The position numbers and the translations under genes were made by a program. A stretch of 64,000 nucleotides of DNA, taken from assembly GCA_964533575.1 (NCBI GenBank), contig CAZHMG010000005.1:1336-65335 (forward strand), read 5' to 3'. The DNA comes from an uncultured Thermoleophilia bacterium. Its GTDB lineage: Bacteria; Actinomycetota; Thermoleophilia; UBA2241. Under the pieces are notes generated by a model. It ran no database searches. It saw only the letters and a list, made by a program, of their open reading frames with translations, and was not told the DNA's origin. This document shows positions 1 through 64,000 of this stretch, one piece after another (within the stretch, counting starts at the first letter, position 1; each line of letters opens with the position of its first letter).

Positions 1-1310
1 CCTATCGTCAGACGGAACGCCAGCACATCTACCACGACTACACGCAGCGCCTGCTGGCCACCGGCCACGTGTATCGGTGCTTCTGCACTCCAGAGGAGCT
101 CGAGGCGGAACGTCAGGCGGCGCAAGCAGCCAAGCGCGCCTGGGTCTACGGCGGCAAGTGCCGGTCCCTCCCGAACGAAGAGGTGGAGCAGCGCGTGGCT
201 GCCGGCGAGCTTCACACGATGCGTATGCGCGTGCCTGCCGGCAGGACGGTCTTTCAGGATATGTTGCGCGACCCGGTGGAGTTCGACAACGCCACCATCG
301 GCGATTTCATCGTCCGGCGTTCAGACGGTACGGTGACCTACAACCTCGCCGTGGTGGTGGACGATGTCAGTATGGAGATCACGCACGTCATCCGCGGCGA
401 CGACCACATCAGCAACACGCCCAAGCAGATCATCATCTACGAGGCTCTCGGGGTCCCGGTGCCGCGCTTTCTGCACATGCCCCTGCTCTTCGGCACGGAC
501 AAGAAGAAGCTGAGCAAGCGGCATGGCGCGACCAAGCTGGAGCAACTCACGGCGATGGGTTACCTCGTCGAGGTCGTCCGCAACTACCTGGCCTTTCTGA
601 GTACCGAGTTCGACGAGAGCATGATCACCTGGACACTGGATGATCTGGTGAGGCGCTTTGACGTGGAGAAGCTCGGGACCAGCGCCAGCATCTTCGATCC
701 GGAGAAACTGCGCTGGATGAACGGCCGCTACATCCGCGAGATGCAACGCGACCCCCTGGCGGATCGTATGGTCGTCTATCTCACTCGCGCCGGCTTCTAC
801 AGCGATCCATCGCATCTTTCGGAACGCGCCTCGCCCGGTCCACATGCGCTGTCGGAGGCCATCGAGGATGCTGAGGCCGCCCGCGGCGCCGCCGCCGTCG
901 CGCCGAACGCTCGGCAGGAACTACTGACGCGTGCCCTCGCGCCGCTCGTTCAGGAGAAGATCGAGCTGCTCGGCGACTTCATTCCCCTGGCCGGGTGGTT
1001 CTTCCGGCCGCTGTCTCTTGAGGCTCCGGCGATCGAGAAGCTGTCGGCGATGGCCGGCGCGGCGGAGACTCTGAGTGCCGCGGAGGAGGGCTTGGGGGGT
1101 CTTGACGCCTGGGATCTTCCCGCGATCGAGAGTCTCGTGCGGCAGCTGCCGGGCCGGCTGCAGCAGAAGCCAAAAGATGTGTTCGCGGCGCTGCGCATCG
1201 GCATGAGCGGCCAGAGCGTCACCCCGGGCCTCTTCGAGTCGCTCTTCGTGCTGGGTCGAGACGAATCCGTGGCTCGACTCGCCGCCGCCGCCGCTGCCGT
1301 CCGCTCCTGA
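1..1310 (+). CDS. gltX: glutamate--tRNA ligase, 5'-partial (N-terminus lies upstream of the window)
   Basis: The frame is open from nt 1 (YRQTERQHIYHDYTQRLLATGHVYRCF...). Class I catalytic-core residues VVDDVSMEITHVIRGDDHISNTPKQ and the KMSKS-type motif KLSKRHG are present. The Ala-rich helical C-terminal tail is typical of bacterial GluRS. Confidence 0.85.
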   Translation, partial: YRQTERQHIYHDYTQRLLATGHVYRCFCTPEELEAERQAAQAAKRAWVYGGKCRSLPNEEVEQRVAAGELHTMRMRVPAGRTVFQDMLRDPVEFDNATIGDFIVRRSDGTVTYNLAVVVDDVSMEITHVIRGDDHISNTPKQIIIYEALGVPVPRFLHMPLLFGTDKKKLSKRHGATKLEQLTAMGYLVEVVRNYLAFLSTEFDESMITWTLDDLVRRFDVEKLGTSASIFDPEKLRWMNGRYIREMQRDPLADRMVVYLTRAGFYSDPSHLSERASPGPHALSEAIEDAEAARGAAAVAPNARQELLTRALAPLVQEKIELLGDFIPLAGWFFRPLSLEAPAIEKLSAMAGAAETLSAAEEGLGGLDAWDLPAIESLVRQLPGRLQQKPKDVFAALRIGMSGQSVTPGLFESLFVLGRDESVARLAAAAAAVRS

Positions 1311-1333
1311 GCACTCTTCCCTGTGTGTACTCG

Positions 1334-1888
1334 CTAGCGCTCGTTTGATTCGATCTTGCTGCCGTTCTCTTCCATTCGCACGAGCGCGGCGATCAGATCG
1401 AGCAGTGTGGTGATTTGGGCGTCTGGAGAGGGAGAGCCCGCGGGACGTGCGGCGAGCGAAGGGTTGAACCACACCGTCCTCATACCGGCAGCCAACGCTC
1501 CGGCTATGTCATTCTCCCATGAATCGCCCACCATGACGGCCGTCCGCGGTTCCGGCTCGCAGCCCTGAAAGGCGACGCGCAGCGCGGTCTGAAAGAAGGC
1601 TGGATCGGGCTTCGCGGCGCCGGCCTCGCGCGAGGTCACGACGTCATCGACGAACGTGTCGAGGCCCACTCGCGCGAGCGCCCTACGCACGAGGACGGCA
1701 TCAGAGGCTTCGGCATTGGTTGCGACGAGCAACCTGCGGCGAGAATGAAGTGTTCGTAGCACTTCCCGCGCCCCCGGCAGGGCCTCCACGAACCGGCGAT
1801 CCGCCATCGGCCCCACGCTGCCGTCGTCGATCATCAGCGTGTTGCCCCAGTCGAAGAGCACGACGGTGATCGGCGACGGCGCCAGCAT
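1334..1888 (-). CDS. HAD-superfamily hydrolase
   Basis: N-terminal motif I VVLFDWGNTLM (DxG) and C-terminal VMVGDSWENDIAGALAAGMRTVWF (motif IV) are present. Confidence 0.7.
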   Translation of the reverse strand: MLAPSPITVVLFDWGNTLMIDDGSVGPMADRRFVEALPGAREVLRTLHSRRRLLVATNAEASDAVLVRRALARVGLDTFVDDVVTSREAGAAKPDPAFFQTALRVAFQGCEPEPRTAVMVGDSWENDIAGALAAGMRTVWFNPSLAARPAGSPSPDAQITTLLDLIAALVRMEENGSKIESNER

Positions 1889-1897
1889 GAGCGCTCG

Positions 1898-2686
1898 TTA
1901 CGCGCGACGGCGGTGGCCGAAGCGGCGGGAGAGCGGGGAGGCCAGGCGGAAGCGCGCTCGCGGAAGCTTGTCGAGTGTGGCGGGCAGCTCATCGAATTCG
2001 CGGACGAGAGCTTCGGCGGTTGAATGCGCGGCGTCGCGATCGTTCGCGCCGACGAAGTGAACGGCCATCATGCCGGCGGCCTGTGCGCCGGCTATGTCGG
2101 TGCGCTGGATGTCGCCAACGTGGGCCGCCTCCCGCGGCTTGACGCCGAGCTGCCCGAGCGTCCGCTTGAACACGCGCGCGTCAGGCTTGCTCATGCCGTG
2201 TTCATTGGAGAAGTAGAGATAGTCGAAGTAACCGAGCAGGTTGTGATGTTCCATCAGTCGGCGCAGGACGCTTCCGGGGGAGTAGCCCGTGTCGCAGATG
2301 AGGGCGAGTCGGTACCGGACGGCGAGGATTCCCAGAACGTCCCCGGCTCCCCGAGTGGGTTCCGGAGGAAGCTCGAGAATCATCTCCTCGAACTGCTCCA
2401 CGACGCGGCTGTACGACGGCGCCGGAAGCCGCTGGTCGAGGGCAGCGAGCACACTGTCGACGATCTCGGGGCAGAGAGGCGTGCGGTGTTCGTCGAGCCA
2501 GACTTGGTCAAAGAACCCGAAACCTGTCCTCAGCGCCTCTTCGATCACGGGGACGGCGGGAGCAGGGCTTCGTCCGTACCGCTTGAGCTCCTCGATGAGG
2601 ACGTCGGCCCGGCGGCGCTCCCGCTCTCTTCCGTTGACGTCCGTGAAGAGCGTGTTCCAGAAGTCGAAGGTGACGGCTTTGAGCAT
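1898..2686 (-). CDS. HAD-superfamily hydrolase (tandem paralog of the preceding gene)
   Basis: VTFDFWNTLF motif I and HVGDIQRTDIAGAQAAGMMAVHF motif IV are present. Confidence 0.7.
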   Translation of the reverse strand: MLKAVTFDFWNTLFTDVNGRERERRRADVLIEELKRYGRSPAPAVPVIEEALRTGFGFFDQVWLDEHRTPLCPEIVDSVLAALDQRLPAPSYSRVVEQFEEMILELPPEPTRGAGDVLGILAVRYRLALICDTGYSPGSVLRRLMEHHNLLGYFDYLYFSNEHGMSKPDARVFKRTLGQLGVKPREAAHVGDIQRTDIAGAQAAGMMAVHFVGANDRDAAHSTAEALVREFDELPATLDKLPRARFRLASPLSRRFGHRRRA

Positions 2687-3474
2687 GAACCAAGAGTACC
2701 AGACGCCGACTTGGGCTCAGGCGAGCGCCGTGACAGGCGTGCCAGCCTGATGCTCAACCGGTCACGCCTGTCCTGTGTCACTTCCCCGAGCGTCAGCATG
2801 GCGAGGGCGACGATGATCAGAGCCATGCCTGCGGCCTCCACCGGCGCCGGCCGCTCGCCCAGATGGATCCAGGCAGCAGCCACGCCGACAACGGGCACCG
2901 CGAGCGTCCCGATGCCCGCGCTGCCTGCGGAAAGCGCCCCCAGGGCGAATAGCCAGAGCACCCAGGCGGCGCCGTTGGCGAGCAGAACGTTGTACGCCAG
3001 GACCGCGACAAAGGCGCCGTTCCACGCCGGCGGCGTATAGGTGAAGGCGGCGATCGCGATGAGAATTGGCGTGCCCAGAAGCATTTGCCAAGCCGTCAGC
3101 GACAGCACGTCCACTTCGTGACGGCGATGCAGCTCCTTGGCCGCGACAGCGCTGCCGGCCCAGCACAAGCCCCCGGCAACCGCCATCAGGCTGGGCAGGA
3201 CCTGGTCAATTCGCCAAGGGCTGACGACGAGGACCAGGCCGGCAAAGGCCAGTCCGACAGCCGGACCCTGGAGTCCGCGAACACGTTCTCCGAGAAAGGC
3301 CCAAGCAAGCAGCAGCAGCCAGAACGGCATCGTGTATGTGAGGATCGACGCCTTGCCGGCACCCGTGTGGGCAAGAGCCCACATGGTGAAGCTGATGAAT
3401 CCTCCCGTTTGAAGAAGGCCCACGACGAACGTGAGGCCCGGAGCCACCAGGCGTATGGGGCGGCGCAGCGCCAT
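2545..3474 (-). CDS. EamA/DMT-family transporter; real start probably lies upstream of the first ATG
   Basis: Multiple hydrophobic helices with an EamA-like pattern (LTAWQMLLGTPILIAIAAF, GAAWVLWLFALGAL) are present. In-frame translation upstream of the ATG at 3474 continues as a typical EamA TM1 (LGAAALAALALIWGYGWTVTKVGLDYVEPYTFAALRS) back to a stop at 3694-3696, with no ATG or GTG in that stretch. A Ser/Thr/Pro-rich C-terminal tail overlaps the HAD gene start by about 140 nt. Confidence 0.6.
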   Translation of the reverse strand: MALRRPIRLVAPGLTFVVGLLQTGGFISFTMWALAHTGAGKASILTYTMPFWLLLLAWAFLGERVRGLQGPAVGLAFAGLVLVVSPWRIDQVLPSLMAVAGGLCWAGSAVAAKELHRRHEVDVLSLTAWQMLLGTPILIAIAAFTYTPPAWNGAFVAVLAYNVLLANGAAWVLWLFALGALSAGSAGIGTLAVPVVGVAAAWIHLGERPAPVEAAGMALIIVALAMLTLGEVTQDRRDRLSIRLARLSRRSPEPKSASGTLGSCSKPSPSTSGTRSSRTSTEESGSAAGPTSSSRSSSGTDEALLPPSP

Positions 3475-3689
3475 CAGCAGGACGAACAGGCAGCCAACGG
3501 AGAGGACGGAACGCAGAGCCGCAAAAGTGTAGGGCTCGACGTAGTCGAGCCCTACTTTCGTGACCGTCCAGCCGTAGCCCCATATGAGGGCAAGCGCGGC
3601 GAGCGCCGCCGCTCCCAGCTCACGACGTCCTGCATTCCGGGGAGGACCAGATGGTGTCGCGATCGTACTAGCCGCGGATAAGGTGCGGT

Positions 3690-3866
3690 TCAGTCAGAGC
3701 GCGACTCGCGCTTCTGATGAAGGATGGCGACGAGGTCCTCCAGCTGCCATACCCTCTGATGCAGCTCCTCGATTACCTGCCGTTGCTGGCGAACATGCGC
3801 TTCAAGCCGAAGGAGGCGCCAGAAGATGACCCCGAAGAGTATGAGCACCGCGACAACCAGCACCAT
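3690..3866 (-). CDS. small hypothetical membrane/coiled-coil protein
   Basis: The 58-aa ORF MVLVVAVLILFGVIFWRLL... has one TM helix followed by a charged heptad-like segment. It ends 4 nt before the extended EamA frame. There is no recognisable family. Confidence 0.25.
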   Translation of the reverse strand: MVLVVAVLILFGVIFWRLLRLEAHVRQQRQVIEELHQRVWQLEDLVAILHQKRESRSD

Positions 3867-4264
3867 GAGCGTTTCCTCGCAGTTCCTGCGGCTCGCTCCG
3901 TCATCGAAGCGGGCAACTCCTTGCCTGATTGTACCCAATTGCCGTCACGAGGCGACGGGCCTGTTAGTGGACCAATGGCGGCCACGGCAGCCGTAGAGGC
4001 GTGCCGGGAGTTCTTCCAGCTCACGTCGTCGCCGGTCATTGGTGCTGTCGGGCATGAGGCACGCGAAGCGCCGGCCGCGTGTTAATGCACACGTATTTCC
4101 AGAAGGCACAGGGGTGTGCTCGGCCTTTTCGCTGCGGCTGCGGGCTACGCGGGCGACGACGGACCGCCGAGCGTGTACACTGGGATCCCGTCTGGCCATG
4201 CGCTGGTCCCGGCATGGGGCTTCGCCTCCCAGACGGCCACCGTCCCTGCCCCGAAAGAAAGCCC

Positions 4265-6241
4265 GTGACCGTGCACGCCGTCGAAAGAATCCGCAATCTG
4301 GCGATCATCGCCCACATCGATCACGGCAAGACGACGCTGATCGACAGTATCTTCCGCGCCGCTCATGTCTTCAGAGCGAACGCCGCGGTCGAGGAACGTG
4401 TCATGGACAGCAACGTGCTCGAGCGCGAGCGCGGCATCACCATCCGGGCCAAGCACTGCACGGTCGAGTGGGACGATCACCTGATCAACATCATCGACAC
4501 GCCGGGTCATGCCGACTTCTCAGGCGAGGTGGAGCGCGTGTTGAGTATGGTCGACTCGGTACTGCTCCTCGTGGACGCGAACGAAGGGCCGATGCCGCAG
4601 ACCCGCTACGTTCTCATGAGAGCCCTGCGGCTCGGTCTGCGGCCAATCGTCATCGTGAACAAGGCCGACCGGCCGAACGCGGACCCCTCTGGCGCCCTCG
4701 ACAAGACGTTCGATCTGTTCGTCGAACTCGGTGCGGACAATCGCCAACTCGACTTCCCTGTCCTGTACGGATCAGGGCTCGAGGGCTGGATCGTCGGCGA
4801 TCTCGACGAGTACCAGCGGGAGGAGCACGATCGCGAGGAGCATCTGCGCGACGGCAGCGGCGAGCTGTCCGCGGCTCTGCGCGCGGAACTCGCCGAGGTC
4901 GGCATGAACGATCTCTTCGCGACGATCATCGCGGAGGTGCCGGCGCCGGACGTGGATCAGGACGCGCCGTTCCTCATGCAGGTGAGCACGCTCGCGTGGA
5001 GCGACTACATCGGCCGTATCGACTGTGGCCGTGTTCTTCACGGCCGACTTAAGGTCGGCGACGAGCTCAGGCGCATCGCGACGCGCCCGCTGCGGGCGAC
5101 GCCCGATCAGATGTCGACTGATGACGAGTGGGAGGTTGCCGGGGATGAGTCGGCGAGAGTGACGCACTTGTGGGTGACCCGCGGCCTCGAGAACCAGGAG
5201 GTCGACGAGGTGGCCGCCGGGGATATCGTCTGGCTCGCCGGTCCAGCCGAGATCACGCTCGGCGACACACTGGCCGCGGCCGGTTCCGACTCAGCGGCTG
5301 TGGCTCTGCCTCCCCTGGCCATCGAAGAGCCGACCGTCTCGATGTTCTTCCTCGTCAATAACGGGCCGTTCGCGGGCCGGGATGGACGGGCGGTCACGCT
5401 GCGCCAGATCAAGGAGCGGCTGGAGCGCGAGCTCCGCGTCAACGTCGCTCTACGCGTCGAGGATCTCGGGCGACCCGACGGCGTCAAGGTCAGCGGCCGA
5501 GGCGAGCTCCACCTCGCCATTCTCATCGAGGAGATGCGACGCGAAGGCATGGAAGTGTGTGTTTCGCGCCCCGAGGTGATCACGCAGCGGGACGGACGCG
5601 GCGGCCTCCTGGAGCCCATCGAGCACCTGCTCATCGATGTCCCCGAGGAGTATCAGGGCGCCGTCATCCAGGAGATCACGCTCCGCAAGGGGGAGCTCGT
5701 CGCCATGGAGTCCAGCGGCACCGGGCTCATACGCATGGAGTTCACGATCTGTACTCGCGGCCTCATCGGGTACAGAAACGACTTCCTCACTGAGACGCGA
5801 GGTCTGGGGGTGATGAGTTCGCGCTTCACGGGGTACGGGCCATGGAGGGGCGAGCTTTCCGGTCGCGATCGAGGCTCCCTCGTCAGTCAGGCCGCGGGCG
5901 AAGCGGCTTCGTATGCGCTGGAGAACCTCCAGCTGCGGGCGACGCTCTTCATCAATCCGATGGACCCCGTCTACGAGGGCATGATCGTGGGTGAGAACTC
6001 ACGCGCCGACGACATGCTCTGCAATCCGACCAAGCGCAAGCAGCTCGGCAACTATCGCTCCTCCACCAAGGACATCGACGCCGGACTCAAAGTGCCGCGC
6101 CCTCTCACTCTCGAGTCGGCGCTGGAGTGGATCTCCGACGACGAGCTGGTCGAAGTGACGCCGGCAACAGTGCGCGTCCGAAAGCACATACTGAGCGCCG
6201 AGGATCGCAAGAAGGCGGAGAGGCGCGGCGCTCAGGCCTGA
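4265..6241 (+). CDS. typA: translational GTPase TypA/BipA
   Basis: G1 motif [26 protein letters not shown], and an EF-G-like domain organisation are present. A GTG start was chosen at the [15 protein letters not shown] alignment; the first ATG of the ORF (4079) adds a non-homologous Arg-rich leader. Confidence 0.9.
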
Positions 6242-6339
6242 TCGCCGCGAGGCTTTGGCGATCGCTGCGCTGCCCCCTCCTCTGCCATCATGATGGAAGC
6301 CTGGGTGCACATGGAGGCCGGAGGGGGGATACCCCTGGC

Positions 6340-7011
6340 ATGAACCAGGATGGGATGAAGCGGCGTGCCGCCGGCGCCGCGCTCGAGTTCGTTCGCTCGG
6401 GCATGATTCTCGGCATCGGCAGCGGCAGCACGGCGGCGGTGTTCGTTGAGGTGCTCGCCGCTTCCGGCGTGCTGCCCGACACCGTGATCCCGGCCTCGTC
6501 GGCGACGTCCGCCCAACTGCGCGCTGTCGGCCTTCCGGTTGTCGAGCTCGCCCAAGCGCCCGCGCCGTCCGTCTACGTGGACGGCGCCGATCAAGCCGAT
6601 CCGCAGTTGCGTCTGCTCAAGGGGCTTGGAGGAGCCCAGACACGCGAGAAGCTCTTGGCGACCCTCGCGCCCCTGTTCGTTTGCATCGTCGACGAGAGCA
6701 AGCTCGCGGGGCGACTCGGCGATGCGCCAATCTCCCTCGAGGTGTTGCCCGTGGCGCGCCTCGCGGTCGAAAAGGAGCTGGCCAAGCGTGGAGCAAAAGC
6801 AGTCGTCCGCCCGACACTGTCGGATGACCGCAACCTCCTGCTGGACGTGTTCAGCCTGGAGATCGACGATCCTGAGGCCCTGGAGCTAGATCTCCAGGGC
6901 CTCCCGGGCGTAGTCTCCTGTGGCATCTTCGCGCACCGGCGTGCCGACGTCCTGCTCTGTGGGTGCCGCTCAGGCGAGGTGACGGTCACGAGGTCTTCGT
7001 CTTCGCCCTGA
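6340..7011 (+). CDS. rpiA: ribose-5-phosphate isomerase A
   Basis: GIGSGSTAAVFVEVLA, VDGADQADPQLRLLKGLGGAQTREK and a RpiA-like length (about 224 aa) from the ATG at 6340 are present. Confidence 0.85.
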   Translation: MNQDGMKRRAAGAALEFVRSGMILGIGSGSTAAVFVEVLAASGVLPDTVIPASSATSAQLRAVGLPVVELAQAPAPSVYVDGADQADPQLRLLKGLGGAQTREKLLATLAPLFVCIVDESKLAGRLGDAPISLEVLPVARLAVEKELAKRGAKAVVRPTLSDDRNLLLDVFSLEIDDPEALELDLQGLPGVVSCGIFAHRRADVLLCGCRSGEVTVTRSSSSP

Positions 7012-8173
7012 CCTCGTTGAACACCATGATGCTGCCGCCGTAACAGCACACCCAGATGCTCCCGGTCGGCGCATCGTAGGTGATGCCTATCGGCGCCGGG
7101 TTCGTATTCACGACCTGCGTCACCTTCATGTCACGGGTACGGACCTTGCTCATTGTGTTGGACGTGTAGTTGACGACGAAGAGGGCCGTCCCGTCCGGAG
7201 ATATCGTCATGCTCCGAGGCTCACTCCCCGTGGCGACCTTGATCACGTCGCGAGTTTGTAGGTTGATGCGGGCGATCTTGCCTTCGCCGTTCAATGTCGC
7301 GTAGAGGTACGCATCATCCGGGCTCATGACGAGGTGGCGCGGCTGGGCGCCGACGTTCCTGATCCAGTCCAGCGCGTATGTGCGCAGATCGATACGGGCG
7401 ATGTCGGCGCCCCCCATCATCGCGACGTAGGCGTACTGGGCTCGCGAGTCGACGGCGATGCCACGCGGATACGGACCGAGGTAGATGCTCTTCACCTGTT
7501 TCCCGGTCGCTGTATCGACCACGCTCAAGGTGTATGAGCACCAGTTGCTGACCAGCAAGGTCTTTCCGTCCGGGGTCACAGCCAGGAACTTGGGCACGGC
7601 CCCGACCTTGATCACCTGATCGATCGTCAAGGTGTCCAGCGGGATGCGGTAGACGAAGCTGTCGTCCACACCGCTGTCCGGAGAGCAGACATCGCCGCCG
7701 GGGTGTGAGAAGCCTTCTCCGAACATGGAGTACTGAGAGACGTACATGAAGCGGTGGTCAGGCGATTCCGCGGCCTCGACGGGCGCTCCCTGCACAACCT
7801 CGGTCAGCTTGGGATAGCCGAAGTCAGAGAGCTTCACCGCGTCATCGATGGTCTTGACGACCTGGAGGCTGCTCGTGTCGTACACGGTCATGGTGTGGCG
7901 ATACATCATGTTCTGCGCGAAGACATAGCCGTTTCCCGTGGATACCACCGACTTCGGCGAGATCTTCTGGCTGGCGATCACCTCACGGAGGCGGAGACGC
8001 AGTTTGGCGGAAGGGCCGGCGGCGGAAGCCGCAGCGCTGGTGCTGGGAGACGGGGAAGCCGTGGCGGCGGGAGGAGCGTTGTCGCCGCGAACCACGGCCA
8101 TGACGACAGCTGTCGACGCGGCGACTATCAGCAGAATGAGCAGGAGCGCAGCCAGCCGCCGGCGCCGGTACAT
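6986..8173 (-). CDS. membrane-anchored YVTN-family beta-propeller repeat protein
   Basis: There is an N-terminal signal/TM segment (LAALLLILLIVAASTAVVMA) and a Pro/Ala/Ser linker. Repeated propeller blades of about 40 residues follow (YVSQYS..., LAVTPDGKTLLVSNWCSYTLSVVD, YATLNGEGKIARINL, MTISPDGTALFVVNYTSNTMS). Confidence 0.6.
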   Translation of the reverse strand: MYRRRRLAALLLILLIVAASTAVVMAVVRGDNAPPAATASPSPSTSAAASAAGPSAKLRLRLREVIASQKISPKSVVSTGNGYVFAQNMMYRHTMTVYDTSSLQVVKTIDDAVKLSDFGYPKLTEVVQGAPVEAAESPDHRFMYVSQYSMFGEGFSHPGGDVCSPDSGVDDSFVYRIPLDTLTIDQVIKVGAVPKFLAVTPDGKTLLVSNWCSYTLSVVDTATGKQVKSIYLGPYPRGIAVDSRAQYAYVAMMGGADIARIDLRTYALDWIRNVGAQPRHLVMSPDDAYLYATLNGEGKIARINLQTRDVIKVATGSEPRSMTISPDGTALFVVNYTSNTMSKVRTRDMKVTQVVNTNPAPIGITYDAPTGSIWVCCYGGSIMVFNEVRAKTKTS

Positions 8174-8258
8174 CCGCGCCTTTCTGGCCCGCTGCCGGTC
8201 TCGCGAGGAACACTGATCCATCGGCGGCCAGTCTAGCACCCGTCGGCGTCGCGACGCT

Positions 8259-9386
8259 TCAGCGCAGGGCGGCGGCGAGGCGCCGCAACCCCTCCTTCAG
8301 CATCGGGCGCGGGCACGCGAAGTTGAAGCGAAGGAACGAAGGATCGCCGAAGGCGGCGCCGGGCGACGGGGCGACACCGGCGTCCAGGCAGGCCTGCATC
8401 GGATCGGCAGCGGGAACGCGACCGACGTCGAGCCAGGCCAGGTAAGTCGCCTCCACATGACTCATCCCGACGTTCGGCAGCGACGTCGCCACAAACTGCT
8501 CGACCATGTCGCGGTTGCCCCGCAGATAGTCGAGCAGTTCACGCAGCCAGACATCACCGTCCCGGTAGGCCGCCTCCGCGGCGGCAAGAGCAAAGCAGCC
8601 GGGATAGGGCAGCAGTCCCTTGCCGGCGTTCTGAAAGCGCTTGCGCAGAGCGGGATCAGTGATGACCGCAAACGCAAAATTCAGCCCGGGGAGATTGTAC
8701 GTCTTGCTCGGCGACATCAACGTGATGACGGAGCTGCCGGCGTCATCTGCGAGAACGGCGGACGGCGCGTGGACGGGCAGGTCCAGGAGTAGGTCGCAGT
8801 GGACCTCGTCAGAGCACAACAGAATCTGATGACGACGGCAGAAGTCAACGATGGCGGCCAGCTCGTGAGCCTCCCAAGCCCTTCCCAGAGGGTTGTGAGG
8901 ATGGCAGAAGAGGAGGACCCTGGTGTTCCGTGTCACTGCCTTTTCCATGGCGGCGAGGGGGAGCCTCCAGCGGCCATTCTCGCATGCCGCCTGCACGGTG
9001 ATCAGCCTGCGACTGGCGGCGAGTGGTGCGGTCAGGAACGGCGGATAGACCGGAGTGATCGTCATCACCTCGTCGCCGGGCTCTCCAGCCGCGGCACAGG
9101 CCAAGGTGATGCCGGTGACGAGACTCGGCAGCCAGACCAGTGACTCGGGCGCGATGCGCCAGCGGTAGCGCTTCTCCAGATGCGCAACAATCGCCTGCAC
9201 CAGCGAATCCGGGACGACGGAGTATCCGAAGACGCCGTGCCCCGCACGGGCCCGCAGTGCGTCGACGACCGGCGGGGGCGACCTGAAGTCCATATCCGCC
9301 ACCCAGAATGGAAGGACGTCAGCGGGGTAGCGCTCCCACTTGAGACTGCCCGACCCGCGGCGTCTAACCGGATCGTCGAAGTCCAT
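8259..9386 (-). CDS. PLP-dependent aminotransferase class I/II, MalY/PatB-type C-S lyase
   Basis: The PLP-lysine region SPSKTYNLPGLNFAFAV is present. An N-terminal KWERYPADVLPFWVADMDF motif is typical of MalY/PatB beta-cystathionases. The start was chosen at MDFDDPVRRR. Confidence 0.75.
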   Translation of the reverse strand: MDFDDPVRRRGSGSLKWERYPADVLPFWVADMDFRSPPPVVDALRARAGHGVFGYSVVPDSLVQAIVAHLEKRYRWRIAPESLVWLPSLVTGITLACAAAGEPGDEVMTITPVYPPFLTAPLAASRRLITVQAACENGRWRLPLAAMEKAVTRNTRVLLFCHPHNPLGRAWEAHELAAIVDFCRRHQILLCSDEVHCDLLLDLPVHAPSAVLADDAGSSVITLMSPSKTYNLPGLNFAFAVITDPALRKRFQNAGKGLLPYPGCFALAAAEAAYRDGDVWLRELLDYLRGNRDMVEQFVATSLPNVGMSHVEATYLAWLDVGRVPAADPMQACLDAGVAPSPGAAFGDPSFLRFNFACPRPMLKEGLRRLAAALR

Positions 9387-9543
9387 GGCGCGCTCCTCAT
9401 CGGCTCTGACCGTCGACACCGTATCAGACGCGGCCCCGCCGGGGCGACGCCGGCATGGCCGGTCCTGTATCCTTGACGCCATCTCTGGCACACCGTTCGG
9501 CTGCGGGTCTGACCGCTACCGGCGGTCCGTAAGAAGGAAGCTC

Positions 9544-11007
9544 ATGAAGATTCGCCTCATCGAGCCAGATGCCCCCAGCATGCATCTCTGGTCTCAGTCC
9601 AATTTCGTGCGGCTGGGCCTGCCCATGATCGGCGCCGCGCTCAAGGCTCACGGGCACGACGTGCTCATCTACCACCCACATCTGGCCCCGATCGACTGGG
9701 ACGATGTGCATTCTGCTGATCTTGTCGGTCTTTCGAGCACGACGTCGACGACGCCGGCCTCTTATGCCATCGCGGACGATCTGCGGTGGCGCGGTATCCC
9801 CGTCATCCACGGCGGCTCGCACGTCACATTTCTGCCGGAGGAAGCCCTGGAGCACGCCACCTATGTGGCCCGCGGCGAGGGCGGCGAGCAGGTCATGCTG
9901 GAGCTCATCGAGGCTCTCGAGGGCAAGCGGGAGCTCGATTCGGTCACGGGGCTGTCGTTCCTGCGCGACGGCATGCCGGTTCACAACCCGCTGCACGAGC
10001 GGTGCCCCGATCTGGATACGCTGCCGTTCCCGGATCTCACGCTCATCAAAGGGTACGAGAAGCTCTCCAACACGCCGATCATGACAAGCTGGGGCTGTCC
10101 CTTCGCCTGCACCTTCTGCTCGGTCACCGCCATGTTCGGCCGCAAGTACCGGTTCCGCAGCGCGGAGAGCGTCGTCGCCGAGATCAAAGAGAAGAGCCCC
10201 AAGCGCATCTTCTTCTATGACGACAACTTCGCGGCCAACAAGCGACGGCTTAAGCGGCTTCTGCAGATGATGATCGACGAAGGGCTGACCATGCCGTGGG
10301 GCGCGCAGGTCCGAACCGACGTGGCGCGCGACCCCGAGCTCCTCGACCTCATGCGGCGTTCCGGGTGTGAGTTCGTCGCTCTGGGGCTCGAATCCGTGAA
10401 CCAGGAGACTCTGGATCACTTCGAAAAGTCGCAGACGGTCGACGATATAGAGCGATCGATAGCCATCCTGCATCAGTACGGCATCCGCAGCCACGGCATG
10501 TTCGTGCTCGGAGGCGAGCACGACATGCCCCACGTGGTGCGCGATACCGTCACATTCGCGCTCAAGAACCAGATCGACACGGTCATGCTCAACATCCTCA
10601 CGCCGCTGCCGGGAACGCAGCAGTTCGCCGAGTTGGAGGCGGAGGATCGTTTGATCACAAAGGATTGGCAGTACTACGACGCCCAGCACGTCGTTTTCAG
10701 GCCGCGTCAGATGTCTCCACGCCATCTCCTGAGAGAGACCCTGCGGGGCAATCGCCGCTTCTACAGCACCCGGCGAGCAGTCAGGACCATCGTCACGTTC
10801 CTCCAGCGGCGTGACAAATGGAGTTGGGACCGCATGCTTGAGAGTTGCTGGCTCTGGTGGTACGGGCACACGTGGCACAAGGATGCCCGCAACCGCGCAC
10901 ACGAGCGCATGCTGGGGAAGCTTCGACGGCGGGGCAGGGTGGACGTGATCTCCATACCTCCAGCCGCCGTATCCGAGGCGCGAGAGGCGGACGGCGCGCG
11001 AGTCTGA
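9544..11007 (+). CDS. B12-binding domain radical SAM protein (DUF4070-type C-terminus)
   Basis: An N-terminal cobalamin-binding Rossmann-like region (MKIRLIEPDAP...LGLPMIGAALKAHGHDV) is followed by the radical SAM cluster motif CPFACTFC and then a Trp/Arg-rich C-terminal extension. Confidence 0.8.
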   Translation: MKIRLIEPDAPSMHLWSQSNFVRLGLPMIGAALKAHGHDVLIYHPHLAPIDWDDVHSADLVGLSSTTSTTPASYAIADDLRWRGIPVIHGGSHVTFLPEEALEHATYVARGEGGEQVMLELIEALEGKRELDSVTGLSFLRDGMPVHNPLHERCPDLDTLPFPDLTLIKGYEKLSNTPIMTSWGCPFACTFCSVTAMFGRKYRFRSAESVVAEIKEKSPKRIFFYDDNFAANKRRLKRLLQMMIDEGLTMPWGAQVRTDVARDPELLDLMRRSGCEFVALGLESVNQETLDHFEKSQTVDDIERSIAILHQYGIRSHGMFVLGGEHDMPHVVRDTVTFALKNQIDTVMLNILTPLPGTQQFAELEAEDRLITKDWQYYDAQHVVFRPRQMSPRHLLRETLRGNRRFYSTRRAVRTIVTFLQRRDKWSWDRMLESCWLWWYGHTWHKDARNRAHERMLGKLRRRGRVDVISIPPAAVSEAREADGARV

Positions 11008-11126
11008 GCGCCTCCGGCGCACCCGACCACGGGTTCCGCTGTGCGTGCTTTGGGCGTGCGCCGGGAATGTCTCCCCAGCAATAGCGTCGGGACGGCGCGA
11101 GTCAACAGCCGTACGAGGAGGTGCTC

Positions 11127-11597
11127 ATGGATACAGCCACCTTTGCAGCAGGCTGCTTCTGGGGCGTAGAGGCTGGTTTCGCCCGGCTGCAGGGCGTCAG
11201 ATCCACCGAAGTCGGCTACATCGGCGGCTCCACGGCGAAGCCGACGTACCGTCAGGTCTGTACGGGCATGACCGGTCATGCCGAAGCTGTGCGCATGGAG
11301 TTTGATCCGGAGGTCATTTCGTATGAGGAGCTGCTGACCGCATTCTTCGCGCTTCATGATCCGACGCAGCGCAATCGTCAGGGGCCGGACGTGGGATCGC
11401 AGTACCGCTCGGCGGTCTTCTTCCACACCCCGGAGCAGGAAGCCGCCGCGATCGCCGCCATCCGGGCACTCGACGCCCGGGGCGTGTTCAAGCGGCCGAT
11501 CGCGACGCAGGTCGTCCCCGTTGGCGACTGGTGGCGTGCCGAGGAGTACCACCAGAAGTACTTCGCGAAGCAGGGCAGGGCGGGGTGCTCGCTATAG
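11127..11597 (+). CDS. msrA: peptide-methionine (S)-S-oxide reductase
   Basis: The catalytic motif GCFWGVE (ATFAAGCFWGVEAGF) is present and homology runs over the full length. Confidence 0.9.
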   Translation: MDTATFAAGCFWGVEAGFARLQGVRSTEVGYIGGSTAKPTYRQVCTGMTGHAEAVRMEFDPEVISYEELLTAFFALHDPTQRNRQGPDVGSQYRSAVFFHTPEQEAAAIAAIRALDARGVFKRPIATQVVPVGDWWRAEEYHQKYFAKQGRAGCSL

Positions 11598-11616
11598 AGC
11601 AGCGGCTCAACCCCCG

Positions 11617-12180
11617 CTAGGCCGTCAGGTGTTCGAAGAGAATGCGCATGCCTATGACGATCAGGATCACGCCGCCAACGATCTCCATCCGGCGTCCCAG
11701 AAGCGCCCCGAACCGCCGGCCCAAGTGTAGTCCGGCGGCGGTTAACGTTCCCGCCACGAGGCCGATAACCACAGCCGGATACCAGATCGCCACGCCGAGG
11801 AGGGCGAGCGACAGTCCTACGGCGAGGGCATCGATGCTCGTCGCGATCGAGAGCAGGATGAGCGACCAGCCCTTCGTCGGGTCGGGACGCTCGCGCTCCT
11901 CTTCGCCGGGGCGCAGCGCCTCGTAAATCATCTTGCCTCCGATGACGGCCAGAAGGCCGAAGGCGATCCAGTGATCGACCGGCGCGATCCAGTCAGCGAC
12001 CGTCAGGCCGGCCAACCAGCCGATCACCGGCATGAACGCCTGGAACAGGCCGAAGTGCCAGGCGAGGCGAAAGGTCTGTCTGGCGCTGACCGTCCCTAGC
12101 GTGAGTCCCGCAGCGATGGCCACCGCGAACGCGTCCATTGCCAGCCCGATTGCGATGCCGATGAGTGTGAGGAGGGCCAT
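11617..12180 (-). CDS. mntP: manganese efflux pump MntP (DUF204)
   Basis: There are two repeated halves with MDAFAVAIAAGL / IDALAVGLSLALL motifs and 6 TM helices. The start was chosen at MALLTLIG; the ORF could extend to 12252. Confidence 0.75.
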   Translation of the reverse strand: MALLTLIGIAIGLAMDAFAVAIAAGLTLGTVSARQTFRLAWHFGLFQAFMPVIGWLAGLTVADWIAPVDHWIAFGLLAVIGGKMIYEALRPGEEERERPDPTKGWSLILLSIATSIDALAVGLSLALLGVAIWYPAVVIGLVAGTLTAAGLHLGRRFGALLGRRMEIVGGVILIVIGMRILFEHLTA

Positions 12181-12512
12181 GACGCGCCGCAGCTTATCAG
12201 CCTCGCCTGCGAGCCGCCGCTCAGACTCTCCGCGCTGCTGCCGATACTTCAACGGAGTGAGCGCGGGACACCAGGAGGACGTCGTATGGATGAACCAGGC
12301 TGCAGCAACTGCCAGTATGGACGCGAGGAATCACGTGGCTCCGTCTTTGCCCGGGATCGGGGCTCCGGCTGGGGAACCTGTCGCAGGCATGCACCCTCAG
12401 TCGTCGTCGTTCCGTCGCCGGACAGGGCGGCCTTCTCACAGGCTGCGTTCCCGCGCATCCGTGAGGACGACTGGTGCGGCGAGTATCAAGGCAGACGTAA
12501 CCGGCTCTATGG

Positions 12513-13943
12513 TTACGTTGGACCAGACTGACCTGCGTCGTTCAGCTCGCGCCAGAGGGCGGCGACGTGCTCTCGGCGCGTCGCTTGAGCCCCGATGGAG
12601 ACGCGAATCATCTGCGTTCCCTTGAGGAGCGCCGGTGTCACGTACTGCCCTCCGGCCTTGTTGACCCGGTCGGCGAGCGCCAGATTGTGGGTCCGCAAAG
12701 CCTCCTCGCCGCCGCTCTTCAGGTGGGGCGGCACGTGTCGCACGCAGACTGTCTGAAAGGGCGCGGGCGCCAACCTTTCCCATTCGGGCGCTGCATCGAC
12801 CTGGCGCCGGAACCAGTCGGCATTGGCAACGTCTCGGCGGATGCGGTCCTGCAGCCCCTCGACACCATACTCGCGGACCAGGAACCAGAGCTTCAGCGCG
12901 CGAAAACGGCGCCCCAGGGGGATGCCCCAGTCCCGGAGGTTCCGCACCCTGCCATCCTGCGCCGTCTGCAGATAACTGGGATTCGTGCTCATGACTCGAA
13001 CCAGATGCTCCGGGTCACGGACGAAGTAGGCGGAGAGATCGAACCCCGCGCCCAGCCACTTGTGCGGATTGAGCACAAGTGAGTCCGCCAGTTCCACCCC
13101 TTCCCATGCCCAGCGGAACTCGGGGCAGATCATCGCGCTGCCCACCATGGCGGCATCGACATGGAGCCAGAGTCCATAGCGCGAGGCCATCGCGGCCATC
13201 CCCGGCAGAGGATCGATCGCCGTCGTGGCCGTCGTTCCCACGGCAGCGACGATTGCACATGGGCGGCGTCCGGCGGCGATATCATCGCGTACCGCCTCCT
13301 CCAATAGATCGAGACGCAACGCATGCGCATCGTCAGTCGCGATGAGACGCAGGTTGTGGGCGCCGAACCCCGCCAGAAGGACGGATTTGGGAATGGAGCT
13401 GTGCGCTTGATCTGACGCGTAGACGACCAGCGCCTCGTTCACCGCCTGCAGTCCCTGGCGGTTCTGGCTGAACTCCGTCGTGCGTTCGCGGGCGCAGAGA
13501 AGCGCGCAGAGGGTGGCAGTGCTGGCCGTGTCCTGGATGACACCGTGAAAGGCCGTCGACAGCCCCAGCATCTGGCGGAGCCAGTCCATGACGACGTCCT
13601 CGACCTCGGTTGCGGCAGGACTCGTCTGCCAGCTCATGCCTTGGGCCCCCAGACCCGCCGCCACCAGATCGGCGAGGACCGACGTCAGGTCGGTGTTCGA
13701 GGGAAAGTACGCGAACCAGCCGGGATGGTTCCAATGGCTGATGCCGGGAAGGACGATTTGACGCAGATCGCTCACGATGTCGTTCAACCCTTCGGCATGC
13801 GCGGGCGGTGACGCGGGAAACGCTCCCGCCACGTCGCCGGGTTGCACTCTGCTCATGACAGGATAGTGGTCGACGTGCTCGCGATACTCGGCAACCCAAT
13901 CGACCAACTCGTGGCCGAGACGGCGAAACTCGGCAGGGTCCAT
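12513..13943 (-). CDS. PLP-dependent group II decarboxylase (aromatic-L-amino-acid/tyrosine decarboxylase family)
   Basis: The PLP-lysine motif NPHKWLGAGFDLSAYFVRD is present. WNHPGWFAYFPSNTDLTSVLADL is typical of the DDC/TyrDC family. Confidence 0.8.
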   Translation of the reverse strand: MDPAEFRRLGHELVDWVAEYREHVDHYPVMSRVQPGDVAGAFPASPPAHAEGLNDIVSDLRQIVLPGISHWNHPGWFAYFPSNTDLTSVLADLVAAGLGAQGMSWQTSPAATEVEDVVMDWLRQMLGLSTAFHGVIQDTASTATLCALLCARERTTEFSQNRQGLQAVNEALVVYASDQAHSSIPKSVLLAGFGAHNLRLIATDDAHALRLDLLEEAVRDDIAAGRRPCAIVAAVGTTATTAIDPLPGMAAMASRYGLWLHVDAAMVGSAMICPEFRWAWEGVELADSLVLNPHKWLGAGFDLSAYFVRDPEHLVRVMSTNPSYLQTAQDGRVRNLRDWGIPLGRRFRALKLWFLVREYGVEGLQDRIRRDVANADWFRRQVDAAPEWERLAPAPFQTVCVRHVPPHLKSGGEEALRTHNLALADRVNKAGGQYVTPALLKGTQMIRVSIGAQATRREHVAALWRELNDAGQSGPT

Positions 13944-14067
13944 GCGTTCTCTCTCCTCGCGGTAGCGTTCGGCAACCGGCGGTCAGCATAGCCCAAGCGA
14001 TGCCCATCCGCCTTAGCTGGGATAGGATGCCCTCGATTCCATGCAGGCCGGCGGCCAGGAGGTCCCC

Positions 14068-15189
14068 ATGCACATCCAGCCCTTCGCGGTCGAACAGTGG
14101 ATGAACGCGCACGAAACGTCGGCGCGCTGGAACATCGCCGAGACGTGTGTGGACTCCCTTCGCCTGGACGAGCTTCTGGCCCTCGCCGGCGACGGCCATG
14201 TCCTGCCGGCGCTTCTCGCAACCCGGCTGGATTACGGCGACATCACCGGCTCGGTGCCGCTCCGCACCGCCATCGCCGGCCTTTACGGCCCCTCCATCAC
14301 GCCGGATCAGGTCCTGGTCACGAACGGCGCGATAGGGGCGAATCATCTCCTGCACCAGACGTTGGTCGAGCGGGGGGACACGGTGATCTGCGTCAAGCCG
14401 ACATACCAGCAGCTGTATTCTGTGCCGAATGCGCTGGGGGCGCAGGTGCGTACGCTCGATCTGCGTTCCCGGAACGGCTACCTGCCGGATCTCGACGAGC
14501 TGGAGTCGCTCGTTGACGAGCGGACGAGCCTCATCGTCCTCAACAATCCCAACAACCCGACCGGCTCGCTCATGAGCGAAGGAATGTTGACCGACATCGT
14601 GACGATCGCGCGGGCCCGGGATGCCGTCATCCATTGCGATGAGGTCTATCGGGGCCTCGAACACGAGCCTGGGACGCAGGCGCCGTCGATCGCCGACCTC
14701 TACGAGAGAGGTGTGAGTACTGGCAGCCTGTCGAAGACATACTCACTGGCCGGCCTGCGTACAGGGTGGATCGCAGGCCCCCATGAGATCGTCGCGCGCT
14801 GCCTCGAGTGGCGCGACTACACGACCATCAGCTGTGGCGTCCTGGATGACGCCCTCGCGGCCGCTGCGCTCGGCAGCGGCGCCGTGCTCGATAGGGCGCT
14901 CACCATTGTCCGGCGCAATATCGAAATCGTCGATGAGTGGCTCTCGAGCGAACCACACCTGTCGCATCTGAGGCCGCGCGCGGGCACGACGACGCTGATC
15001 CGCTATGAGTACCCGATTGATTCCGAGGCCTTCTGCTCGGCCTTGTTCGCCTGCAACGGCGCCTTCGTCGTCCCCGGATCGGCGTTTGACGAAGAGGCGT
15101 CGTTCCGCCTTGGCTATGCGTGCGCCGCCGACGTGCTGCAGGGCGGTCTCGCGGCCGTGTCGCAGTTCCTGCGTACCCTCGAGGCTTGA
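14068..15189 (+). CDS. PLP-dependent aminotransferase class I/II
   Basis: LSKTYSLAGLRTGW (PLP lysine region) and NNPNNPTG are present. It is divergent from the decarboxylase gene across a 124-bp intergenic region. Confidence 0.75.
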   Translation: MHIQPFAVEQWMNAHETSARWNIAETCVDSLRLDELLALAGDGHVLPALLATRLDYGDITGSVPLRTAIAGLYGPSITPDQVLVTNGAIGANHLLHQTLVERGDTVICVKPTYQQLYSVPNALGAQVRTLDLRSRNGYLPDLDELESLVDERTSLIVLNNPNNPTGSLMSEGMLTDIVTIARARDAVIHCDEVYRGLEHEPGTQAPSIADLYERGVSTGSLSKTYSLAGLRTGWIAGPHEIVARCLEWRDYTTISCGVLDDALAAAALGSGAVLDRALTIVRRNIEIVDEWLSSEPHLSHLRPRAGTTTLIRYEYPIDSEAFCSALFACNGAFVVPGSAFDEEASFRLGYACAADVLQGGLAAVSQFLRTLEA

Positions 15190-15198
15190 CCGCCGCTG

Positions 15199-16674
15199 CT
15201 AGCCCAGGAAGCGGCGCAAGCTCGCGGCCCGGACGACGAGATCAGAGAGCCCGTCCTTCTGCTCGTCGCGCACGAGTCGGCTGATGGTGTGCACGACATC
15301 GACATGCTCGGCTTCGCCCCCTGCCGGCAGCCCCAGCCTTTCGACTGCCGCCCGCACCTCGGGGGGCATGTATGGGCTGTCCAGATCGGCGAAGCGCAGG
15401 GCGTCCCGCAGGTCCGCATCAAAGTGGCGGTACATGGATCGGAGGAACGCCATGTCTGTATCGCCGAGCGCCGAAAGACCCAGCAGTTCCGGCGGCACGC
15501 CCAGAGAGTACATGGCGGCTGTGAACGATATCGCCCGCGGGAGCTGCGCCGAGCCGACATTGCGTGAGTAGCCGAAAAGCCCTACATGAAGCTTCCGCTT
15601 CCGCCGGCTGGGAACCGAGCGCGCGATCGCGTTGATGCTCGGCGCGAGGATCTGCACTTGGCGCTGGTACTCGGCAGAGTAGCGATCGATCAGGTCGTGA
15701 CACCCGGCTTCGTCCATCTCGTGAGCACGGCGAGTCGCACGGTCCCGCAGGTACCGGACGGCATTCATCACGTCTGCTGGGGCGTTGTCGTACTTGAACG
15801 CCGACTGAACTGTGAAGGTCTCCACGCTGGGATACTCCTGGGCGACCCGGGCGACGTTCGCCGGAGAGAGGTTGCCGCGAAACGGCGCCGATCCCGCTCC
15901 GAGAATCGGATGAATCGCAATGCCGGTTCGGTCCTGCAGGCGCTCGAGGCGCCAGAGGGCGATCTTCGTCATCAGCACCGCGCTGACGATGCCGTAGTTC
16001 ATGGCGGGATCCGATCGCGCCAAGAAGACGCGCTGATCCGTCGTGCTCTTGCCGCCGAGGTAGGCCTCAGTGATGCGGTCCGCGGTGAGCAGGTGCGGCA
16101 GATCTTCGAACAGCGGAATCACGTTGATGGTGTCCGGTTTGAACTCGCCGATCCACTGGGCAATGGAGATATCGCCGGCAAAGAACGTCTGATTCTGCCG
16201 GGCGACGATGAAGTCGCGGTAGTAATGATAGACGCGATCGATGCACTTCTCTGAGGTCGTCATGGGGAGGATGACCTCGAAGATGGGCGGCAGGTCGTCG
16301 CCGAACACGTGTTTCGATGCGTCGAACGACCGGGGGATGCTCTCGAGTGTCTCTATCAGGATCTTGGCCTCGGCCCTCTCAACTGTCGGGTTCGGCACGC
16401 GCAGCGTGAGGAAGACGTCGCGACCGAGCCGCTGTTCGGTGAAGTACGGCTCGTGGCGGGTCAGCAGCTTCTTGACGACGAAGGAGTCGACCTCCTTGCC
16501 CTCGACGTCCCACATCTGTTCGTCGCATCCGAGATGTGAGAAGGCGTAGTACGCTTCTTGGACCTCGTCTTCGCCGCTCAGTTCTGGTCCGGAAGCGAAG
16601 AAGGGGACGTTGACGTTGTCCGGATGCTGCGTGCTCATGCAGCGGGGGATGGTGCGCGCTGCCTCTCTCGTCAT
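15199..16674 (-). CDS. archaeal-type phosphoenolpyruvate carboxylase (PepcA family)
   Basis: The hallmark N-terminus MSTQHPDNVNVPFF is present, and the size (about 490 aa) and overall composition match atPEPC rather than the 900-aa bacterial Ppc. The start is either MTREAA (16674) or MSTQHP (16638). Confidence 0.75.
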   Translation of the reverse strand: MTREAARTIPRCMSTQHPDNVNVPFFASGPELSGEDEVQEAYYAFSHLGCDEQMWDVEGKEVDSFVVKKLLTRHEPYFTEQRLGRDVFLTLRVPNPTVERAEAKILIETLESIPRSFDASKHVFGDDLPPIFEVILPMTTSEKCIDRVYHYYRDFIVARQNQTFFAGDISIAQWIGEFKPDTINVIPLFEDLPHLLTADRITEAYLGGKSTTDQRVFLARSDPAMNYGIVSAVLMTKIALWRLERLQDRTGIAIHPILGAGSAPFRGNLSPANVARVAQEYPSVETFTVQSAFKYDNAPADVMNAVRYLRDRATRRAHEMDEAGCHDLIDRYSAEYQRQVQILAPSINAIARSVPSRRKRKLHVGLFGYSRNVGSAQLPRAISFTAAMYSLGVPPELLGLSALGDTDMAFLRSMYRHFDADLRDALRFADLDSPYMPPEVRAAVERLGLPAGGEAEHVDVVHTISRLVRDEQKDGLSDLVVRAASLRRFLG

Positions 16675-16858
16675 CGTGGCCTCATTCCGGCTCGCCGTTC
16701 GGCACTGGTGGGTGGCGCAATAGTACCCGCGACGGCGCGCGGGCGTCACGTGCGCGTCCTGACAACGTCGGACTCGCCCTCAGCAGGGGGTAGCATCCTG
16801 CCATCCCAGCAAGACGCTGCTGAGCCCATCGGCAGAATTCGTCATTGAAAGGAGTCTC

Positions 16859-17545
16859 ATGGTGCCGCGTGTCGTTCTGCACGTTGAGGCGAGTCTCGAC
16901 GGGCGTATAGATATGATCCAGCCGGATGTCGGGCGGTTCTACAGACTGGCACGCGGTATCCACGAAGACGCCATCCTGACCGGGACCGACACGCTCCTGG
17001 AGGGGCCTGGTCTGCCGGCGGCGGACGACGACGTTGCGCCCAAACCGGAGGAGACCAGCGGATCCGGCCCGCTGCTCGCAGTCGTCGACGGCCGCGGCCG
17101 CTTCGACAAGTGGAACTGGCTACGGAAGCAGGCGTATTGGCGTGACGCCCTCGCGCTCGTCTGCGCCGCCACGCCGCAACCGGCCGTGGAGAGGCTGCGG
17201 GAACTCGGCGTGACAGTCGTGGCAGCCGGGGCCGGGAGAGTCGATCTGCGCACAGCACTGGAGGCGCTCAACGCGATGCATGGGGTGAAGACGGTACGAG
17301 TCGACAGCGGCGGCGCGCTGAGCGGAGCTCTCCTCCGCGCCGGCCTGCTGAGCGAGGTGAGCGTGCTGCTCGAGCCTGTGCTCGTGGGGGGTGTCTCTCC
17401 GCGAACGTTCCTGCGCGGACCGGATCCTCTCTCGCTCAACGACGTGCGTCACCTGCATCTCAGTGCAATGGAGCGCTTCGATGACGGGTTGATCTGGTTG
17501 CGCTACAGCGTTGAATCGCGTGGTCCCGTGCCCGATTCGGCGTGA
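16859..17545 (+). CDS. RibD C-terminal domain / dihydrofolate reductase-like reductase
   Basis: VVLHVEASLDGRID ... VRVDSGGALSGALLRAGLLSEVSVLLEPVLVGG matches the RibD_C fold pattern. Confidence 0.7.
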   Translation: MVPRVVLHVEASLDGRIDMIQPDVGRFYRLARGIHEDAILTGTDTLLEGPGLPAADDDVAPKPEETSGSGPLLAVVDGRGRFDKWNWLRKQAYWRDALALVCAATPQPAVERLRELGVTVVAAGAGRVDLRTALEALNAMHGVKTVRVDSGGALSGALLRAGLLSEVSVLLEPVLVGGVSPRTFLRGPDPLSLNDVRHLHLSAMERFDDGLIWLRYSVESRGPVPDSA

Positions 17546-17650
17546 CGGGAACTCTTCCCTCTTGTACACTAGAAGGTCCTAGGCCCGCCTATGGAGGCGG
17601 AGCTGTCGCCGATCATGGCTCGGCACAGCTGAATCAGTGGTCTCGACACA

Positions 17651-20600
17651 GTGACGAGGGAGGCGCAGTTGGAAAGGCAGCGGGCTTGCATTGACGGGAA
17701 TGAGGCGGCTTCACGCGTCGCCTATGCGCTGAGTGAAGTCCTAGCCATCTATCCGATCACCCCGGCTTCGCCGATGGGCGAGTACTCGGATGACTGGGCG
17801 GCTGCTGGCCGGCCGAACCTCTGGGGCGTCGTGCCTGAGGTCATCGAGATGCAGTCGGAGGCTGGCGCGGCCGGCACGCTGCACGGGGCCCTGCAGAAGG
17901 GGGCGCTGTCGACGACGTTCACAGCCTCCCAGGGACTGCTACTCATGATCCCCAACATGTTCAAGATCGCCGGGGAGCTCACGCCCAGCGTCATCCACGT
18001 GTCCGCTCGCACGCTGGCGACACACGCGCTCGCGATCTACGGCGATCACAGCGATGTGATGCACGCCCGGGCGACAGGATATGCGATGCTCTGCTCCGCC
18101 TCCGTTCAGGAGGCGCAGGATCTCGCCCTCATCGCGCACGCCGCGACGCTGCGCTCGCGCGTCCCGTTCCTGCACTTCTTCGACGGCTTCCGAACCTCGC
18201 ACGAGGTCGATAGTGTCGAGCTGCTCGGCGAGGACGACATCCGTGCGATCGTGAGTGAGGAGGACATCCTCGCTTTCCGCAGTCGGGGCCTCACGCCTGA
18301 TGCCCCTGTCCTCCGCGGCACGGCGCAGAACCCGGACACATTCTTCCAAGGTCGCGAGGCCTGCAACCCGTTCTATGAGGCCACCCCGGGGATCGTCGCC
18401 GAGGCCATGGACGCTTTCGAGCGGCGAACCGGCCGCCACTATGGCCTCGTCGAATACCAGGGAGCTCTCGACGCCGAGAGGGTCATCATCATGATGGGCT
18501 CGGGCATCGGCGCGGCGCAGCAGACGGTGGAGGCTCTGGCCGCCGCCGGTGAGCGGGTCGGCCTGCTCAAGGTGCGCCTCTACCGGCCGTTCCCGGCGGA
18601 CCAGCTCGTTGCCGCCTTGCCCCCGACTGTCCGATCTGTCGCTGTCCTTGATCGCACGAAGGAGCCCGGCGCTCTGGGCGAACCACTGTTCCTTGATGTC
18701 ATCGCGGCGCTGGCCGAGAACATGGACGGCGAACACCCTGCGTTCGAGGGCATGCCGCGAGTCATCGGCGGTCGCTATGGGCTCGCCTCAAAGGAGTTCA
18801 GGCCGAGCATGGTCAAGGCCGTGCTGGACGAGCTCTCCAAGGCGACGCCCAAGCGTCGCTTCACCGTCGGCATCGAGGACGATGTCACGCATCTCAGCCT
18901 GACTCCCGATGAGTCGTTCCGTGTCCCGCGGGCCCAAGGTGAAGTTGAGGCCATGTTCTTCGGCCTTGGTTCAGACGGGACGGTCGGCGCCAACAAGAGC
19001 TCGGTCAAGATCATCGGCGAGAACACGAACCTGCACGCGCAAGGCCACTTCGTCTACGACTCGAAAAAGTCCGGGTCGGTCACTGTGTCGCATCTGCGTT
19101 TCGGTCCCGAACCGATCCTCTCCACTTATGAGATCGACCAAGCCGATTTTATCGCGTGTCACCAGTTCGGCCTCGTAGAGAAGATGAGGATGCTGGATCG
19201 AGCCAGGGAGGGGGCGACGTTCCTGCTCAACAGCCCCTACCCCGCCTCTGAGGTCTGGGAGCACCTTCCGGCGCACGTGCAGCAAGACCTCATCGACAAG
19301 CGCATCGACTGCTGGGTGATCGACGCCAACCGGATCGCCGAGGAAGTCGGCATGGGCAACCGCATCAACACGATCATGCAGCCCTGCTTCTTCTATCTCT
19401 CTGGAGTCCTGCCCGCCGATGAAGCCATCGCGCGCATCAAGGACTCCGTGAACAAGACGTACGGCAGGCGTGGCTCGGCGGTCGTGGAGCGCAACTGGGC
19501 AGCCATCGATCGCTCCCTGCAGGAACTGGAGCAGCTCACCATCCCGGCAGAAACGATGGCCGACACCGCCGTTCAGAGTCTCGTGCCCCACGACGCGCCG
19601 GACTTCGTGAAGCGCGTCACCGCGCAGATGATGGCCGGCCAAGGCGATCTCCTGCCCGTCAGCGCCTTCCCGCCGGACGGCACGTTCCCCACTGGGACCA
19701 CGAAGTACGAGAAGCGCGCCATCGGTCGTGAAATCCCGATCTGGGATCCTTCGATCTGTATCGATTGCGGCAAGTGTTCGATCGTGTGTCCCCATGCTTC
19801 CATTCGCATGAAGGTCTACGAGCCCTCGGCGCTCCAGGGCGCCCCCGAGGGATTCAAGTCCAAGGAGTTCAAGTCCAAGGACATGCCCGGGTACAACATC
19901 ACGATTCAGTGCGCGCCGGATGATTGCACCGGATGCGGCGTCTGCGTCGAGGTGTGCCCTGCCCGCAGCAAGTCGGAGGCGCGCCACAAGGCCATCAGCA
20001 TGGAGTACGCGCTCGACCACCGCGAGGTCGAGCGTCCGCGCTGGGAGTACTTCCTGACGATTCCGGAACTCGACCGAGATCTCATGGCACACGACACGGT
20101 CAAGGGATCACAGACGCTCGAGCCGCTGTTCGAGTTCTCGGGCGCGTGCGCCGGCTGCGGCGAGACCCCATACATCAAGCTCGTGACCCAGCTCTTCGGC
20201 GACCGCATCATCATCGCCAACGCCACGGGCTGCTCGTCGATTTACGGCGGCAACCTTCCGACCACGCCGTACACGGTTAACAGGGATGGGCGTGGTCCAG
20301 CCTGGTGCAACTCACTCTTTGAAGACAATGCCGAGTTCGGCTTGGGCTTGCGCCTCGGCTATGAAGCCCAAGCCGCAAGGGCGCTTCATCTGCTGCACAA
20401 GCTCGCCCCGCGTCTCGATGGCGGGCTCGTTGACGCGATCATACGCGCCGACCAGGACTCCGAAGCCGGGATTCTGGCGCAACGGGAACGTGTCGCCCGG
20501 CTCACTGAGGATCTGAATGCCCTCGACGGCGACGACCCCGAGGTTCGTCATCTGTTGGCGCTTGTGGACAACCTCGTCAACAAGGGAGTCTGGATCGTCG

Positions 20601-21283
20601 GAGGCGACGGCTGGGCCTACGATATCGGCTTTGGCGGACTCGACCACATCTTCTCGTCGGGCCGAAACGTCAACATTCTCGTGCTCGATACCGAGGTGTA
20701 CTCGAACACGGGCGGGCAGGCGTCGAAAGCCACACCGCGCGGCGCCGTCGCCAAGTTCGCGTCGTGGGGCAAGTCCACGCCGAAGAAGGACCTCGGAGCC
20801 ATTGCCGCGTCGTACGGCTCCGTGTACGTCGCGCAGATCGCGCTCGGCGCCAACGACGCGCAGACCGTCAAGGCTCTGCTCGAGGCGGACGCCTGGCCCG
20901 GTCCCTCGCTGATCATCGCCTACAGCACCTGCGTTGCTCACGGCATCGACATGGCGCGTTCGATGCAGCACCAGAAGGACGCCGTGAAGAGCGGCTACTG
21001 GCCGCTGTATCGTTTCCGTCCCACTGATACGCCGGACGGCCAGCCGTTCACGCTCGATTCCCGAGAGCCTTCACTTCCGGTGCGCGAGTTCCTCGCGGAC
21101 GAGGCGCGTTTCGCGATCCTCGGCAGGACGCATCCGGAGCGCTCGGAGCGTTTGCTCGACCTGATCCAGGCGGATGTCGACGAACGGTGGCGCTACTACC
21201 AGCAACTGACGTCAGTCGCGCGCAGCGTCCCCTGTGAGCCTGAGACCAGTGTCGATCGCCAGGACGAGGAGGTCCCTCAGTGA
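17651..21283 (+). CDS. nifJ: pyruvate:ferredoxin (flavodoxin) oxidoreductase, single-polypeptide form
   Basis: The protein is 1210 aa. N-terminal IDGNEAASRVAYALSEVLAIYPITPASPM is present. Two ferredoxin-type 4Fe-4S motifs (CIDCGKCSIVCP, CTGCGVCVEVCP), the TPP domain GGDGWAYDIG, and a GTG start are present. Confidence 0.9.
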   Translation: MTREAQLERQRACIDGNEAASRVAYALSEVLAIYPITPASPMGEYSDDWAAAGRPNLWGVVPEVIEMQSEAGAAGTLHGALQKGALSTTFTASQGLLLMIPNMFKIAGELTPSVIHVSARTLATHALAIYGDHSDVMHARATGYAMLCSASVQEAQDLALIAHAATLRSRVPFLHFFDGFRTSHEVDSVELLGEDDIRAIVSEEDILAFRSRGLTPDAPVLRGTAQNPDTFFQGREACNPFYEATPGIVAEAMDAFERRTGRHYGLVEYQGALDAERVIIMMGSGIGAAQQTVEALAAAGERVGLLKVRLYRPFPADQLVAALPPTVRSVAVLDRTKEPGALGEPLFLDVIAALAENMDGEHPAFEGMPRVIGGRYGLASKEFRPSMVKAVLDELSKATPKRRFTVGIEDDVTHLSLTPDESFRVPRAQGEVEAMFFGLGSDGTVGANKSSVKIIGENTNLHAQGHFVYDSKKSGSVTVSHLRFGPEPILSTYEIDQADFIACHQFGLVEKMRMLDRAREGATFLLNSPYPASEVWEHLPAHVQQDLIDKRIDCWVIDANRIAEEVGMGNRINTIMQPCFFYLSGVLPADEAIARIKDSVNKTYGRRGSAVVERNWAAIDRSLQELEQLTIPAETMADTAVQSLVPHDAPDFVKRVTAQMMAGQGDLLPVSAFPPDGTFPTGTTKYEKRAIGREIPIWDPSICIDCGKCSIVCPHASIRMKVYEPSALQGAPEGFKSKEFKSKDMPGYNITIQCAPDDCTGCGVCVEVCPARSKSEARHKAISMEYALDHREVERPRWEYFLTIPELDRDLMAHDTVKGSQTLEPLFEFSGACAGCGETPYIKLVTQLFGDRIIIANATGCSSIYGGNLPTTPYTVNRDGRGPAWCNSLFEDNAEFGLGLRLGYEAQAARALHLLHKLAPRLDGGLVDAIIRADQDSEAGILAQRERVARLTEDLNALDGDDPEVRHLLALVDNLVNKGVWIVGGDGWAYDIGFGGLDHIFSSGRNVNILVLDTEVYSNTGGQASKATPRGAVAKFASWGKSTPKKDLGAIAASYGSVYVAQIALGANDAQTVKALLEADAWPGPSLIIAYSTCVAHGIDMARSMQHQKDAVKSGYWPLYRFRPTDTPDGQPFTLDSREPSLPVREFLADEARFAILGRTHPERSERLLDLIQADVDERWRYYQQLTSVARSVPCEPETSVDRQDEEVPQ

Positions 21284-22290
21284 CACGTCTGGGCACGTCA
21301 TACCTTGGAATCGAGCTCCGTTCGCCGCTCGTGGCATCAGCAGGTCCGCTGACGAGAGATCCCGATAGCGCGCTGCGTCTCGAGGAGGCAGGAGCGGCCG
21401 CCGTCGTACTGCCGTCGCTCTTCGAGGAAGAGGTGATTCACGAACAGGTCCAGCTCAACCGAGCGCTGGAGGCCGGCGCCGAGGGTTTCGCCGAGGCGAT
21501 GAACTACTTCCCCGAGATCACCGCATTCCAGACGACGTCCGACCAGTACCTTGCCTCGATCGAGAGAATGAAGGCCAAGCTGGACATTCCCGTGATCGCG
21601 AGCCTCAACGCAACGTCGATCGGGGGCTGGATGCGTTTCGCAGGCCAGGTCGAGGCAGCGGGCGCCGACGCCCTCGAGCTCAACCTGTATCACATCGCGA
21701 CGGACCCCTATCTCACCGGCTTCGCGCTCGAATCGAACGATGTGGCGGTGGTCCGAGAGGTGAGGGAGACGATCAATATCCCGCTTGCAGTCAAGCTGTC
21801 CCCGTACTACTCGACGCTGGCCAGTTTCGCCAGAGAGGTGACGGGGGCCGGCGCAGACGGTCTCGTGCTCTTCAACCGCTTCTATCAGCCTGACCTCGAC
21901 GCCGACACCCGAGAGGTGATTCCGCGTGTCGAGCTGAGCCAGCCGTGGGAAGCGCGCCTGCCTGTCATGTGGACGGCCATTCTGCGGTCGCGGTTGGAGC
22001 CCGGCGTCTCCCTTGCGGCGACCTCGGGCATCCACTCCGGCTTGGATGCCGCCAAGGCCCTGCTCGCAGGGGCCGACGTGGCGATGATGACCTCAGCCCT
22101 GCTCCTGCACGGCGCTGGGCACTTCGCCACGGTCGAGCGCGAGCTCGTCGAGTGGATGGACCGTAACGAATATGCCTCCGTTGCCGAGCTCAAGGGGAGC
22201 GCCAGCTACTTGTCCAGCGACAATCCGGCCGCTTTCGAGCGGGCCAACTACGTCCGTACTCTGCATTCCTGGAGCGGGCCGAGATCGTGA
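21280..22290 (+). CDS. dihydroorotate dehydrogenase / dihydropyrimidine dehydrogenase family TIM-barrel flavoprotein
   Basis: IELRSPLVASAGPLT, LELNLYHI and LAVKLSPYY match the class-1 DHOD-like fold. The start GTG overlaps the PFOR stop by 4 nt. Confidence 0.7.
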   Translation: MTRLGTSYLGIELRSPLVASAGPLTRDPDSALRLEEAGAAAVVLPSLFEEEVIHEQVQLNRALEAGAEGFAEAMNYFPEITAFQTTSDQYLASIERMKAKLDIPVIASLNATSIGGWMRFAGQVEAAGADALELNLYHIATDPYLTGFALESNDVAVVREVRETINIPLAVKLSPYYSTLASFAREVTGAGADGLVLFNRFYQPDLDADTREVIPRVELSQPWEARLPVMWTAILRSRLEPGVSLAATSGIHSGLDAAKALLAGADVAMMTSALLLHGAGHFATVERELVEWMDRNEYASVAELKGSASYLSSDNPAAFERANYVRTLHSWSGPRS

Positions 22291-22366
22291 ACACGAAAGG
22301 CAGACGGAAATCGTCCGCGACGGTGCCGTCAGTTGCAGAGTCATCTGGCCCGGGTAGAGTGCGTAC

Positions 22367-22948
22367 GTGAACATACGGGAACAGATTCTGGCGCCGCTGA
22401 CGCAGATTCGCGATCGCGGCCAGAAGCTCGTCCAGCTCAACATCGAGTTGCTGAAGGCAGAGCTCAAGGAGAAGGGCGCCCGCTATGCGGGCGCCCTCGC
22501 TCTGCTCGTCGTCGCCGGCGTGCTTGCCTTGTATGCCCTCGGATTCGTGCTTGTGACGATCACCGTCGCGCTCTCGCTGGTCCTTCCGCTGTGGCTGTCG
22601 CTGCTGATCGTGACGGTGGTCCTCCTGCTGCTCGTGGTCGTGCTCGCTGTCGTCGGCCGGAATCGACTGAAGCAGGCCGGGACTCCAGCTCCCGAACGTG
22701 CAGTGGCGGAGGGACAAGCCACAGTGGTGATGGTGAAGGGGAAGGTCGAGCAGTCGGTGAGCAGCTCGCGATCACACTGGTCCCGCACCCGCAGTCCCCA
22801 TCGTCCTCCGGGACAGGCCCCGCCCCACACGCCCAGGTGGCCCGTCAGGCCTGAGGCGAAGACGCCGGCGACGACTCCCGGCAGGGAGCCGGAGAGGGTG
22901 GCCGGAACCGATACATCGACACAGACTGGGCGGGTGGAGCAGACATGA
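22367..22948 (+). CDS. Holin-X / phage-holin-superfamily-III-like membrane protein (DUF1469-like)
   Basis: An amphipathic N-terminus is followed by two TM helices (LALLVVAGVLALYALGFVLVTITVAL; LWLSLLIVTVVLLLLVVVLAVV). The tail is Pro/Arg-rich and disordered. Confidence 0.55.
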   Translation: MNIREQILAPLTQIRDRGQKLVQLNIELLKAELKEKGARYAGALALLVVAGVLALYALGFVLVTITVALSLVLPLWLSLLIVTVVLLLLVVVLAVVGRNRLKQAGTPAPERAVAEGQATVVMVKGKVEQSVSSSRSHWSRTRSPHRPPGQAPPHTPRWPVRPEAKTPATTPGREPERVAGTDTSTQTGRVEQT

Positions 22949-23208
22949 GTGATTCCTTGCCTGGGCGGCAGAGAACGCCGGAGGAAATCGCGCAGGATGT
23001 GCGTCGCGGACGTGAGCGATTGGCTGAGTCCCTCGACGATCTGCAGCAAGGCATTGACAGGGCTGCTGAGGAGTCACGTGTCAGAGTGGATCAAGTCGCG
23101 GCCACGACTCGGCGGGCTGCTCCCTTCGTCGCCGGCGCAGCCGTTACCATATTCGTGGGGGGCGCGCTCCTCCGCCGCCGCGCGCGGCGCTTGTATCGTC
23201 GCGATTAG
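22945..23208 (+). CDS. DUF3618-family protein (usual partner of Holin-X)
   Basis: The 87-aa protein has the PEEIAQDVRRGRERLAESLDDLQ helix and a C-terminal TM segment (AAVTIFVGGALL). There is a 4-nt overlap with the upstream gene. Confidence 0.5.
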   Translation: MSDSLPGRQRTPEEIAQDVRRGRERLAESLDDLQQGIDRAAEESRVRVDQVAATTRRAAPFVAGAAVTIFVGGALLRRRARRLYRRD

Positions 23209-23226
23209 GGGGAAGGGCTTCGCGGC

Positions 23227-24297
23227 TTGCCGGCCTGCCGCCGGAGTGCATCCGTTGTGAGTCGAGCGCTCATATCCGGACGTCTCGTGGCGAGCGCGGG
23301 CGTGGCGAGAGTGCGTGATCGTCCCCACACACTCAGTCATCTCATCACGTCCCGGTGCAACGCTCGCTGCCGCACCTGCCTCTGGCGGGGAGACAACGAC
23401 GACGACCTCGACACGGACGCGATCGCGTGGCTCTACACCCAAGCCGCGCGTCTGGGCATAGGCCAGCTCGTCGTCTGGGGCGGCGAGCCGCTGTTGCGTC
23501 CGGATCTTGAGGACGTCCTGCTCATTGCCCGCCGTCGTGGCCTCTTCGTGACGCTGATCACCAACGGCTGGCTGATCCCGGAGCGCTGGGCTGGTCTACG
23601 GAAAAATGTGGACGCCCTGATTCTCAGTCTGGACGACGTGGGCGAGGCACACGACGGCTTGAGGGGCTTGCCGGGGCTGTACGATCGTCTGGACGCATTC
23701 GCCCTATCGCTTCGCTCGCACGCCGTGCGTCCAACTCTGCTCGTGAACACGGTGCTCTCCCGCCAGAACGCCGGCGCCCTGCCACGCGTTGCCGCCGCGG
23801 CGCGGCGCTGGGGCGCCGGGCTGTACTTCTGCCCGATGCAGACGGGTGAGATGCGCGCCGGCTCCTTCGTGGAGAGGAAGGCCGGCTTGGGCCTGTCGAG
23901 CGAGGCACTCATGGTGGCCGCCCGGGAGGCGCGGCTGCTCAAGGCCCGGGGGTATCCCATTTTGAATACGAAGGCCTATCTCGATCTGCTCCAGCGCGAC
24001 CCGGAGCTCAAGTCTTACCGGTGCCGCGCTCCACACGCCGTGATCACGGCAGCCGCCGACGGCGCCATCCGCGACTGCCGCCGGCATGACGAGCCACTTG
24101 CCAGGGTCGATCAGATGCGGCAGTCCCATCTGCCTTTGTCCACGGTACTGGCGTTGCCGCGGCGCCGTCAGTTGCTCACTGAGGCAACCACCTGTACCGT
24201 CTGCAACAATCCGGACGTCATCGAACTCTCCTGGCTCTGGGATATGCATCCGGCGATGCTGGGCAAGTTCCTCCAGCTCGCCGGACGGCGACGTTGA
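23227..24297 (+). CDS. radical SAM protein with SPASM/twitch-like C-terminal Cys motif
   Basis: The motif CNARCRTC (Cx3Cx2C) is followed by a GGEPLL glycine-rich SAM motif. The C-terminus reads C-x11-G-x4-C ... CTVC, as in SPASM auxiliary-cluster domains. Confidence 0.7.
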   Translation: MPACRRSASVVSRALISGRLVASAGVARVRDRPHTLSHLITSRCNARCRTCLWRGDNDDDLDTDAIAWLYTQAARLGIGQLVVWGGEPLLRPDLEDVLLIARRRGLFVTLITNGWLIPERWAGLRKNVDALILSLDDVGEAHDGLRGLPGLYDRLDAFALSLRSHAVRPTLLVNTVLSRQNAGALPRVAAAARRWGAGLYFCPMQTGEMRAGSFVERKAGLGLSSEALMVAAREARLLKARGYPILNTKAYLDLLQRDPELKSYRCRAPHAVITAAADGAIRDCRRHDEPLARVDQMRQSHLPLSTVLALPRRRQLLTEATTCTVCNNPDVIELSWLWDMHPAMLGKFLQLAGRRR

Positions 24298-24306
24298 ACG
24301 CGTCTC

Positions 24307-25566
24307 TCAGTAGCGCAGGATCGCCGCGATCTCCGCTTGGTGAGGCATGCGCTCGTCCTCAAGCGCGTACACATTTCCGCCTTTCGCGATGGTCTCGACA
24401 AGCGCCCTGTCGAGCAACTCCTCGTCTCCGAGCTGACGCTCGTCGTGAACGGAGGGCACACCCGACTCGTTGTCGACCGCGCCCCAGACGGACGCCCCGT
24501 CCGCGAGGAGCAGCGTACCCACTCGCCCCTGCATGGCGGCAGGAAGGACGGCCGCCACTCCATGCAGTGCCTCGCCATGAGCCTCTCGGATCTCATACTT
24601 GTCGCGCTCCCCGTCGGCCCGTGCCAACACACGCGGCTCGATCAGCGCCCACGTTCGCGCGTGCAACAGCCCGTCGTCGAGCTGCTCTGTATTGCCATCG
24701 GCCGCGTCCTGCATGACGTGTCTGTATCGCGTGGCGGAGCGGAACAGGGGCAGGAGGTACTCGATGCCGGCCAGCAAGAGTGGATCCCGCTCGTCACGGA
24801 GGACCTCCATCACGCTCGCGTCAAGCTGGCGGAAGTACTCGAGGAGCCGTTCGTCGTCGTCGTCGCTGGCCTGCCCGTGACCGTGAAAGACGGCCGTGCT
24901 TCGATTGCCGACGCGAGCGCCGGTCCTGACCTGGAACTGCCGCTCCTGGCCCTCCACGGTTTCGAGCAGGTCATCCAGGCTGGCCGGCGCGCCTCGCAGG
25001 TCGATATCCTCCAGCCCGAAGCGATCCCCGCGCAAGAGCCGCGGCCCGCGGCGGTTCAGCGTGAGAACAAAGTATGTCTGGTCCCGCACCAGGCCGAGGA
25101 CGAGGGGTCGCAGATTGAAACGCGTGCCGGCTACAGCCATCTCGGGCACGGAGAACGGGACTTGGAAGGTGCGCATGGTGTCCGGCGTCAAGAAGACCGC
25201 AAGGCCCGCGTCCTGGTGGCTCCAGAAGAGGGTGTCACCCACGAGGTCGCGAGCTGGCTGCAGGAGAGAGGCGACCTCAGGTGTCCGCTGCCCGGACGCT
25301 TCGAGCTCGGACGCTGCCCGATCAAGGAGATTGCGGAAGCGCAGTGGATCCTGGACGATCTCGCGACCCCTTCTGTGCACGGGGACATAGATGGTGACTC
25401 GAGACTCGCCTCTGTCGTCCTGAAGCGCCGTGACATCGTTCCACGTCGGAGTGATCAGGTGGCTCACCTGCCTTTCGCCTCGCGCGAGTATGTACAAGCC
25501 GAGGGCCGGATGCTGGAGGACCGTCCACGATCCCGGACTGTCCGCTTCGGTCCATCGGTAAACCAT
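24307..25566 (-). CDS. bacterial eRF1/Pelota-like protein (baeRF / Vms1-type candidate peptidyl-tRNA hydrolase)
   Basis: The central segment AVFHGHGQASDDDDERLLEYFRQLD parallels eRF1 domain 2 (HGRGGQSALRF...NYVRKVAE). The C-terminus ...AEIAAILRY matches the eRF1/Pelota domain-3 ending GGIGGILRY. The start was chosen at MVYRWTEAD; the first 103 codons of the ORF are Pro/Ala-rich and probably non-coding. Confidence 0.5.
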   Translation of the reverse strand: MVYRWTEADSPGSWTVLQHPALGLYILARGERQVSHLITPTWNDVTALQDDRGESRVTIYVPVHRRGREIVQDPLRFRNLLDRAASELEASGQRTPEVASLLQPARDLVGDTLFWSHQDAGLAVFLTPDTMRTFQVPFSVPEMAVAGTRFNLRPLVLGLVRDQTYFVLTLNRRGPRLLRGDRFGLEDIDLRGAPASLDDLLETVEGQERQFQVRTGARVGNRSTAVFHGHGQASDDDDERLLEYFRQLDASVMEVLRDERDPLLLAGIEYLLPLFRSATRYRHVMQDAADGNTEQLDDGLLHARTWALIEPRVLARADGERDKYEIREAHGEALHGVAAVLPAAMQGRVGTLLLADGASVWGAVDNESGVPSVHDERQLGDEELLDRALVETIAKGGNVYALEDERMPHQAEIAAILRY

Positions 25567-25663
25567 CGCTGCTGACGAGGCGAGTCCAGTCGTCTGCTCG
25601 AACGTTGAACGGGAGGGCGCCGGAAGGATAGGCTGGCTCAACGGCGGCAGGGGGTGGACGACC

Positions 25664-26074
25664 ATGCTGAGTCGCTTCCGCGGCCCCGACCCGATCATGC
25701 AGGTGTTGTTCCAACTGATCACCCATATCGTGACGATCGCGGGGACCGCGGGAGGTCGTAGCGTCTTGCTAGTACTCGCCATTACCATCCACAATGTCCG
25801 TGAGGGGTTCGCGGTGGGCGTGGCGTGCGGCGCCACGGCGGCAGGGCTCCCGGGGGCAACACGTGGGGTGGCCATGGCGCGCGCACGGGGAATCGGTATT
25901 CAGCATGTTCCGGAAGGCGCTGAAGCGTCATGGCCGGTGATCCGCGTGCGCCTGTCACGCGCACAGCTTCTGGTGAAGTCTGTACTCAGGCGTGGTGGAG
26001 CTGCTGGTCGTCGCACCAGTGAGAGCGATGCGCGCCTTGCTGTGATGATGCTCCGGGAAGTGGCGATTGGCTGA
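25664..26074 (+). pseudogene. decayed fragment of a ZIP-family (ZupT/GufA-like) metal transporter
   Basis: Two ZIP signature motifs occur in order: LAITIHNVREGFAVGVACGA (HNxPEG with Pro replaced by Arg) and GIGIQHVPEGAEAS. The N-terminal half is missing and the C-terminal part is non-hydrophobic. Confidence 0.4.
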
Positions 26075-26204
26075 ACAGCGGACATCGCGCGTGGCCCCCC
26101 TGGGATCGGTGGTTCGGCCGCTCGCCTCGGCGGGTACCCCCAGTAAGGCGAGCGGTGGTTCCCATCTGCCGGAGGAGGGGCAATTGGCGGTGCCGAGGCG
26201 GAAG

Positions 26205-27761
26205 ATGGAGGACGTGCCCCTTTTGTTCCCGGTTGATGTTGCCGATGTTGCCAACATGACGGATGAGGCAGTCAGGGGTCGTGATATGCGCGGTGAGCGG
26301 ACGACGCGTGCGTCTGCGCGCCGCGCTCAAACGCCCGCCAAGTTGCGCGTGGTGGTGACGGCGGGCGCCGACGCAATCGGCATTCTGATCGCCTCTCTGC
26401 TGGCCGTCTTCGTCGCAGACGCGCTTTCGGGGGTGAGCGTCGTCGGCCGCCTCGTCACCCCGTTCGCAGGCGACGTCCCCGGGGACCTGATCACCTTCGT
26501 CCTCCTCATCCCGTTCTGGCTGGCCACGCTCTGGGCGTTCGGGCTTTACCGGGAGCCGGGCCGCAGCATCGGCGGGGCCAGTCTTTCCGAAACCCTCAAC
26601 GGCCCCACCGCGCTCACGGTGGCCGCTTGGCTTCTGCTCATCGTCTTCGTCCTGGCCGAGGGCGCTCAGGCTCCCATTGGAGAGCTCATCGTGTTCTGGC
26701 TGATCGCCGTGGTGCTCGTTCCGGCGATGCGCGTCCTCAGCCGGCGGACCATCTGGTCGAACGCGGCATTGAAGGAGCGCGTCCTCATCATCGGCGCGGG
26801 GGACGTCGGTCACACGCTGGCCGCCAAGATCAGCAAGCATCCGGAGTACCGCATGACGCTGGTGGGCTTCCTCGATGATGGCGAGCCGAGGAACAATGTC
26901 GTCGGCGGACCGGTCCTGCCGATGATCGGCGTCTTCGACGATTTGTCCCGTGTCGTGATCGAGCAGCGGATCGACAGGGTGATCGTGGCCTTCTCTCAGG
27001 CACGTCACGACGACTTCCTGCGCATTGTGCGCACGTGCGCGGATTCGGCGGTGCGGGTCAACATCGTCCCGCGCCTCTTCGAGGTGGTGAGCTCCCGCGC
27101 GCTCGTCGATGACGTCGAGGGCATTCCGCTGCTTGACGTCGGTCACGTGGAGCTCAGCCGCTTCAACAGGCTGGTGAAACGGGCCTTTGATCTTGTCGTC
27201 GGCGGCATCTGCTTCCTGTGCTTCCTTCCCGTGCTCGCCGTCATGGCGGTGGTCATCAAGATGGACTCCAAGGGTCCCGTCTTCTTTCTTCAAGAGCGCA
27301 TGGGGCGAGGCGGCAAGTCCTTCATGATGTACAAGTTCAGGTCGATGCATGTCGGCGCCGACAGGTTGCGCGCCGAGCTCGCCGAACAGAACGAGTACTC
27401 AGGGCCCATGTTCAAGATCAAAGAGGATCCTCGGGTGACACGGGTTGGACGATTCATCCGGCGGTGGAGCGTTGACGAGCTGCCGCAGATCATCAACGTC
27501 ATGCTGGGCGATATGAGCCTCGTGGGACCGCGCCCGTTGTGGGTGGATGAAGCCCGGCAGGTGCGTGGCTGGACGCAGAAGCGCCTCGACATCACACCAG
27601 GCATCACCGGGTTGTGGCAGGTTCTGGGCCGCAGTGACATCCCATTCGACGAGATGGTGAAGCTCGATTACATGTACGTGACCGGATGGAGCCTCAGCTG
27701 GGACATCAAGCTTCTGGTCCAGACGGTGCCGGCGGTTCTCGGCAAGCGCGGAGCGTATTGA
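26205..27761 (+). CDS. polyprenyl-phosphate hexose-1-phosphate transferase (WbaP/WcaJ-type priming glycosyltransferase)
   Basis: N-terminal TM helices and a Rossmann-like IIGAGDVGHTLA region are followed by the C-terminal sugar-transferase domain (FDLVVGGICFL...KFRSM...DELPQIINVMLGDMSLVGPRPL). Confidence 0.8.
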   Translation: MEDVPLLFPVDVADVANMTDEAVRGRDMRGERTTRASARRAQTPAKLRVVVTAGADAIGILIASLLAVFVADALSGVSVVGRLVTPFAGDVPGDLITFVLLIPFWLATLWAFGLYREPGRSIGGASLSETLNGPTALTVAAWLLLIVFVLAEGAQAPIGELIVFWLIAVVLVPAMRVLSRRTIWSNAALKERVLIIGAGDVGHTLAAKISKHPEYRMTLVGFLDDGEPRNNVVGGPVLPMIGVFDDLSRVVIEQRIDRVIVAFSQARHDDFLRIVRTCADSAVRVNIVPRLFEVVSSRALVDDVEGIPLLDVGHVELSRFNRLVKRAFDLVVGGICFLCFLPVLAVMAVVIKMDSKGPVFFLQERMGRGGKSFMMYKFRSMHVGADRLRAELAEQNEYSGPMFKIKEDPRVTRVGRFIRRWSVDELPQIINVMLGDMSLVGPRPLWVDEARQVRGWTQKRLDITPGITGLWQVLGRSDIPFDEMVKLDYMYVTGWSLSWDIKLLVQTVPAVLGKRGAY

Positions 27762-27959
27762 CGTCCCAGGAGCCTTTGTGGCGAGTTGCTGTGAGACGGC
27801 ACCTCAGATGATCAATCCTCCAGCCGCGATGTACCGACGAGTCTCGCCCTTCGAGACGACTGATGCGGCAGTCGCAATGGGTTTCATGCCAGGGAACAAG
27901 TGCACCCTGTTGGCATGACATGTCTGCCTGACTGCTGCGCACTCAGCTCCTGAGAGAGC

Positions 27960-28904
27960 ATGAGCGCTTGGTACCGTGCCCACAGAGTGACGGATGTGGC
28001 CGAGTGGACCGCGCTGTTCTCGACCGTTGAGCATCCCCGCATCACGCAGTCCTGGGCCTACGGGGAGGCCAAGCAGGCTGCGGCCGACTGGCACACGCGG
28101 CGAGTAGTCTTCGACGCGGGAGGCTGGCGCGCCCGGCGGCTCGTCATCAGCCGCCGCGGCGAACCGGTGGCGATCTGTCAGATACTGGACAAGTGCGTGG
28201 CCGGCGTCACCGTTGGGTCGCGGCTCAATCGCGGACCGCTGCTGCTCGGCCCCGACCCCGGCGAAGACACGACCAGGGACATCTATCGCCTGCTCAAAGG
28301 CAATGCGGTGCGCTCCTGCCGCCCGCTCGTCCTGGCACCGGCCTTGCCGGACACTCCCGAGGCCCATCGTCTGCTCAGCGAGCTCGGGTATCGGCCACGA
28401 CAGGCGCCCGGCTGGGTCTCCGACCGCGTGGACCTGCGCCCGGACGAAGAGCAGCTTCACAAGAACCTCCACAGGAACTGGTGCTGGGCCTTGCGCCGTG
28501 CCCAGAGAGAGGGCGTCGAGTTCCGGGTCTGCGACTCGACCGAGGATCTCGAGTGGCTTCTGGAACGGCACGTGGAGCACATGAAGGAGAAGCAGTTCGT
28601 CGGCATGCAGCCCGCCAGCGACGACTTCCTGGTCGCTCAGGTGCTGCTCGACGGCGAGCGATTGGGCGGTTCCATCACATGCCGCTTCGGCTGCATGGCG
28701 GAGGGCCTAGTCTTCTGGGTCGGACAGAATGGGCGACACATCAGCGCCGGCAACTACCTTGACTGGCGGGTCGCCGTGGAGCTGAAGCGCCGCGGGAGTC
28801 AGTGGTTCGACCTCGGAGGCAAGCGCGCCGGCGCCACGGAGCAGTTCAAAGCGGGCATGGGCGGCGTCGAGTATCGGCTGCTCAATGAGTGGGTGGCGTT
28901 CTGA
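27960..28904 (+). CDS. FemAB/FemX-like aminoacyltransferase-fold protein (GNAT Acetyltransf_6-like), paralog A
   Basis: N-terminal ITQSWAYGEAKQ...WH.RRVVFDAGG and the C-terminal WFDLGGKRAGATEQFKAGMGG resemble the FemX/FemAB lipid II aminoacyltransferase family. It lies 190 nt downstream of the priming GT. Confidence 0.5.
   Translation: MSAWYRAHRVTDVAEWTALFSTVEHPRITQSWAYGEAKQAAADWHTRRVVFDAGGWRARRLVISRRGEPVAICQILDKCVAGVTVGSRLNRGPLLLGPDPGEDTTRDIYRLLKGNAVRSCRPLVLAPALPDTPEAHRLLSELGYRPRQAPGWVSDRVDLRPDEEQLHKNLHRNWCWALRRAQREGVEFRVCDSTEDLEWLLERHVEHMKEKQFVGMQPASDDFLVAQVLLDGERLGGSITCRFGCMAEGLVFWVGQNGRHISAGNYLDWRVAVELKRRGSQWFDLGGKRAGATEQFKAGMGGVEYRLLNEWVAF
27987..28615. repeat. direct repeat copy A: 629-bp block about 99.8% identical to 29145..29774
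   Basis: By eye the nucleotide alignment is identical except for one substitution (ccccgcatc vs ccccacatc). The block spans the 5' two-thirds of FemAB-like paralog A. Confidence 0.9.
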
Positions 28905-29093
28905 ACCTGAGTTGCTCAGTGCTCAGGACTGCTCAGCGGTCACCGATCTTCAGACGGATCAGCGCCCAACCTGACACGGGCTGAGAGTATTCAGGCCAAG
29001 GCGATAGCTGCCGACACCGTGAGCGGGCATGACCGATGGCGGAGCGACTCTGCCGGCGGCTTCAATGGTGGTGTGATCACAGGGGAGCGATCA

Positions 29094-30095
29094 ATGACGA
29101 CTGCAGGCAGCGCGGATCTGAAGACCGACTACAGCGTCGATCTGGTGACGGATGCGGCCGAGTGGACCGCGCTGTTCTCGACCGTTGAGCATCCCCACAT
29201 CACGCAGTCCTGGGCCTACGGGGAGGCCAAGCAGGCTGCGGCCGACTGGCACACGCGGCGAGTAGTCTTCGACGCGGGAGGCTGGCGCGCCCGGCGGCTC
29301 GTCATCAGCCGCCGCGGCGAACCGGTGGCGATCTGTCAGATACTGGACAAGTGCGTGGCCGGCGTCACCGTTGGGTCGCGGCTCAATCGCGGACCGCTGC
29401 TGCTCGGCCCCGACCCCGGCGAAGACACGACCAGGGACATCTATCGCCTGCTCAAAGGCAATGCGGTGCGCTCCTGCCGCCCGCTCGTCCTGGCACCGGC
29501 CTTGCCGGACACTCCCGAGGCCCATCGTCTGCTCAGCGAGCTCGGGTATCGGCCACGACAGGCGCCCGGCTGGGTCTCCGACCGCGTGGACCTGCGCCCG
29601 GACGAAGAGCAGCTTCACAAGAACCTCCACAGGAACTGGTGCTGGGCCTTGCGCCGTGCCCAGAGAGAGGGCGTCGAGTTCCGGGTCTGCGACTCGACCG
29701 AGGATCTCGAGTGGCTTCTGGAACGGCACGTGGAGCACATGAAGGAGAAGCAGTTCGTCGGCATGCAGCCCGCCTTCCTCAGAGCCCTGCGCGACGCCGT
29801 GCCCGCCGGCGACGACTTCCTGGTCTCCCAGGTGCGGCTTGCGGATGAGCCGATCGGAGGCTTGATCACCTATCGTTTCGGCAGTGTCGCCGAGGGCCTC
29901 ATCCTCTGCGTGGGACCGGAGGCCCGGCGCGTGAATGCCTGCCGATTTCTCGACTGGCACACCGCTCTCGAGCTGAAGCGCCGCGGGTGTGAGTGGTTCG
30001 ACCTGGGAGGCAAACGCGCCGGCGCCACGGAGCAGTTCAAGGGAGGCATGGGCGGCGTCGAGTATGGGCTGCTCACTGAGTGGACGGTGCTCTGA
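29094..30095 (+). CDS. FemAB/FemX-like aminoacyltransferase-fold protein, paralog B
   Basis: Residues are identical to paralog A from AEWTALFS to GMQPA. It then diverges by a 33-nt insertion and about 80% identity to the end (WFDLGGKRAGATEQFKGGMGG). There is an RBS-like aggggag upstream of the ATG at 29094. Confidence 0.5.
   Translation: MTTAGSADLKTDYSVDLVTDAAEWTALFSTVEHPHITQSWAYGEAKQAAADWHTRRVVFDAGGWRARRLVISRRGEPVAICQILDKCVAGVTVGSRLNRGPLLLGPDPGEDTTRDIYRLLKGNAVRSCRPLVLAPALPDTPEAHRLLSELGYRPRQAPGWVSDRVDLRPDEEQLHKNLHRNWCWALRRAQREGVEFRVCDSTEDLEWLLERHVEHMKEKQFVGMQPAFLRALRDAVPAGDDFLVSQVRLADEPIGGLITYRFGSVAEGLILCVGPEARRVNACRFLDWHTALELKRRGCEWFDLGGKRAGATEQFKGGMGGVEYGLLTEWTVL
29145..29774. repeat. direct repeat copy B (partner of 27987..28615)
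   Basis: See copy A. The spacing is about 1158 bp. Confidence 0.9.
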
Positions 30096-30137
30096 GGTTC
30101 GGACGAGTTGGTTGAGCACCCATACTCCCCCGCGCGA

Positions 30138-31421
30138 TCATGAGAGGCGCGCGATCCCGCTGCCAGCCTGAGGTAAGGGAGCGACTGATGCCAAGCCGGT
30201 GGCCTCGGCACAGAAGCTGAGTTCGGCTCGCGACCCGCGCATGATCATCATCTTCGGCCTGCAGGCCCGCAACAAGGATTTCAGCCTCGAGGCGTTGTCA
30301 CGCGACCCGAGATGCTGATCGAGGTCACCCAGCGCGATCACGACCCTCGTGCATCCGTCGGCGGCGTCTGCAGGGCTAGCGGCGGCATCGGTCATGTCGG
30401 CAATGGCGAAGGCTCCTCCGTAGGCCCTTCTCATACGCTGGAGCATCTCAAGCTCACGTGCGTTGGCGGCAACAGCGACGCAATCGAACCCGCCGGCCTC
30501 CAGGGTCTTCGCCGCATAGCCCCATGCGGGGGTGATATCAACGATCGTCGCGGGCGGGATGGGCAGCATTCTGCGCACGTGCTCCACCGCCTGCACGCGA
30601 TCATGTCGGTGCGGTATTCCCCACAGGTCCGGGTGGAGGAGGGGCTCGGGAGCCTGGCCGCCGAGGGCGATGCAGGCGCGTGCGACCTCGATGCGCAGGC
30701 CGCTCCATTCCGCGTGGCGAGCTGCTATCCAGACCGGGATCTCGGGAACGCCGACCGCCTTTGCGATGGCCAGCCTGTGCCCTCCTTGGCATACCTGCAG
30801 CTCTCCATCGCGAGCGATGACGACGCTGATTTCGTCGAACTGCAGCGGCTTGTACCCGGCTGGCCGCAGCGCTGCGAGCTCGTCCTGGGAGAGATAGCCG
30901 TCGCGGCGCATGGACTCGTAGATGCGCTCATACCTGAGCAGGACGTCGCGGGCCTCAAGCAAGCGCTCCTGACGCCGCCAGGCGCGCCTCTCTGTGAGAG
31001 CACGACCGGCGAATCGCGCGTGGATTTCCGTACCCTCCCATGGTCGCGTTCCTTCGAGGGCCTCTCGCATCTGCACGTAGTACGTGCGTTCCTCGATCAC
31101 CCATGCGTGCAGGTCCCAGTCACCGGCAATCACTGCTCCCGGATGGAGCGTCGGGTAGTAATCTCCGGGGATCTCCGTGTGCCGGCGCAGCAGGGAAGTC
31201 GGAATTCTCACGACTCTGGCAACGTCGATGTAGGGATCCGTGCGTCGCAGCTGCGCAGCGCGAAGTCGTTTCCTGAATGCGCTCACGTGCAACTGCCGGC
31301 GGACGTCGTTTGCGTGGGTGTGAACGGCAGGGCATGCCGCGAGGGCGCAATCAAGCCGTCGCGCCAGAAGGTGGAGTGTCTCTCCGATTTCACGTGCACC
31401 GAGCATCGTCGTGAGCGGCAT
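30138..31421 (-). CDS. hypothetical multidomain protein with a ParB/sulfiredoxin-like segment and a C-terminal FkbM-like methyltransferase-fold segment
   Basis: FDEISVVIARDGELQVCQGGHRLAIAKAVGVPEIPVWI resembles the ParB N-terminal domain (LIAGERRWRAAKLAGL region). The C-terminal IVDITPAWGYAAKTLEAGGFDCVAVAANARELEML follows the FkbM pattern VIDVGAN.G.....G..V.AFEPNP. The start is at MPLTT with RBS ggtgaggaaagg. Confidence 0.35.
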   Translation of the reverse strand: MPLTTMLGAREIGETLHLLARRLDCALAACPAVHTHANDVRRQLHVSAFRKRLRAAQLRRTDPYIDVARVVRIPTSLLRRHTEIPGDYYPTLHPGAVIAGDWDLHAWVIEERTYYVQMREALEGTRPWEGTEIHARFAGRALTERRAWRRQERLLEARDVLLRYERIYESMRRDGYLSQDELAALRPAGYKPLQFDEISVVIARDGELQVCQGGHRLAIAKAVGVPEIPVWIAARHAEWSGLRIEVARACIALGGQAPEPLLHPDLWGIPHRHDRVQAVEHVRRMLPIPPATIVDITPAWGYAAKTLEAGGFDCVAVAANARELEMLQRMRRAYGGAFAIADMTDAAASPADAADGCTRVVIALGDLDQHLGSRDNASRLKSLLRACRPKMMIMRGSRAELSFCAEATGLASVAPLPQAGSGIARLS

Positions 31422-31599
31422 CGTGATCGTCCTTTCCTCACCTGAAACGCTTCCGCTGCCGAATATGGGACATGGGAGCAGCGTCACGATACTCCTATCG
31501 ACAACGATCCGGCGGTCCGCCCATCATGACCATAGGTAAGATGTGACGTTCATTCATTTGGGCATACCGGGGTATCGGCCGACTTGAGACGGAGTGTGA

Positions 31600-33012
31600 A
31601 TGCAGTACCTTGATCGACTTCGCGGCTACTATGTGCGCGCCCCTCGTTGGGTTCATACCACGGGAGGCTTTGCCTTAGCTGCGCTGCCACCACATCTCAT
31701 TTACGGCAGGACGTTCCGAGAGGTCCAAGCTGAGGTGGGTCGCAGCGAATGGGACGCAGGCTTTGTCGAAGGTCGTGTGCAAGCGTCTCTCGCGACAGTG
31801 TGGGACCACGCGAAGCGGACCGCCTATTATCAAGAGCTGGCCGGCTCTCTTGGCGGTGAGGAGCTGACACCGGACAATCTCTCTCGGCTCCCGATCCTCG
31901 ATAAGGAGAGCGTGCGCCGGCGGGTACAGGACATGCTGGCCAAACCTCTCGCCGACATGGACGAGGTATCGACGGGAGGCACATCGTCCATGATGCCGTT
32001 GACGTTCTACCTCGACAAGGACAGGAGCGTGAGGGAATGGGCCTTCCTCACGCATCTGTGGCAGAGATTCGGCTACGAAGTGGGCGACCGGCTCGCCGTC
32101 CTGGGCTATCGGGGTGTGACGCACGTCTCAAGGCCCTCGTCCACGCCCTGGACCTGGGAGCCGGGTACCCGCGAGTTGCGACTATCGCCCCTGCGCATGG
32201 TGCCGCCGGTGATGGACGAGTATCTCGTCCAGATCCGCCGCTTCAAGATCAACTTCATCTATGGGTACCCCTCTGCGATCGCCATCCTGGCCGCTCACGC
32301 CGCCAGCAGCGGCTGGTCCAGGCCGGCCTCATTCAAGGGGGTGCTCCTCATGTCGGAGTCGGTGCGGCCCCTGCAGCGGGAGATCATCCGCGACGGGTTC
32401 GGCGGCGTGCCTGTCATGGCAGGCTACGGTCTCAGCGAGAAGGTTGCGATCGGCGGGGAGATTCCCGGTCAGCCTGACGTGTACGAGTTCGAGCCGCTCT
32501 ATGGCGCTGCCGAACTCGTCGATGCTGCCGGGAACCCCATCACTGAGCCCGGCCAGAAGGGCAGACTCGTCGGCACCGGATTTGTCTCACTCGGTATGCC
32601 GATGATTCGCTACGACACAGGAGATCTCGCGATCTCCGTCCGGAGTCCGGGGGCGGAGAACTGCTGGCGCCTTCGCGTGCGCAACATCACCTCACGTCAC
32701 TGCCAGGACTACCTTGTGACCCGGGAGAAAGGCCTGATCTCACACACCGTCCTCTATCCGCACAACAGGATCATCAGGGAGTGCCAGTTCGTGCAGGACC
32801 AGCCTGGAGCCGCGCTGCTGCGTGTGGTCCTCTTGCCCGGGACCAGTCCAGCCGATCTGGTGGCTTTCAGTCAGAAGATCAAAGAGCGGGCGGACGGCCT
32901 GATCTCAGTGCACCTGGAGCCGGTCGATGAGATCCGTCTCACTCGGCGGGGCAAGAGAGTCCTCGTCGAGCAGCACCTGGATTTACGGCAGTACGGGCTG
33001 GCCGATGAGTAG
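31600..33012 (+). CDS. CapK-like adenylate-forming enzyme (phenylacetate-CoA ligase family)
   Basis: The AMP-binding core STGGTSSMMPLTFY and the overall PaaK/CapK-like layout are present. It sits within the polysaccharide locus. Confidence 0.7.
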   Translation: MQYLDRLRGYYVRAPRWVHTTGGFALAALPPHLIYGRTFREVQAEVGRSEWDAGFVEGRVQASLATVWDHAKRTAYYQELAGSLGGEELTPDNLSRLPILDKESVRRRVQDMLAKPLADMDEVSTGGTSSMMPLTFYLDKDRSVREWAFLTHLWQRFGYEVGDRLAVLGYRGVTHVSRPSSTPWTWEPGTRELRLSPLRMVPPVMDEYLVQIRRFKINFIYGYPSAIAILAAHAASSGWSRPASFKGVLLMSESVRPLQREIIRDGFGGVPVMAGYGLSEKVAIGGEIPGQPDVYEFEPLYGAAELVDAAGNPITEPGQKGRLVGTGFVSLGMPMIRYDTGDLAISVRSPGAENCWRLRVRNITSRHCQDYLVTREKGLISHTVLYPHNRIIRECQFVQDQPGAALLRVVLLPGTSPADLVAFSQKIKERADGLISVHLEPVDEIRLTRRGKRVLVEQHLDLRQYGLADE

Positions 33013-33112
33013 GTCGCGCGTTGTGCGCATGCTGCCGATGAAGCTCCGCCGCATGCTGTCAGGCGCTGACGGCTTCGGCGGGAGACCTCCGGCGCGGCGC
33101 GAGACGATTGTG

Positions 33113-34201
33113 ATGGCCATCCTCCATCCTGCCGCTCAAGGTCCCTTGCCCAAGATAGCTCCTCTGCTCGTCGCGGCGCTCGAGCGGGCGGGATGGGAGG
33201 TGCGAACGACGTTCTGGGGCGGGAGACGCGCCAACGAGACGCTCCCGGAGAAGCTTCTCATCCGGTCGGGCGAGCTGGTGATCGCCATCGGCCGGCTCAT
33301 TGCCCACAGGGACGCCGTGCTGTTCGTGAATACATCGCACAGCCGGAAGGGTTTGGCCAGGGACATACCGCTTCTCTGCGCAGCCAAGTGCGTTGGTCGT
33401 GGGACGATTGTGCTCTGGCACGGCAGCGAGCCGCACAGGGTTGCGGAGCAACCATACTCGGCCCTGGGGCTCGCATCGGCGCTTCTGGCGCGCTGCGCCG
33501 ATGCGGTGCTCGTGCTCTCCCAGAGAGAGATCGAGCTCTTGAGCTCGGCGCTGCCGCATGGGCACTTCTTCCGTGTCGTCAATCCCTACCTCGAGAAGAC
33601 GTCGTGGCCGGAGCGCTCCCACCAGGGGTCACCGACGATTCTCTTCGTCGGGCGGGTGATCAGGGCCAAGGGCGTGTTCGAACTCCTGGAGGCATTCGCG
33701 TCGCTGAGTGCGACGCGAGACTGCCGGATGGTCATCGCGGGAGACGGTCCAGATCTGCCGGTCGTCCGGTCGTGGCTGAAGGAGCGTGGCCTCACCGCCC
33801 GCGTCGACATGCCCGGCTACCTGGATGAAGCGGGTCTCATGCAGCGCTACGTCGATGCGGACATCTTCGTTCTCCCGTCGTATTCGGAGGGATTCCCGAC
33901 GGTGATCAGCGAGGCCATGGATGCGGGTCTTGCGATCGTGACGACACCATGCGGCGGGATGCCTGATCACCTGGGGGAGGGCGTGAACTGTCTGTTCGTG
34001 AAGGCCGGTGAGGCCAGAGGTCTGGAATCGGCCATCACGATGCTTCTCGAACAGCCGGAGCTGCGTGCTGCCATGGGCGCCGCCAACCGTCGCCGGGTGA
34101 GGGAGTTCGCGCCAGAGGCGGTGATCGGCGGCTACGCGCAGGCCTTGGACTTCGTCGCGGCAACTTCACGTCCACGACGCCCCGTCAAGCGTGCTCCCTA
34201 G
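33113..34201 (+). CDS. glycosyltransferase family 4 (GT-B)
   Basis: The C-terminal GT4 motif FVLPSYSEGFPTVISEAMDAGLAIVTTPCGG is present. The start was chosen at MAILHP; alternatives are ATG 33005 and 33029, both overlapping the CapK stop. Confidence 0.75.
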   Translation: MAILHPAAQGPLPKIAPLLVAALERAGWEVRTTFWGGRRANETLPEKLLIRSGELVIAIGRLIAHRDAVLFVNTSHSRKGLARDIPLLCAAKCVGRGTIVLWHGSEPHRVAEQPYSALGLASALLARCADAVLVLSQREIELLSSALPHGHFFRVVNPYLEKTSWPERSHQGSPTILFVGRVIRAKGVFELLEAFASLSATRDCRMVIAGDGPDLPVVRSWLKERGLTARVDMPGYLDEAGLMQRYVDADIFVLPSYSEGFPTVISEAMDAGLAIVTTPCGGMPDHLGEGVNCLFVKAGEARGLESAITMLLEQPELRAAMGAANRRRVREFAPEAVIGGYAQALDFVAATSRPRRPVKRAP

Positions 34202-35504
34202 ACGGAGGCGACGCATCGCCGCTGCACCGCGACGATAGAGGTGCCCGGTGTCCGCGCAATGGAGACGAGACCAGAAGGCACGCGCGTGTCATCCAACGGC
34301 GCGACAGACGGAGCGTTCCAGCGGCGCTTGGTCCAGGGTCGGACCAGCGGAAGTACGGGAAGGTCTGCCTGTGGAGGAGGCTCACGAGCCAGCCACACAG
34401 CGTGAGACGCCCCTTGGCGCGCAATTGCCGGAAGGCGCGCAAGTCGCTCTCCGGGTACCAGAGGTGGAGCCCGCTTCGGTAGGTGCGTCCGCAAAACGGC
34501 TGTTGTGGTCCCTGGACGAGACGGTTATACACGAGAGGCGCGAAGTCATACCCGCTGCTGGCCACGAGCGGTGTCGCGGCCGTGAAGCGGGCGTTGATTT
34601 CCATGACCTTCAACTTACCGTCTCTCGGGTCGCGCTTGAACTCGACGTTGCCGATCCCGCGCACGTCCATGTACGTGAGGAGCCGGAGTCCGAGTGCCGC
34701 GACCTCTGGATTCCAATCGGTCACGTGGTAGCAGGCGAGACCTTGGTTCTCTGGATAGCGCCGAATGACTCGCTTGGTGAAGTGGAACAGGGGTTCCCCG
34801 TGCTCGTCTCGGTACGTGTAATAGCTGCACAGGAGGTGGTCGGGCCCGGGGATCATCTCGACGATGATGACGTCCAGGTCGGTCTTCCGCACTTTCTCGA
34901 AGTCATGCAAGAGGTCCTCGAAATCCTCCGCCACAAGGAACTTCCTGCCGAACACGGCGCTGAATCGGTGTGTGTAGAGCGGCTTCAGGATGAGCGGGTA
35001 GGTGAACTCGTCTCTGGATGCGAGAAGTTCGTCAACGGTCTCGATGCGCCAAAAACGGGGAGCAGGGACTCCCGCCTCGGCTGCCTTCTGATACGTGCAT
35101 AGCTTGCTGAGCGCGCACGCTTGGGCTTTGACGTTGGAGATGTCGAGCCGGAATCTCTGAGAGAGCTCTTGCCTGGTGTTGAGGATGAGTTCGATGCCGA
35201 CATCGGAACAGGCAAGCAGGACAGCCCCACGCAAGGAGTCGGACCGCGGTCCGAGCAGGAAGTCTCGCCAGGCGACGGCCGCGGGGAGATTCTGCGGCAA
35301 CCGCACGAACGTGACGTACCGCGAGTACCTCTCGACGTAAGGGAAGCCAGGTTCACCGAGCAAGTAGACGCTCACTCGCATGCGACCAAGACTCCTGGCT
35401 ACGGACATTGCGCTGCCCATGTGCCCGCCAAGGAGGATCACGGGCGGAAGCGCAGATGATCCGTCTCGTCTCGAATTGCGTGCCTGCAGGCCGCTGCGCA
35501 CCAT
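34185..35504 (-). CDS. ATP-grasp domain ligase
   Basis: N-terminal PPVILLGGHMGSAMSVARSLGR, the central YPLILKPLYTH, and VMEINARFT (ATP-grasp C-terminal subdomain) are present. Confidence 0.65.
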   Translation of the reverse strand: MVRSGLQARNSRRDGSSALPPVILLGGHMGSAMSVARSLGRMRVSVYLLGEPGFPYVERYSRYVTFVRLPQNLPAAVAWRDFLLGPRSDSLRGAVLLACSDVGIELILNTRQELSQRFRLDISNVKAQACALSKLCTYQKAAEAGVPAPRFWRIETVDELLASRDEFTYPLILKPLYTHRFSAVFGRKFLVAEDFEDLLHDFEKVRKTDLDVIIVEMIPGPDHLLCSYYTYRDEHGEPLFHFTKRVIRRYPENQGLACYHVTDWNPEVAALGLRLLTYMDVRGIGNVEFKRDPRDGKLKVMEINARFTAATPLVASSGYDFAPLVYNRLVQGPQQPFCGRTYRSGLHLWYPESDLRAFRQLRAKGRLTLCGWLVSLLHRQTFPYFRWSDPGPSAAGTLRLSRRWMTRACLLVSSPLRGHRAPLSSRCSGDASPPSREHA

Positions 35505-36039
35505 CGTTCTCCTGTTCGTCAAGCCGCAGGAAGTATAGCCCAGCTTCACGGGGAGCTTTGCAGCAACACGGATTCCGTACTTCGCAACCCGCAGTGCTCT
35601 GCTTCCGCTGGCTCAAGCTGGCATCAGAACACGTCCTTCTGCTTGCCGTCTTGTTGCCCTCGCGGGCGACGCGCATTCGTCCTGGCCCAGCAAACCAAGC
35701 CGATGCTCTCAAGGAGCAGCGAGTGTGCTCCATGTGCGTTCAATGGAACCTGGAGAATCGCCGGGTGTGACGGCTTCACCGCGAACCTCGACCACGGCGG
35801 CGTGTGATCTCGCATGTCAACTCCGATGTCGTCCCGTCGGGGCTGCACGTGGATGGGCTGGAGACGTTGCTGCGATGCTGACGAACGCTCCCCGTCCTCC
35901 TGATCCAGTAAACTCACGTTTCCATGAATAGACTGCAGCCAAAGGGGGTGTGGGTGCACGAGGCCGTGAGCGACCTTCTCGTCGGCATTCCATATGAAGT
36001 GCCGCCGACCGAGCCGCTGCGTGGCGGCGGGACGTTGGC

Positions 36040-37575
36040 GTGAAGAGGTTGTCGAACGGCGCCGCGGGCGGGCCTATCAGGCGCGGCGGTCTTGCACTCG
36101 CCTCGTTGTTCCCCGAGCGGTTCTTGCGGGACCTCTCGCTGCAGACCGTGGGTATGTATTTGTCGACCGCGCTGCTGCTGGTCCGCGGCATCCTCTTGGC
36201 GCGCTTGCTTGGCCCCGCGAACCTCGGCATCGTCTCGTTCGTCAACATCTTCATCGCTTACGCCTCATGGGCGGATCTGGGCATGGGACGTGTGCCGAGT
36301 CGGGAGATCCCCATCGCACTCGGCGCGGGGCACCCAGAGAAGGCGGAGCAGTGGCGCTGGTACGGCGCCTTCGCGACGACGGTGTGCGGGACGCTGGCCG
36401 CTTGCGGCATTGCCGTATACGTTGCCATCAACTGGTTCACTCTCGACGATGACCTTCGCTTCGGCTTGCTGACGGCCTGCGTCGTGATTGTCGCGTCTGC
36501 CTTCACCGGCGAGCAGCAGGTCATCATGCGCGCGTATCAGCGCTACGATCGCCTCAATGCTCTGGTGGTCTTCACGGCCATCGCCTCGTTGGCCACGGGC
36601 GTGGCAGGGGCGTGGATCGCCGGCGTCCGCGGCGTCTTCGTCAGCCAAGCCGTCGTGTACTCTCTTGCCGTCGTCGTCAGTCTCGGGCTTGCTGGACGAC
36701 CGCGACCGTCGAAGGTGCGAGCGAGATTCCTGGGGAGCATGGTCGTGGCGGGTATTCCCTACGCGGTCATCAATCTGGTCGGCTACAACCTCATCAACAT
36801 TGATCAGATTCTGCTCGTCGCACTGCTCAGTAAGGAGGCTCTCGGCATGTACATGCCCGTGCTGTACGCGGGCAGCGCCGCCGCGCTCTTCCCCAACGCG
36901 GTCGTGGTCGCCACCGGGAGCCGGCTCATCAGACGCTACGGGGAGTTCCGTACGATGGAATCCATCAACGGCCTCACGTGGCGTCCGGTCAGGGGACTGT
37001 CCGTCTCGATGCCTGTGGTGTGCGCCCTAGGATGGCTGTTCGCACCGCTCGGCATTCTCCTGGTTCTGCCTGAGTACGTGGAAGCGATCGCCCCGTTGCG
37101 TGTCTACCTCGTCGGCGTGTTCTTTCTGGGACTGAACATGGGCACCGGCTCGACGCTGTACGCCCTCAACAAGCACATGTACGACATTCCGGTCGTGCTC
37201 GGATCCATTGCGCTCAATGTCGCCCTTGACGTCGTCTTCGTCACCTGGATGGGCCTTGGCCTCATCGGTATCGCCCTGGGGTCCGCGATCACGTACTTCG
37301 CCTACTGGATCGCGCATACGATGCTCGTCCATCACTATTTCGGCCACCACTGGCGGCGTGCCACGCTCCTCTGTCTCTCGACTGGCTGGCCAGGTCTGGT
37401 GCTCGCGGCAGTGACGGCGCTCGCCGCGGTGACCGGCAGTCTTTCGAGCACCCTCGATCCCTTGGGGGTACTCCTCTTCGTTGCCGCAGCCGGTCTGTTC
37501 GCTCTTCGCTGGAAGGAAGCGACGCGCTGGACGCTGTCACGGCGAGACGGAACCGACACAAAGGCGTCCTCCTGA
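36040..37575 (+). CDS. oligosaccharide/polysaccharide flippase (Wzx-like MOP-superfamily membrane protein)
   Basis: About 12-14 predicted TM helices over the whole protein match the polysaccharide biosynthesis protein family pattern. The start is GTG. Confidence 0.7.
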   Translation: MKRLSNGAAGGPIRRGGLALASLFPERFLRDLSLQTVGMYLSTALLLVRGILLARLLGPANLGIVSFVNIFIAYASWADLGMGRVPSREIPIALGAGHPEKAEQWRWYGAFATTVCGTLAACGIAVYVAINWFTLDDDLRFGLLTACVVIVASAFTGEQQVIMRAYQRYDRLNALVVFTAIASLATGVAGAWIAGVRGVFVSQAVVYSLAVVVSLGLAGRPRPSKVRARFLGSMVVAGIPYAVINLVGYNLINIDQILLVALLSKEALGMYMPVLYAGSAAALFPNAVVVATGSRLIRRYGEFRTMESINGLTWRPVRGLSVSMPVVCALGWLFAPLGILLVLPEYVEAIAPLRVYLVGVFFLGLNMGTGSTLYALNKHMYDIPVVLGSIALNVALDVVFVTWMGLGLIGIALGSAITYFAYWIAHTMLVHHYFGHHWRRATLLCLSTGWPGLVLAAVTALAAVTGSLSSTLDPLGVLLFVAAAGLFALRWKEATRWTLSRRDGTDTKASS

Positions 37576-37740
37576 CGCTTCTCCAGTGAAGACGGCGCCA
37601 TCGGAATGGTCGGGTAGACTTGCGCGGGGCATGGGTAGGACCCGGGCTATCGGGGCCGATGAGGGGGAGGTCCTGGTGCGCGGCGGCGCCGATCGCATTT
37701 GGGCTTGGTGTCGGCTGACGAAGAGAGGATCGATCGGACT

Positions 37741-39735
37741 ATGACAGCACTACTCAGGCCCGGCCTCGATCGTGTGCTGGCGGGAGTCCCTCTCCCTTGG
37801 CAGGTCCGTCGCCTGCGGATGATGTCGGCACTCGAGGTTGCGCAGAGGATCCAGTGTCATGCACGCCTGTCCGTCTGGCGACGCCGCCGACGTTGGCCTC
37901 CTCCCCGCTTCGTGGCCCGGCCCGCTCGCGGCGCCTACAAGCTTCCTGCCTGTATCAGCGAGAGTGATGCTGCAGCAGTTCGCCAGCAGGCGGACGCCAT
38001 GCTGAGCGGGCGGATGACTCTGCTTGGGCAAGAGTTCTCGCTGTGCGAAGTGAACTGGAGCCTGGATCCCCAGAGCGGTAGCACGGCGCCCATGGCCTTT
38101 GGTCCCACACTCGACTATCGCGATGCTGGACTCGCCGGCAATGCGCGAAACATCTGGGAGCTCAATCGCCATCAGCATCTGACGCTGGCAGCTCTCGCTT
38201 ACGCGCTCTCCGGCGAGGAGCGTTACGCCGACTTCGTCCGTGAACAGATCGATTCTTGGCTGGATCAGAACCCGTTTCCCCTTGGCGTCAACTGGGGGAG
38301 TTCGCTTGAGCTGGGCTTACGGCTGATCTCCTGGGTCTGGATCTCCCGCTTTCTCAACGGAAGCGTGCACTGGGACGCTCTCTTCGGCGAATTCGGCCGG
38401 CTTTGGCCATCCGTCCATCGGCACCAGTGGATGATCGCGGCTCGGCGATCCGTTGGATCATCGGCGAACAACCACTTGATCGGCGAGATGGCCGGGTTGT
38501 TCGTATCTGCCGCCGAGTGGCCGTGGTTTGAAAGCTCCAAGGCATGGAGCGAACGTGCGCGACAGTCACTGGAGACGGAGATCGTCAAGCAGTTCTACCC
38601 GTCGGGACTCAATCGTGAGCAGGCCTTCGGCTATCACGTCTTCGCCACAGAGCTTCTCCTCATGGCCGGAGTGGAAGGGCAGAGGGCCGGGCGGCCCTTC
38701 TCGCGGGGCTATCGCGAAAAGCTGTGCGCCGCCACGGAGGCAGGCGTCGCGCTGGTTGCGCCCAAGGGGCCCGCGCCCACGTATGGCGACTCTGATGACG
38801 GCGTCGCCGTGGGCCTGCCGGGCGGCGGTCAGTATGCCCTCGAGCGCATCGTCGCCGTCGTCGGCCGATGGCTGACGCCCGTGACAAGTGAGCTGCCGCT
38901 GCCCCGTGAAGCGGTGTTTGCTGCGAACCTGGAGCTGTCGGGTCTGTGTGGTGCTGGATCAGACTTGCGGCGCATCCCGTCCAGTCCAACGGATCTGACT
39001 CGTTCCCGCGCGTTCTTCGACGCAGGCCTGTTCCTGATGCGATCGCGGGCGGAAGGCCAGGACATCCTCGTGACGGCGGATGCCGGAGAACTCGGCTACC
39101 TCAGCATCGCGGCTCACGGCCACGCCGACGCTCTTTCGTTCACCTTGGCCGTCGAAGGCGAACCGCTGCTCATCGACCCCGGAACATTCGCCTACCACTA
39201 CGATCTCAAAGCGCGCGCCTACTTCCGTGGGACGCCGGCACACAACACCATCTGGGTGGATGGCGCGGACCAGTCGCAGCCGGGCGGACCCTTCATGTGG
39301 ACGCGGAAAGCCCGCGTGACGGTGCAAGCGTGGCGTCCCGCGGCGGACGGAGGACTGCTGACCGCGAGCCACGACGGCTACGAGCGTCTGACGAGACCGG
39401 TGACGCATCGGCGCACACTCTCGCTTCAGGGAGAGCAGTTGTGTGTCGATGATGAGCTCAGCGGAGAGGGAAAGCACGACATCGAGTGGCGTTTGCACGT
39501 AGCGCCGCAGTGCGCCGTGAGACTGGACGGGGAGGAGTGCAACGTACGGGGTGAGAGGCACGACCTCTCCATCAGGCTGGACGGCGCCTTGCAGTGGCGC
39601 TGCATGGTGGGCGAAGAGAGTGGAGGATGGTTCTCCGGCGGCTTCAATCGCCGCGAGAAGACGACGACGATTGTGGGCGTCGCACGACTCCCGATGCCTG
39701 CGCGACTTCGACACGTAGTGAGAGTGACTTCATGA
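37741..39735 (+). CDS. heparinase II/III-like protein (alginate-lyase-type N-domain plus Hepar_II_III C-domain)
   Basis: WGSSLELGLRLISWVWISRF and NNHLIGEMAGLF are present, and the C-terminal AAHGHADALSFTL...PGTFAYHY...GTPAHNTIWVDG is typical of the Hepar_II_III domain. Confidence 0.7.
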   Translation: MTALLRPGLDRVLAGVPLPWQVRRLRMMSALEVAQRIQCHARLSVWRRRRRWPPPRFVARPARGAYKLPACISESDAAAVRQQADAMLSGRMTLLGQEFSLCEVNWSLDPQSGSTAPMAFGPTLDYRDAGLAGNARNIWELNRHQHLTLAALAYALSGEERYADFVREQIDSWLDQNPFPLGVNWGSSLELGLRLISWVWISRFLNGSVHWDALFGEFGRLWPSVHRHQWMIAARRSVGSSANNHLIGEMAGLFVSAAEWPWFESSKAWSERARQSLETEIVKQFYPSGLNREQAFGYHVFATELLLMAGVEGQRAGRPFSRGYREKLCAATEAGVALVAPKGPAPTYGDSDDGVAVGLPGGGQYALERIVAVVGRWLTPVTSELPLPREAVFAANLELSGLCGAGSDLRRIPSSPTDLTRSRAFFDAGLFLMRSRAEGQDILVTADAGELGYLSIAAHGHADALSFTLAVEGEPLLIDPGTFAYHYDLKARAYFRGTPAHNTIWVDGADQSQPGGPFMWTRKARVTVQAWRPAADGGLLTASHDGYERLTRPVTHRRTLSLQGEQLCVDDELSGEGKHDIEWRLHVAPQCAVRLDGEECNVRGERHDLSIRLDGALQWRCMVGEESGGWFSGGFNRREKTTTIVGVARLPMPARLRHVVRVTS

Positions 39736-41033
39736 AGGTAAGCATCTTTGGATTGGGATATGTGGGGGTCGTGACTGCCGCCTGTCTGGCACGAGACGGT
39801 CACGAAGTGATTGGCGTCGACGTCCTTGCAGAGAAGGTCGACAGCATCTCCGCGGGCAGGTCGCCGATAATCGAACCCGGGCTTGCGGAATTGCTCACGA
39901 CGGGTGTGAAGGAGGGGAGAATCCGGGCAACGACGGACACAGCCGCTGCCGTGCGCGAGAGCGAGATCTCGCTCGTCAGCGTCGGAACCCCTTCGTCAGA
40001 CCGTGGAGCGCCGTTTCTTGGGCATGTGCGCGACGTGGTGGCGCAAATCGGCGATGCGCTGGCTTCCGGGAAAGGTCAGCATGTGGTTGTCGTGCGCAGC
40101 ACTGTTCCCCCAGGGACGCTGGCCGAGTGCGCTGACATCGTGAACGAACGCGCGGGCGAGGCCGACGTGCATTTCGCCTTCAACCCGGAGTTCCTCCGCG
40201 AAGGCTCTGCCATCGCCGACTTCGACCATCCGAGCTACACGGTGATTGGCACGGAGAGCGAGGCGGCCGAAGCCGCCTTGCGACGTCTGTACGCCTCGGT
40301 GGAAGCGCCGTTCGTCGTCGTCGACCCGGCCGTGTCGGAGATGGTGAAGTACGTCGCCAACTGCTGGCATGCGGCCAAGATCGGCTTCGCCAACGAGGTC
40401 GGCCGCGCGGCGAAGGCCTTCGGGGTGGACGGGCGCAAGGTCATGAACATCATCGTGCAGGACACGAAGCTCAACGTCTCCCCCGTGTACATGAGACCCG
40501 GCTTCGCCTACGGCGGCTCGTGTCTGCCCAAGGATGTGAGAGCGCTCCTGCATTACGCGCACGAGATGGGCGTTTCTCTGCCGATACTCGCGGCACTCCC
40601 GGTCTCGAACCAGATCCAGATCGACGCCGCCTGCGCGCTCGTGCTGGCGAACAAGCCGCGCCGCGTGAGCGTGTTCGGCTTGGCCTTCAAGGCCGAAACG
40701 GACGATCTTCGCGAGAGCCCCGCCGTACCGCTCGTGAAGCATCTCATCGGGGAGGGGTGTGAAATCCGCATCTACGCTCCCGACGTGAATGAGGCGCGCC
40801 TGATGGGCACGAACCTCGCCTACATCCGCGAGCACATCCCTCACCTCGAGCAACTGCTCGTTGACGACCCCAACGAGGCGATCAAGTGGGCCGACGCGGT
40901 CGTGGTGACGCACCCGCAGCGGCAGTTCAGCCAAGCACTCGACAGCGCGCCGGACGGAACTCACGTCGTGGATCTTGCCGGCCTATTCCCCGAACAGCCA
41001 CAGCACTTCCGGTACGATGGCATCGCCTGGTAG
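39732..41033 (+). CDS. nucleotide-sugar (UDP-glucose/UDP-ManNAc) 6-dehydrogenase
   Basis: The NAD-binding N-terminus MKVSIFGLGYVGVVTAACLA, the catalytic Cys region GGSCLPKDV, and the UDP-binding C-domain are present. There is an ATGA overlap with the upstream gene. Confidence 0.85.
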   Translation: MKVSIFGLGYVGVVTAACLARDGHEVIGVDVLAEKVDSISAGRSPIIEPGLAELLTTGVKEGRIRATTDTAAAVRESEISLVSVGTPSSDRGAPFLGHVRDVVAQIGDALASGKGQHVVVVRSTVPPGTLAECADIVNERAGEADVHFAFNPEFLREGSAIADFDHPSYTVIGTESEAAEAALRRLYASVEAPFVVVDPAVSEMVKYVANCWHAAKIGFANEVGRAAKAFGVDGRKVMNIIVQDTKLNVSPVYMRPGFAYGGSCLPKDVRALLHYAHEMGVSLPILAALPVSNQIQIDAACALVLANKPRRVSVFGLAFKAETDDLRESPAVPLVKHLIGEGCEIRIYAPDVNEARLMGTNLAYIREHIPHLEQLLVDDPNEAIKWADAVVVTHPQRQFSQALDSAPDGTHVVDLAGLFPEQPQHFRYDGIAW

Positions 41034-42216
41034 CGTCCTCATCCTTGTCGAGAACCTCCCCGTGCCGTTCGACCGGCGCGTGTGGATGGAGGCGACAGCC
41101 CTTGCCGGAGCGGGGTACGAGGTGACCGTGATCTCGCCCAAAGGCAAGGGCTACGAGCGCGACCGCGAAATGATCGACGGGGTCGCGGTTTACAGGCACA
41201 CGCTCGACGTCGAAGGTCATGGGCCGGTCTCATATCTGCGCGAGTATGCCCAAGCGCTCTGGGCCCAGACGCGTCTTGTGCGGCGCGTCCATAGGGAGCG
41301 GCCGTTCGACGTGCTCCACATCTGCAATCCCCCGGACCTGATGTTCATGGTCGCCCTCCCCTACCGGTTGCTGCATGGCGTGCGCGTCGTCTTCGACCAC
41401 CATGACGTCAATCCCGAGCTCTACGAGGCCAAGTACGGCCGGCGCGACATCTTCTATTGGATGTTGCGGATCGCGGAGCGTTGCACGTTCCTCACCGCCG
41501 ACGTCGTGATCACCACGGGCGAGAGTTATCGCGCCATCGCCGTCTCACGGGGCGGGAAGCGGCCACAAGACGTCTTCATCGTCCGCAGCGGGCCTGATCT
41601 CTCGAAGTTCCAGCCCGTGCCGCCGGTCGAAGCCTACCGCCGTGGGCGCCGCTTTCTTGTCGGCTACGTCGGCGTCATGGGACCCCAGGAGGGCCTCGAC
41701 TACCTGCTGCGCGCCGCCTCCATCATCGTCGGCGAGATGGGGCGTCGCGACATCTCGTTCGTTCTGGTCGGGGGCGGCCCATCGTTTGCCGAGCTCACCG
41801 GGCTTGCTCGCCGGCTGAAGCTGGACGACTTTGTGGAATTCACCGGCAGGGTGCCCGACGACGAGCTGATCGCGAGATTGTGCACGTGCGACGTCTGCGT
41901 GAATCCCGATCCCTACAACCCCTTCAACGATGCGTCGGTCATGAACAAGATCCTGGAGTACATGGCGCTGCGGCGCCCGGTCGTCCAGTTCGACCTCACG
42001 GAAGGACGGCGTTCAGCCGGTCCGGCGTCCGCCTATGCTCGCCGAAATGACGTCCGCCATCTGGCGCGCACGATCGTCGAACTGCTTGACGATGAGGCGC
42101 AGCGGGCAGCCATGGGCGAAGCAGGCTACACGAGGATGCGGGATCAGCTCGAGTGGAGGCATCAGGTGCCGAAGCTTCTGCAGGCGTACGCGAGGGTTCT
42201 CGGGGGAGCACGATAG
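41017..42216 (+). CDS. glycosyltransferase family 4
   Basis: The N-terminus ILVENLPVPFDRRVWMEATALAGAGYEVTVISP is GT4-like. The EX7E-type C-terminal region is present. Confidence 0.75.
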   Translation: MASPGSVLILVENLPVPFDRRVWMEATALAGAGYEVTVISPKGKGYERDREMIDGVAVYRHTLDVEGHGPVSYLREYAQALWAQTRLVRRVHRERPFDVLHICNPPDLMFMVALPYRLLHGVRVVFDHHDVNPELYEAKYGRRDIFYWMLRIAERCTFLTADVVITTGESYRAIAVSRGGKRPQDVFIVRSGPDLSKFQPVPPVEAYRRGRRFLVGYVGVMGPQEGLDYLLRAASIIVGEMGRRDISFVLVGGGPSFAELTGLARRLKLDDFVEFTGRVPDDELIARLCTCDVCVNPDPYNPFNDASVMNKILEYMALRRPVVQFDLTEGRRSAGPASAYARRNDVRHLARTIVELLDDEAQRAAMGEAGYTRMRDQLEWRHQVPKLLQAYARVLGGAR

Positions 42217-42307
42217 CCGCCGCGGGACCGCGAGGTGCCGTTCTCACGATCTGTATTCGGTCAGACCGCTTCTGACGCCGCCGCTCCGCTTGGGTTCGAG
42301 GCTGTGG

Positions 42308-43351
42308 TTACGTTGCTCGTGCGCGCTTGGTCTGCAGAGCGCGCACGCTCAGAGCACGCGAGGACGCGAGAGCCCGAGCGGCGTCCGAGAGCGTCATCGG
42401 CTGAGCCCCCGTGGCCCGAATGTAGCCGAAGAACTCAGCCAGTTCCCGAAGGAGCTTCTGCACCGACTCTGGTGTGCGCCGGTAGGGGCTGCCGTTCGGC
42501 ATGAGCTCACTCGAATGAACCATCATGACGGCTACTCCGGCGTTCATACGCCTGCTTTCGTCCCACGCGGCGCGGAGATCTCGCACCGTGAACTGAGGAA
42601 CCGGCCTCAGCTGGATCGGCTGCGCGCGCAGCCAACGCCCCGCGAGGCGATTCCGCCACGGCCTGATGAGAGACGAGCGATACAGGCGCAGGAGACTCGG
42701 GTGACGCCGCAGGAGCCCATATGAGACGACGATCGTCAGGGGGATTTCAAGAAGGCCGGGCTGTCCGGTGCCGGCGATCACGAACGGAGCGGCGTCATGC
42801 GTCGTGAAGTCAGGCCCTCCATCGCCCCCCGGCAAACCTGTGTGGGCACTCCAATCGACCAGCGGTGTGACGGACGTGTCGACGACGTACCCCAGTTCGG
42901 AAAGGGCTTGAGCGCAGCGTCCATCGAACCCGAAGCGGCCGGCGCGGAAGGACGTGGGCCGCATGTCGAACGCGGCCTCAATCGCTGCCGTGAGATGCTC
43001 GAGCTTGGCGTGGACCAGGTCCGCCGGAAGCTCCGACAGGTAGGAGTGCGCGGGATCGTTGCTCCGCAGGCCAGGCTCGTCGAGGAAGGGCGGTGTTGTC
43101 CATGGATGAACGTGAGCGCCCACTTCAGCCTTGCCCTCATTGACCCAGTTCCTGAGCAGGCCGCGCGCGGAAGGATCGGCAGCGATCTCGGAAGTCACGA
43201 GGTAGGTCGTCTTGATGCCGTACGCATCGCAGACATCCTGAAAGGCCGGCCAATAGCGCACATTCTCGGTGGTCAGAGGCGCGCCGAAATCCCACTGGTT
43301 GTCGGCTTCCGTATCGATGGTCATGACGAAGATCACGCAGTTCTCCCGCAT
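42308..43351 (-). CDS. polysaccharide deacetylase-like protein (WalW/DUF-type divergent CE4)
   Basis: The N-terminus FVMTIDTEADN and the His-rich EVGAHVHPW pattern resemble divergent polysaccharide deacetylases found in EPS loci. Confidence 0.5.
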   Translation of the reverse strand: MRENCVIFVMTIDTEADNQWDFGAPLTTENVRYWPAFQDVCDAYGIKTTYLVTSEIAADPSARGLLRNWVNEGKAEVGAHVHPWTTPPFLDEPGLRSNDPAHSYLSELPADLVHAKLEHLTAAIEAAFDMRPTSFRAGRFGFDGRCAQALSELGYVVDTSVTPLVDWSAHTGLPGGDGGPDFTTHDAAPFVIAGTGQPGLLEIPLTIVVSYGLLRRHPSLLRLYRSSLIRPWRNRLAGRWLRAQPIQLRPVPQFTVRDLRAAWDESRRMNAGVAVMMVHSSELMPNGSPYRRTPESVQKLLRELAEFFGYIRATGAQPMTLSDAARALASSRALSVRALQTKRARAT

Positions 43352-43424
43352 TGCTCGTTCCGGCGGTTCAGCTCAGAGAAACAGATTCGTCGCACCCGCC
43401 CGTTTTACAGAGAGGCAGGTGTAG

Positions 43425-44522
43425 TCAGTTGCGGCAACGCGCGGTTAGGACGCGTTCGTATCCCCCGATCATCGCCTCCGTCGACAACTGTGCCTCCACG
43501 AACGCACGTCCAGCTGTTCCCATCGCTTCTCGTTGCGAGGGATTCGACAACAGGGCGGCCACCGCCGATACCATGCCTCGCATGTCCCCCTGCTTCACGA
43601 CAAGGCCTGTACCTCCGTGAATGAGTGTCTCACCAACCCCGCCGATGTTCATGCCGACGACGGGCACCCCGCACGCCTGAGCCTCCAGGAACGACAACGG
43701 GAAAGTCTCGACATTGTCTGACAGGAGGACGACGACATCGGCCGCGGAGTAGGCCGCTGGCATGTCTTCGACTGGTCCCGCGACGCGAAGTCGTGCGGCG
43801 ACACGGCTCGACTGCGCAAGTGAGGTCGTCTTATCGATCAGGGGGCCTGAGCCCACCATGAGGCCCCACGCGTCTATGCCCAAATCGTGCAGGCCTTCGA
43901 TCAGGGCGATGAACCGATCGTGACGCTTCTCCGGACGATGGGCCGCGACGAGCATGACAACTGCTGCATCGGCCGGCACGCCGAGCTCCTGACGCAATCT
44001 CAAGCCTCCTCCAGAGTCACCGGAGAAGCGGGCCACGCTGACGCCGTTGTGGACCACTCGAATCTTGCGCTGTTGATGTCCGGCGCGCACGAGCGACTCC
44101 CGTTGACCGTTGGCACAGGCGATGACCGACTCGGTGAGGCCGCGCAGGCAGATGTTCGTGAATCGAACCAGAGGGTTGGCCCGCGTCGTTGTGGAGTGTT
44201 CCGCGACGATGACGGGACAGCCCAGCGAGGCAGCGGCAATCCGTCCCCACAACGAGGCATTGAAGCTCACACAGACGCAGACATCGGGACCGAAGGTCTT
44301 GAGAGTGTGGCGGATTGCGGGAAGAACACGCACGTCCCACCGGCTCATGCAGCCAAGCTCAACGATGCGCACTCGGTCGAAGTACTCCGCGTACTGCTCC
44401 GCGCGTTTGTTGACGATGAGCAGCACCTCGTGCCCAATGCTGGAGAGCCCGGAGACGATTTCGAGCGTCTGCCGCTCAGCTCCGCCGCGGCCAAGGGCCG
44501 CGATGTCGAATGCGATTCTCAA
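43425..44522 (-). CDS. glycosyltransferase family 4
   Basis: MRIAFDIAALGRGGAERQTLEI... is present, and the C-terminal donor-binding region is retained. Confidence 0.75.
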   Translation of the reverse strand: MRIAFDIAALGRGGAERQTLEIVSGLSSIGHEVLLIVNKRAEQYAEYFDRVRIVELGCMSRWDVRVLPAIRHTLKTFGPDVCVCVSFNASLWGRIAAASLGCPVIVAEHSTTTRANPLVRFTNICLRGLTESVIACANGQRESLVRAGHQQRKIRVVHNGVSVARFSGDSGGGLRLRQELGVPADAAVVMLVAAHRPEKRHDRFIALIEGLHDLGIDAWGLMVGSGPLIDKTTSLAQSSRVAARLRVAGPVEDMPAAYSAADVVVLLSDNVETFPLSFLEAQACGVPVVGMNIGGVGETLIHGGTGLVVKQGDMRGMVSAVAALLSNPSQREAMGTAGRAFVEAQLSTEAMIGGYERVLTARCRN

Positions 44523-45694
44523 CGGTCGCCTCCGGGACGGGCTTTCCCAAGGACATGCGACGCAACATCATCCGGAGGGAGAGGCGTCCACTCCTCCTTC
44601 TCTGAGGTGCCATGCCTGGCAACCTGTAGCAGTGCATCGTACAACGCGATATAGCTTTCAACGACGGAGGCGGTTCTGAAGCTCGCGCTTCGTCTGCGAC
44701 CTTCTGCGATCCTGGTCGCCCACGCTTGCGGATTACGAATGGCCGAGACGATGTGCAGCGCGATCTCACCAGGGTCTACCCTGCAGAGCGCGGCGACGCC
44801 GTCGGCCATTGCTCGTACTCCTCCGACGTCCGTGGCGACGAGTGGGACGCCGATTGTCATGGCCTCTGCGGCCACGATCGGCGTGACCTCGTAGCGAGAC
44901 GGCAGCACCACTGCGCTCGCCCGACTCATCGCGACAGCGATCGCCTCGCTGCTGGTGAGGGCGTCATGCGGGATGCAGTTGCGGGGCAGCTCCGCCATGC
45001 TGTCGGGTGAGATTCCGTAAAGATGCAGGCGTGCGTCGGGCAACTGGGCCAGCACGTGTACCCAGGCTGCCAGGAGCAGGTCGCTGCCCTTGATGCGCCG
45101 AGGGCCGCCGAAGAACGCGACCGAGCGCTGCTCCGGCGATGCATTGGCAGCGAAGAAGGCTTCGTCGACGGGGTTCGGAATGTGGATCTGGGTCACAGGC
45201 TTCACGGGACAGTTCACGCGCCAGTCGGCTGTGACGTTGACAAAGGCGGCGGCGTGCCGCAAGGCACTAACGGCTTGGGCTCTCACGAGAGGAGCTCGCA
45301 CAGCCCAGCCGAACACTCCGTGGACGTGACGCAGATCCTTCAGTGTGTTGCCGTGGGCACAGACGACGGTCGGGGCCCCGCGCCAAGCCGCGACGGCCGC
45401 CCCGGCGAACCCCAGACCCTGGCCCTGCGCGACGTCCGGCCTCAAGTCGGTCAGGGCGCGCGCGACCCCGGCGCTCCACTCTCTCGCGCCCCCGATGAGC
45501 ATATGCCGGCCGGACGCAGGCACGCGCGCGGTGGGGACGCCGTGCCACGCATCCTCATCTCCGCTGCCGCGTGCGATCAGCACGACGTCGTGGCCCCGGC
45601 GCTGAAGACCGATGCAGAGCGCTTGCGTCGCCTTCTGCACGCCACCGTACGGCGTGTCGTCGACGTAGGTGTCCACCACGAAGCAGATCCTCAT
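44519..45694 (-). CDS. glycosyltransferase family 4
   Basis: MRICFVVDTYVDDTPYGGVQKATQALCIGLQRRGHDVVLI is present. There is a 4-nt overlap with the downstream GT. Confidence 0.75.
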   Translation of the reverse strand: MRICFVVDTYVDDTPYGGVQKATQALCIGLQRRGHDVVLIARGSGDEDAWHGVPTARVPASGRHMLIGGAREWSAGVARALTDLRPDVAQGQGLGFAGAAVAAWRGAPTVVCAHGNTLKDLRHVHGVFGWAVRAPLVRAQAVSALRHAAAFVNVTADWRVNCPVKPVTQIHIPNPVDEAFFAANASPEQRSVAFFGGPRRIKGSDLLLAAWVHVLAQLPDARLHLYGISPDSMAELPRNCIPHDALTSSEAIAVAMSRASAVVLPSRYEVTPIVAAEAMTIGVPLVATDVGGVRAMADGVAALCRVDPGEIALHIVSAIRNPQAWATRIAEGRRRSASFRTASVVESYIALYDALLQVARHGTSEKEEWTPLPPDDVASHVLGKARPGGDR

Positions 45695-47106
45695 TGCTGG
45701 CGCCCCGCTTCCGGCTGAGGCGACAGGAGCACGCCGATCAGCGCCAGCGACAGAGTCACGAGACTGATGCCGAGGAAGATGTCGATGAACATCGCATTGA
45801 CCACGAACACGGCCATGCCGGCGACAGCGGCGACGCCCAGATGCCGGTACCTTGGCACGGCGAGGAGTCGGAGCCCCGCAGCGACGAGCAGCCCAACAAC
45901 GACAATGAGGCTGATCGACGCGCCGAGCCCTCCATCAACGGCCGCCGAGAGGACCGTGTTGTGTGGTACCAGAGTACCGATACCGAACGACCCAGAGATG
46001 TCTCCGACGCTTCGGAGGTCAGCGCGAGAGAGCGTCGCAAACCACCCGCTGCCTACGCCGACGAGCGGGTGGTCGGTGATCAGGTTGACGGCTGCACGCT
46101 GAACGATGATGCGGTTGAAGATCTCGCTCGTGGACGTCGCGCGACTCGAGAACTGCGCGGCGCCGAGGAGTGACACGAGGGCAACCACGGCAACCGCCAA
46201 GCCCAGACCGGCCATCGCAATGACCCTTAATCGCCTACGTTCGGTCAGTGCGAGGACCGCGAAGATGCCCGCCACCGCACCGAGCCAGCTCGCCCTCGTC
46301 TGGGAGACTGCGAGCCCGATCAAGGCGATCGGCACGGTTACGATGGCGACATGTTTGAGCTGGGAGGACCGGCGTGACCAGATCCAGGCCAGAACCAGAC
46401 CGATGCCGAGGGCTGTGCCAAGGAAGGCGGGGTTGATGAATGGGCCTCCCGTGCGCGCCAGCGCCGCGCCGCGTGAGCCCCAGCTGAGTTCCCCGTTATA
46501 GGAGAAGAAGCTGTAGCCGAGGCGCGATTCAAGCAGAGCCAGCACGGACCACAGACAGCATGCGAGAAGGTACATCAGGACGACGATCTCAATCTCGCGC
46601 AGGGGCCAGCGATAGTGCATGACGACGATCAGCAGGGCGAAGGGGAGGAGGTAGCTGTCGAGCCAGCCCTGAATGCCGGCCTGCACGCTCAGGTTACGCA
46701 CGGCGGCGAACGCCATCAGGGCGAGGAGGATGAGGATCCACAAGGCCAAGGTCCTCAGCGCTTCATTGCGGTGAGTCTGCGAACCGGGAATCATGGCGGA
46801 TCTCTGCCGCTGCTTGAGGATCGCGTGGCCGACGACGATGATCGACCATCCGATCAGCGAGCGTCCGACGGTGATGTCCGGCAGGGCCGGCACGGAGACG
46901 ATTGCTCTGTCGCCAAACAGCGGCAGTACGATGATAAGGGCGCCGAGGGCGAGTTCGGGCCGCTTCCACGTCGCGGCGGCGAAGACCAGCGCCACGAAGC
47001 CGGCGAGGAGCCATTTGCCCTGGCCGGCGCCCAATGCGAGACCCACGCCGACGCCGGCGATGCAGCAGACCAGCACAATGATCGCCGGCGAGGTCAGTCG
47101 AGTCAT
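45691..47106 (-). CDS. O-antigen ligase / Wzy-like polymerase family membrane protein
   Basis: About 10-12 TM helices are predicted. The Wzy_C-like segment is RGAALARTGGPFINPAFLGTALGIGLVL. The start was chosen at MTRLTSPAII. Confidence 0.65.
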   Translation of the reverse strand: MTRLTSPAIIVLVCCIAGVGVGLALGAGQGKWLLAGFVALVFAAATWKRPELALGALIIVLPLFGDRAIVSVPALPDITVGRSLIGWSIIVVGHAILKQRQRSAMIPGSQTHRNEALRTLALWILILLALMAFAAVRNLSVQAGIQGWLDSYLLPFALLIVVMHYRWPLREIEIVVLMYLLACCLWSVLALLESRLGYSFFSYNGELSWGSRGAALARTGGPFINPAFLGTALGIGLVLAWIWSRRSSQLKHVAIVTVPIALIGLAVSQTRASWLGAVAGIFAVLALTERRRLRVIAMAGLGLAVAVVALVSLLGAAQFSSRATSTSEIFNRIIVQRAAVNLITDHPLVGVGSGWFATLSRADLRSVGDISGSFGIGTLVPHNTVLSAAVDGGLGASISLIVVVGLLVAAGLRLLAVPRYRHLGVAAVAGMAVFVVNAMFIDIFLGISLVTLSLALIGVLLSPQPEAGRQQ

Positions 47107-47502
47107 GAGTTGCCTCGGCTGCGCGCCAGCATCGTACCGCCCCGCGGGCGGATTCGGAGGAGACGTCCCGCGTGGGATGGAGTCAGGCAAACCTGGGCGC
47201 CCCGATCGTCAGGGCCCATGTGCGCGTGTCCTTCAAAGCCTGGCAAGCCCTTCGTCGCTCCACGGCCCATGAACGCGCCGAGGAGTCTAGCAGAGTACCT
47301 TTCGGGCAGCGAGACCGCCGTCCACCCATCCTGACCGTCGGACCAACAAGCGTGGCGTTGGCGGCGACCCTCCCGCTTGTGGCACTCTTCCCGGTAAGCT
47401 GGCGAGTCAATACGGGGTCACCGATCATCACTCCCGTGTTCTGCGATTCAGACACGCAGCCGCGGGCAAGGCCTCACGAGAGAGGCGGCAGGGGAGCAGT
47501 CC

Positions 47503-48678
47503 ATGAACGAGAGTCGAGACAGTTCCAGGCCAAGGCCACGTATGTGGGTCATTCTCGTCCTGTCGGCCGTGGCGGTCATTGCGGCCGTCGCGTTGGTCTG
47601 GGTGTACTCGACTCCCACACTCAACGTCACCGACTTCGGAGCCCAAGCCGACGACGGCGGCGATGACACAGCCGGCATCCAGGCCGCCGTTGACGCCTGC
47701 GGCAACCGCGGAGGTACCGTCCGCCTCCCGGCCGGCACCTACTTGGTCAGCAGACCGATCAAGCTGCCGGCCGGCAACACGAGCAGGCTGACGCTCTCTG
47801 GGCGAGGGGCGACGATCAAGCTCACCAACACCAAGCCGCGCTTCCTCGCTTGGAACCGGACGACGGACGGACAGGTCTTCCGCGACTTCGTCATCACGGG
47901 CTTCAAGGTCGACGCGCAGGGCAAGCATCCAGCTTCCGGATCCTATTCGGTACTCGGCTTCGATGACGCCAACACCGGCGGCTATCACACGCCCAACAGC
48001 ATCTCGGTTGAGAACCTGACCGTGAAGGACTGTACCGTGGTCAACGTGGCCACGAGCCCGCGCAGCATCTGGAACGCGTGCGTCATCAATGTCTTCACCT
48101 CAGGGACCGGCCGCATCACCGACGTGACCATCGAGAACTGCCGCCTCGAGGGGGGCTCACGTGGCGTCAACATCTGGGCCGCCGAAAGATCCAGCAACGT
48201 CGTCATGGACCGCATCTACATCCGCGACTGCTGGCACGACACGATGGTGAATCCGGTCGCCTTCTCGGCCAGCACGAACTACCACATCGGCCAGTTCGCC
48301 AGGGTGGGAACGATTGAGCTCACCGACAACTACGGCGCCCGTGCCTTTGACTGCGGCATCGAGATCGACCAGCCGGCCCAGGGCCTGATCGAGAACTGCG
48401 TCATAGAGAACAGCCACTACAACCAGTACTACTACACGAACTTCAACACGCCGCTCACCGGCAGCGGCCGGACCACTTTCCGCAACTGCACGGCCAACGT
48501 CACCATACCGGTCTACGGCGGCACCGGTTTCACCATCGGCTGGGAGGGCACGAAGATCGGTACCGTCGAGCTGGACGGCTTCACCGCCAACCTCGACCAC
48601 GGCACCAAAGTGACCTGGCAGGTCAACTCCGATGTCGTCCTGGAGGGGCTGTACGTGGATGGGGTGAAGGTGCGGTAG
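47503..48678 (+). CDS. secreted/anchored right-handed parallel beta-helix protein (pectate-lyase-3 / GH28-like)
   Basis: After a signal anchor, LNVTDFGAQADDGGDDTAGIQAAVDACGNRGGTVRLPAGTYLV is the canonical pectate_lyase_3 start. Repeated Asn/Thr/Gly-rich beta-helix coils follow. Confidence 0.7.
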   Translation: MNESRDSSRPRPRMWVILVLSAVAVIAAVALVWVYSTPTLNVTDFGAQADDGGDDTAGIQAAVDACGNRGGTVRLPAGTYLVSRPIKLPAGNTSRLTLSGRGATIKLTNTKPRFLAWNRTTDGQVFRDFVITGFKVDAQGKHPASGSYSVLGFDDANTGGYHTPNSISVENLTVKDCTVVNVATSPRSIWNACVINVFTSGTGRITDVTIENCRLEGGSRGVNIWAAERSSNVVMDRIYIRDCWHDTMVNPVAFSASTNYHIGQFARVGTIELTDNYGARAFDCGIEIDQPAQGLIENCVIENSHYNQYYYTNFNTPLTGSGRTTFRNCTANVTIPVYGGTGFTIGWEGTKIGTVELDGFTANLDHGTKVTWQVNSDVVLEGLYVDGVKVR

Positions 48679-48690
48679 GCCCAAATGTAC

Positions 48691-48728
48691 GTGAATCATC
48701 GTCGGCTGTCTGGACGACGGTGATTCAC
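48691..48728. terminator. stem-loop (14-bp stem with 1 mismatch) downstream of the beta-helix gene
   Basis: In the sequence GTGAATCATCGTCGgctgtctggACGACGGTGATTCAC the flanking 14-mers are reverse-complementary. The stem-loop starts 13 nt after the stop codon. No U-tract follows. Confidence 0.4.
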
Positions 48729-48859
48729 TCGCCTCGCGCACGAGCAGCCTTGTGGGGCATGGCGGTAGAATACAATGCTGAGTACTTCTGGCGTCGAGGC
48801 CTTTGAACGCGACGTGCAGTGTCTGCTTGGAGCGGTTCACAGCTCGATGGGGGTAACGT

Positions 48860-50608
48860 ATGGCGAAGCGACAAGATGGTCTCTTGGGCAGAACAGTGTC
48901 GCGCAGCCTGCGCGCTCTATGGACGAAACTCTGGATAGTGCTGCTCGTGATGGTTGTCTGCGCCGCAACCGCCTTCTTCTACGCCAACAGTCAAACGCGA
49001 ATTTACGCGGCATCCGCCCGGATCATGTACGAGCCGCCGACCGACATTTCCGATCCCAGCGCCGGCTCCTCGTCAGTCAATACGGACTTCATGGCGATCC
49101 AGCTGCAGAGCGTCAGTACAAGCCTGCAGGATCCGAAGCTGCGCGCCGCCGCGGAAGAGGGCCTGAACGATGCGGATGCCGCTTTGGACTACACAGTGAC
49201 CGCCGACGTCGTGGTCCCGGATGTCAGCTCGACGAGCATGACGTTTCCGAACACAGTCGAGATCACTGCTGAGACAGTCGATCCATCAGCCGCCGCCGCG
49301 ATCGCCAACGCGTACGCCGCCGCCGTCATCGCCCAGCGCAAGGAGAATCAAGAGAAGCGCTACAAGGCTGCCCAGGCCGTCGTGGAAGATCAGCTCGAGC
49401 TCTACGTGACGGATCAGAGCAAGCTGACGACTGATTATGCGATCCTCAAGCAGCAGCTACGCAATCTGGTTGTTGCCGCGGCTACGGTCACGGGCGACTT
49501 CTCCGTCGTGGTGCCGGCGGAGCCGTCTCCAGATCCGGTGGCGCCACAGCCGCTTCGGTCGGCCGCGTTGGGGCTCTTCGGCGGCGCTGTCGTTGGAATC
49601 GTCCTCGTCTACGGGATGAGCCGTCTGGACAACAGGCTGCATGGTCACCGTGACGTCGCGGAGGCAATCGAGGCGCCGATCCTTGGACGAATTCCGAAAG
49701 ACCGCAGCAGCGCGGAGTCGGGCGATTTGCCGACGCTGTATTCTCCAGACGGTCCGGTGAGCGAAGCGTTTCGCATGACCAGGAGCAATCTTGAGTGGGC
49801 GAACGTCGACGGTGATGTCCGCACACTGCTGTTCACGAGCTGCTTGAAGGGCGAAGGGAAGACGACGACGGTATGCAATCTGGCCGTGGCGATGGCACGG
49901 GCCGGAAAGACGGTCGTTGTGGTGGACGCAGACCTGCGCGCTCCCAAGGTCCACAGGGTCTTCGCGCTGCCGAATAGCCTCGGACTGAGCTTGATCGTGC
50001 GCGGAACGACGCAGCTGCCGGCTGTCCTGCAAACATACGCGCTGAACGGTGAGACCTCATTCGGCGGTCGCCTTGGGCCCGCCGTCAGAGTTGCGGCAAA
50101 GGGCGGGATGGCGGTCCAGGGAGGTGAGTCTCAGGGCGCTCCGGTGCGGGCACGTTCGTCTGCGTCACCCAAGTCCCAGTCTGCGGTGAGCGCTGAGACG
50201 AGGAGCGGGGACTCTCCTGTGTCCGTCGTCAAGACCGCCCAGGGACACGAGGCGGGGACGATCCAGGTCGGTGGTTCGCAAGGCGTCGCCGTGCGCGTGC
50301 TCACGTCGGGACCGCTTCCTCCTGATCCGGGAGAAGTGGTCGCTTCACGAAGGATGGCTGATGTACTCCGCCAGATCGGAGACCTCGATGCCGACTACAT
50401 CCTGATCGATGCCCCGCCCATCTTGTCTGTCGGAGACGCGGCAGCGCTCTCGGCTTACGCCGACGGTGTCGTTCTGATCGTGAACGTCGGGAAGGTGAGC
50501 AGGCCTGCCCTGATGGACGGCCGTGAGCAGCTGGACGCGCTTCCGTGCCGGAAGCTCGGCGTGGTGGTGGTTGGGGAGGAGATCGAGTACCGGCACTACT
50601 ACCAGTGA
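48860..50608 (+). CDS. Wzz/Wzc-type polysaccharide co-polymerase fused to a BY-kinase (tyrosine autokinase)
   Basis: An N-terminal TM and periplasmic coiled-coil are followed by a second TM. The Walker A GEGKTTTVCNLA, VVDADLRAPK, Walker B YILIDAPP, and a C-terminal Tyr cluster YRHYYQ are present. An insert of about 84 aa of low complexity sits inside the kinase domain. Confidence 0.8.
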   Translation: MAKRQDGLLGRTVSRSLRALWTKLWIVLLVMVVCAATAFFYANSQTRIYAASARIMYEPPTDISDPSAGSSSVNTDFMAIQLQSVSTSLQDPKLRAAAEEGLNDADAALDYTVTADVVVPDVSSTSMTFPNTVEITAETVDPSAAAAIANAYAAAVIAQRKENQEKRYKAAQAVVEDQLELYVTDQSKLTTDYAILKQQLRNLVVAAATVTGDFSVVVPAEPSPDPVAPQPLRSAALGLFGGAVVGIVLVYGMSRLDNRLHGHRDVAEAIEAPILGRIPKDRSSAESGDLPTLYSPDGPVSEAFRMTRSNLEWANVDGDVRTLLFTSCLKGEGKTTTVCNLAVAMARAGKTVVVVDADLRAPKVHRVFALPNSLGLSLIVRGTTQLPAVLQTYALNGETSFGGRLGPAVRVAAKGGMAVQGGESQGAPVRARSSASPKSQSAVSAETRSGDSPVSVVKTAQGHEAGTIQVGGSQGVAVRVLTSGPLPPDPGEVVASRRMADVLRQIGDLDADYILIDAPPILSVGDAAALSAYADGVVLIVNVGKVSRPALMDGREQLDALPCRKLGVVVVGEEIEYRHYYQ

Positions 50609-51873
50609 CGGCGGCTCTGCTGGTCCAGCTGATGTCGCAGCGGGGCTTGCGAGGGCAGCCGCGACAGGCGCCACAGGCAGATGGCGAAGAAGGCGAGCAG
50701 GAGACTGTTGCGGCCGACGACGATGGCCACCGTCTCGGGTTGCATGTAGAGCAGGCGGAAGTAGAGGGCCGGGAACTCCGCCTGCGTCAGGAGGAGCACC
50801 AAGGCGCCCAGAACCGCGAGCACGCGGTCTGAGGCGCCCACCAGGGCCCACGCCGGCAGCAGCCAGATCATGTACTGCGGCGAGAGGACCTTGCTGAAGG
50901 TCATGAGGGCGAGCAGGAGAGACAGGACGGCGAGGACCTGGTCCTGCGGCACTGCGAGAAGTCGCTCCCTGCGTCGCCAGATCAGGCCGTAAACCCCGGC
51001 GATGGCGAGAAGCGTGAGAGGCCCGGAAGCGGCTGCCGCGACGCCGACGCCGGGAGCCACGAGAAAATGTGATCCGTGGCTATGGCCGAACGTGGCCCAA
51101 TTCGCGCCGACGAGCTGACCGAGGAGCATCGGCGTCCCGAGCACGCTCTCAATCTGGAGGGGACGCTCGAGATGGTAGCGGAACACGTGCCAGATACCCG
51201 CCGGCGAGTTGATCACGTACTGCACGAACGGCACCACGGCGGCGACCGCGAAGGCGACGATCGGCCATACCCAACGTCGCGGGTGACCGGCCAGGATGAG
51301 GATGAGCGGAAGGATCGCCGCCGGCGTGAATTTGAGAGCAAAACCAAGTCCCAAGATCAATGCGGCCACGGTGTACCAGCGCTGGATGAGGCACAGGAGC
51401 AGTGCGGCGACAACCAGCGCCACGACGACATCGTAGCGGTTGATGATGATGGCGCCGGTGAGGGCGACCCCGACCGGGAAGAGCACCGCCGCCATGTACG
51501 CGCGTCCACCGCGAGGCCAGAGCAATGTGGCAAGCAGGGTGGTGACCGCACACGTGATCAGCGTTATGGCCCCCATCCACGTGCTGAACCAGCGCATGTA
51601 GCCTGCCAGGTCGTCGACATGGCCCGGGAGCTGGAACAGGGGTACGGCCAAAGGGGGGTACTCGATCCGGAAATCGTTCGCGAACGGTGTCTCGCCCTCG
51701 GCGATTCGCTGGGCGTACCCGTGATAGACGGGGATGTCGCTGATGTCGTGCAGACCGTACCAGAGGTTGGGGAACAGCAGCACGAGCACGATCAGCGTCA
51801 GGCCGACGGAAGCGAGCATCGCGAGGACAACATTGACCTGGTGCTGATCGCCGGGTGATCCCATGCCGGTCAT
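50599..51873 (-). CDS. GT-C fold membrane glycosyltransferase (DUF2029 / GT87-like)
   Basis: There are about 11 TM helices. The N-terminal loop with YHGYAQRIAEGETPF is typical of the DUF2029 polyprenyl-phosphate-sugar-dependent GT family. The start is at MTGMGSP. Confidence 0.55.
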   Translation of the reverse strand: MTGMGSPGDQHQVNVVLAMLASVGLTLIVLVLLFPNLWYGLHDISDIPVYHGYAQRIAEGETPFANDFRIEYPPLAVPLFQLPGHVDDLAGYMRWFSTWMGAITLITCAVTTLLATLLWPRGGRAYMAAVLFPVGVALTGAIIINRYDVVVALVVAALLLCLIQRWYTVAALILGLGFALKFTPAAILPLILILAGHPRRWVWPIVAFAVAAVVPFVQYVINSPAGIWHVFRYHLERPLQIESVLGTPMLLGQLVGANWATFGHSHGSHFLVAPGVGVAAAASGPLTLLAIAGVYGLIWRRRERLLAVPQDQVLAVLSLLLALMTFSKVLSPQYMIWLLPAWALVGASDRVLAVLGALVLLLTQAEFPALYFRLLYMQPETVAIVVGRNSLLLAFFAICLWRLSRLPSQAPLRHQLDQQSRRHW

Positions 51874-52289
51874 GCGCTGCGGAAGCTCCAGAACTTGTTG
51901 AACAGGAAGTTGAACGGCAGGACGCAGCCTATGGCCAGCAGCTGGCTGAGGAGTACCGGCAGCTCGAGATGGCCCCGGAACAGCGAGAAGGCCACTGTGT
52001 TGAGGCCGAGGCCGGCGAGGCTCACGGTGAGGAACTTGCCGAACTCGACGTGCGCCGGTCCCGTGGACCGGAATGTCCACCAGCGGTTCAGGAGGAAGTT
52101 GTTGACGACGGCCACGAGGAAGGCGAGCGCGCTGGCCGCGATCTCAACGAGGAACGAGGTCGTTGGATTGAATTCGGCCCAAGCGGTGAGCGTCAGCTTG
52201 AGGACGACCAGATTGACGAGGGTTCCCGCGCCGCCCACGATGGCGAACTTCACGAATTGCTTGCTGCTGCGCTTCAGCCGACGTCTCAC
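51870..52289 (-). CDS. GtrA-family protein
   Basis: The 139-aa protein has 4 TM helices, FVKFAIVGGAGTLVNLVVL, and a C-terminal NFLFNKFWSF. Its stop overlaps the GT87-like start (ATGA). Confidence 0.75.
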   Translation of the reverse strand: MRRRLKRSSKQFVKFAIVGGAGTLVNLVVLKLTLTAWAEFNPTTSFLVEIAASALAFLVAVVNNFLLNRWWTFRSTGPAHVEFGKFLTVSLAGLGLNTVAFSLFRGHLELPVLLSQLLAIGCVLPFNFLFNKFWSFRSA

Positions 52290-52383
52290 GACTCACCTGA
52301 ACGGAGGGGAGGAGCGGCCGCGGAGAACGGTGGCTCGGCGCGTGGCCGCAGGGCCGCCGTCATGATATGCGATGGACGGCGGC

Positions 52384-53118
52384 TCAGAAACCCGGCGAGG
52401 ACGAGCGGAACGACCGGAAGCACGTGTCGATCTGCGCCCACACGTCGGCGTAGTCGCCGAGCGGACGCCAGGGCAGACGTTCCGCGGCGCAGAGCTCGGC
52501 GAGGTGGTCTCGGGCGAACGTCAGATCGGCTTCGCGCGCCAGACACAGATCGCTGGAGCCGTCGCCAAACGCGAGCACTATATCGCCGGGACGGCGGAGG
52601 GCGCGCAGGACGCCTGCCTTGCATTGTCCGGCTCCGCAGCGAGGACAGTCGCCGAACGTCTCGTCGAATGTCATGCAGCTGGACGCCCCTTCGTCGGGCC
52701 CGCCGGGGATGAGCCTGCTGGCATAGATGTCGATGGCGGGAAGCGCCTCACGCCGCCAGACGGCGTCGATGGCGGCGCGAAAACCGGCGCTGACGATGGC
52801 GCCCCGCCCGCCACGGCTGGTGAGCGTGGCCAGAAAGCCGGCCAGGCCGGGCGCCGGTTCGGCGGCGGTGACGAGGGCGCTGATGAACTCCGCAGCCGGC
52901 GCCTGGACGAGGGCGACCTGGCGGCGCAGCGCTTCGGCGTGGCTCAGACGGCCGTTGCGCACGTCTTGCTCGAGCGGCCGCCACGCGTCCCCGACGAAGC
53001 GCTGGAGGATCACCTCCATGCACTCCCGCGTCGTCAATGTGCCGTCATAGTCGAACAGGGCGAGGTACTGCCGCTCCGCGTCTCGAGGCAACGAGGCGTA
53101 TGAGGCCGGCCGGGTCAC
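52384..53118 (-). CDS. HAD-IB family phosphatase (MtnX/PSP-like) with Cys cluster
   Basis: Motif I LALFDYDGTLT and motif IV FGDGSSDL are present, and there is an inserted CPRCGAGQC segment. Confidence 0.6.
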   Translation of the reverse strand: MTRPASYASLPRDAERQYLALFDYDGTLTTRECMEVILQRFVGDAWRPLEQDVRNGRLSHAEALRRQVALVQAPAAEFISALVTAAEPAPGLAGFLATLTSRGGRGAIVSAGFRAAIDAVWRREALPAIDIYASRLIPGGPDEGASSCMTFDETFGDCPRCGAGQCKAGVLRALRRPGDIVLAFGDGSSDLCLAREADLTFARDHLAELCAAERLPWRPLGDYADVWAQIDTCFRSFRSSSPGF

Positions 53119-53189
53119 CGCACGAGTCTAGCGCAGGGCGGCGTCTGGTAGAATCGGGCATCCCGGCCTCCGCAACGAAAGCGAGTCAG

Positions 53190-56100
53190 GTGAGCGACAA
53201 TCGGCCCCGGTTCGGCGAGGTGTCGGCGCGCGTCGACCTCCCCGCCCTCGATGCCCGCATTCTCGCGTTCTGGAAAGCGCGGCACATCTTCGAGAAGAGC
53301 CTTGAGGGCCGCGAGGACGCCCCTGTCTACGTTTTCTACGAGGGTCCGCCGACGGCGAATGGTCGTCCGGGCTCCCATCACGTGATCTCCCGCATCTTCA
53401 AAGATCTCTTCCCCCGCTACAAGACCATGCGTGGCTACCGGGTCCCTCGCAAGGCCGGCTGGGACACTCACGGCTTGCCGGTGGAGCTCGAGGTGGAGCG
53501 CAAGCTCGGCATAAACGGCAAGAAGCAGATCGAGGAGTACGGCATCGCCGAGTTCAACCAGCTCTGCAAGGAGAGCGTGACGGCCTACTTGGCCGAGTGG
53601 GAGCTCTTCACCGAACGCATCGGCTTCTGGGTCGACCTCCAGGATGCGTACTACACATACACGAACGATTACATCGAGACGGTATGGTGGCTGCTGCGGC
53701 AGATCTGGGATAAGGGGCTGCTCTATCAGGGCCACAAGGTCGTTCCCTATTGCCCGCGCTGCGGCACCGCGATCAGCAGTCACGAGGTCGCCCAGGGCTA
53801 CCAGGACGTGACCGAAGACTCCGTGTACCTGCGCTTCCCGCTGAAACCGCATGCCGCAGGCAGACTCGGCATCCCAGAAGGTGAACCGGCGTCACTCGCC
53901 GTCTGGACGACCACGCCGTGGACCCTGCTCAGCAATGTCGCCGCCGCCGTTCGGCCAGACATGACATACGTCGTCGCCGAGAGTCGTGGCGAGCGCTTCG
54001 TGGTCGCCCGCGAGCTTGTGCACAAGGTGTTGGGCAAGGAGGCCATCGTCGAGCGAGAGCTGGCGGGGAGCGACCTGCTCGGCTTGGAGTACGAGCCTCC
54101 CTTCCGCTACATGACGCCGGACAAGCGCGCTCACTTCGTGATTGCCGGCGACTACGTCACGACGAAGGACGGCACAGGCATCGTGCACATCGCACCCGCC
54201 TTCGGTGAGGACGACATGCGCGTGGGCCGCGAGAATGACCTGCCCGTCGTGAACGCTGTCGACACGGAAGGCAGGTTCATCCCGGAGGTCGCCCCGTGGG
54301 CGGGGATCTTCGTGAAGGACGCCGACCCCGCCATCATCGCGGAGCTCCGGGAGCGAGGATTGCTGATCGGCGTCGAGCCATATGAGCACAGCTACCCCTT
54401 CTGCTGGCGCTGCGATACTCCCCTGCTCTACTACGCCAAGGCAACGTGGTACGTTCGCACGACCGCCGTCAAAGACGAGCTCTTGAAAGCCAATGACGCC
54501 GTCACATGGTATCCGGAGCACATCAAGTACGGCCGCTTCGGCGAGTGGCTTGCCAACAACATCGACTGGGCGTTGAGCCGCGACAGGTACTGGGGCACTC
54601 CCCTGCCGATCTGGCGTTGCGACGAGGGACACGCGCACTGCATCGGCAGCGTCGCGGAGTTGCGGGCGATGGCGGCAGGACCCGTGCCCGAGGAGCTCGA
54701 GCTGCACCGTCCCTACGTCGACGACGTCGTACTCCGTTGTCCCGAGTGCGGCGGAGACATGCGCCGGGTTCACGAGGTGATCGACGCCTGGTTCGACTCG
54801 GGATCGATGCCTTTTGGCCAGTGGCATTACCCCTTCGAGAATGTGGAGACGTTCAAGGAGCGCTTCCCCGCCGACTACATCTGCGAAGCGATCGATCAGA
54901 CTCGCGGCTGGTTCTACAGCCTGATCGCCGTCGCCACCCTCGTTGAGGGATACAGCTCCTACAAGACTGTTCTGTGCCTCGGCCACATCCTCGACGCCGA
55001 CGGCCAGAAGATGAGCAAGAGCCGGGGCAATGTCGTGCAGCCCGAGGAGATCCTGGACAAGCAGGGCGCAGACGCCTTCCGCTGGTTCATGTTCGCCACC
55101 CAGAATCCGTGGAGCCCGCGGCGCTTCAGCCCCGAGATGGTCGACGAGGTGGTGCGCAAGTTCCTGCTCACGCTCTGGAACACGTACAGCTTCTTCATCG
55201 TCTACGCGAACATCGATCGTTTTGATCCAGCCAGTCAGACTGTCCCGCTGCATGAGAGGCCGCTGATCGACCGCTGGCTCATCTCGGAGCTCAATCGCCT
55301 CACGAAGGTCGTCACCGACGGGCTGGAGGACTACGACGCGACGGGGACCGCGCGGGCCATCCAGGAATTCGTCGATGACCTGAGCAACTGGTACGTGCGC
55401 CGCAGCCGTCGCCGCTTCTGGAAGAGCGAGAGCGACAGCGACAAGCTCTCCGCATACCACACGCTGTATGAGGCGCTGGTGACGGTCACGAAGCTGCTGG
55501 CGCCGTTCACGCCGTTCATCGCCGAGGAGCTGTACCAGAACCTCGTCCGTTCTGTGGACGAGTCGTCGCCTGAGAGCGTGCATCTGTGTCCGTGGCCGTC
55601 CGTTGACGAGGAAACCATCGACAGTGAGCTGTCGTTTTCGATGGCGGCTGCGCGGCGCGTCGTAGAGCTCGGCCGCGCCGCTCGCAATGCGGCCGCCGTG
55701 AAGACCAGACAGCCGCTCGCCGAGGTGGCCGTCGCGCTGCCTGAGACCGAAAGGTCGGCCGTCGAGGCGCTGCGTGACGTCGTGCTCGACGAGCTGAACG
55801 TCAAGGACCTGCGCCTGGTTGGGGATGAGGGCGAGATGGTGGCGTACACGGTCAAACCGAATCTCAAGCTGCTCGGCCCTCGCCTCGGCAAGCAGCTCGG
55901 GCCGCTGCAGGCGGCGCTGCGTGAACTGGATGGAGCGGCAGTCGTGGCCGACGTGCGCAGTAAAGGCTCATTGACGGTGGCCACCGGCGCAGGGGACATC
56001 ACGGTCTCGGAGAGCGAGCTCCTCATTGAGACGGGATCGCCGGAGGGCTACCAGGTTGAGAGCGACGCCGGTCGCACGGTAGCCCTGAAAACGGCAGTCG

Positions 56101-56396
56101 ACGACGCGCTGCGCGAAGAGGGCGTGGCGCGCGAGATAGTCCACGCCATTCAGCTCGCACGGAAGAATGCCGATCTGCGTATCGAAGAGACGATCAGCCT
56201 GACGCTGTCGCTGCCGGGACAGCTGGAGGCGCTGGCCGGCCGCCACCGGGAGACGATCAAGCTCGAGACGCTCGCCAGCGAGCTGACCATCGGGAAGGTC
56301 CGGGGTGAGCACCTCGAGCAGGCGCGGATCGACGGTCAGGAGATCGGGATAGGCTTGACGCCGACGGGGACGATCTTCACCGTCACATACGGCTGA
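53190..56396 (+). CDS. ileS: isoleucine--tRNA ligase, type 2 (eukaryote-like)
   Basis: The HIGH motif (PPTANGRPGSHH) and the KMSKS motif are present, together with the CP1 editing domain. The type-2 N-terminus (LDARILAFWKARHIFEKS) and C-terminal architecture are present. The GTG start at 53190 is preceded by gaaagcgag. Confidence 0.9.
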   Translation: MSDNRPRFGEVSARVDLPALDARILAFWKARHIFEKSLEGREDAPVYVFYEGPPTANGRPGSHHVISRIFKDLFPRYKTMRGYRVPRKAGWDTHGLPVELEVERKLGINGKKQIEEYGIAEFNQLCKESVTAYLAEWELFTERIGFWVDLQDAYYTYTNDYIETVWWLLRQIWDKGLLYQGHKVVPYCPRCGTAISSHEVAQGYQDVTEDSVYLRFPLKPHAAGRLGIPEGEPASLAVWTTTPWTLLSNVAAAVRPDMTYVVAESRGERFVVARELVHKVLGKEAIVERELAGSDLLGLEYEPPFRYMTPDKRAHFVIAGDYVTTKDGTGIVHIAPAFGEDDMRVGRENDLPVVNAVDTEGRFIPEVAPWAGIFVKDADPAIIAELRERGLLIGVEPYEHSYPFCWRCDTPLLYYAKATWYVRTTAVKDELLKANDAVTWYPEHIKYGRFGEWLANNIDWALSRDRYWGTPLPIWRCDEGHAHCIGSVAELRAMAAGPVPEELELHRPYVDDVVLRCPECGGDMRRVHEVIDAWFDSGSMPFGQWHYPFENVETFKERFPADYICEAIDQTRGWFYSLIAVATLVEGYSSYKTVLCLGHILDADGQKMSKSRGNVVQPEEILDKQGADAFRWFMFATQNPWSPRRFSPEMVDEVVRKFLLTLWNTYSFFIVYANIDRFDPASQTVPLHERPLIDRWLISELNRLTKVVTDGLEDYDATGTARAIQEFVDDLSNWYVRRSRRRFWKSESDSDKLSAYHTLYEALVTVTKLLAPFTPFIAEELYQNLVRSVDESSPESVHLCPWPSVDEETIDSELSFSMAAARRVVELGRAARNAAAVKTRQPLAEVAVALPETERSAVEALRDVVLDELNVKDLRLVGDEGEMVAYTVKPNLKLLGPRLGKQLGPLQAALRELDGAAVVADVRSKGSLTVATGAGDITVSESELLIETGSPEGYQVESDAGRTVALKTAVDDALREEGVAREIVHAIQLARKNADLRIEETISLTLSLPGQLEALAGRHRETIKLETLASELTIGKVRGEHLEQARIDGQEIGIGLTPTGTIFTVTYG

Positions 56397-56429
56397 ACCG
56401 TCCGCCGCCGGAGCCGCGAAGGGGGGAAC

Positions 56430-57128
56430 GTGGAGGACACGCGCGAAGAAGCTCTCGATCTGCTGATCGAGCTGGCCGACGCGCGACCGGACGACGTCGC
56501 TCTCGACTACGCCGTTGTACCGAGCCTTGCGGTGTTTGCGGTCGCGCCGATCGTCAGCTCACTTCAGGCTGTGGCGGAGCGTCCCGACATCTGCGAGGAG
56601 GGACGGCGACTGGCCGCGGAGCTGGACTTGGCGAACGTCGACTTCCAGCTCGCCGACCTGCTCGCCCTTCCTCATCAGCCCGAGACGTTTTCTCTGACCA
56701 CGTGTTGCGAGGGACTCCATCTCCTGACCGACCCGATCGCCGCACTCTCGGAGCTGCGGCGCGTGACGAGCTCTGGCGGCAGAATCGTGCTCGTGGAGCC
56801 GGTCGTCGACGAGGTCCTCGACGGGCCCTTCAACGACCTTGCACGAGTGGTTGATCCGTCCCACCGGCGGTATTTCCTGCAAGCGGAACTGGAGCTTCTC
56901 ACGCGGGAAGCGGGCTTGCGGGTGGCCCGCAAGGGGTTCGTGCGGCGTACCATCGATCTCGAGTACTGGGCACAGGCGGCGGGAGCGCCTGCCACGCGTG
57001 CGACGCTCGTCAGTGAACAGTTCAGGTCGCTGCCCATCGAGGCTCAGATGCGTCTGGACGCGGCCTTCAGCGACGCGGCCATCTCGTTCAGCTACGATCT
57101 CTGCGGGCTGCGACTCGAGCGTGTCTGA
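56430..57128 (+). CDS. class I SAM-dependent methyltransferase-like protein
   Basis: LTDPIAALSELRRVTSSGGRIVLVEPV resembles the Methyltransf_11 post-motif II/III. The N-terminal motif I is degenerate. Confidence 0.45.
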   Translation: MEDTREEALDLLIELADARPDDVALDYAVVPSLAVFAVAPIVSSLQAVAERPDICEEGRRLAAELDLANVDFQLADLLALPHQPETFSLTTCCEGLHLLTDPIAALSELRRVTSSGGRIVLVEPVVDEVLDGPFNDLARVVDPSHRRYFLQAELELLTREAGLRVARKGFVRRTIDLEYWAQAAGAPATRATLVSEQFRSLPIEAQMRLDAAFSDAAISFSYDLCGLRLERV

Positions 57129-57305
57129 GTGGCACCGCCGGCAGACGCTGGCCGCCTGCGCGTGGTGGTGGCTGTGGAAGACGAAACGCAGGGGCATCGA
57201 CGCGTAGATGGTGGGCCCGACGTGATGCCCGCCTGCCGCTCTGGGAACGCGGGCTCGTGAACGCGGTATCGACCGTACTGCGCCGGGACTGTAGCCGGAG
57301 AAGGG

Positions 57306-57620
57306 CTAGGAGAGGAAGGAGCCGAGCTCCTCGGCCAGTTTGGCCTTGGCCATGGCGCCGACCACGCGCTGCTTCACTTCGCCCGCCTCGAAGGCGAGGA
57401 TCGTGGGGATGTTCATCACCGAGAACTGCTGGGCCACAGCCGGCGCTTCATCCACGTTGATCTTCACGAACTTGACGCTCGGGTAGTCGTCGGCCATCTC
57501 TTCGAGCACCGGTCCGATCATGCGGCAGGGACCGCACCACTCCGCCCAGAAGTCGACCAGGACCTTGCCGGGGGCGGCAATGACCTCAGCTTCGAAGTTG
57601 TCCTGGGAGACAGCTTCCAC
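57306..57620 (-). CDS. trxA: thioredoxin
   Basis: The active site is WCGPC (VLVDFWAEWCGPCRMIGP) and the length is 104 aa. Confidence 0.9.
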   Translation of the reverse strand: MEAVSQDNFEAEVIAAPGKVLVDFWAEWCGPCRMIGPVLEEMADDYPSVKFVKINVDEAPAVAQQFSVMNIPTILAFEAGEVKQRVVGAMAKAKLAEELGSFLS

Positions 57621-57632
57621 GTCGTCCTCCTG

Positions 57633-58652
57633 TCAGCGTTGTGGCTCGTTGCCCGGAGCTGGGCCGGGAACGCCGGCGACCCCCGGGATGACGCACGCAA
57701 CCTCAGACAGATACCGCTCTGCCTGCATTGCCGCGAGCGCTCCCTCGCCGACGGCAGTCGCGATCTGCTTGAGCGCGCTGGCGCGGGCGTCGCCGCAGGC
57801 GTAAACGCCCGGAAGGTTCGTGCGGAGCAGCTCGTCGGTGGGGATGTAGCCGAGGTCGTCGAGTTCGACGAAGCCCTTGAGGAAGCCGGTATTAGGCGTG
57901 TTGCCGATGTAGAAGAACACACCGTCCAGGGCCAGCTCGCTCGATTCGCCCGTCTTCACGTTCTCGATCTGGAGCCCGCGAACGACCTCGTCGCCGATGA
58001 TGCGTACAGGGACGGAATCCCAGACGAACTCGAACACCGGATTGCAGAAAGCGCGCTCCTGGACAACCTCGGCCGCCCGCAAGGTGTCGCGCCGATGCAC
58101 CAGGTAGACCTTCTGCGCGAACTTCGTGAGGAAGATGCCTTCTTCGACCGCGGAATCGCCGCCGCCGATGACGGCGACGGTGCGACCGCGGTACAGGGCG
58201 CCATCGCAGGTCGCGCACCAGCTGACACCCCTTCCGATGAACTCCCCCTCACCGGGGATGCCGCTGCGCTTGGCCTCGCGCCCAGGCGCCAGGATGACCG
58301 CCTTCGTGCGAAGCGTCTCCCGATCGGTCACGACGCTGTACGTGCCGTCCGCCTCAGGTCGGATGGCCGTGACGCCGGTGATCTCGCGGAGATCGACCCC
58401 GAACTGCATGGCTTGCCGCTTGAGTCTGTCGGCCAGCTCGAAGCCGGAGACGCCGCCGGGGAAGCCCGGGAAGTTCTCGACAAGCTCGGTGATGGCGATG
58501 ACGCCGCCCGCCATGTTGCGATCGAGAATGACCGTATCGATGCGAGCGCGGGAGCAGTAGATGCCGGCAGCCAGACCCGCAGGACCGGCACCGACGATGA
58601 CCACCTCCCGCGTGCCGTCTGGTGCGGTCGTGGATGTGGGTGCGTCGTTCAT
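57633..58652 (-). CDS. trxB: thioredoxin-disulfide reductase
   Basis: FAD motif VVIVGAGPAGLAAG, redox-active CATC (SWCATCDGALY), and NADPH motif VIGGGDSAVEEG are present. Confidence 0.9.
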   Translation of the reverse strand: MNDAPTSTTAPDGTREVVIVGAGPAGLAAGIYCSRARIDTVILDRNMAGGVIAITELVENFPGFPGGVSGFELADRLKRQAMQFGVDLREITGVTAIRPEADGTYSVVTDRETLRTKAVILAPGREAKRSGIPGEGEFIGRGVSWCATCDGALYRGRTVAVIGGGDSAVEEGIFLTKFAQKVYLVHRRDTLRAAEVVQERAFCNPVFEFVWDSVPVRIIGDEVVRGLQIENVKTGESSELALDGVFFYIGNTPNTGFLKGFVELDDLGYIPTDELLRTNLPGVYACGDARASALKQIATAVGEGALAAMQAERYLSEVACVIPGVAGVPGPAPGNEPQR

Positions 58653-59695
58653 GCTTGCCCCAGTATACCCGTCCCGCGGTGCAGCAGACCGCGTCGCACC
58701 AGTTCTTCCGCTATCTGCACTGCATTGAGCGCTGCGCCCTTCCGCAGGTTGTCGGCGACGATCCAGAGGTCGAGCCCGCTCTGGATCGTGACGTCCTCGC
58801 GAATGCGCCCGACGTACACCGGATCGCGGCCCTCAGCCGGCAGCGGCATGGGGTACCGGAGCCGCGCTGGGTCGTCGACGACCTCAATGCCGGGCGCGGC
58901 GGAAAGCAGTGCGCGTGCCTCGCCGGCGCTCAGCTTGCGCCGCGTCTGTACGTTGACCGCTTCGCTGTGCGCGCCGAAGACGGGCACGCGCACGCATGTG
59001 GCTGTGACCTTGATGCCGGGGTCGTCGAAGATCTTGACCGTCTCGTCCACCATCTTCTGTTCTTCCTTCGTCGCTCCGGACGGCAGGAAGTTGTCGATGT
59101 GCGGCAGCGCATTGAAGGCGATCTGATACGGATAGAACTGCTGTTCGACCTCGTCGCCGCGCGCCCACTGCCGCACCTGCGCCTCGAGCGCGGCGATGCC
59201 GCCCTGCCCGCTGCCTGATACCGCCTGGTATGTGCTGACGACGACGCGCTCGATGCCCGCGGCGTCGTTCAGCGGGCGCAGGGCGACAACCATTTGAATG
59301 GTCGAGCAGTTCGGCGTCGCGATGACGCCCGTGTGCGCCTCGAGATGTGCCGCGTTCACCTCGGGCACGACCAGCGGAACGCCGGTATGCATACGGAAGA
59401 CGCTCGACTTGTCGATGACGGTGGCGCCGGCGGCGGCCGCAGCCGGGACGAAGGCGCGGCTGACGTCGCCGCCGGCCGCGAAGAAGGCGATGTCGACGCC
59501 GGCGAACGAATGCTCGCCGAGCTCGAGCACCTCGTGCTCGGCGCCACCGAAGGCAAACCGGCGACCTGCGGAACGCGCACTGGCCAGGAGTCGCAGCTCA
59601 CCGACCGGAAAGGCGCGCTCTTCGAGGATTCGGCGAACAGTGCCGCCGACGACGCCGGTCGCCCCTACGATGGCGACGCAGTAGTCGCGTCCCAT
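58649..59695 (-). CDS. asd: aspartate-semialdehyde dehydrogenase
   Basis: VAIVGATGVVGGTVRRIL, the active-site Cys in IATPNCSTIQ, and a start at MGRDYCV are present. Upstream ORF sequence is Arg-rich and non-homologous. Confidence 0.85.
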   Translation of the reverse strand: MGRDYCVAIVGATGVVGGTVRRILEERAFPVGELRLLASARSAGRRFAFGGAEHEVLELGEHSFAGVDIAFFAAGGDVSRAFVPAAAAAGATVIDKSSVFRMHTGVPLVVPEVNAAHLEAHTGVIATPNCSTIQMVVALRPLNDAAGIERVVVSTYQAVSGSGQGGIAALEAQVRQWARGDEVEQQFYPYQIAFNALPHIDNFLPSGATKEEQKMVDETVKIFDDPGIKVTATCVRVPVFGAHSEAVNVQTRRKLSAGEARALLSAAPGIEVVDDPARLRYPMPLPAEGRDPVYVGRIREDVTIQSGLDLWIVADNLRKGAALNAVQIAEELVRRGLLHRGTGILGQA

Positions 59696-59697
59696 GG

Positions 59698-60951
59698 TCA
59701 GAAGGAGCCCCGGTCGGCATGCATGTGATGAACCGAGGCCGAATCGAGCTTGAACACGTCGTGCAGCACGCGTACCGCTTCGTCGACGCGATCCTTGTCG
59801 ATCACGGCGGAGATCTTGATGGGCGACGTGCTGATCATGTCGAGGTTGATGCCGAGCTCGGCGAAGGTTCTGAACATCATCGCCGCGACTCCAGGATTGG
59901 CGCGCATGCCGACGCCGATGACGCTGACCTTGGCGATGTTCGTGTCGGTCACGTAGCCCTTGGCGCCCAGCTTGTCGATGACCGAACGCAGCGCGAGGTC
60001 GGCTACGGCGCTGTCCTCCTGCGGGATTGTGCACGAGAGGTCGGTGTGCCCGCTCTCGCTCGAGTTCTGGATGATCATGTCGACGTTCACGTGGGCGTCG
60101 GCCAGCGCCCCGAACACCTCTGCGGCGACGCCGGGCTGGTCGGGAACGCCACGGACGGTGATGCGCGCCTCGTCCGTGGTGTACGTGACGGATCTGATGA
60201 TGGGGCTCTCCATGGTTGGGTCTTCCTCTCTCACCCAGGTCCCTACTTGATCAGAGAAGCTCGAGCGCACGTGGATGGGGATGTCGTATTTGCGTGCGTA
60301 TTCAACAGCGCGCACGGCGAGCACCTGCGCCCCCGCAGCCGCCATCTCGAGCATCTCGTCGTACGAGATCTCATCGATCTTGCGGGCCTTGGCGACGAGG
60401 CTGGGGTTGGCTGTGTAGACACCCTCGACGTCCGTGTAGATCTCGCAGACGTCGGCATGCAGCGCGTGGGCAAGGGCGACGGCGGTCGTGTCTGAACCGC
60501 CGCGGCCGAGCGTCGTGACGTCGCGCTCGGTGCTCACGCCCTGGAAACCGGCGACGAGGACGATCCTTCCCTTCTCCATGGCCTCCTCGACGCGCCTGGG
60601 ATTGATGTCGAGGATGCGCGCCTTGGTATGCACCCCGTCGGTCACGATGCCCGCTTGCGAGCCGGTGAAGCTCACGGCCTCGCGGCCCAGCCGGTCGATG
60701 GCCATGGCGAGCAGGGCGCAGCTGATTCGCTCGCCCGCCGAGAGGAGCATGTCCATCTCGCGTTCGGGCGGGTGCGGCGTGATCTCGTGGGCCAGAGCGA
60801 GGAGCTCGTCTGTGGTGTCGCCGCGGGCGGAGACCACGGCGCAGACGCTGTTGCCCTGCTCATAGGTGGCGACGATGCGGCGCGCGACGTTCGCGATGCG
60901 AGCCGCGTCTGCCACCGAGGTGCCACCATACTTCTGGACGACGATAGACAC
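59698..60951 (-). CDS. lysC: aspartate kinase
   Basis: [13 protein letters not shown] is present, with C-terminal tandem ACT domains. The stop lies 2 nt before the asd start. Confidence 0.9.
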
Positions 60952-61053
60952 GCCACTCCTCAGGCTCGAGACGGGCGTAGAAGTGTATCAAACACCGGTT
61001 CCCGCCATGCACGGCCGGCGGGCGTGCGGGAAGCCCGCCCGGGAGGCACCGGC

Positions 61054-61785
61054 TCAGCGACCGAGCGGCGGCGCGACGCGCGGCATCGCGCGCTTGTGCT
61101 CGCTTGCCGCGTGCATCGCATCCACGCTCGTCCGTACTCGTTCGGACGCCAGCCCGCTCAGGATGTAGGTGTCAAGTTCCTTGTAGCTCAGCCCGAGATC
61201 GTCTTCGTCTGTCTGGCCTGGCCACAGCCCGGCGGACGGGGGCTTGTCGATGATCGGCTGGGGGACGTGCAGAGCCTTGGCCAGGTCGCGGACCTGATGC
61301 TTGACGAGACTGCCGAGGGGCAGCAGGTCGGCGCCGCCGTCGCCGTACTTGGTGAAGTAGCCGAGCGTGAGCTCGGTGCGATTACTGCTGCCGAGAACGA
61401 ACCATCCTCGTTCATTCGCCAGGGCATAGAGCGTGATCATGCGCAGACGAGGCTTGAGATTGGCGAGGGCGAGACGGCTCTCCCGGAGGCAGGGGCTCGC
61501 GGCGGACAGCGTCTCCAGGAAGCCGTCGTAGAGAGAGGTGAGATCGATGGTGACGGGCGCGACGCCGAAGTGCTTCGCGATGAGCTCGCCGTCCCTCGCA
61601 TCCTGAGGATCGCTGTGGCACGGCATGAGGACAGCGAGGGCGTTGTGGGGAAAGGCCTGTGCGGCCAGGCCGGCCACGACGGCGGAGTCGATGCCGCCCG
61701 ACACACCGAACACGACGCCTGCCCCGCCGTTCGCCGTGACCTCATCATGAAGCCACGAGACGAGGTGCTCTGTCAGGGTGGGCAT
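61054..61785 (-). CDS. nadE: ammonia-dependent NAD+ synthetase
   Basis: The PP-loop motif is SGGIDS (GVSGGIDSAVVAGL). The protein is 243 aa. Confidence 0.85.
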   Translation of the reverse strand: MPTLTEHLVSWLHDEVTANGGAGVVFGVSGGIDSAVVAGLAAQAFPHNALAVLMPCHSDPQDARDGELIAKHFGVAPVTIDLTSLYDGFLETLSAASPCLRESRLALANLKPRLRMITLYALANERGWFVLGSSNRTELTLGYFTKYGDGGADLLPLGSLVKHQVRDLAKALHVPQPIIDKPPSAGLWPGQTDEDDLGLSYKELDTYILSGLASERVRTSVDAMHAASEHKRAMPRVAPPLGR

Positions 61786-61822
61786 ACGCTGCTTCCTCGC
61801 CTGCCTGTCGTGAACAGGTGCC

Positions 61823-61864
61823 GGACCGGCGGCGCGCTTTGCTTCGTCCGCGTGCCGCCGGTCC
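61823..61864. terminator. 11-bp perfect stem-loop between nadE start region and the glnA 3' end
   Basis: GGACCGGCGGC-(20 nt)-GCCGCCGGTCC lies 36 nt downstream of the glnA stop on the minus strand. It is not followed by a U-tract. Confidence 0.35.
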
Positions 61865-61899
61865 TCACACTCATGTGTCGGTGACTGTACCCGGCCTGC

Positions 61900-63228
61900 T
61901 CAGAGCTTCGGCAGGTACCGCTTGATCTCAAAGTCGCTCACATGCTCGCGGTACTCGTACCACTCGTTGAGCTTGTTGGTCACAAAGCGCTCGAAGCAGT
62001 GGTCGCCCAGCGTCCGGCGCACGAGTTCGCTCTCGCGCGTCGCGGTGATCGCTTCGTACAGATTGTTGGGGAGCGCCTCGAGGCCGATCGCGTCGCGCTC
62101 TTCTGCGTTCATCTTGTAGATATTGGGCTCGACGGAAGGCGGAAGCTCATAGCCCTTCTCGATGCCGTCGAGGCCGGCGGAGAGCATCACGGCGAACGCA
62201 AGATACGGGTTCGCGGCGGGGTCCGGATTGCGCATCTCAGCGCGCACGGTGCTCTCCTTGCCCTGCACGTAGAGCGGCACGCGGATCAGCGCCGTGCGGT
62301 TGCGGTGTGCCCAGCTGACGTACACCGGTGCTTCATAGCCCGGCACCAGCCGCTTGTAGCTGTTCACGTACTGATTCATGATCGAGGTGATCTCTCGCAT
62401 GTGACGAAGCTGGCCGGCGATGAAGCCTTTGGCCACGTCCGACAGATGGTGGGGATCGTCGGCGCTGAAGAACGCGTTGACCGACCCGCGGAACAGCGAC
62501 TGGTGCACGTGCATGCCGCTGCCGGCGTGGCCATAGAGCGGCTTGGGCATGAAGGTGGCGTGGACGCCGTTGTGGGCGGCCACCTCCTTCACGATCAGGC
62601 GGCTGATCATCACGCGATCCGCCATGATCAGCGCCTTGTCGTAATGAGGATCGATTTCGTGCTGAGAGGGCGCCACCTCGTGGTGAGACGCTTCCATGGG
62701 AATCCCGAGCTTGTCCAGCGTCCGCATGGTCTGCTTGCGGAGGTCGTTGCCGAGGTCGTCGGGCAGCACGTCGAAGTACCCGCCGTCATCGATCGTCTCC
62801 GGCTTGTCCGGGCTTTTGAAGTAGAAGTACTCGAGCTCAGGCCCGACATAGAACTCGAAGCCCAGGGCGCGGGCGCGTTCGAGCTGCCGCCGCAGGACCC
62901 AGCGCGGATCACCCTCGAAGGGCGCGAAGTTGCGGTCGAGGACGTCGCAGAAGACAAAGGCCGTCTTCTCGTTTGCCTGCGCCCACGGCAGGAGCGTGAA
63001 GGTGTCCCAGTCGGGCATCGCGACGATGTCCGACTCCTCGATCTCCGCGTACCCGGTGATGGATGATCCGTCGAACGGCGCCCCGCTCTGCAGCACACTG
63101 TCGAGCTGGCGGTCGGGGATCTCGACCATCTTGAGGTTGCCGAGGATGTCCGTGAACCACAACTGAATGTGTTTCACGCGCTCGTCCTTGACGAGCTTGG
63201 TGATCCTGGCCTGGTGCTCGTTGTTCAT
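61900..63228 (-). CDS. glnA: glutamine synthetase, type I (short alpha-type, about 440 aa)
   Basis: The catalytic regions are GPELEYFYF, HHEVAPSQHEIDP, and KPLYGHAGSGMHVHQSL. Confidence 0.9.
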   Translation of the reverse strand: MNNEHQARITKLVKDERVKHIQLWFTDILGNLKMVEIPDRQLDSVLQSGAPFDGSSITGYAEIEESDIVAMPDWDTFTLLPWAQANEKTAFVFCDVLDRNFAPFEGDPRWVLRRQLERARALGFEFYVGPELEYFYFKSPDKPETIDDGGYFDVLPDDLGNDLRKQTMRTLDKLGIPMEASHHEVAPSQHEIDPHYDKALIMADRVMISRLIVKEVAAHNGVHATFMPKPLYGHAGSGMHVHQSLFRGSVNAFFSADDPHHLSDVAKGFIAGQLRHMREITSIMNQYVNSYKRLVPGYEAPVYVSWAHRNRTALIRVPLYVQGKESTVRAEMRNPDPAANPYLAFAVMLSAGLDGIEKGYELPPSVEPNIYKMNAEERDAIGLEALPNNLYEAITATRESELVRRTLGDHCFERFVTNKLNEWYEYREHVSDFEIKRYLPKL

Positions 63229-63461
63229 ACGTCATCCTTGAGGCCGTATCCGGGGCGCCTGCTGACGCCTCTCTGATAGGGACGTTCTACCAAGCTCGAC
63301 GGAAATCGGCAAACACGAGGCCGGGAGAGGGCGTTCTAGGCTCAACGACACGTTCATTGCGTGCGTGCAGACCCCGTAGTATGCTCGCCGGGATATGGGA
63401 GGCGTGCAGACCGGTTTGCCGATCCGGGCGCGCCGGCCCCGAGTCCGAAAGGAGACCCCGC

Positions 63462-63611
63462 ATGGCGACTGAGGCCTACTGTGTCAAGTGCCGCGCCAAG
63501 AAGACCATGAAGGACGAGACCGCCGTCACGATGAAGAACGGGAAGCCGGCGACGCAGGGCACCTGCCCTGAGTGCGGCACGAAGATGTTCAAGATCGGCA
63601 AGAGCAAGTAG
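63462..63611 (+). CDS. DUF5679-type zinc-ribbon protein (49 aa)
   Basis: The sequence is CVKC...CPEC (MATEAYCVKCRAKKTMKDETAVTMKNGKPATQGTCPECGTKMFKIGKSK). There is a strong RBS gaaaggag 8 nt upstream. Confidence 0.6.
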   Translation: MATEAYCVKCRAKKTMKDETAVTMKNGKPATQGTCPECGTKMFKIGKSK

Positions 63612-63801
63612 GAGCCTCTCCCGCGAGTGCGGGCCGTGTTGCTGAGCATCTCCGGTGGGGGCCGGCGCCCGATGGCGCCGGCCCCCACCGTCGTTCCGCC
63701 CCCGTTTCGAGTTGCGCGGAATGCCTTCAGTCCTCACGATCACACCTGCGTTACACTTGTTGCCGGACACGAGACGGCGCCACACACGCAGCCGGGGGTG
63801 A

Positions 63802-64000
63802 ATGATGGAAGACGAGAACATCGGGAAGACCGAAGCCGACGAGAGCGCAGAGGCCGACAAGAAGAGACTGAACAAGCAGCAGGTCGTGAAGGACGCTTGG
63901 CTGGGCAAGTTCGTCGATCGCGACGGCATTCATCCGGCGGCGTCCGCCGCCGCCGCCCGTATGCGCGTCAAACTGTTCGAGCGGGTGTCGGGTGACTGGA
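63802..64000 (+). CDS. hypothetical protein, 3'-partial (runs off the window)
   Basis: An ATG at 63802 follows the RBS gggggtga. The open frame MMEDENIGKTEADESAEADKKRLNKQQVVKDAWLGKFVDRDGIHP... continues to the window end. Confidence 0.3.
   Translation, partial: MMEDENIGKTEADESAEADKKRLNKQQVVKDAWLGKFVDRDGIHPAASAAAARMRVKLFERVSGDW

Follow-up and report, generated by a model that had tools for sequence, protein, structure and literature searches.

What does a bacterial relative of eRF1 and Pelota do when the loop expected to carry GGQ reads GHGQ instead? The question is raised by a minus-strand open reading frame in a stretch of 64,000 nucleotides (the window) from contig CAZHMG010000005.1 of an uncultured Thermoleophilia bacterium. 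An earlier interpretation of these letters without database searches, referred to here as the sequence-only reading, had described the product as a bacterial eRF1/Pelota-like (baeRF), Vms1-like protein that keeps the catalytic glutamine and may be a peptidyl-tRNA hydrolase. The open reading frame has its stop end at 24307 and does contain both peptide strings quoted in that interpretation, VFHGHGQASDDDDERLLEYFRQLD and the terminal AEIAAILRY.

The gene and its family

The NCBI gene call and the sequence-only reading both place the 5' end of the gene at an ATG at 25566, for a product of 419 aa. In an alignment of 120 homologs, the N-terminal methionine of the homologs aligns with residue 37, and the block GAAAGG(C/G)AG-GTG-AGC is common to the window and three related contigs (L003, L004 and L006). 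Because of the homolog N-termini and the conservation of this block, we place the start at the GTG at 25467. The 3' end at 24307 therefore stands, while the upstream end at 25566 is probably too long, and the product probably has 386 rather than 419 residues. The GAAAGG element of the block is a probable Shine-Dalgarno sequence. Around the gene, no promoter or terminator signal exceeded the level of shuffled sequence, its GC3 of 0.79 is usual for genes of the window, and a tblastn search of the window found no paralogs. The features of the locus are collected in Table 1.

Table 1. Features of the baeRF locus, in window coordinates; residues refer to the 386-aa product
Feature	Position	Strand	Description and basis
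baeRF7/Balon-type gene (probable 5' end)	24307..25467	-	386 aa + stop; open reading frame, homolog N-termini, conserved GAAAGG..GTG, translation
Probable GTG start; stop	25467-25465; 24309-24307	-	Belong to the baeRF7/Balon-type gene
Probable Shine-Dalgarno, GAAAGG	25471..25476	-	3 nt upstream of the GTG start; block conserved in three related contigs
N-terminal domain, residues ~1-127	25087..25467	-	Place of the decoding-centre-binding domain; model secondary structure, alignment to Balon 8rd8_B
Middle domain, RNase-H-like, residues ~128-280	24628..25086	-	Pfam baeRF_family7 coordinates, model
Loop tip F194-H195-G196-H197-G198, then Q199	24871..24888	-	Place of the eRF1 GGQ loop; translation FHGHGQ
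C-terminal Pelota-like domain, residues ~281-386	24310..24627	-	Ends AAILRY; model, Balon alignment
Beta-hairpin insertion SVWGAVDNESGVPSVHD in the C-terminal domain	24442..24492	-	Strands 328-331 and 338-341; translation, DSSP of the model
Radical SAM gene	23227..24297	+	PF04055, E 1.6e-12; sub-threshold NCBIfam matches only
ZIP metal transporter gene remnant	25664..26074	+	tblastn with intact ZIP proteins (271-289 aa) of relatives

Pfam baeRF_family7 (PF18849) matched residues 132-278 of the 386-aa protein over its entire length (profile positions 1-144 of 144) with 128.4-128.6 bits and E 3e-37, against a gathering threshold of 27.2 bits. The models for baeRF_family3 (113 bits, E 3e-32) and baeRF_family6 (94 bits, E 1e-26) also scored above threshold. 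Together with Foldseek matches of the predicted structure to Balon and aRF1 (see below), these profile matches confirm that the protein belongs to the eRF1 superfamily, with a signal far beyond chance, and bear out the proposed assignment to bacterial eRF1/Pelota-like proteins. The protein is an ordinary member of Pfam baeRF family 7, a very large bacterial family and kin to the ribosome hibernation factor Balon. Relatives carry the name "baeRF7 domain-containing protein" in source databases.

Clustered at 50% identity, the family has 12,861 representatives, which come from Acidobacteriota, Chloroflexota, Cyanobacteriota, Planctomycetota, Actinomycetota and further phyla. A scan of contigs with the single protein matched only two loci, both in Acidimicrobiales MAGs, at 38-39% identity. 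With this many cluster representatives, and with Balon hibernation factors of known ribosome cryo-EM structure as its nearest solved relatives (PMC10901736), the description "rare and poorly characterised" does not fit. A literature search on baeRF7 or YocB studies returned nothing past PMC10901736 and PMC6514570. The baeRF7 family and baeRF3, to which Balon belongs, are close to each other; Psychrobacter urativorans Balon itself matches baeRF_family3 at 106 bits. We know of no biochemical test of any baeRF7 member.

Relation to Balon and to the release factors

Balon binds in the A site both of ribosomes that are vacant and of those that are translating, has neither GGQ nor NIKS, and keeps the peptidyl-transferase centre inert; ribosomal A-site binding has also been shown for its mycobacterial counterparts Msmeg1130 and Rv2629 (PMC10901736). 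Balons are operationally recognized there as proteins of more than 300 aa that are HMMER-detectable from P. urativorans Balon and have all three domains (PMC10901736). In a phmmer search of the PDB, Balon was the sole match to the window protein (8rd8_B, E 7.9e-12, residues 47-419 of the 419-aa form against 7-369), which at 386 aa and with three domains lies within this definition. By BLASTP the two share 24.5% identity over 408 columns. A profile of the family matched Psychrobacter Balon over its full length at E 7.9e-47, Msmeg1130 at E 3.6e-10 and Rv2629 at E 0.28. Because of the difference between the first two values, the family is closer to Psychrobacter Balon than to the mycobacterial Balons. 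NCBIfam NF052287 ("AOC03_06830 family ribosome hibernation factor") aligned end to end (2-361 of 361, E 1e-35) at 124 bits against a cutoff of 330, and NF052289, the Rv2629 family model, reached 19.8 bits against a cutoff of 320. Since both scores lie below the curated cutoffs, the protein is not an equivalog by NCBI criteria.

The AF2 model of the protein (pLDDT 92.4, pTM 0.85) has a three-domain fold with an N-terminal, an RNase-H-like middle and a Pelota-like C-terminal domain. Foldseek gave a probability of 1.00 for Balon, aRF1, eRF1, Pelota and Dom34, with E 1e-25 for Balon and 6e-16 for aRF1. The seven best PDB matches were all six Balon chains and one aRF1: the top five were Psychrobacter Balon and Msmeg1130 (TM 0.73-0.81), followed by aRF1 (4af1) in sixth and Rv2629 (TM 0.64-0.67) in seventh place, and Pelota ranked later. 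Ribosome-bound Balon structures (TM 0.74-0.81) are thus the best structural match, well ahead of aRF1/eRF1 (TM about 0.4 or less) and Pelota. The mycobacterial proteins (8V9J/8V9L/8V9K) share the fold at TM 0.64-0.78, although their sequences are much more distant.

With Balon of P. urativorans (AOC03_06830; 8RD8/8RDV/8RDW) the protein shares the three-domain aeRF1-like architecture, alignment over the full length and the absence of GGQ and NIKS, a string search for GGQ, NIKS and HP in the whole protein having found none. The N-terminal domain reads V-H-R..QDP, where the family consensus T-H-R..QDPI..KN is common to Balon, and the pI is acidic in both (5.0 versus 4.8). The C-terminal AAILRY aligns with the Balon C-terminus ...ALVTRY, and R385 is conserved in 118 of 120 homologs, which bears out the suggestion that the terminal RY is a common signature. 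The beta-hairpin insertion SVWGAVDNESGVPSVHD aligns with Balon YIQAAKVDEDAQTLTM, at the position of the hairpin that contacts EF-Tu in Balon; by analogy (PMC10901736), the hairpin of the window protein may contact EF-Tu as well.

The two proteins also differ in several respects besides their low identity of about 24% and their top Pfam families (baeRF7 versus baeRF3). The hairpin has a conserved W-G (W328 in 115 and G329 in 118 of 120 homologs) that Balon lacks. At the tip of the middle-domain loop, which exceeds that of Balon by about 10 residues, the protein has the conserved F-H-G-H-G rather than T-G-D-G-G. Where Balon has ..THREHPAND.., the window protein has ..VHRRGREI.., so that the HP dipeptide is replaced by G-R, and a motif search of the N-terminal domain found neither HP nor NIKS. 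In place of this dipeptide the family has G (93/120) with R, P or T as the next residue, and Msmeg1130 also lacks HP there. We take the sole HP of the Balon N-domain to be the motif meant in PMC10901736, since the main text of that paper gives no residue numbers.

The family baeRF_family7 is part of the baeRF-1 clade of Burroughs and Aravind 2019 (PMC6514570), and the window protein shows what they describe for that clade, the standard three-domain layout and a Pelota domain with an insert of two strands. In the widespread baeRF-1 families 1, 2 and 6 the loop is poorly conserved (PMC6514570), in contrast to the strong conservation of its tip in baeRF7. With aRF1/eRF1 the protein shares a homologous fold (Foldseek E 6e-16 to 1e-10), the domain order, a loop before a long helix and an ..ILRY-like C-terminus, but it differs in lacking GGQ and NIKS and in a global TM of about 0.4. 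The likeness to Vms1/ANKZF1 of the VLRF-1 clade extends to the superfamily core, which is the RNase-H-like middle domain. In VLRF-1 families a Gln is conserved as part of GxuQ or GGxSQ, and either the Pelota or the N-terminal domain has been lost (PMC6514570), whereas the window protein retains both flanking domains and its Gln is not conserved. Searches with the Pfam models eRF1_1/2/3 and VLRF1 gave no match at E <= 10, and we therefore do not retain the label "Vms1-like".

The loop tip and the gene neighbourhood

The model and the Balon alignment agree with the proposal that the HGHGQ segment lies in a loop at the place of the GGQ loop, FHGHGQ directly preceding the long helix 199-223. Balon has a lasso loop and a bL27 trap in its middle domain (PMC10901736). 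The middle domain of the window protein contains an extra helix (165-183) and a long loop (184-198) of a sequence unlike that of Balon, with a low pLDDT of 56-62, also in the stretch before the tip. Aligning the family profile by hhalign with a human eRF1 sequence gave a match at the N/M boundary only, which was not significant (Prob 0.7), and the residue equivalence between GGQ and HGHGQ would hold to within about 2 residues.

A census of the loop tip in 382 members found F or Y in 359, H in 353, G in 369, H (247) or Q (100) at the next position, and G in 346. The conserved motif reads [FY]-H-G-[H/Q]-G; its H/Q position is taken by His in the window protein. As judged from these alignments, few parts of the family are as well conserved as the H-G-[H/Q]-G tip, and G196 is the most conserved loop residue (117/120, 369/382, and invariant in a subset of 84 sequences). 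The glutamine taken by the sequence-only reading to be the catalytic one is Q199 (Q232 in the longer form). Of 120 homologs only 2 carry it, and the nine closest relatives (50-64% identical) all have a different residue there, reading GHGA, GHGG, GHGL or GHGD. We rejected the Gln of GHGQ as a family feature, as it was not conserved in alignments of 120, 270 and 382 homologs; the constrained residues are H-G-[H/Q]-G. On a neighbor-joining tree, His and Gln were swapped at the H/Q position at least about 44 times, in some cases between proteins 73-87% identical.

The neighbours named by the sequence-only reading were found with one exception. The radical SAM gene lies tail to tail with the baeRF gene, with 9 bases between the stop codons; it is present in the related contigs L004-L006 and absent from L003. 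A Holin-X family protein (PF07332, E 2e-25) is encoded 1.4 kb from the baeRF gene, but the supposed DUF3618 neighbour scored E = 1 and 10 bits against a cutoff of 24.9. The decayed ZIP transporter gene, divergent from the baeRF gene, is reduced to some 30 N-terminal residues and a core of 68 aa (about 70% identical), with HNxPEG changed to HNVREG. The impression of an accessory neighbourhood did not hold, as gene order is kept in relatives 54-57% identical, the PADLOC defence-system models gave no match to the baeRF protein, and GC content is uniform across the window. The distant homologs lie in unrelated housekeeping regions. Many Balon genes are reported to have HPF/RaiA, RtcB or chaperone neighbours; at 10 distinct homolog loci, no HPF/RaiA, RtcB or Hsp20/chaperone neighbours were found.

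Proposed function and alternatives

Because of the homology and the fold, we consider it likely that the protein is a non-catalytic, Balon-like blocker of the A site of idle ribosomes. Under starvation or stress, it would act as a protein mimic of tRNA and fill the A site of the 70S ribosome. Its N-terminal domain would lie at the decoding centre but not read the mRNA, the middle-domain loop with its F-H-G-H-G tip would be directed at the peptidyl-transferase centre but release no peptide, and the C-terminal domain with its hairpin would face the EF-Tu/stalk side. Binding of tRNA and factors would thereby be blocked and the idle ribosome protected. For baeRF-1 families that lack the Gln, Burroughs and Aravind have predicted a role as non-catalytic A-site inhibitors (PMC6514570). 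Synechocystis Balon has been seen on native hibernating ribosomes (10.64898/2026.07.03.736309); as to whether it is a baeRF7 protein, a search started from a Nostoc member of the family had no Synechocystis entry among the 120 matches listed. The scores below the NCBIfam cutoffs, the replaced HP, the longer loop and the lack of HPF/RaiA, RtcB and chaperone neighbours are points against a Balon-like function.

The loop is also the place where other readings find their arguments. Contacts with the peptidyl-transferase centre may differ from those of Balon, because the loop is about 10 residues longer and carries an H-G-[H/Q]-G motif absent in Balon. It is unlikely, but in view of the repeated His/Gln swaps worth considering, that baeRF7 is a mechanistically distinct branch of the Balon group whose loop engages this centre directly. 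The swaps point to a hydrogen-bonding role at the H/Q position. The loop might then keep or regain a water-positioning, peptide-release-like activity in which His/Gln replaces the Gln of GGQ, or it might lock A2602 or the P-site CCA end in a manner unlike Psychrobacter Balon. That the protein is outright an active peptidyl-tRNA hydrolase, serving as an alternative factor for release or rescue with water positioned by Q199 or by the conserved H197, seems to us rather improbable. The position of the loop and the conservation of its tip would suit such an enzyme, H-G-Q-G, and with it Gly-Gln, occurs in 26% of members, and Burroughs and Aravind allow for hydrolases among the baeRF-1 families, in the few cases where a Gln is conserved (PMC6514570). 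However, Q199 is hardly ever conserved, the window protein itself has His at the H/Q position, GGQ and any eRF1/VLRF1 Pfam match are absent, and the loop varies from 6 to 21 residues across the family, as opposed to tight lengths in catalytic families (PMC6514570). The nearest solved relatives are, moreover, non-catalytic and leave the peptidyl-transferase centre inert (PMC10901736).

A non-catalytic factor could also act less passively, sensing stalled or hibernating ribosomes in the manner of Pelota/Dom34 or RRF and driving subunit splitting or reactivation instead of protecting them, and we give this reading a slim chance. The Pelota partner ABCE1 is not known from bacteria, which counts against it, and no GTPase or ATPase partner gene adjoins any surveyed homolog. 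The Foldseek matches to Pelota and Dom34 (E 1e-8 to 1e-6) favor it, but with TM 0.25-0.35 this similarity is much weaker than that to Balon. A Dom34-like mechanism was considered for baeRF-1 by Burroughs and Aravind (PMC6514570), and a 2026 preprint that found Balon and chloroplast RRF at equivalent contact sites raised a role in reactivation (10.64898/2026.07.03.736309). Very improbable, by comparison, is a conflict or defence cassette formed with the radical SAM and holin-like neighbours. The nearby Holin-X gene and a weak match of the radical SAM protein to prokaryotic viperin (PADLOC pVip 51 bits; NCBIfam viperin 46 bits against a cutoff of 180) speak for it, but the viperin matches cover the generic radical SAM core only and lie far below cutoffs. 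The baeRF gene is convergent with both neighbours and shares no operon with them, and the close relative L003 has kept it without either. The setting of the distant homologs, the uniform GC and the lack of a PADLOC match for the baeRF protein likewise count against a cassette, and the synteny survey largely refutes it.

With a Balon-like A-site blocker as the preferred reading, the result is mainly a correction of annotation: the "hypothetical protein" becomes a putative ribosome hibernation factor of the baeRF7/Balon type, with a start codon farther downstream. A modest broader point is that the two NCBI hibernation-factor models miss the very large baeRF7 family. Modestly new, too, is the H-G-[H/Q]-G tip itself, highly conserved and yet repeatedly swapped between His and Gln, so that a role of its own at the peptidyl-transferase centre keeps a small probability. 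The loop is a clear target for mutagenesis, and could reveal how Balon-like factors handle the peptidyl-transferase centre.

Gene start and family assignment

The minus-strand open reading frame that ends at 24307 includes VFHGHGQASDDDDERLLEYFRQLD and the C-terminal AEIAAILRY, and both strings quoted in a first, sequence-only reading are indeed found in its translation. The 5' limit proposed there, ATG 25566, gives a product of 419 residues, identical to the public NCBI record (P0001), and is probably too far upstream. Across 120 aligned homologs, most sequences have their N-terminal Met at residue 37 of the 419-residue form. Moreover, a block GAAAGG(C/G)AG-GTG-AGC is common to the window and three related contigs, and its GTG is the called start in one of them (L004). 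In the window, GAAAGG at 25476-25471 precedes GTG 25467. Because of the aligned Met and the conserved block, we place the start at this GTG, so that the gene probably encodes 386 residues (pI 5.0). Residue numbers refer to this form unless stated otherwise; adding 33 converts them to the 419-residue form. The open frame reaches 522 residues (24307-25875, minus strand; the 419-residue form spans 24307-25566). The additional N-terminal residues of the two longer frames have no counterpart among homologs, and those of the 522-residue frame would overlap the opposite-strand ZIP remnant.

The protein matched the Pfam models baeRF_family7 (128 bits, E 3e-37), family3 (113 bits), family6 (94 bits), family8 and family11, all above gathering scores, and had no match to the eRF1 and VLRF1 Pfam models even at E <= 10. 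The NCBIfam model NF052287 ("AOC03_06830 family ribosome hibernation factor") aligned with it end to end (E 1e-35), at 124 bits and thus far under the equivalog cutoff of 330; the NCBIfam Rv2629-family model scored 19.8 bits. AOC03_06830 is Balon of Psychrobacter urativorans (PMC10901736). Balon was also the sole match in a PDB sequence search (8rd8_B, E 7.9e-12, residues 47-419 of the 419-residue form versus 7-369). A profile of 84 family members matched Balon over its full length (E 7.9e-47), and its mycobacterial homologs Msmeg1130 and Rv2629 at E 3.6e-10 and 0.28, respectively. Balon residues 7-369, rebuilt from the PDB-search alignment and scanned against Pfam, scored 106 bits for baeRF_family3 and 28 bits for family7; the window protein therefore outscores Balon on the family3 model.

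The family alignment served as input to AlphaFold2, which gave a confident model (pLDDT 92.4, pTM 0.85) with a low-confidence stretch at about residues 170-200 (pLDDT 56-62). In a Foldseek search of the PDB with this model, the top five places were taken by Psychrobacter Balon and Msmeg1130 (TM 0.73-0.81, E 1e-25 to 3e-19), followed by aRF1 (4af1, E 6e-16) and Rv2629 (TM 0.64-0.67, E 2.8e-14). Further aRF1/eRF1 matches ranked below Rv2629 (down to E 1e-10, TM about 0.4 or less), as did Pelota/Dom34 structures (E 1e-8 to 1e-6). The baeRF Pfam matches and the fold similarity to Balon and aRF1 bear out the assignment to the eRF1 superfamily, made earlier from raw sequence.

The accompanying claim of rarity does not stand. 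When 1.84 billion cluster representatives were searched with a profile, 12,861 relatives came up at E <= 1e-3, of which 6,105 reached E <= 1e-30; names in the source databases include "baeRF7 domain-containing protein", "baeRF3 domain-containing protein" and "hypothetical protein". Their hosts include cyanobacteria, Chloroflexota, Acidobacteriota, Planctomycetota and Acidimicrobiia; the top genome-collection matches to the window protein came from Acidimicrobiales MAGs (38-39% identity). The window itself probably derives from an actinobacterial lineage of high GC content. Balon homologs have been reported from 1,572 representative species in 23 phyla (PMC10901736).

The conserved middle-domain loop

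The residue previously taken as the catalytic glutamine, Q199 (Q232 in the 419-residue form), is not conserved. A Gln occupies this position in only 2 of 120 homologs, and the nine closest relatives (50-64% identical) have GHGA, GHGG, GHGL or GHGD in place of GHGQ. The conserved element is instead the loop tip just ahead of Q199, with F/Y in 359, H in 353, G in 369, H (247) or Q (100), and G in 346 of 382 members; G196 does not vary in the 84-sequence alignment. The H/Q position, a His in the window protein, has undergone at least about 44 His/Gln swaps on a neighbour-joining tree. Since the two residues were exchanged repeatedly, even between proteins 73-87% identical, the sequences suggest that the position serves in hydrogen bonding and that His and Gln are both adequate for it.

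In the model, the loop lies directly ahead of the long middle-domain helix (199-223), corresponding to the eRF1 GGQ loop in position, not residue by residue. Its length is 14-17 residues in most members of the family, with extremes of 6 and 21. Burroughs and Aravind link catalytic families to a conserved Gln and a tightly fixed loop length, and predict non-catalytic A-site binding for baeRF-1 families that have no Gln (PMC6514570).

In the window protein and those closest to it, an acidic run (DDDDE) stands in place of a Lys that most of the family keeps (215/270). This Lys column of the baeRF7 alignment, at the start of the post-loop helix, corresponds to K238->D (419-residue numbering), and the family Arg243 is replaced by Glu. 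The conserved post-loop Lys is also missing from Psychrobacter Balon.

Genomic neighbourhood

The gene order of the window recurs on contigs whose baeRF proteins are 54-57% identical. A DHO_dh-like gene, Holin-X, a small ORF and a radical SAM gene convergent with baeRF lie on one side, and a divergent ZIP transporter and a Bac_transf sugar transferase on the other. Of the related contigs, L003 retains baeRF and ZIP and is missing the holin and radical SAM genes; the radical SAM gene is conserved in L004-L006. The window has central metabolism genes upstream (PFOR, archaeal-type PEP carboxylase, aminotransferases, MsrA, MntP), a polysaccharide cluster downstream, and an even GC content (0.62-0.67). 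Distant homologs lie in unrelated housekeeping regions that differ by lineage, and HPF/RaiA, RtcB or chaperone genes were found near baeRF in none of 10 distinct homolog loci surveyed. No PADLOC model matched the window protein. The retained gene order, the even GC and the PADLOC result contradict the "accessory" context of the sequence-only reading; baeRF is a standalone gene at a stable chromosomal site, not part of an accessory island.

Features of the window around the baeRF gene
Feature	Position	Strand	Remarks
baeRF7/Balon-type gene	24307-25467	-	probable GTG start
ZIP metal transporter remnant	25664-26074	+	judged against the intact ZIP genes (271-289 aa) that relatives have here
baeRF-ZIP intergenic region	25468-25663	-	L003 about 7828-8100, L004 7356-7510, L006 3218-3440
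Radical SAM gene	23227-24297	+	CxxxCxxC (CNARCRTC); C-terminal CX12GX4C then CX2C
Small ORF after Holin-X	22945-23208	+	Pfam DUF3618 just E = 1, 10 bits (cutoff 24.9)
Acetyltransf_6 (FemAB-like GNAT) tandem duplication	27987-28904 and 29145-30095	+	two repeated blocks
Two large ORFs (449, 470 aa), polysaccharide cluster	30138-31487, 31600-33012	-, +	no Pfam match at E <= 1e-4
Archaeal-type PEP carboxylase	15199-16749	-	PF14010, 614 bits; upstream central-metabolism region
B12-binding radical SAM protein	9340-11007	+	upstream central-metabolism region

The baeRF gene is intact, whereas what is left of the ZIP gene beside it is about 30 N-terminal residues and a 68-residue core (about 70% identical); residues 32-120 or thereabouts and the C-terminal ~80 are missing, and HNxPEG has turned into HNVREG. 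Relatives have short conserved blocks in the intergenic region, among them CCGAAGCGGACA and CAGCCTAT, which may represent common promoter or operator elements; a simple scan of this region found no sigma-70-like promoter. The C-terminal cysteines of the radical SAM protein resemble part of a SPASM or twitch domain. The protein fell below every curated family cutoff (best PTO1314 family, 79 versus 306 bits), and its viperin-model matches were confined to the generic core. The small ORF, previously called DUF3618, scored below the cutoff of that model; relatives have ORFs of 79-89 residues at the same position, none matched by Pfam. The Acetyltransf_6 copies share a 300-nt block (99% identical, spacing 1158 nt) and a 295-nt block (77%, spacing 1191 nt), and the first copy is weaker in Pfam (30 versus 64 bits).

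Comparison with Balon and probable role

Like Balon (features as in PMC10901736), the window protein has neither NIKS nor GGQ, carries a beta-hairpin insertion in the C-terminal domain (strands 328-331 and 338-341 in the model) and ends in ..RY. The N-domain T-H-R...QDPI..KN is common to Balon and the family consensus, and reads V-H-R..QDP in the window protein. In contrast, Balon's sole HP dipeptide in that region, which we infer to be the "HP motif" of PMC10901736, is matched by G-R in the window protein, and the family has G-[R/P/T] there. The hairpin of the window protein and its family has a conserved W-G that Balon lacks, and the loop that would correspond to the Balon lasso loop is ~10 residues longer.

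Taken together, the analyses argue that the window protein is probably a Balon-like, non-catalytic factor. Sitting in the A site of 70S ribosomes that are idle or stalled, it would shield the decoding and peptidyl-transferase centres. For this protein, we infer that it binds ribosomes, lacks hydrolase activity and is expressed in connection with stress, and the same goes for any EF-Tu contact. In Synechocystis, a Balon homolog and the HPF homolog LrtA have been described together on native hibernating ribosomes; the contacts of that Balon homolog at both centres differ from those in Psychrobacter (2026 preprint, 10.64898/2026.07.03.736309).

An active peptidyl-tRNA hydrolase, in line with the earlier Vms1-like inference, is quite unlikely: the strong constraint on H-G-[H/Q]-G is the only point sustaining it, and the Vms1 analogy fails on the unconserved Gln and the missing VLRF1 match. 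A Pelota/RRF-like splitting or reactivation factor is unlikely. Membership in a conflict cassette with the neighbouring genes is highly improbable.

The window protein adds a new, uncharacterised member to a very large family that is already known. Ribosome hibernation factors are the closest relatives of this family to have been characterised. The point of most value in this baeRF7 protein is the conserved H-G-[H/Q]-G loop.

What the first reader, a model, noticed from the sequence alone, without database searches (positions are those of the whole stretch)
27987..29774. Tandem FemAB-like paralogs with a homogenised 629-bp 5' block (about 99.8% nt identity) and diverged 3' ends: signature of recent gene conversion
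Nucleotides 27987-28615 and 29145-29774 are identical apart from one substitution (CGC vs CAC, Arg vs His). Upstream of the block the two genes have unrelated N-terminal extensions. Downstream there is a 33-nt indel and then only about 80% identity. This mosaic is what gene conversion or unequal crossover between tandem paralogs produces. It implies selection to keep the N-terminal (acceptor-binding?) domains identical while the C-terminal (donor/aa-tRNA-specificity?) domains diversify. It also marks a likely assembly-collapse hotspot.
Basis: seen in the sequence. Interest (0 to 1): 0.65.

Follow-up and report, generated by a model that had tools for sequence, protein, structure and literature searches.

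The report
Gene-conversion patch between tandem Fem-like genes
Two neighbouring genes for Fem-like (double-GNAT) transferases in a polysaccharide gene cluster share a 630-base stretch that was recently copied from one gene into the other; this is a clean but ordinary example of bacterial gene conversion, and one of the two copies looks damaged.

Summary
Window 27987-28616 and 29145-29774 (630 nt) differ at two positions, not one. A 33-nt segment is present only in copy 2. The 295-nt tails are 76.6% identical (62-92% locally). The genes are tandem PF13480 double-GNAT proteins with a predicted FemX/Sba18-like fold. They lie in a Wzx/Wzy polysaccharide cluster next to the priming sugar transferase.

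The block is an internal patch. Diverged but family-typical N-termini flank it on the left and diverged tails on the right. It has no synonymous differences, against dS of about 0.56 in the tails. Trees disagree: the copies are sisters in the block (300/300) and not in the tail. Non-reciprocal gene conversion fits best.

The tract ends at the 33-nt indel, which in copy 2 is bounded by a 7-nt direct repeat (GCCCGCC). All 34 homologues keep these 11 residues, so the deletion is derived in copy 1. It removes helix alpha2 of the second GNAT domain.

Separate Logan assemblies of three sequencing runs support the tandem layout. This is a known phenomenon of modest interest.

The parts
26067..27761 (+). 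Context: priming polyprenyl glycosylphosphotransferase, directly upstream of copy 1
   Evidence: TIGR03025 397 bits, PF02397 214 bits. It is syntenic with L086 and L087.
27960..28904 (+). Copy 1 (314 aa). PF13480 double-GNAT, Fem-like. Carries the derived 11-aa deletion and Arg at the conserved HPH histidine.
   Evidence: PF13480 scores only 30 bits, against 64 bits for copy 2. The exact protein is P0102 on an NCBI contig of 71,721 nt. AF2 model pLDDT is 86, falling to 51 at the deletion junction.
27987..28616 (+). Homogenised block, copy 1 side (630 nt; 619 nt with one difference if counted from 27998)
   Evidence: No synonymous differences across about 159 synonymous sites.
28610..28616 (+). 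Single GCCCGCC at the deletion junction in copy 1
28617..28904 (+). Diverged tail T1 (beta2 to beta6 of GNAT domain 2, including the FK motif)
   Evidence: 76.6% nt and 64% aa identity to T2. About 96-97% identical to the tail of the single degraded copy in L103.
28905..29093 (+). Intergenic spacer between the copies. No similarity to the region upstream of copy 1.
   Evidence: Spanned without a break by the independent Logan contig L001.
29094..30095 (+). Copy 2 (333 aa from ATG 29094, with AGGGGAG 7 nt upstream). Full-length PF13480 double-GNAT protein.
   Evidence: PF13480 64 bits. The exact protein is P0100, from the NCBI record. AF2 pLDDT 91.8. Foldseek TM 0.66-0.76 to Sba18/Sbb17, FemX and FemA.
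29145..29774 (+). Homogenised block, copy 2 side
29775..29807 (+). 33-nt segment (residues 228-238, FLRALRDAVPA) present only in copy 2. It is bounded by the direct repeats GCCCGCC at 29768-29774 and 29801-29807, and encodes helix alpha2 of GNAT domain 2.
   Evidence: Present in all 34 homologues aligned. Helix H226-235 in the model. Repeat positions.
29808..30095 (+). Diverged tail T2
   Evidence: closest to P0003, 78% aa; sister in 178/300 bootstraps
30138..31421 (-). Context: orphan ORF (427 aa, P0104), convergent with copy 2. Absent from the syntenic L086 locus, but found next to a PF13480 gene and an AMP ligase in L106.
   Evidence: No Pfam or PDB sequence match. Only five homologues besides the window's own protein, P0104. 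L106 context.
31600..33012 (+). Context: CapK/PaaK-like AMP-forming ligase. It follows the single Fem-like gene directly in L086.

Best explanation
Two real, tandemly arranged paralogous genes encode PF13480 double-GNAT (FemX-like) transferases in a Wzx/Wzy-type polysaccharide cluster. The organism is high-GC and probably actinobacterial. The two genes were already deeply diverged along their whole length.

A recent non-reciprocal homologous recombination event (interlocus gene conversion) then overwrote an internal patch of 619-630 nt in one copy with the sequence of the other. On the left the tract stops where usable homology ends, at the variable N-terminal codons. On the right it stops at a 33-nt heterology.

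That heterology is a derived deletion in copy 1 between two GCCCGCC direct repeats. Either it pre-existed and blocked heteroduplex extension, or it arose in the same event by out-of-register re-annealing or template switching at the microhomology. The direction of transfer is unresolved.

What is shown: the mosaic, its sharp borders, the loss of synonymous divergence, the tree incongruence and the derived status of the deletion. What is inferred: the recombination mechanism, its timing, and that copy 1 is under relaxed constraint. Copy 1 has lost helix alpha2 of GNAT domain 2 and has Arg at a conserved His.

By analogy with FemX, Sba18 and Orf11, the intact protein probably transfers an aminoacyl group, possibly from aa-tRNA, onto a sugar-linked amine of the polysaccharide repeat unit. 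This function is inferred, not tested.
For: Block and tails:
- The 630-nt block has 2 differences, against 69 in the 295-nt tails. P = 2e-69.
- The block has 0 synonymous differences over about 159 synonymous sites, and both differences are non-synonymous. The tail has dS = 0.56 and dN = 0.22.

Patch structure:
- Both copies keep their own family-typical N-termini. Copy 2 has DYSVDLVTD (compare P0002, DYRVDPVTD). Copy 1 has MSAWYRAHRVTD (compare P0005, MSAPCTARAVTN).
- Both copies also keep their own tails.
- Upstream DNA and the DNA downstream of each copy are not repeated.

Tree incongruence:
- In the block, c1 and c2 are sisters in 300/300 bootstraps.
- In the tail they are sisters in 1/200 bootstraps of the 36-sequence tree, and were not among the four commonest sister groupings in 300 replicates of the 14-sequence tree. 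c2 groups with P0003 in 178/300.
- Tail amino-acid identity between c1 and c2 (64%) is no higher than to homologues from other organisms at 66-78%.
- Third-codon-position identity in the first 62 tail codons is at the between-lineage level.

The deletion:
- All 34 homologues keep the 11 residues.
- The 7-nt direct repeats are located.
- The residues form helix alpha2. Copy 1's PF13480 score falls to 30 bits, and its model loses confidence at the junction.

Independent assemblies:
- L001 (SRR13723396) spans T1, the spacer, copy 2 and the downstream gene at 99.9%.
- L104 (SRR13723394) matches 29745-31929 at 100% and ends exactly 30 nt inside the repeat edge. A k=31 graph does this when two continuations exist.

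Gene conversion between paralogs producing such mosaics is documented in Actinobacteria, for example M. tuberculosis PE/PPE genes (PMC12046097).
Against: - No read-level data were available. The junction from the block to T1 (with the deletion) is seen only in the window's own contig, apart from the graph branch implied by L104.
- No relative was found with two copies in an unconverted state, so the ancestral sequence of the overwritten patch is unknown.
- The direction of transfer has conflicting hints. L103 links a 96%-identical block to the T1 tail, which suggests copy 1 as donor. The deletion scar at the tract end sits in copy 1, which suggests copy 1 as recipient.
- Averaged over the tail, dS between T1 and T2 (0.56) is somewhat lower than to L086 (0.88-0.96). 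A lineage-specific duplication with fast protein evolution therefore cannot be fully excluded as the origin of the paralogy.
Confidence: 0.8

Rival explanations
1. Recent tandem duplication of a single ancestral gene, followed by replacement of the flanks (tail and N-terminus) of one copy through recombination with a foreign, diverged allele. Under this reading the identical block is the residue of the duplication, not a conversion tract.
For: - The closest syntenic relative, L086, has only one Fem-like gene between the sugar transferase and the AMP ligase.
- The sister-strain contig L103 has a single copy.
- The tails are not sisters in the tree, and c2's tail groups with P0003.
Against: - It needs at least three events: a duplication plus two separate flank replacements, or one replacement that spans the spacer.
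- The 240 nt between T1 and the second block are not repeated downstream of copy 2, as a simple duplication unit would require.
- L103's gene ends with T2-like last codons followed by the DNA that lies downstream of copy 2. This is most simply a deletion product of a two-copy ancestor.
- Both N-termini are bona fide family N-termini.
Confidence: 0.1
2. Assembly artefact. The tandem arrangement or the identity of the block was created by the assembler, either as a chimeric join of two strain alleles or as consensus smoothing of a repeat in a metagenome-assembled contig.
For: - The source looks like a metagenomic contig: relatives occur only in metagenomes and MAGs.
- A 630-nt exact repeat is hard for short-read assemblers.
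- Logan contig L001 carries the copy-1 allele (G at 29197) inside copy 2, which shows allele mixing.
- The block-to-T1 junction is not directly covered by another contig.
Against: - L001 independently joins T1, the spacer, the copy 2 N-terminus, the block, the 33-nt segment, T2 and the downstream gene.
- L104 breaks exactly k-1 nt inside the repeat edge, which implies two real continuations in a different sequencing run.
- The window assembly distinguishes the two copies at two sites.
- The spacer and both N-termini are unique sequence. A strain-allele chimera would not create them.
Confidence: 0.05
3. Identity of the N-terminal (acceptor-binding) part is maintained by selection through concerted evolution, while the C-terminal (donor-specificity) parts diversify. 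The result would be two working enzymes with one acceptor and two donors.
For: - In FemX the C-terminal GNAT domain carries the tRNA-binding helix and the catalytic Lys (PMC12945691).
- Both copies keep the invariant FK motif and intact reading frames.
- Tail omega of 0.40 indicates some purifying selection.
- FemA and FemB are a precedent for paralogous Fem enzymes acting in sequence (own knowledge).
Against: - One recent event says nothing about selection, since synonymous sites are identical too.
- The tandem pairs in L002 and L016 are equally diverged in both halves.
- L086 manages with one copy, and the L103 strain has one pseudogenised copy.
- Copy 1 lacks conserved helix alpha2 and has Arg at a conserved His. 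Both post-conversion substitutions are non-synonymous.
- The tract border lies about 35 residues inside domain 2, not at the domain border.
Confidence: 0.05

Closest known systems
Interlocus (ectopic) gene conversion between bacterial paralogs, for example the tufA/tufB genes of Salmonella and the PE/PPE genes of Mycobacterium tuberculosis
   Same: A near-identical tract is embedded in otherwise diverged paralogs. The gene structure is mosaic, with exact matches to the partner gene. The transfer is an internal, non-reciprocal patch. PMC12046097 describes the same signature. The tuf example is from my own knowledge.
   Different: Here the partners are adjacent (start-to-start spacing 1158 nt) and the flanks are very diverged, down to about 62% nt. 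The tract end coincides with a 33-nt deletion bounded by a 7-nt microhomology. Neither the donor nor the unconverted state has been observed.
FemX / FemA / FemB peptidoglycan aminoacyl transferases (FemABX family, PF02388)
   Same: The predicted fold is a double GNAT, with Foldseek TM 0.71-0.76 to FemX of W. viridescens and S. aureus. The profile matches S. aureus FemX (6snr) at E = 6e-7. An invariant FK motif sits in the C-terminal GNAT domain, where FemX_Wv has its catalytic Lys305. FemA and FemB are themselves paralogs that act in sequence (own knowledge).
   Different: Sequence identity is 12-15%. PF02388 scores below its gathering threshold (15 against 24 bits). There is no coiled-coil insertion. 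The genomic context is a Wzx/Wzy polysaccharide cluster, not cell-wall precursor genes, so the acceptor is probably a sugar-linked amine. Use of aa-tRNA is untested.
Sba18 / Sbb17 (Orf11-type) aminoacyl-tRNA-dependent peptide synthases acting on the amino sugar compound streptothrisamine
   Same: These are the best structural matches (E = 4e-18, 20% identity). They are also sequence-profile matches over GNAT domain 2, including the RFK motif. The acceptor is an amine on a sugar-containing molecule. The review PMC12945691 describes Orf11 as Gly-tRNA-dependent.
   Different: Those enzymes belong to antibiotic biosynthetic clusters. The genes here sit beside a priming glycosyltransferase, Wzx, Wzy and several GT4 genes. 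No substrate is known.
TIGR03019 FemAB-family XrtA/PEP-CTERM system-associated protein
   Same: It is a Fem-like PF13480 protein encoded in exopolysaccharide loci together with an AMP-forming ligase and a priming sugar transferase.
   Different: The score is 19 bits against a cut-off of 260, so the window's genes are not members. No PEP-CTERM/exosortase component was seen among the ORFs scanned between 12.5 and 52 kb.

Membership tests
Interlocus gene conversion tract | A near-identical tract inside paralogs that are otherwise clearly diverged, beyond chance | tested here: met
   2/630 against 69/295 differences. Binomial P = 2e-69, Fisher 2e-34.
Interlocus gene conversion tract | The tract is an internal patch, with diverged homologous sequence on both sides. 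This excludes a single unequal crossover or a simple duplication. | tested here: met
   Own N-termini and upstream DNA on the left, own tails on the right. The spacer is not repeated downstream.
Interlocus gene conversion tract | Synonymous divergence collapses within the tract relative to the flanks | tested here: met
   0 synonymous differences over about 159 sites, against 27 over 69 sites (dS 0.56). Fisher 1e-16.
Interlocus gene conversion tract | Phylogenetic incongruence between the tract and the flanks | tested here: met
   Block: c1+c2 sisters in 300/300. Tail: sisters in 1/200; c2 groups with P0003 in 178/300. The tail is short (95 aa), so the placement of c1 is weakly resolved.
Interlocus gene conversion tract | The unconverted (ancestral) state is observed in a close relative, which would identify donor and recipient | tested here: inconclusive
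   The only close relative, L103 (about 96% in coding DNA), has a single, degraded copy. The L002 and L016 pairs are unconverted but too distant.
Interlocus gene conversion tract | Both copies confirmed on single molecules (reads spanning the repeat) | not testable with these tools
   No reads were available. Indirect support comes from Logan contigs L001 and L104.
FemABX / aa-tRNA-dependent double-GNAT transferases | Two GNAT domains in one chain with a cleft between them | tested here: met
   AF2 model, pLDDT 91.8. Foldseek top hits are Sba18/Sbb17, FemX_Sa, FemX_Wv and FemA, with TM 0.66-0.76. This rests on a predicted structure, not a solved one.
FemABX / aa-tRNA-dependent double-GNAT transferases | Passes the curated Pfam FemAB (PF02388) model | tested here: not met
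   15.3 bits against a cut-off of 24 for copy 2, and no hit for copy 1. Both copies pass PF13480 Acetyltransf_6.
FemABX / aa-tRNA-dependent double-GNAT transferases | Conserved Lys (FK motif) in the C-terminal GNAT domain, equivalent to FemX_Wv Lys305 and DhpH-C Lys329 | tested here: met
   K316 is invariant and F315 nearly invariant in 36 sequences. The motif aligns with RFK of Sba18 in the profile alignment. The role of the Lys is described in PMC12945691. Equivalence to FemX_Wv Lys305 itself is inferred, not aligned.
FemABX / aa-tRNA-dependent double-GNAT transferases | Uses aminoacyl-tRNA as the acyl donor | not testable with these tools
   This needs biochemistry. An acyl-CoA or other donor is not excluded: PF13480 is annotated simply as an acetyltransferase (GNAT) domain.
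TIGR03019 PEP-CTERM-associated FemAB protein | Passes the NCBIfam equivalog cut-off | tested here: not met
   19.3 bits against 260.35.

The most novel reading that the evidence does not exclude
The tract end and the 33-nt deletion could be products of one event. A conversion or template-switch intermediate would have re-annealed out of register at the GCCCGCC microhomology, where homology between the paralogs collapses. Gene conversion itself would then have created an in-frame deletion of a substrate-site helix (alpha2 of GNAT domain 2). The outcome would be a Fem-like variant with the partner's acceptor-side domain and a remodelled donor-side domain, still under some constraint (tail omega 0.40). 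On this reading, conversion would generate a new enzyme variant in a polysaccharide-modifying pair, rather than only homogenising or degrading it.
Probability: 0.08. Interest if true: 0.5.

Novelty: new member of a known kind. Interest (0 to 1): 0.25.

Why it matters
- It is a tidy, well-bounded natural example of interlocus gene conversion in an uncultured high-GC bacterium. The left end of the tract is set by loss of homology. The right end is set by a 33-nt heterology flanked by microhomology.
- For annotation, copy 1 should not be assumed to be a functional duplicate of copy 2.
- For assembly, the 630-nt repeat breaks or mixes short-read assemblies of this polysaccharide locus.
- It does not open a new biological question. 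Gene conversion among bacterial paralogs is well known, and nothing here shows that the pair has a special function.

Tried and rejected
- **Simple recent tandem duplication.** Rejected. The tails are 62-77% identical, the spacer is not repeated downstream of copy 2, and both copies have their own family-type N-termini.
- **Single unequal crossover hybrid.** Rejected, because the block is flanked by diverged sequence on both sides.
- **Orthologous two-copy loci.** The genome-contig scan found only relatives at or below 45% identity. The metagenome scan gave 17 loci, with one copy each wherever the context was visible. Only L002 and L016 have tandem pairs, and neither is homogenised.
- **Exact-protein look-ups.** Copy 1, a guessed start of the sugar transferase, P0006 and P0009 returned nothing. 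I therefore could not obtain an independent contig across the junction from the transferase to copy 1, or from the block to T1.
- **L103's 14/14 match to copy 2's 33-nt segment.** I tried to use it to infer the direction of conversion and dropped it. The distant L086 also matches 12/14 there, so the site is simply conserved.
- **Raised similarity in the last ~100 nt of the tails.** I considered it an older conversion tract. The same region is conserved at third positions across unrelated family members and in the L002 pair, so it is not evidence.
- **Promoter and terminator scan of 27600-30300.** It found nothing.
- **Orphan ORF 30138-31421.** It has no Pfam or PDB sequence match.
- **TIGR03019 (PEP-CTERM FemAB) membership.** Rejected on score.
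Full report
**1. The observation**

A repeat search and a local alignment confirm a long direct repeat. BLASTN of an independent contig against the window shows its full extent. Window 27987-28616 and 29145-29774 are an ungapped 630-nt match.

- 27997 T / 29155 C (Val/Ala), 10 nt from the left edge.
- 28039 G / 29197 A (Arg/His).

A 33-nt segment is present only in copy 2. Its exact position is ambiguous because a 7-nt direct repeat, GCCCGCC, bounds it at 29768-29774 and 29801-29807. Copy 1 keeps a single GCCCGCC at 28610-28616. The remaining 295 nt are 76.6% identical. Identity falls to about 62% in the middle of the tail and rises to about 90% in the last 100 nt.

Given the tail divergence, the probability of two or fewer differences in 630 nt is 2e-69.

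**2. What the genes are**

| | Copy 1 | Copy 2 |
|---|---|---|
| Coordinates | 27960-28904 | 29094-30095 |
| Length | 314 aa | 333 aa |
| Sequence before the ATG | GAGAGAG, 2 nt upstream | AGGGGAG, 7 nt upstream |
| PF13480 (Acetyltransf_6) score | 30 bits | 64 bits |

Both copies pass PF13480. The Pfam FemAB model stays below threshold, at 15 against 24 bits. The PEP-CTERM FemAB equivalog TIGR03019 is far below its cut-off.

An AlphaFold2 model of copy 2 built on 36 homologues is confident (pLDDT 91.8) and shows two GNAT domains. Foldseek against the PDB returns these as the best matches, with TM 0.66-0.76 at 12-20% identity:
- the aminoacyl-tRNA-dependent peptide synthases Sba18 and Sbb17;
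- FemX of S. aureus and W. viridescens;
- FemA.

A profile of the family also matches S. aureus FemX and Sba18 by sequence. The family's invariant FK motif aligns with RFK of Sba18. According to a recent review, the corresponding Lys is the key active-site residue in FemX_Wv and DhpH-C, and the C-terminal GNAT domain carries the tRNA-binding helix (PMC12945691). "FemAB-like" is therefore right at the level of fold and superfamily. Formal PF02388 membership is not met, and use of aa-tRNA is untested.

**3. Genomic context**

The pair sits in a Wzx/Wzy-type polysaccharide cluster spanning about 26-50 kb. The cluster contains:
- the priming polyprenyl glycosylphosphotransferase, directly upstream;
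- an orphan ORF;
- a CapK/PaaK-like AMP ligase;
- several GT4 glycosyltransferases;
- an ATP-grasp-like protein;
- Wzx;
- a heparinase II/III-like protein;
- UDP-glucose dehydrogenase;
- a polysaccharide deacetylase;
- a Wzy-like polymerase;
- a Wzz/tyrosine-kinase-like protein.

GC content is 65%. The nearest named relatives of the Fem-like gene (45% identity) are actinobacterial MAGs. The window also holds Holin-X and GT87 domains. An actinobacterial origin is inferred, not shown.

**4. Why gene conversion**

- **The block is an internal patch.** To its left, each copy has its own N-terminal codons and its own upstream DNA. Both N-termini look like ordinary N-termini of this family: copy 2 has DYSVDLVTD (P0002 has DYRVDPVTD), and copy 1 has MSAWYRAHRVTD (P0005 has MSAPCTARAVTN). 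To its right, each copy has its own tail. The 240 nt between T1 and the second block are not repeated downstream of copy 2. This rules out a plain duplication unit and a single unequal crossover.
- **Synonymous divergence collapses in the block.** It has 0 synonymous differences over about 159 synonymous sites, and both differences are non-synonymous. The tail has dS 0.56, dN 0.22 and omega 0.40. The Fisher test gives 1e-16.
- **The trees disagree.** In the block the two copies are sisters in 300/300 bootstraps. In the tail they are sisters in 1/200. Copy 2 groups with P0003 in 178/300, and copy 1 usually falls outside that clade.
- **The tails are deeply diverged.** Tail amino-acid identity between the copies (64%) is no higher than to homologues from other organisms at 66-78%. 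Third-position identity over the first 62 tail codons is at the between-lineage level.

Mosaics of this kind are the accepted signature of gene conversion between bacterial paralogs, including in Actinobacteria (PMC12046097).

**5. The right-hand border and the deletion**

All 34 homologues aligned keep the 11 residues (consensus ALLRALYxAAP), so the 33-nt indel is a derived deletion in copy 1. In the copy 2 model these are residues 228-238, that is, helix alpha2 of the second GNAT domain (H226-235). In the copy 1 model the helix is replaced by a low-confidence loop, with pLDDT about 51.

The deletion lies between two GCCCGCC repeats, as expected for slippage or microhomology-mediated joining. 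The change from about 100% to diverged sequence occurs within about 18 nt of it. Two readings fit:
- The deletion pre-existed and blocked heteroduplex extension.
- The deletion was made in the same event, by out-of-register re-annealing at the microhomology.

I cannot separate these two readings.

**6. Relatives**

- **L086**, a syntenic sediment contig with neighbouring proteins about 70-78% identical, has the order baeRF-like gene, sugar transferase, ONE Fem-like gene, AMP ligase, GT4. It has no second copy and no orphan ORF.
- **L002 and L016** are the only two of about 100 loci with tandem pairs. Their members are equally diverged in both halves: L002 is 60.5% identical in the N-terminal part and 61.1% in the C-terminal part.
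- **L103**, a JGI contig of 978 nt, is a much closer strain. Its coding DNA is about 96% identical, with dS about 0.07-0.10, and its intergenic DNA about 85-87%. It carries a single, degraded copy. The order is: DNA upstream of copy 1, a 157-nt deletion that removes the start codon, the block, the first 14 nt of the 33-nt segment, another deletion of about 140 nt, the T1 tail, T2-like last codons, and then the DNA that lies downstream of copy 2 in the window.

L103 is most simply the deletion product of a two-copy ancestor, made by a crossover near the conserved 3' ends and followed by decay. It shows that the T1-type gene once had the 33-nt segment. It also shows that this locus is in flux rather than held under tight selection.

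**7. Direction of transfer**

The direction is unresolved. L103 links a 96%-identical block to T1, which hints that copy 1 was the donor unless conversion has been recurrent. The deletion scar at the tract end sits in copy 1, which hints that copy 1 was the recipient.

**8. State of the two copies**

Copy 1 carries the helix deletion and Arg at the conserved HPH histidine. L103 and nearly all homologues have His there. Both changes post-date the split from L103. Copy 2 is full length but has Cys at the nearly invariant Trp272 and Thr in the LLNEW motif. Both copies keep the FK motif and open reading frames. I judge that copy 1 is probably under relaxed constraint. This is an inference.

**9. 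Is it an assembly artefact?**

Both proteins are on record from one NCBI contig of 71,721 nt, which is probably the source of the window. Three Logan assemblies of separate sequencing runs bear on the question (for the last two):
- **L001** (SRR13723396) matches window 28650-30702 at 99.9%. It joins T1, the spacer, all of copy 2 and the downstream gene.
- **L104** (SRR13723394) matches 29745-31929 at 100% and stops exactly 30 nt inside the right edge of the repeat. That is where a k=31 graph breaks if two continuations exist. I assume k=31 for Logan.
- **L105** covers the orphan ORF.

L001 has the copy-1 allele (G) at 29197. This is either a polymorphism or bubble-popping in a collapsed repeat. 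These data make an artefact unlikely. Read-level confirmation was not possible.

**10. Comparison with what is known, and verdict**

The mechanism is ordinary interlocus gene conversion. The proteins are new, distant members of the Fem-like double-GNAT superfamily in a polysaccharide cluster. The only unusual detail is that the tract end coincides with a microhomology-bounded in-frame deletion. The inference that selection keeps the N-terminal domains identical is not supported. My verdict is a real feature, correctly recognised, that is a new instance of a known kind and of modest interest.

Noticed in passing
window 30138-31421 (-); L106 1281-2549: An orphan ORF (427 aa, P0104) is convergent with copy 2. 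It has no Pfam or PDB sequence match, and only five homologues besides the window's own protein (P0104) turned up among 5.8 billion clusters. It is absent from the syntenic L086 locus. In L106 its homologue (46% identity) again lies beside a PF13480 gene and an AMP-binding ligase, so it may belong to the same modification module.
   Followed up: partly
L103 1-978 (JGI 3300009166): A sister strain, about 96% identical in coding DNA, carries a single pseudogenised copy. Its start codon is deleted, it has a second internal deletion of about 140 nt with a frameshift, and it joins a T1-type tail to the DNA downstream of copy 2. It looks like the deletion product of a two-copy ancestor.
   Followed up: yes
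L087 947-1900 (ENA sediment contig): The single Fem-like gene next to the sugar transferase matches P0002 almost exactly up to about residue 285. It then continues with unrelated sequence, from either a 3' truncation or a rearrangement. This is a further sign that the gene is unstable at this locus.
   Followed up: no
window 24307-25875 (-): A baeRF-family protein (bacterial archaeo-eukaryotic release-factor-like; NCBIfam AOC03_06830-family ribosome hibernation factor, below cut-off) lies just upstream of the polysaccharide cluster. The long ORF has a 150-aa N-terminal extension that is probably not real. The gene is conserved in the same position in L086.
   Followed up: no
L004 1031-3073 and L005 (Logan SRR13723394 and SRR13723393): Sequencing runs with adjacent accession numbers to those that carry the window's sequence (SRR1372339x) contain a different organism with two convergent PF13480 genes (P0069, 323 aa, and a 339-aa gene on the other strand). 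Paired Fem-like genes therefore recur in other arrangements.
   Followed up: no
window 34185-35549 (-), 37699-39735 (+), 47503-48678 (+): The cluster also encodes an ATP-grasp-like protein (weak CPSase_L_D2 match), a heparinase II/III-like protein and a pectate-lyase-like beta-helix protein. With the Fem-like genes and the AMP ligase, this suggests an amino-acid-decorated uronic-acid polysaccharide, with its own lyases.
   Followed up: no
window 32927-34201 (+) versus 31600-33012 (+): The longest ORF of the GT4 gene overlaps the AMP-ligase gene by 86 nt. Homology to L086 begins at residue 37, so the true start is probably downstream.
   Followed up: no
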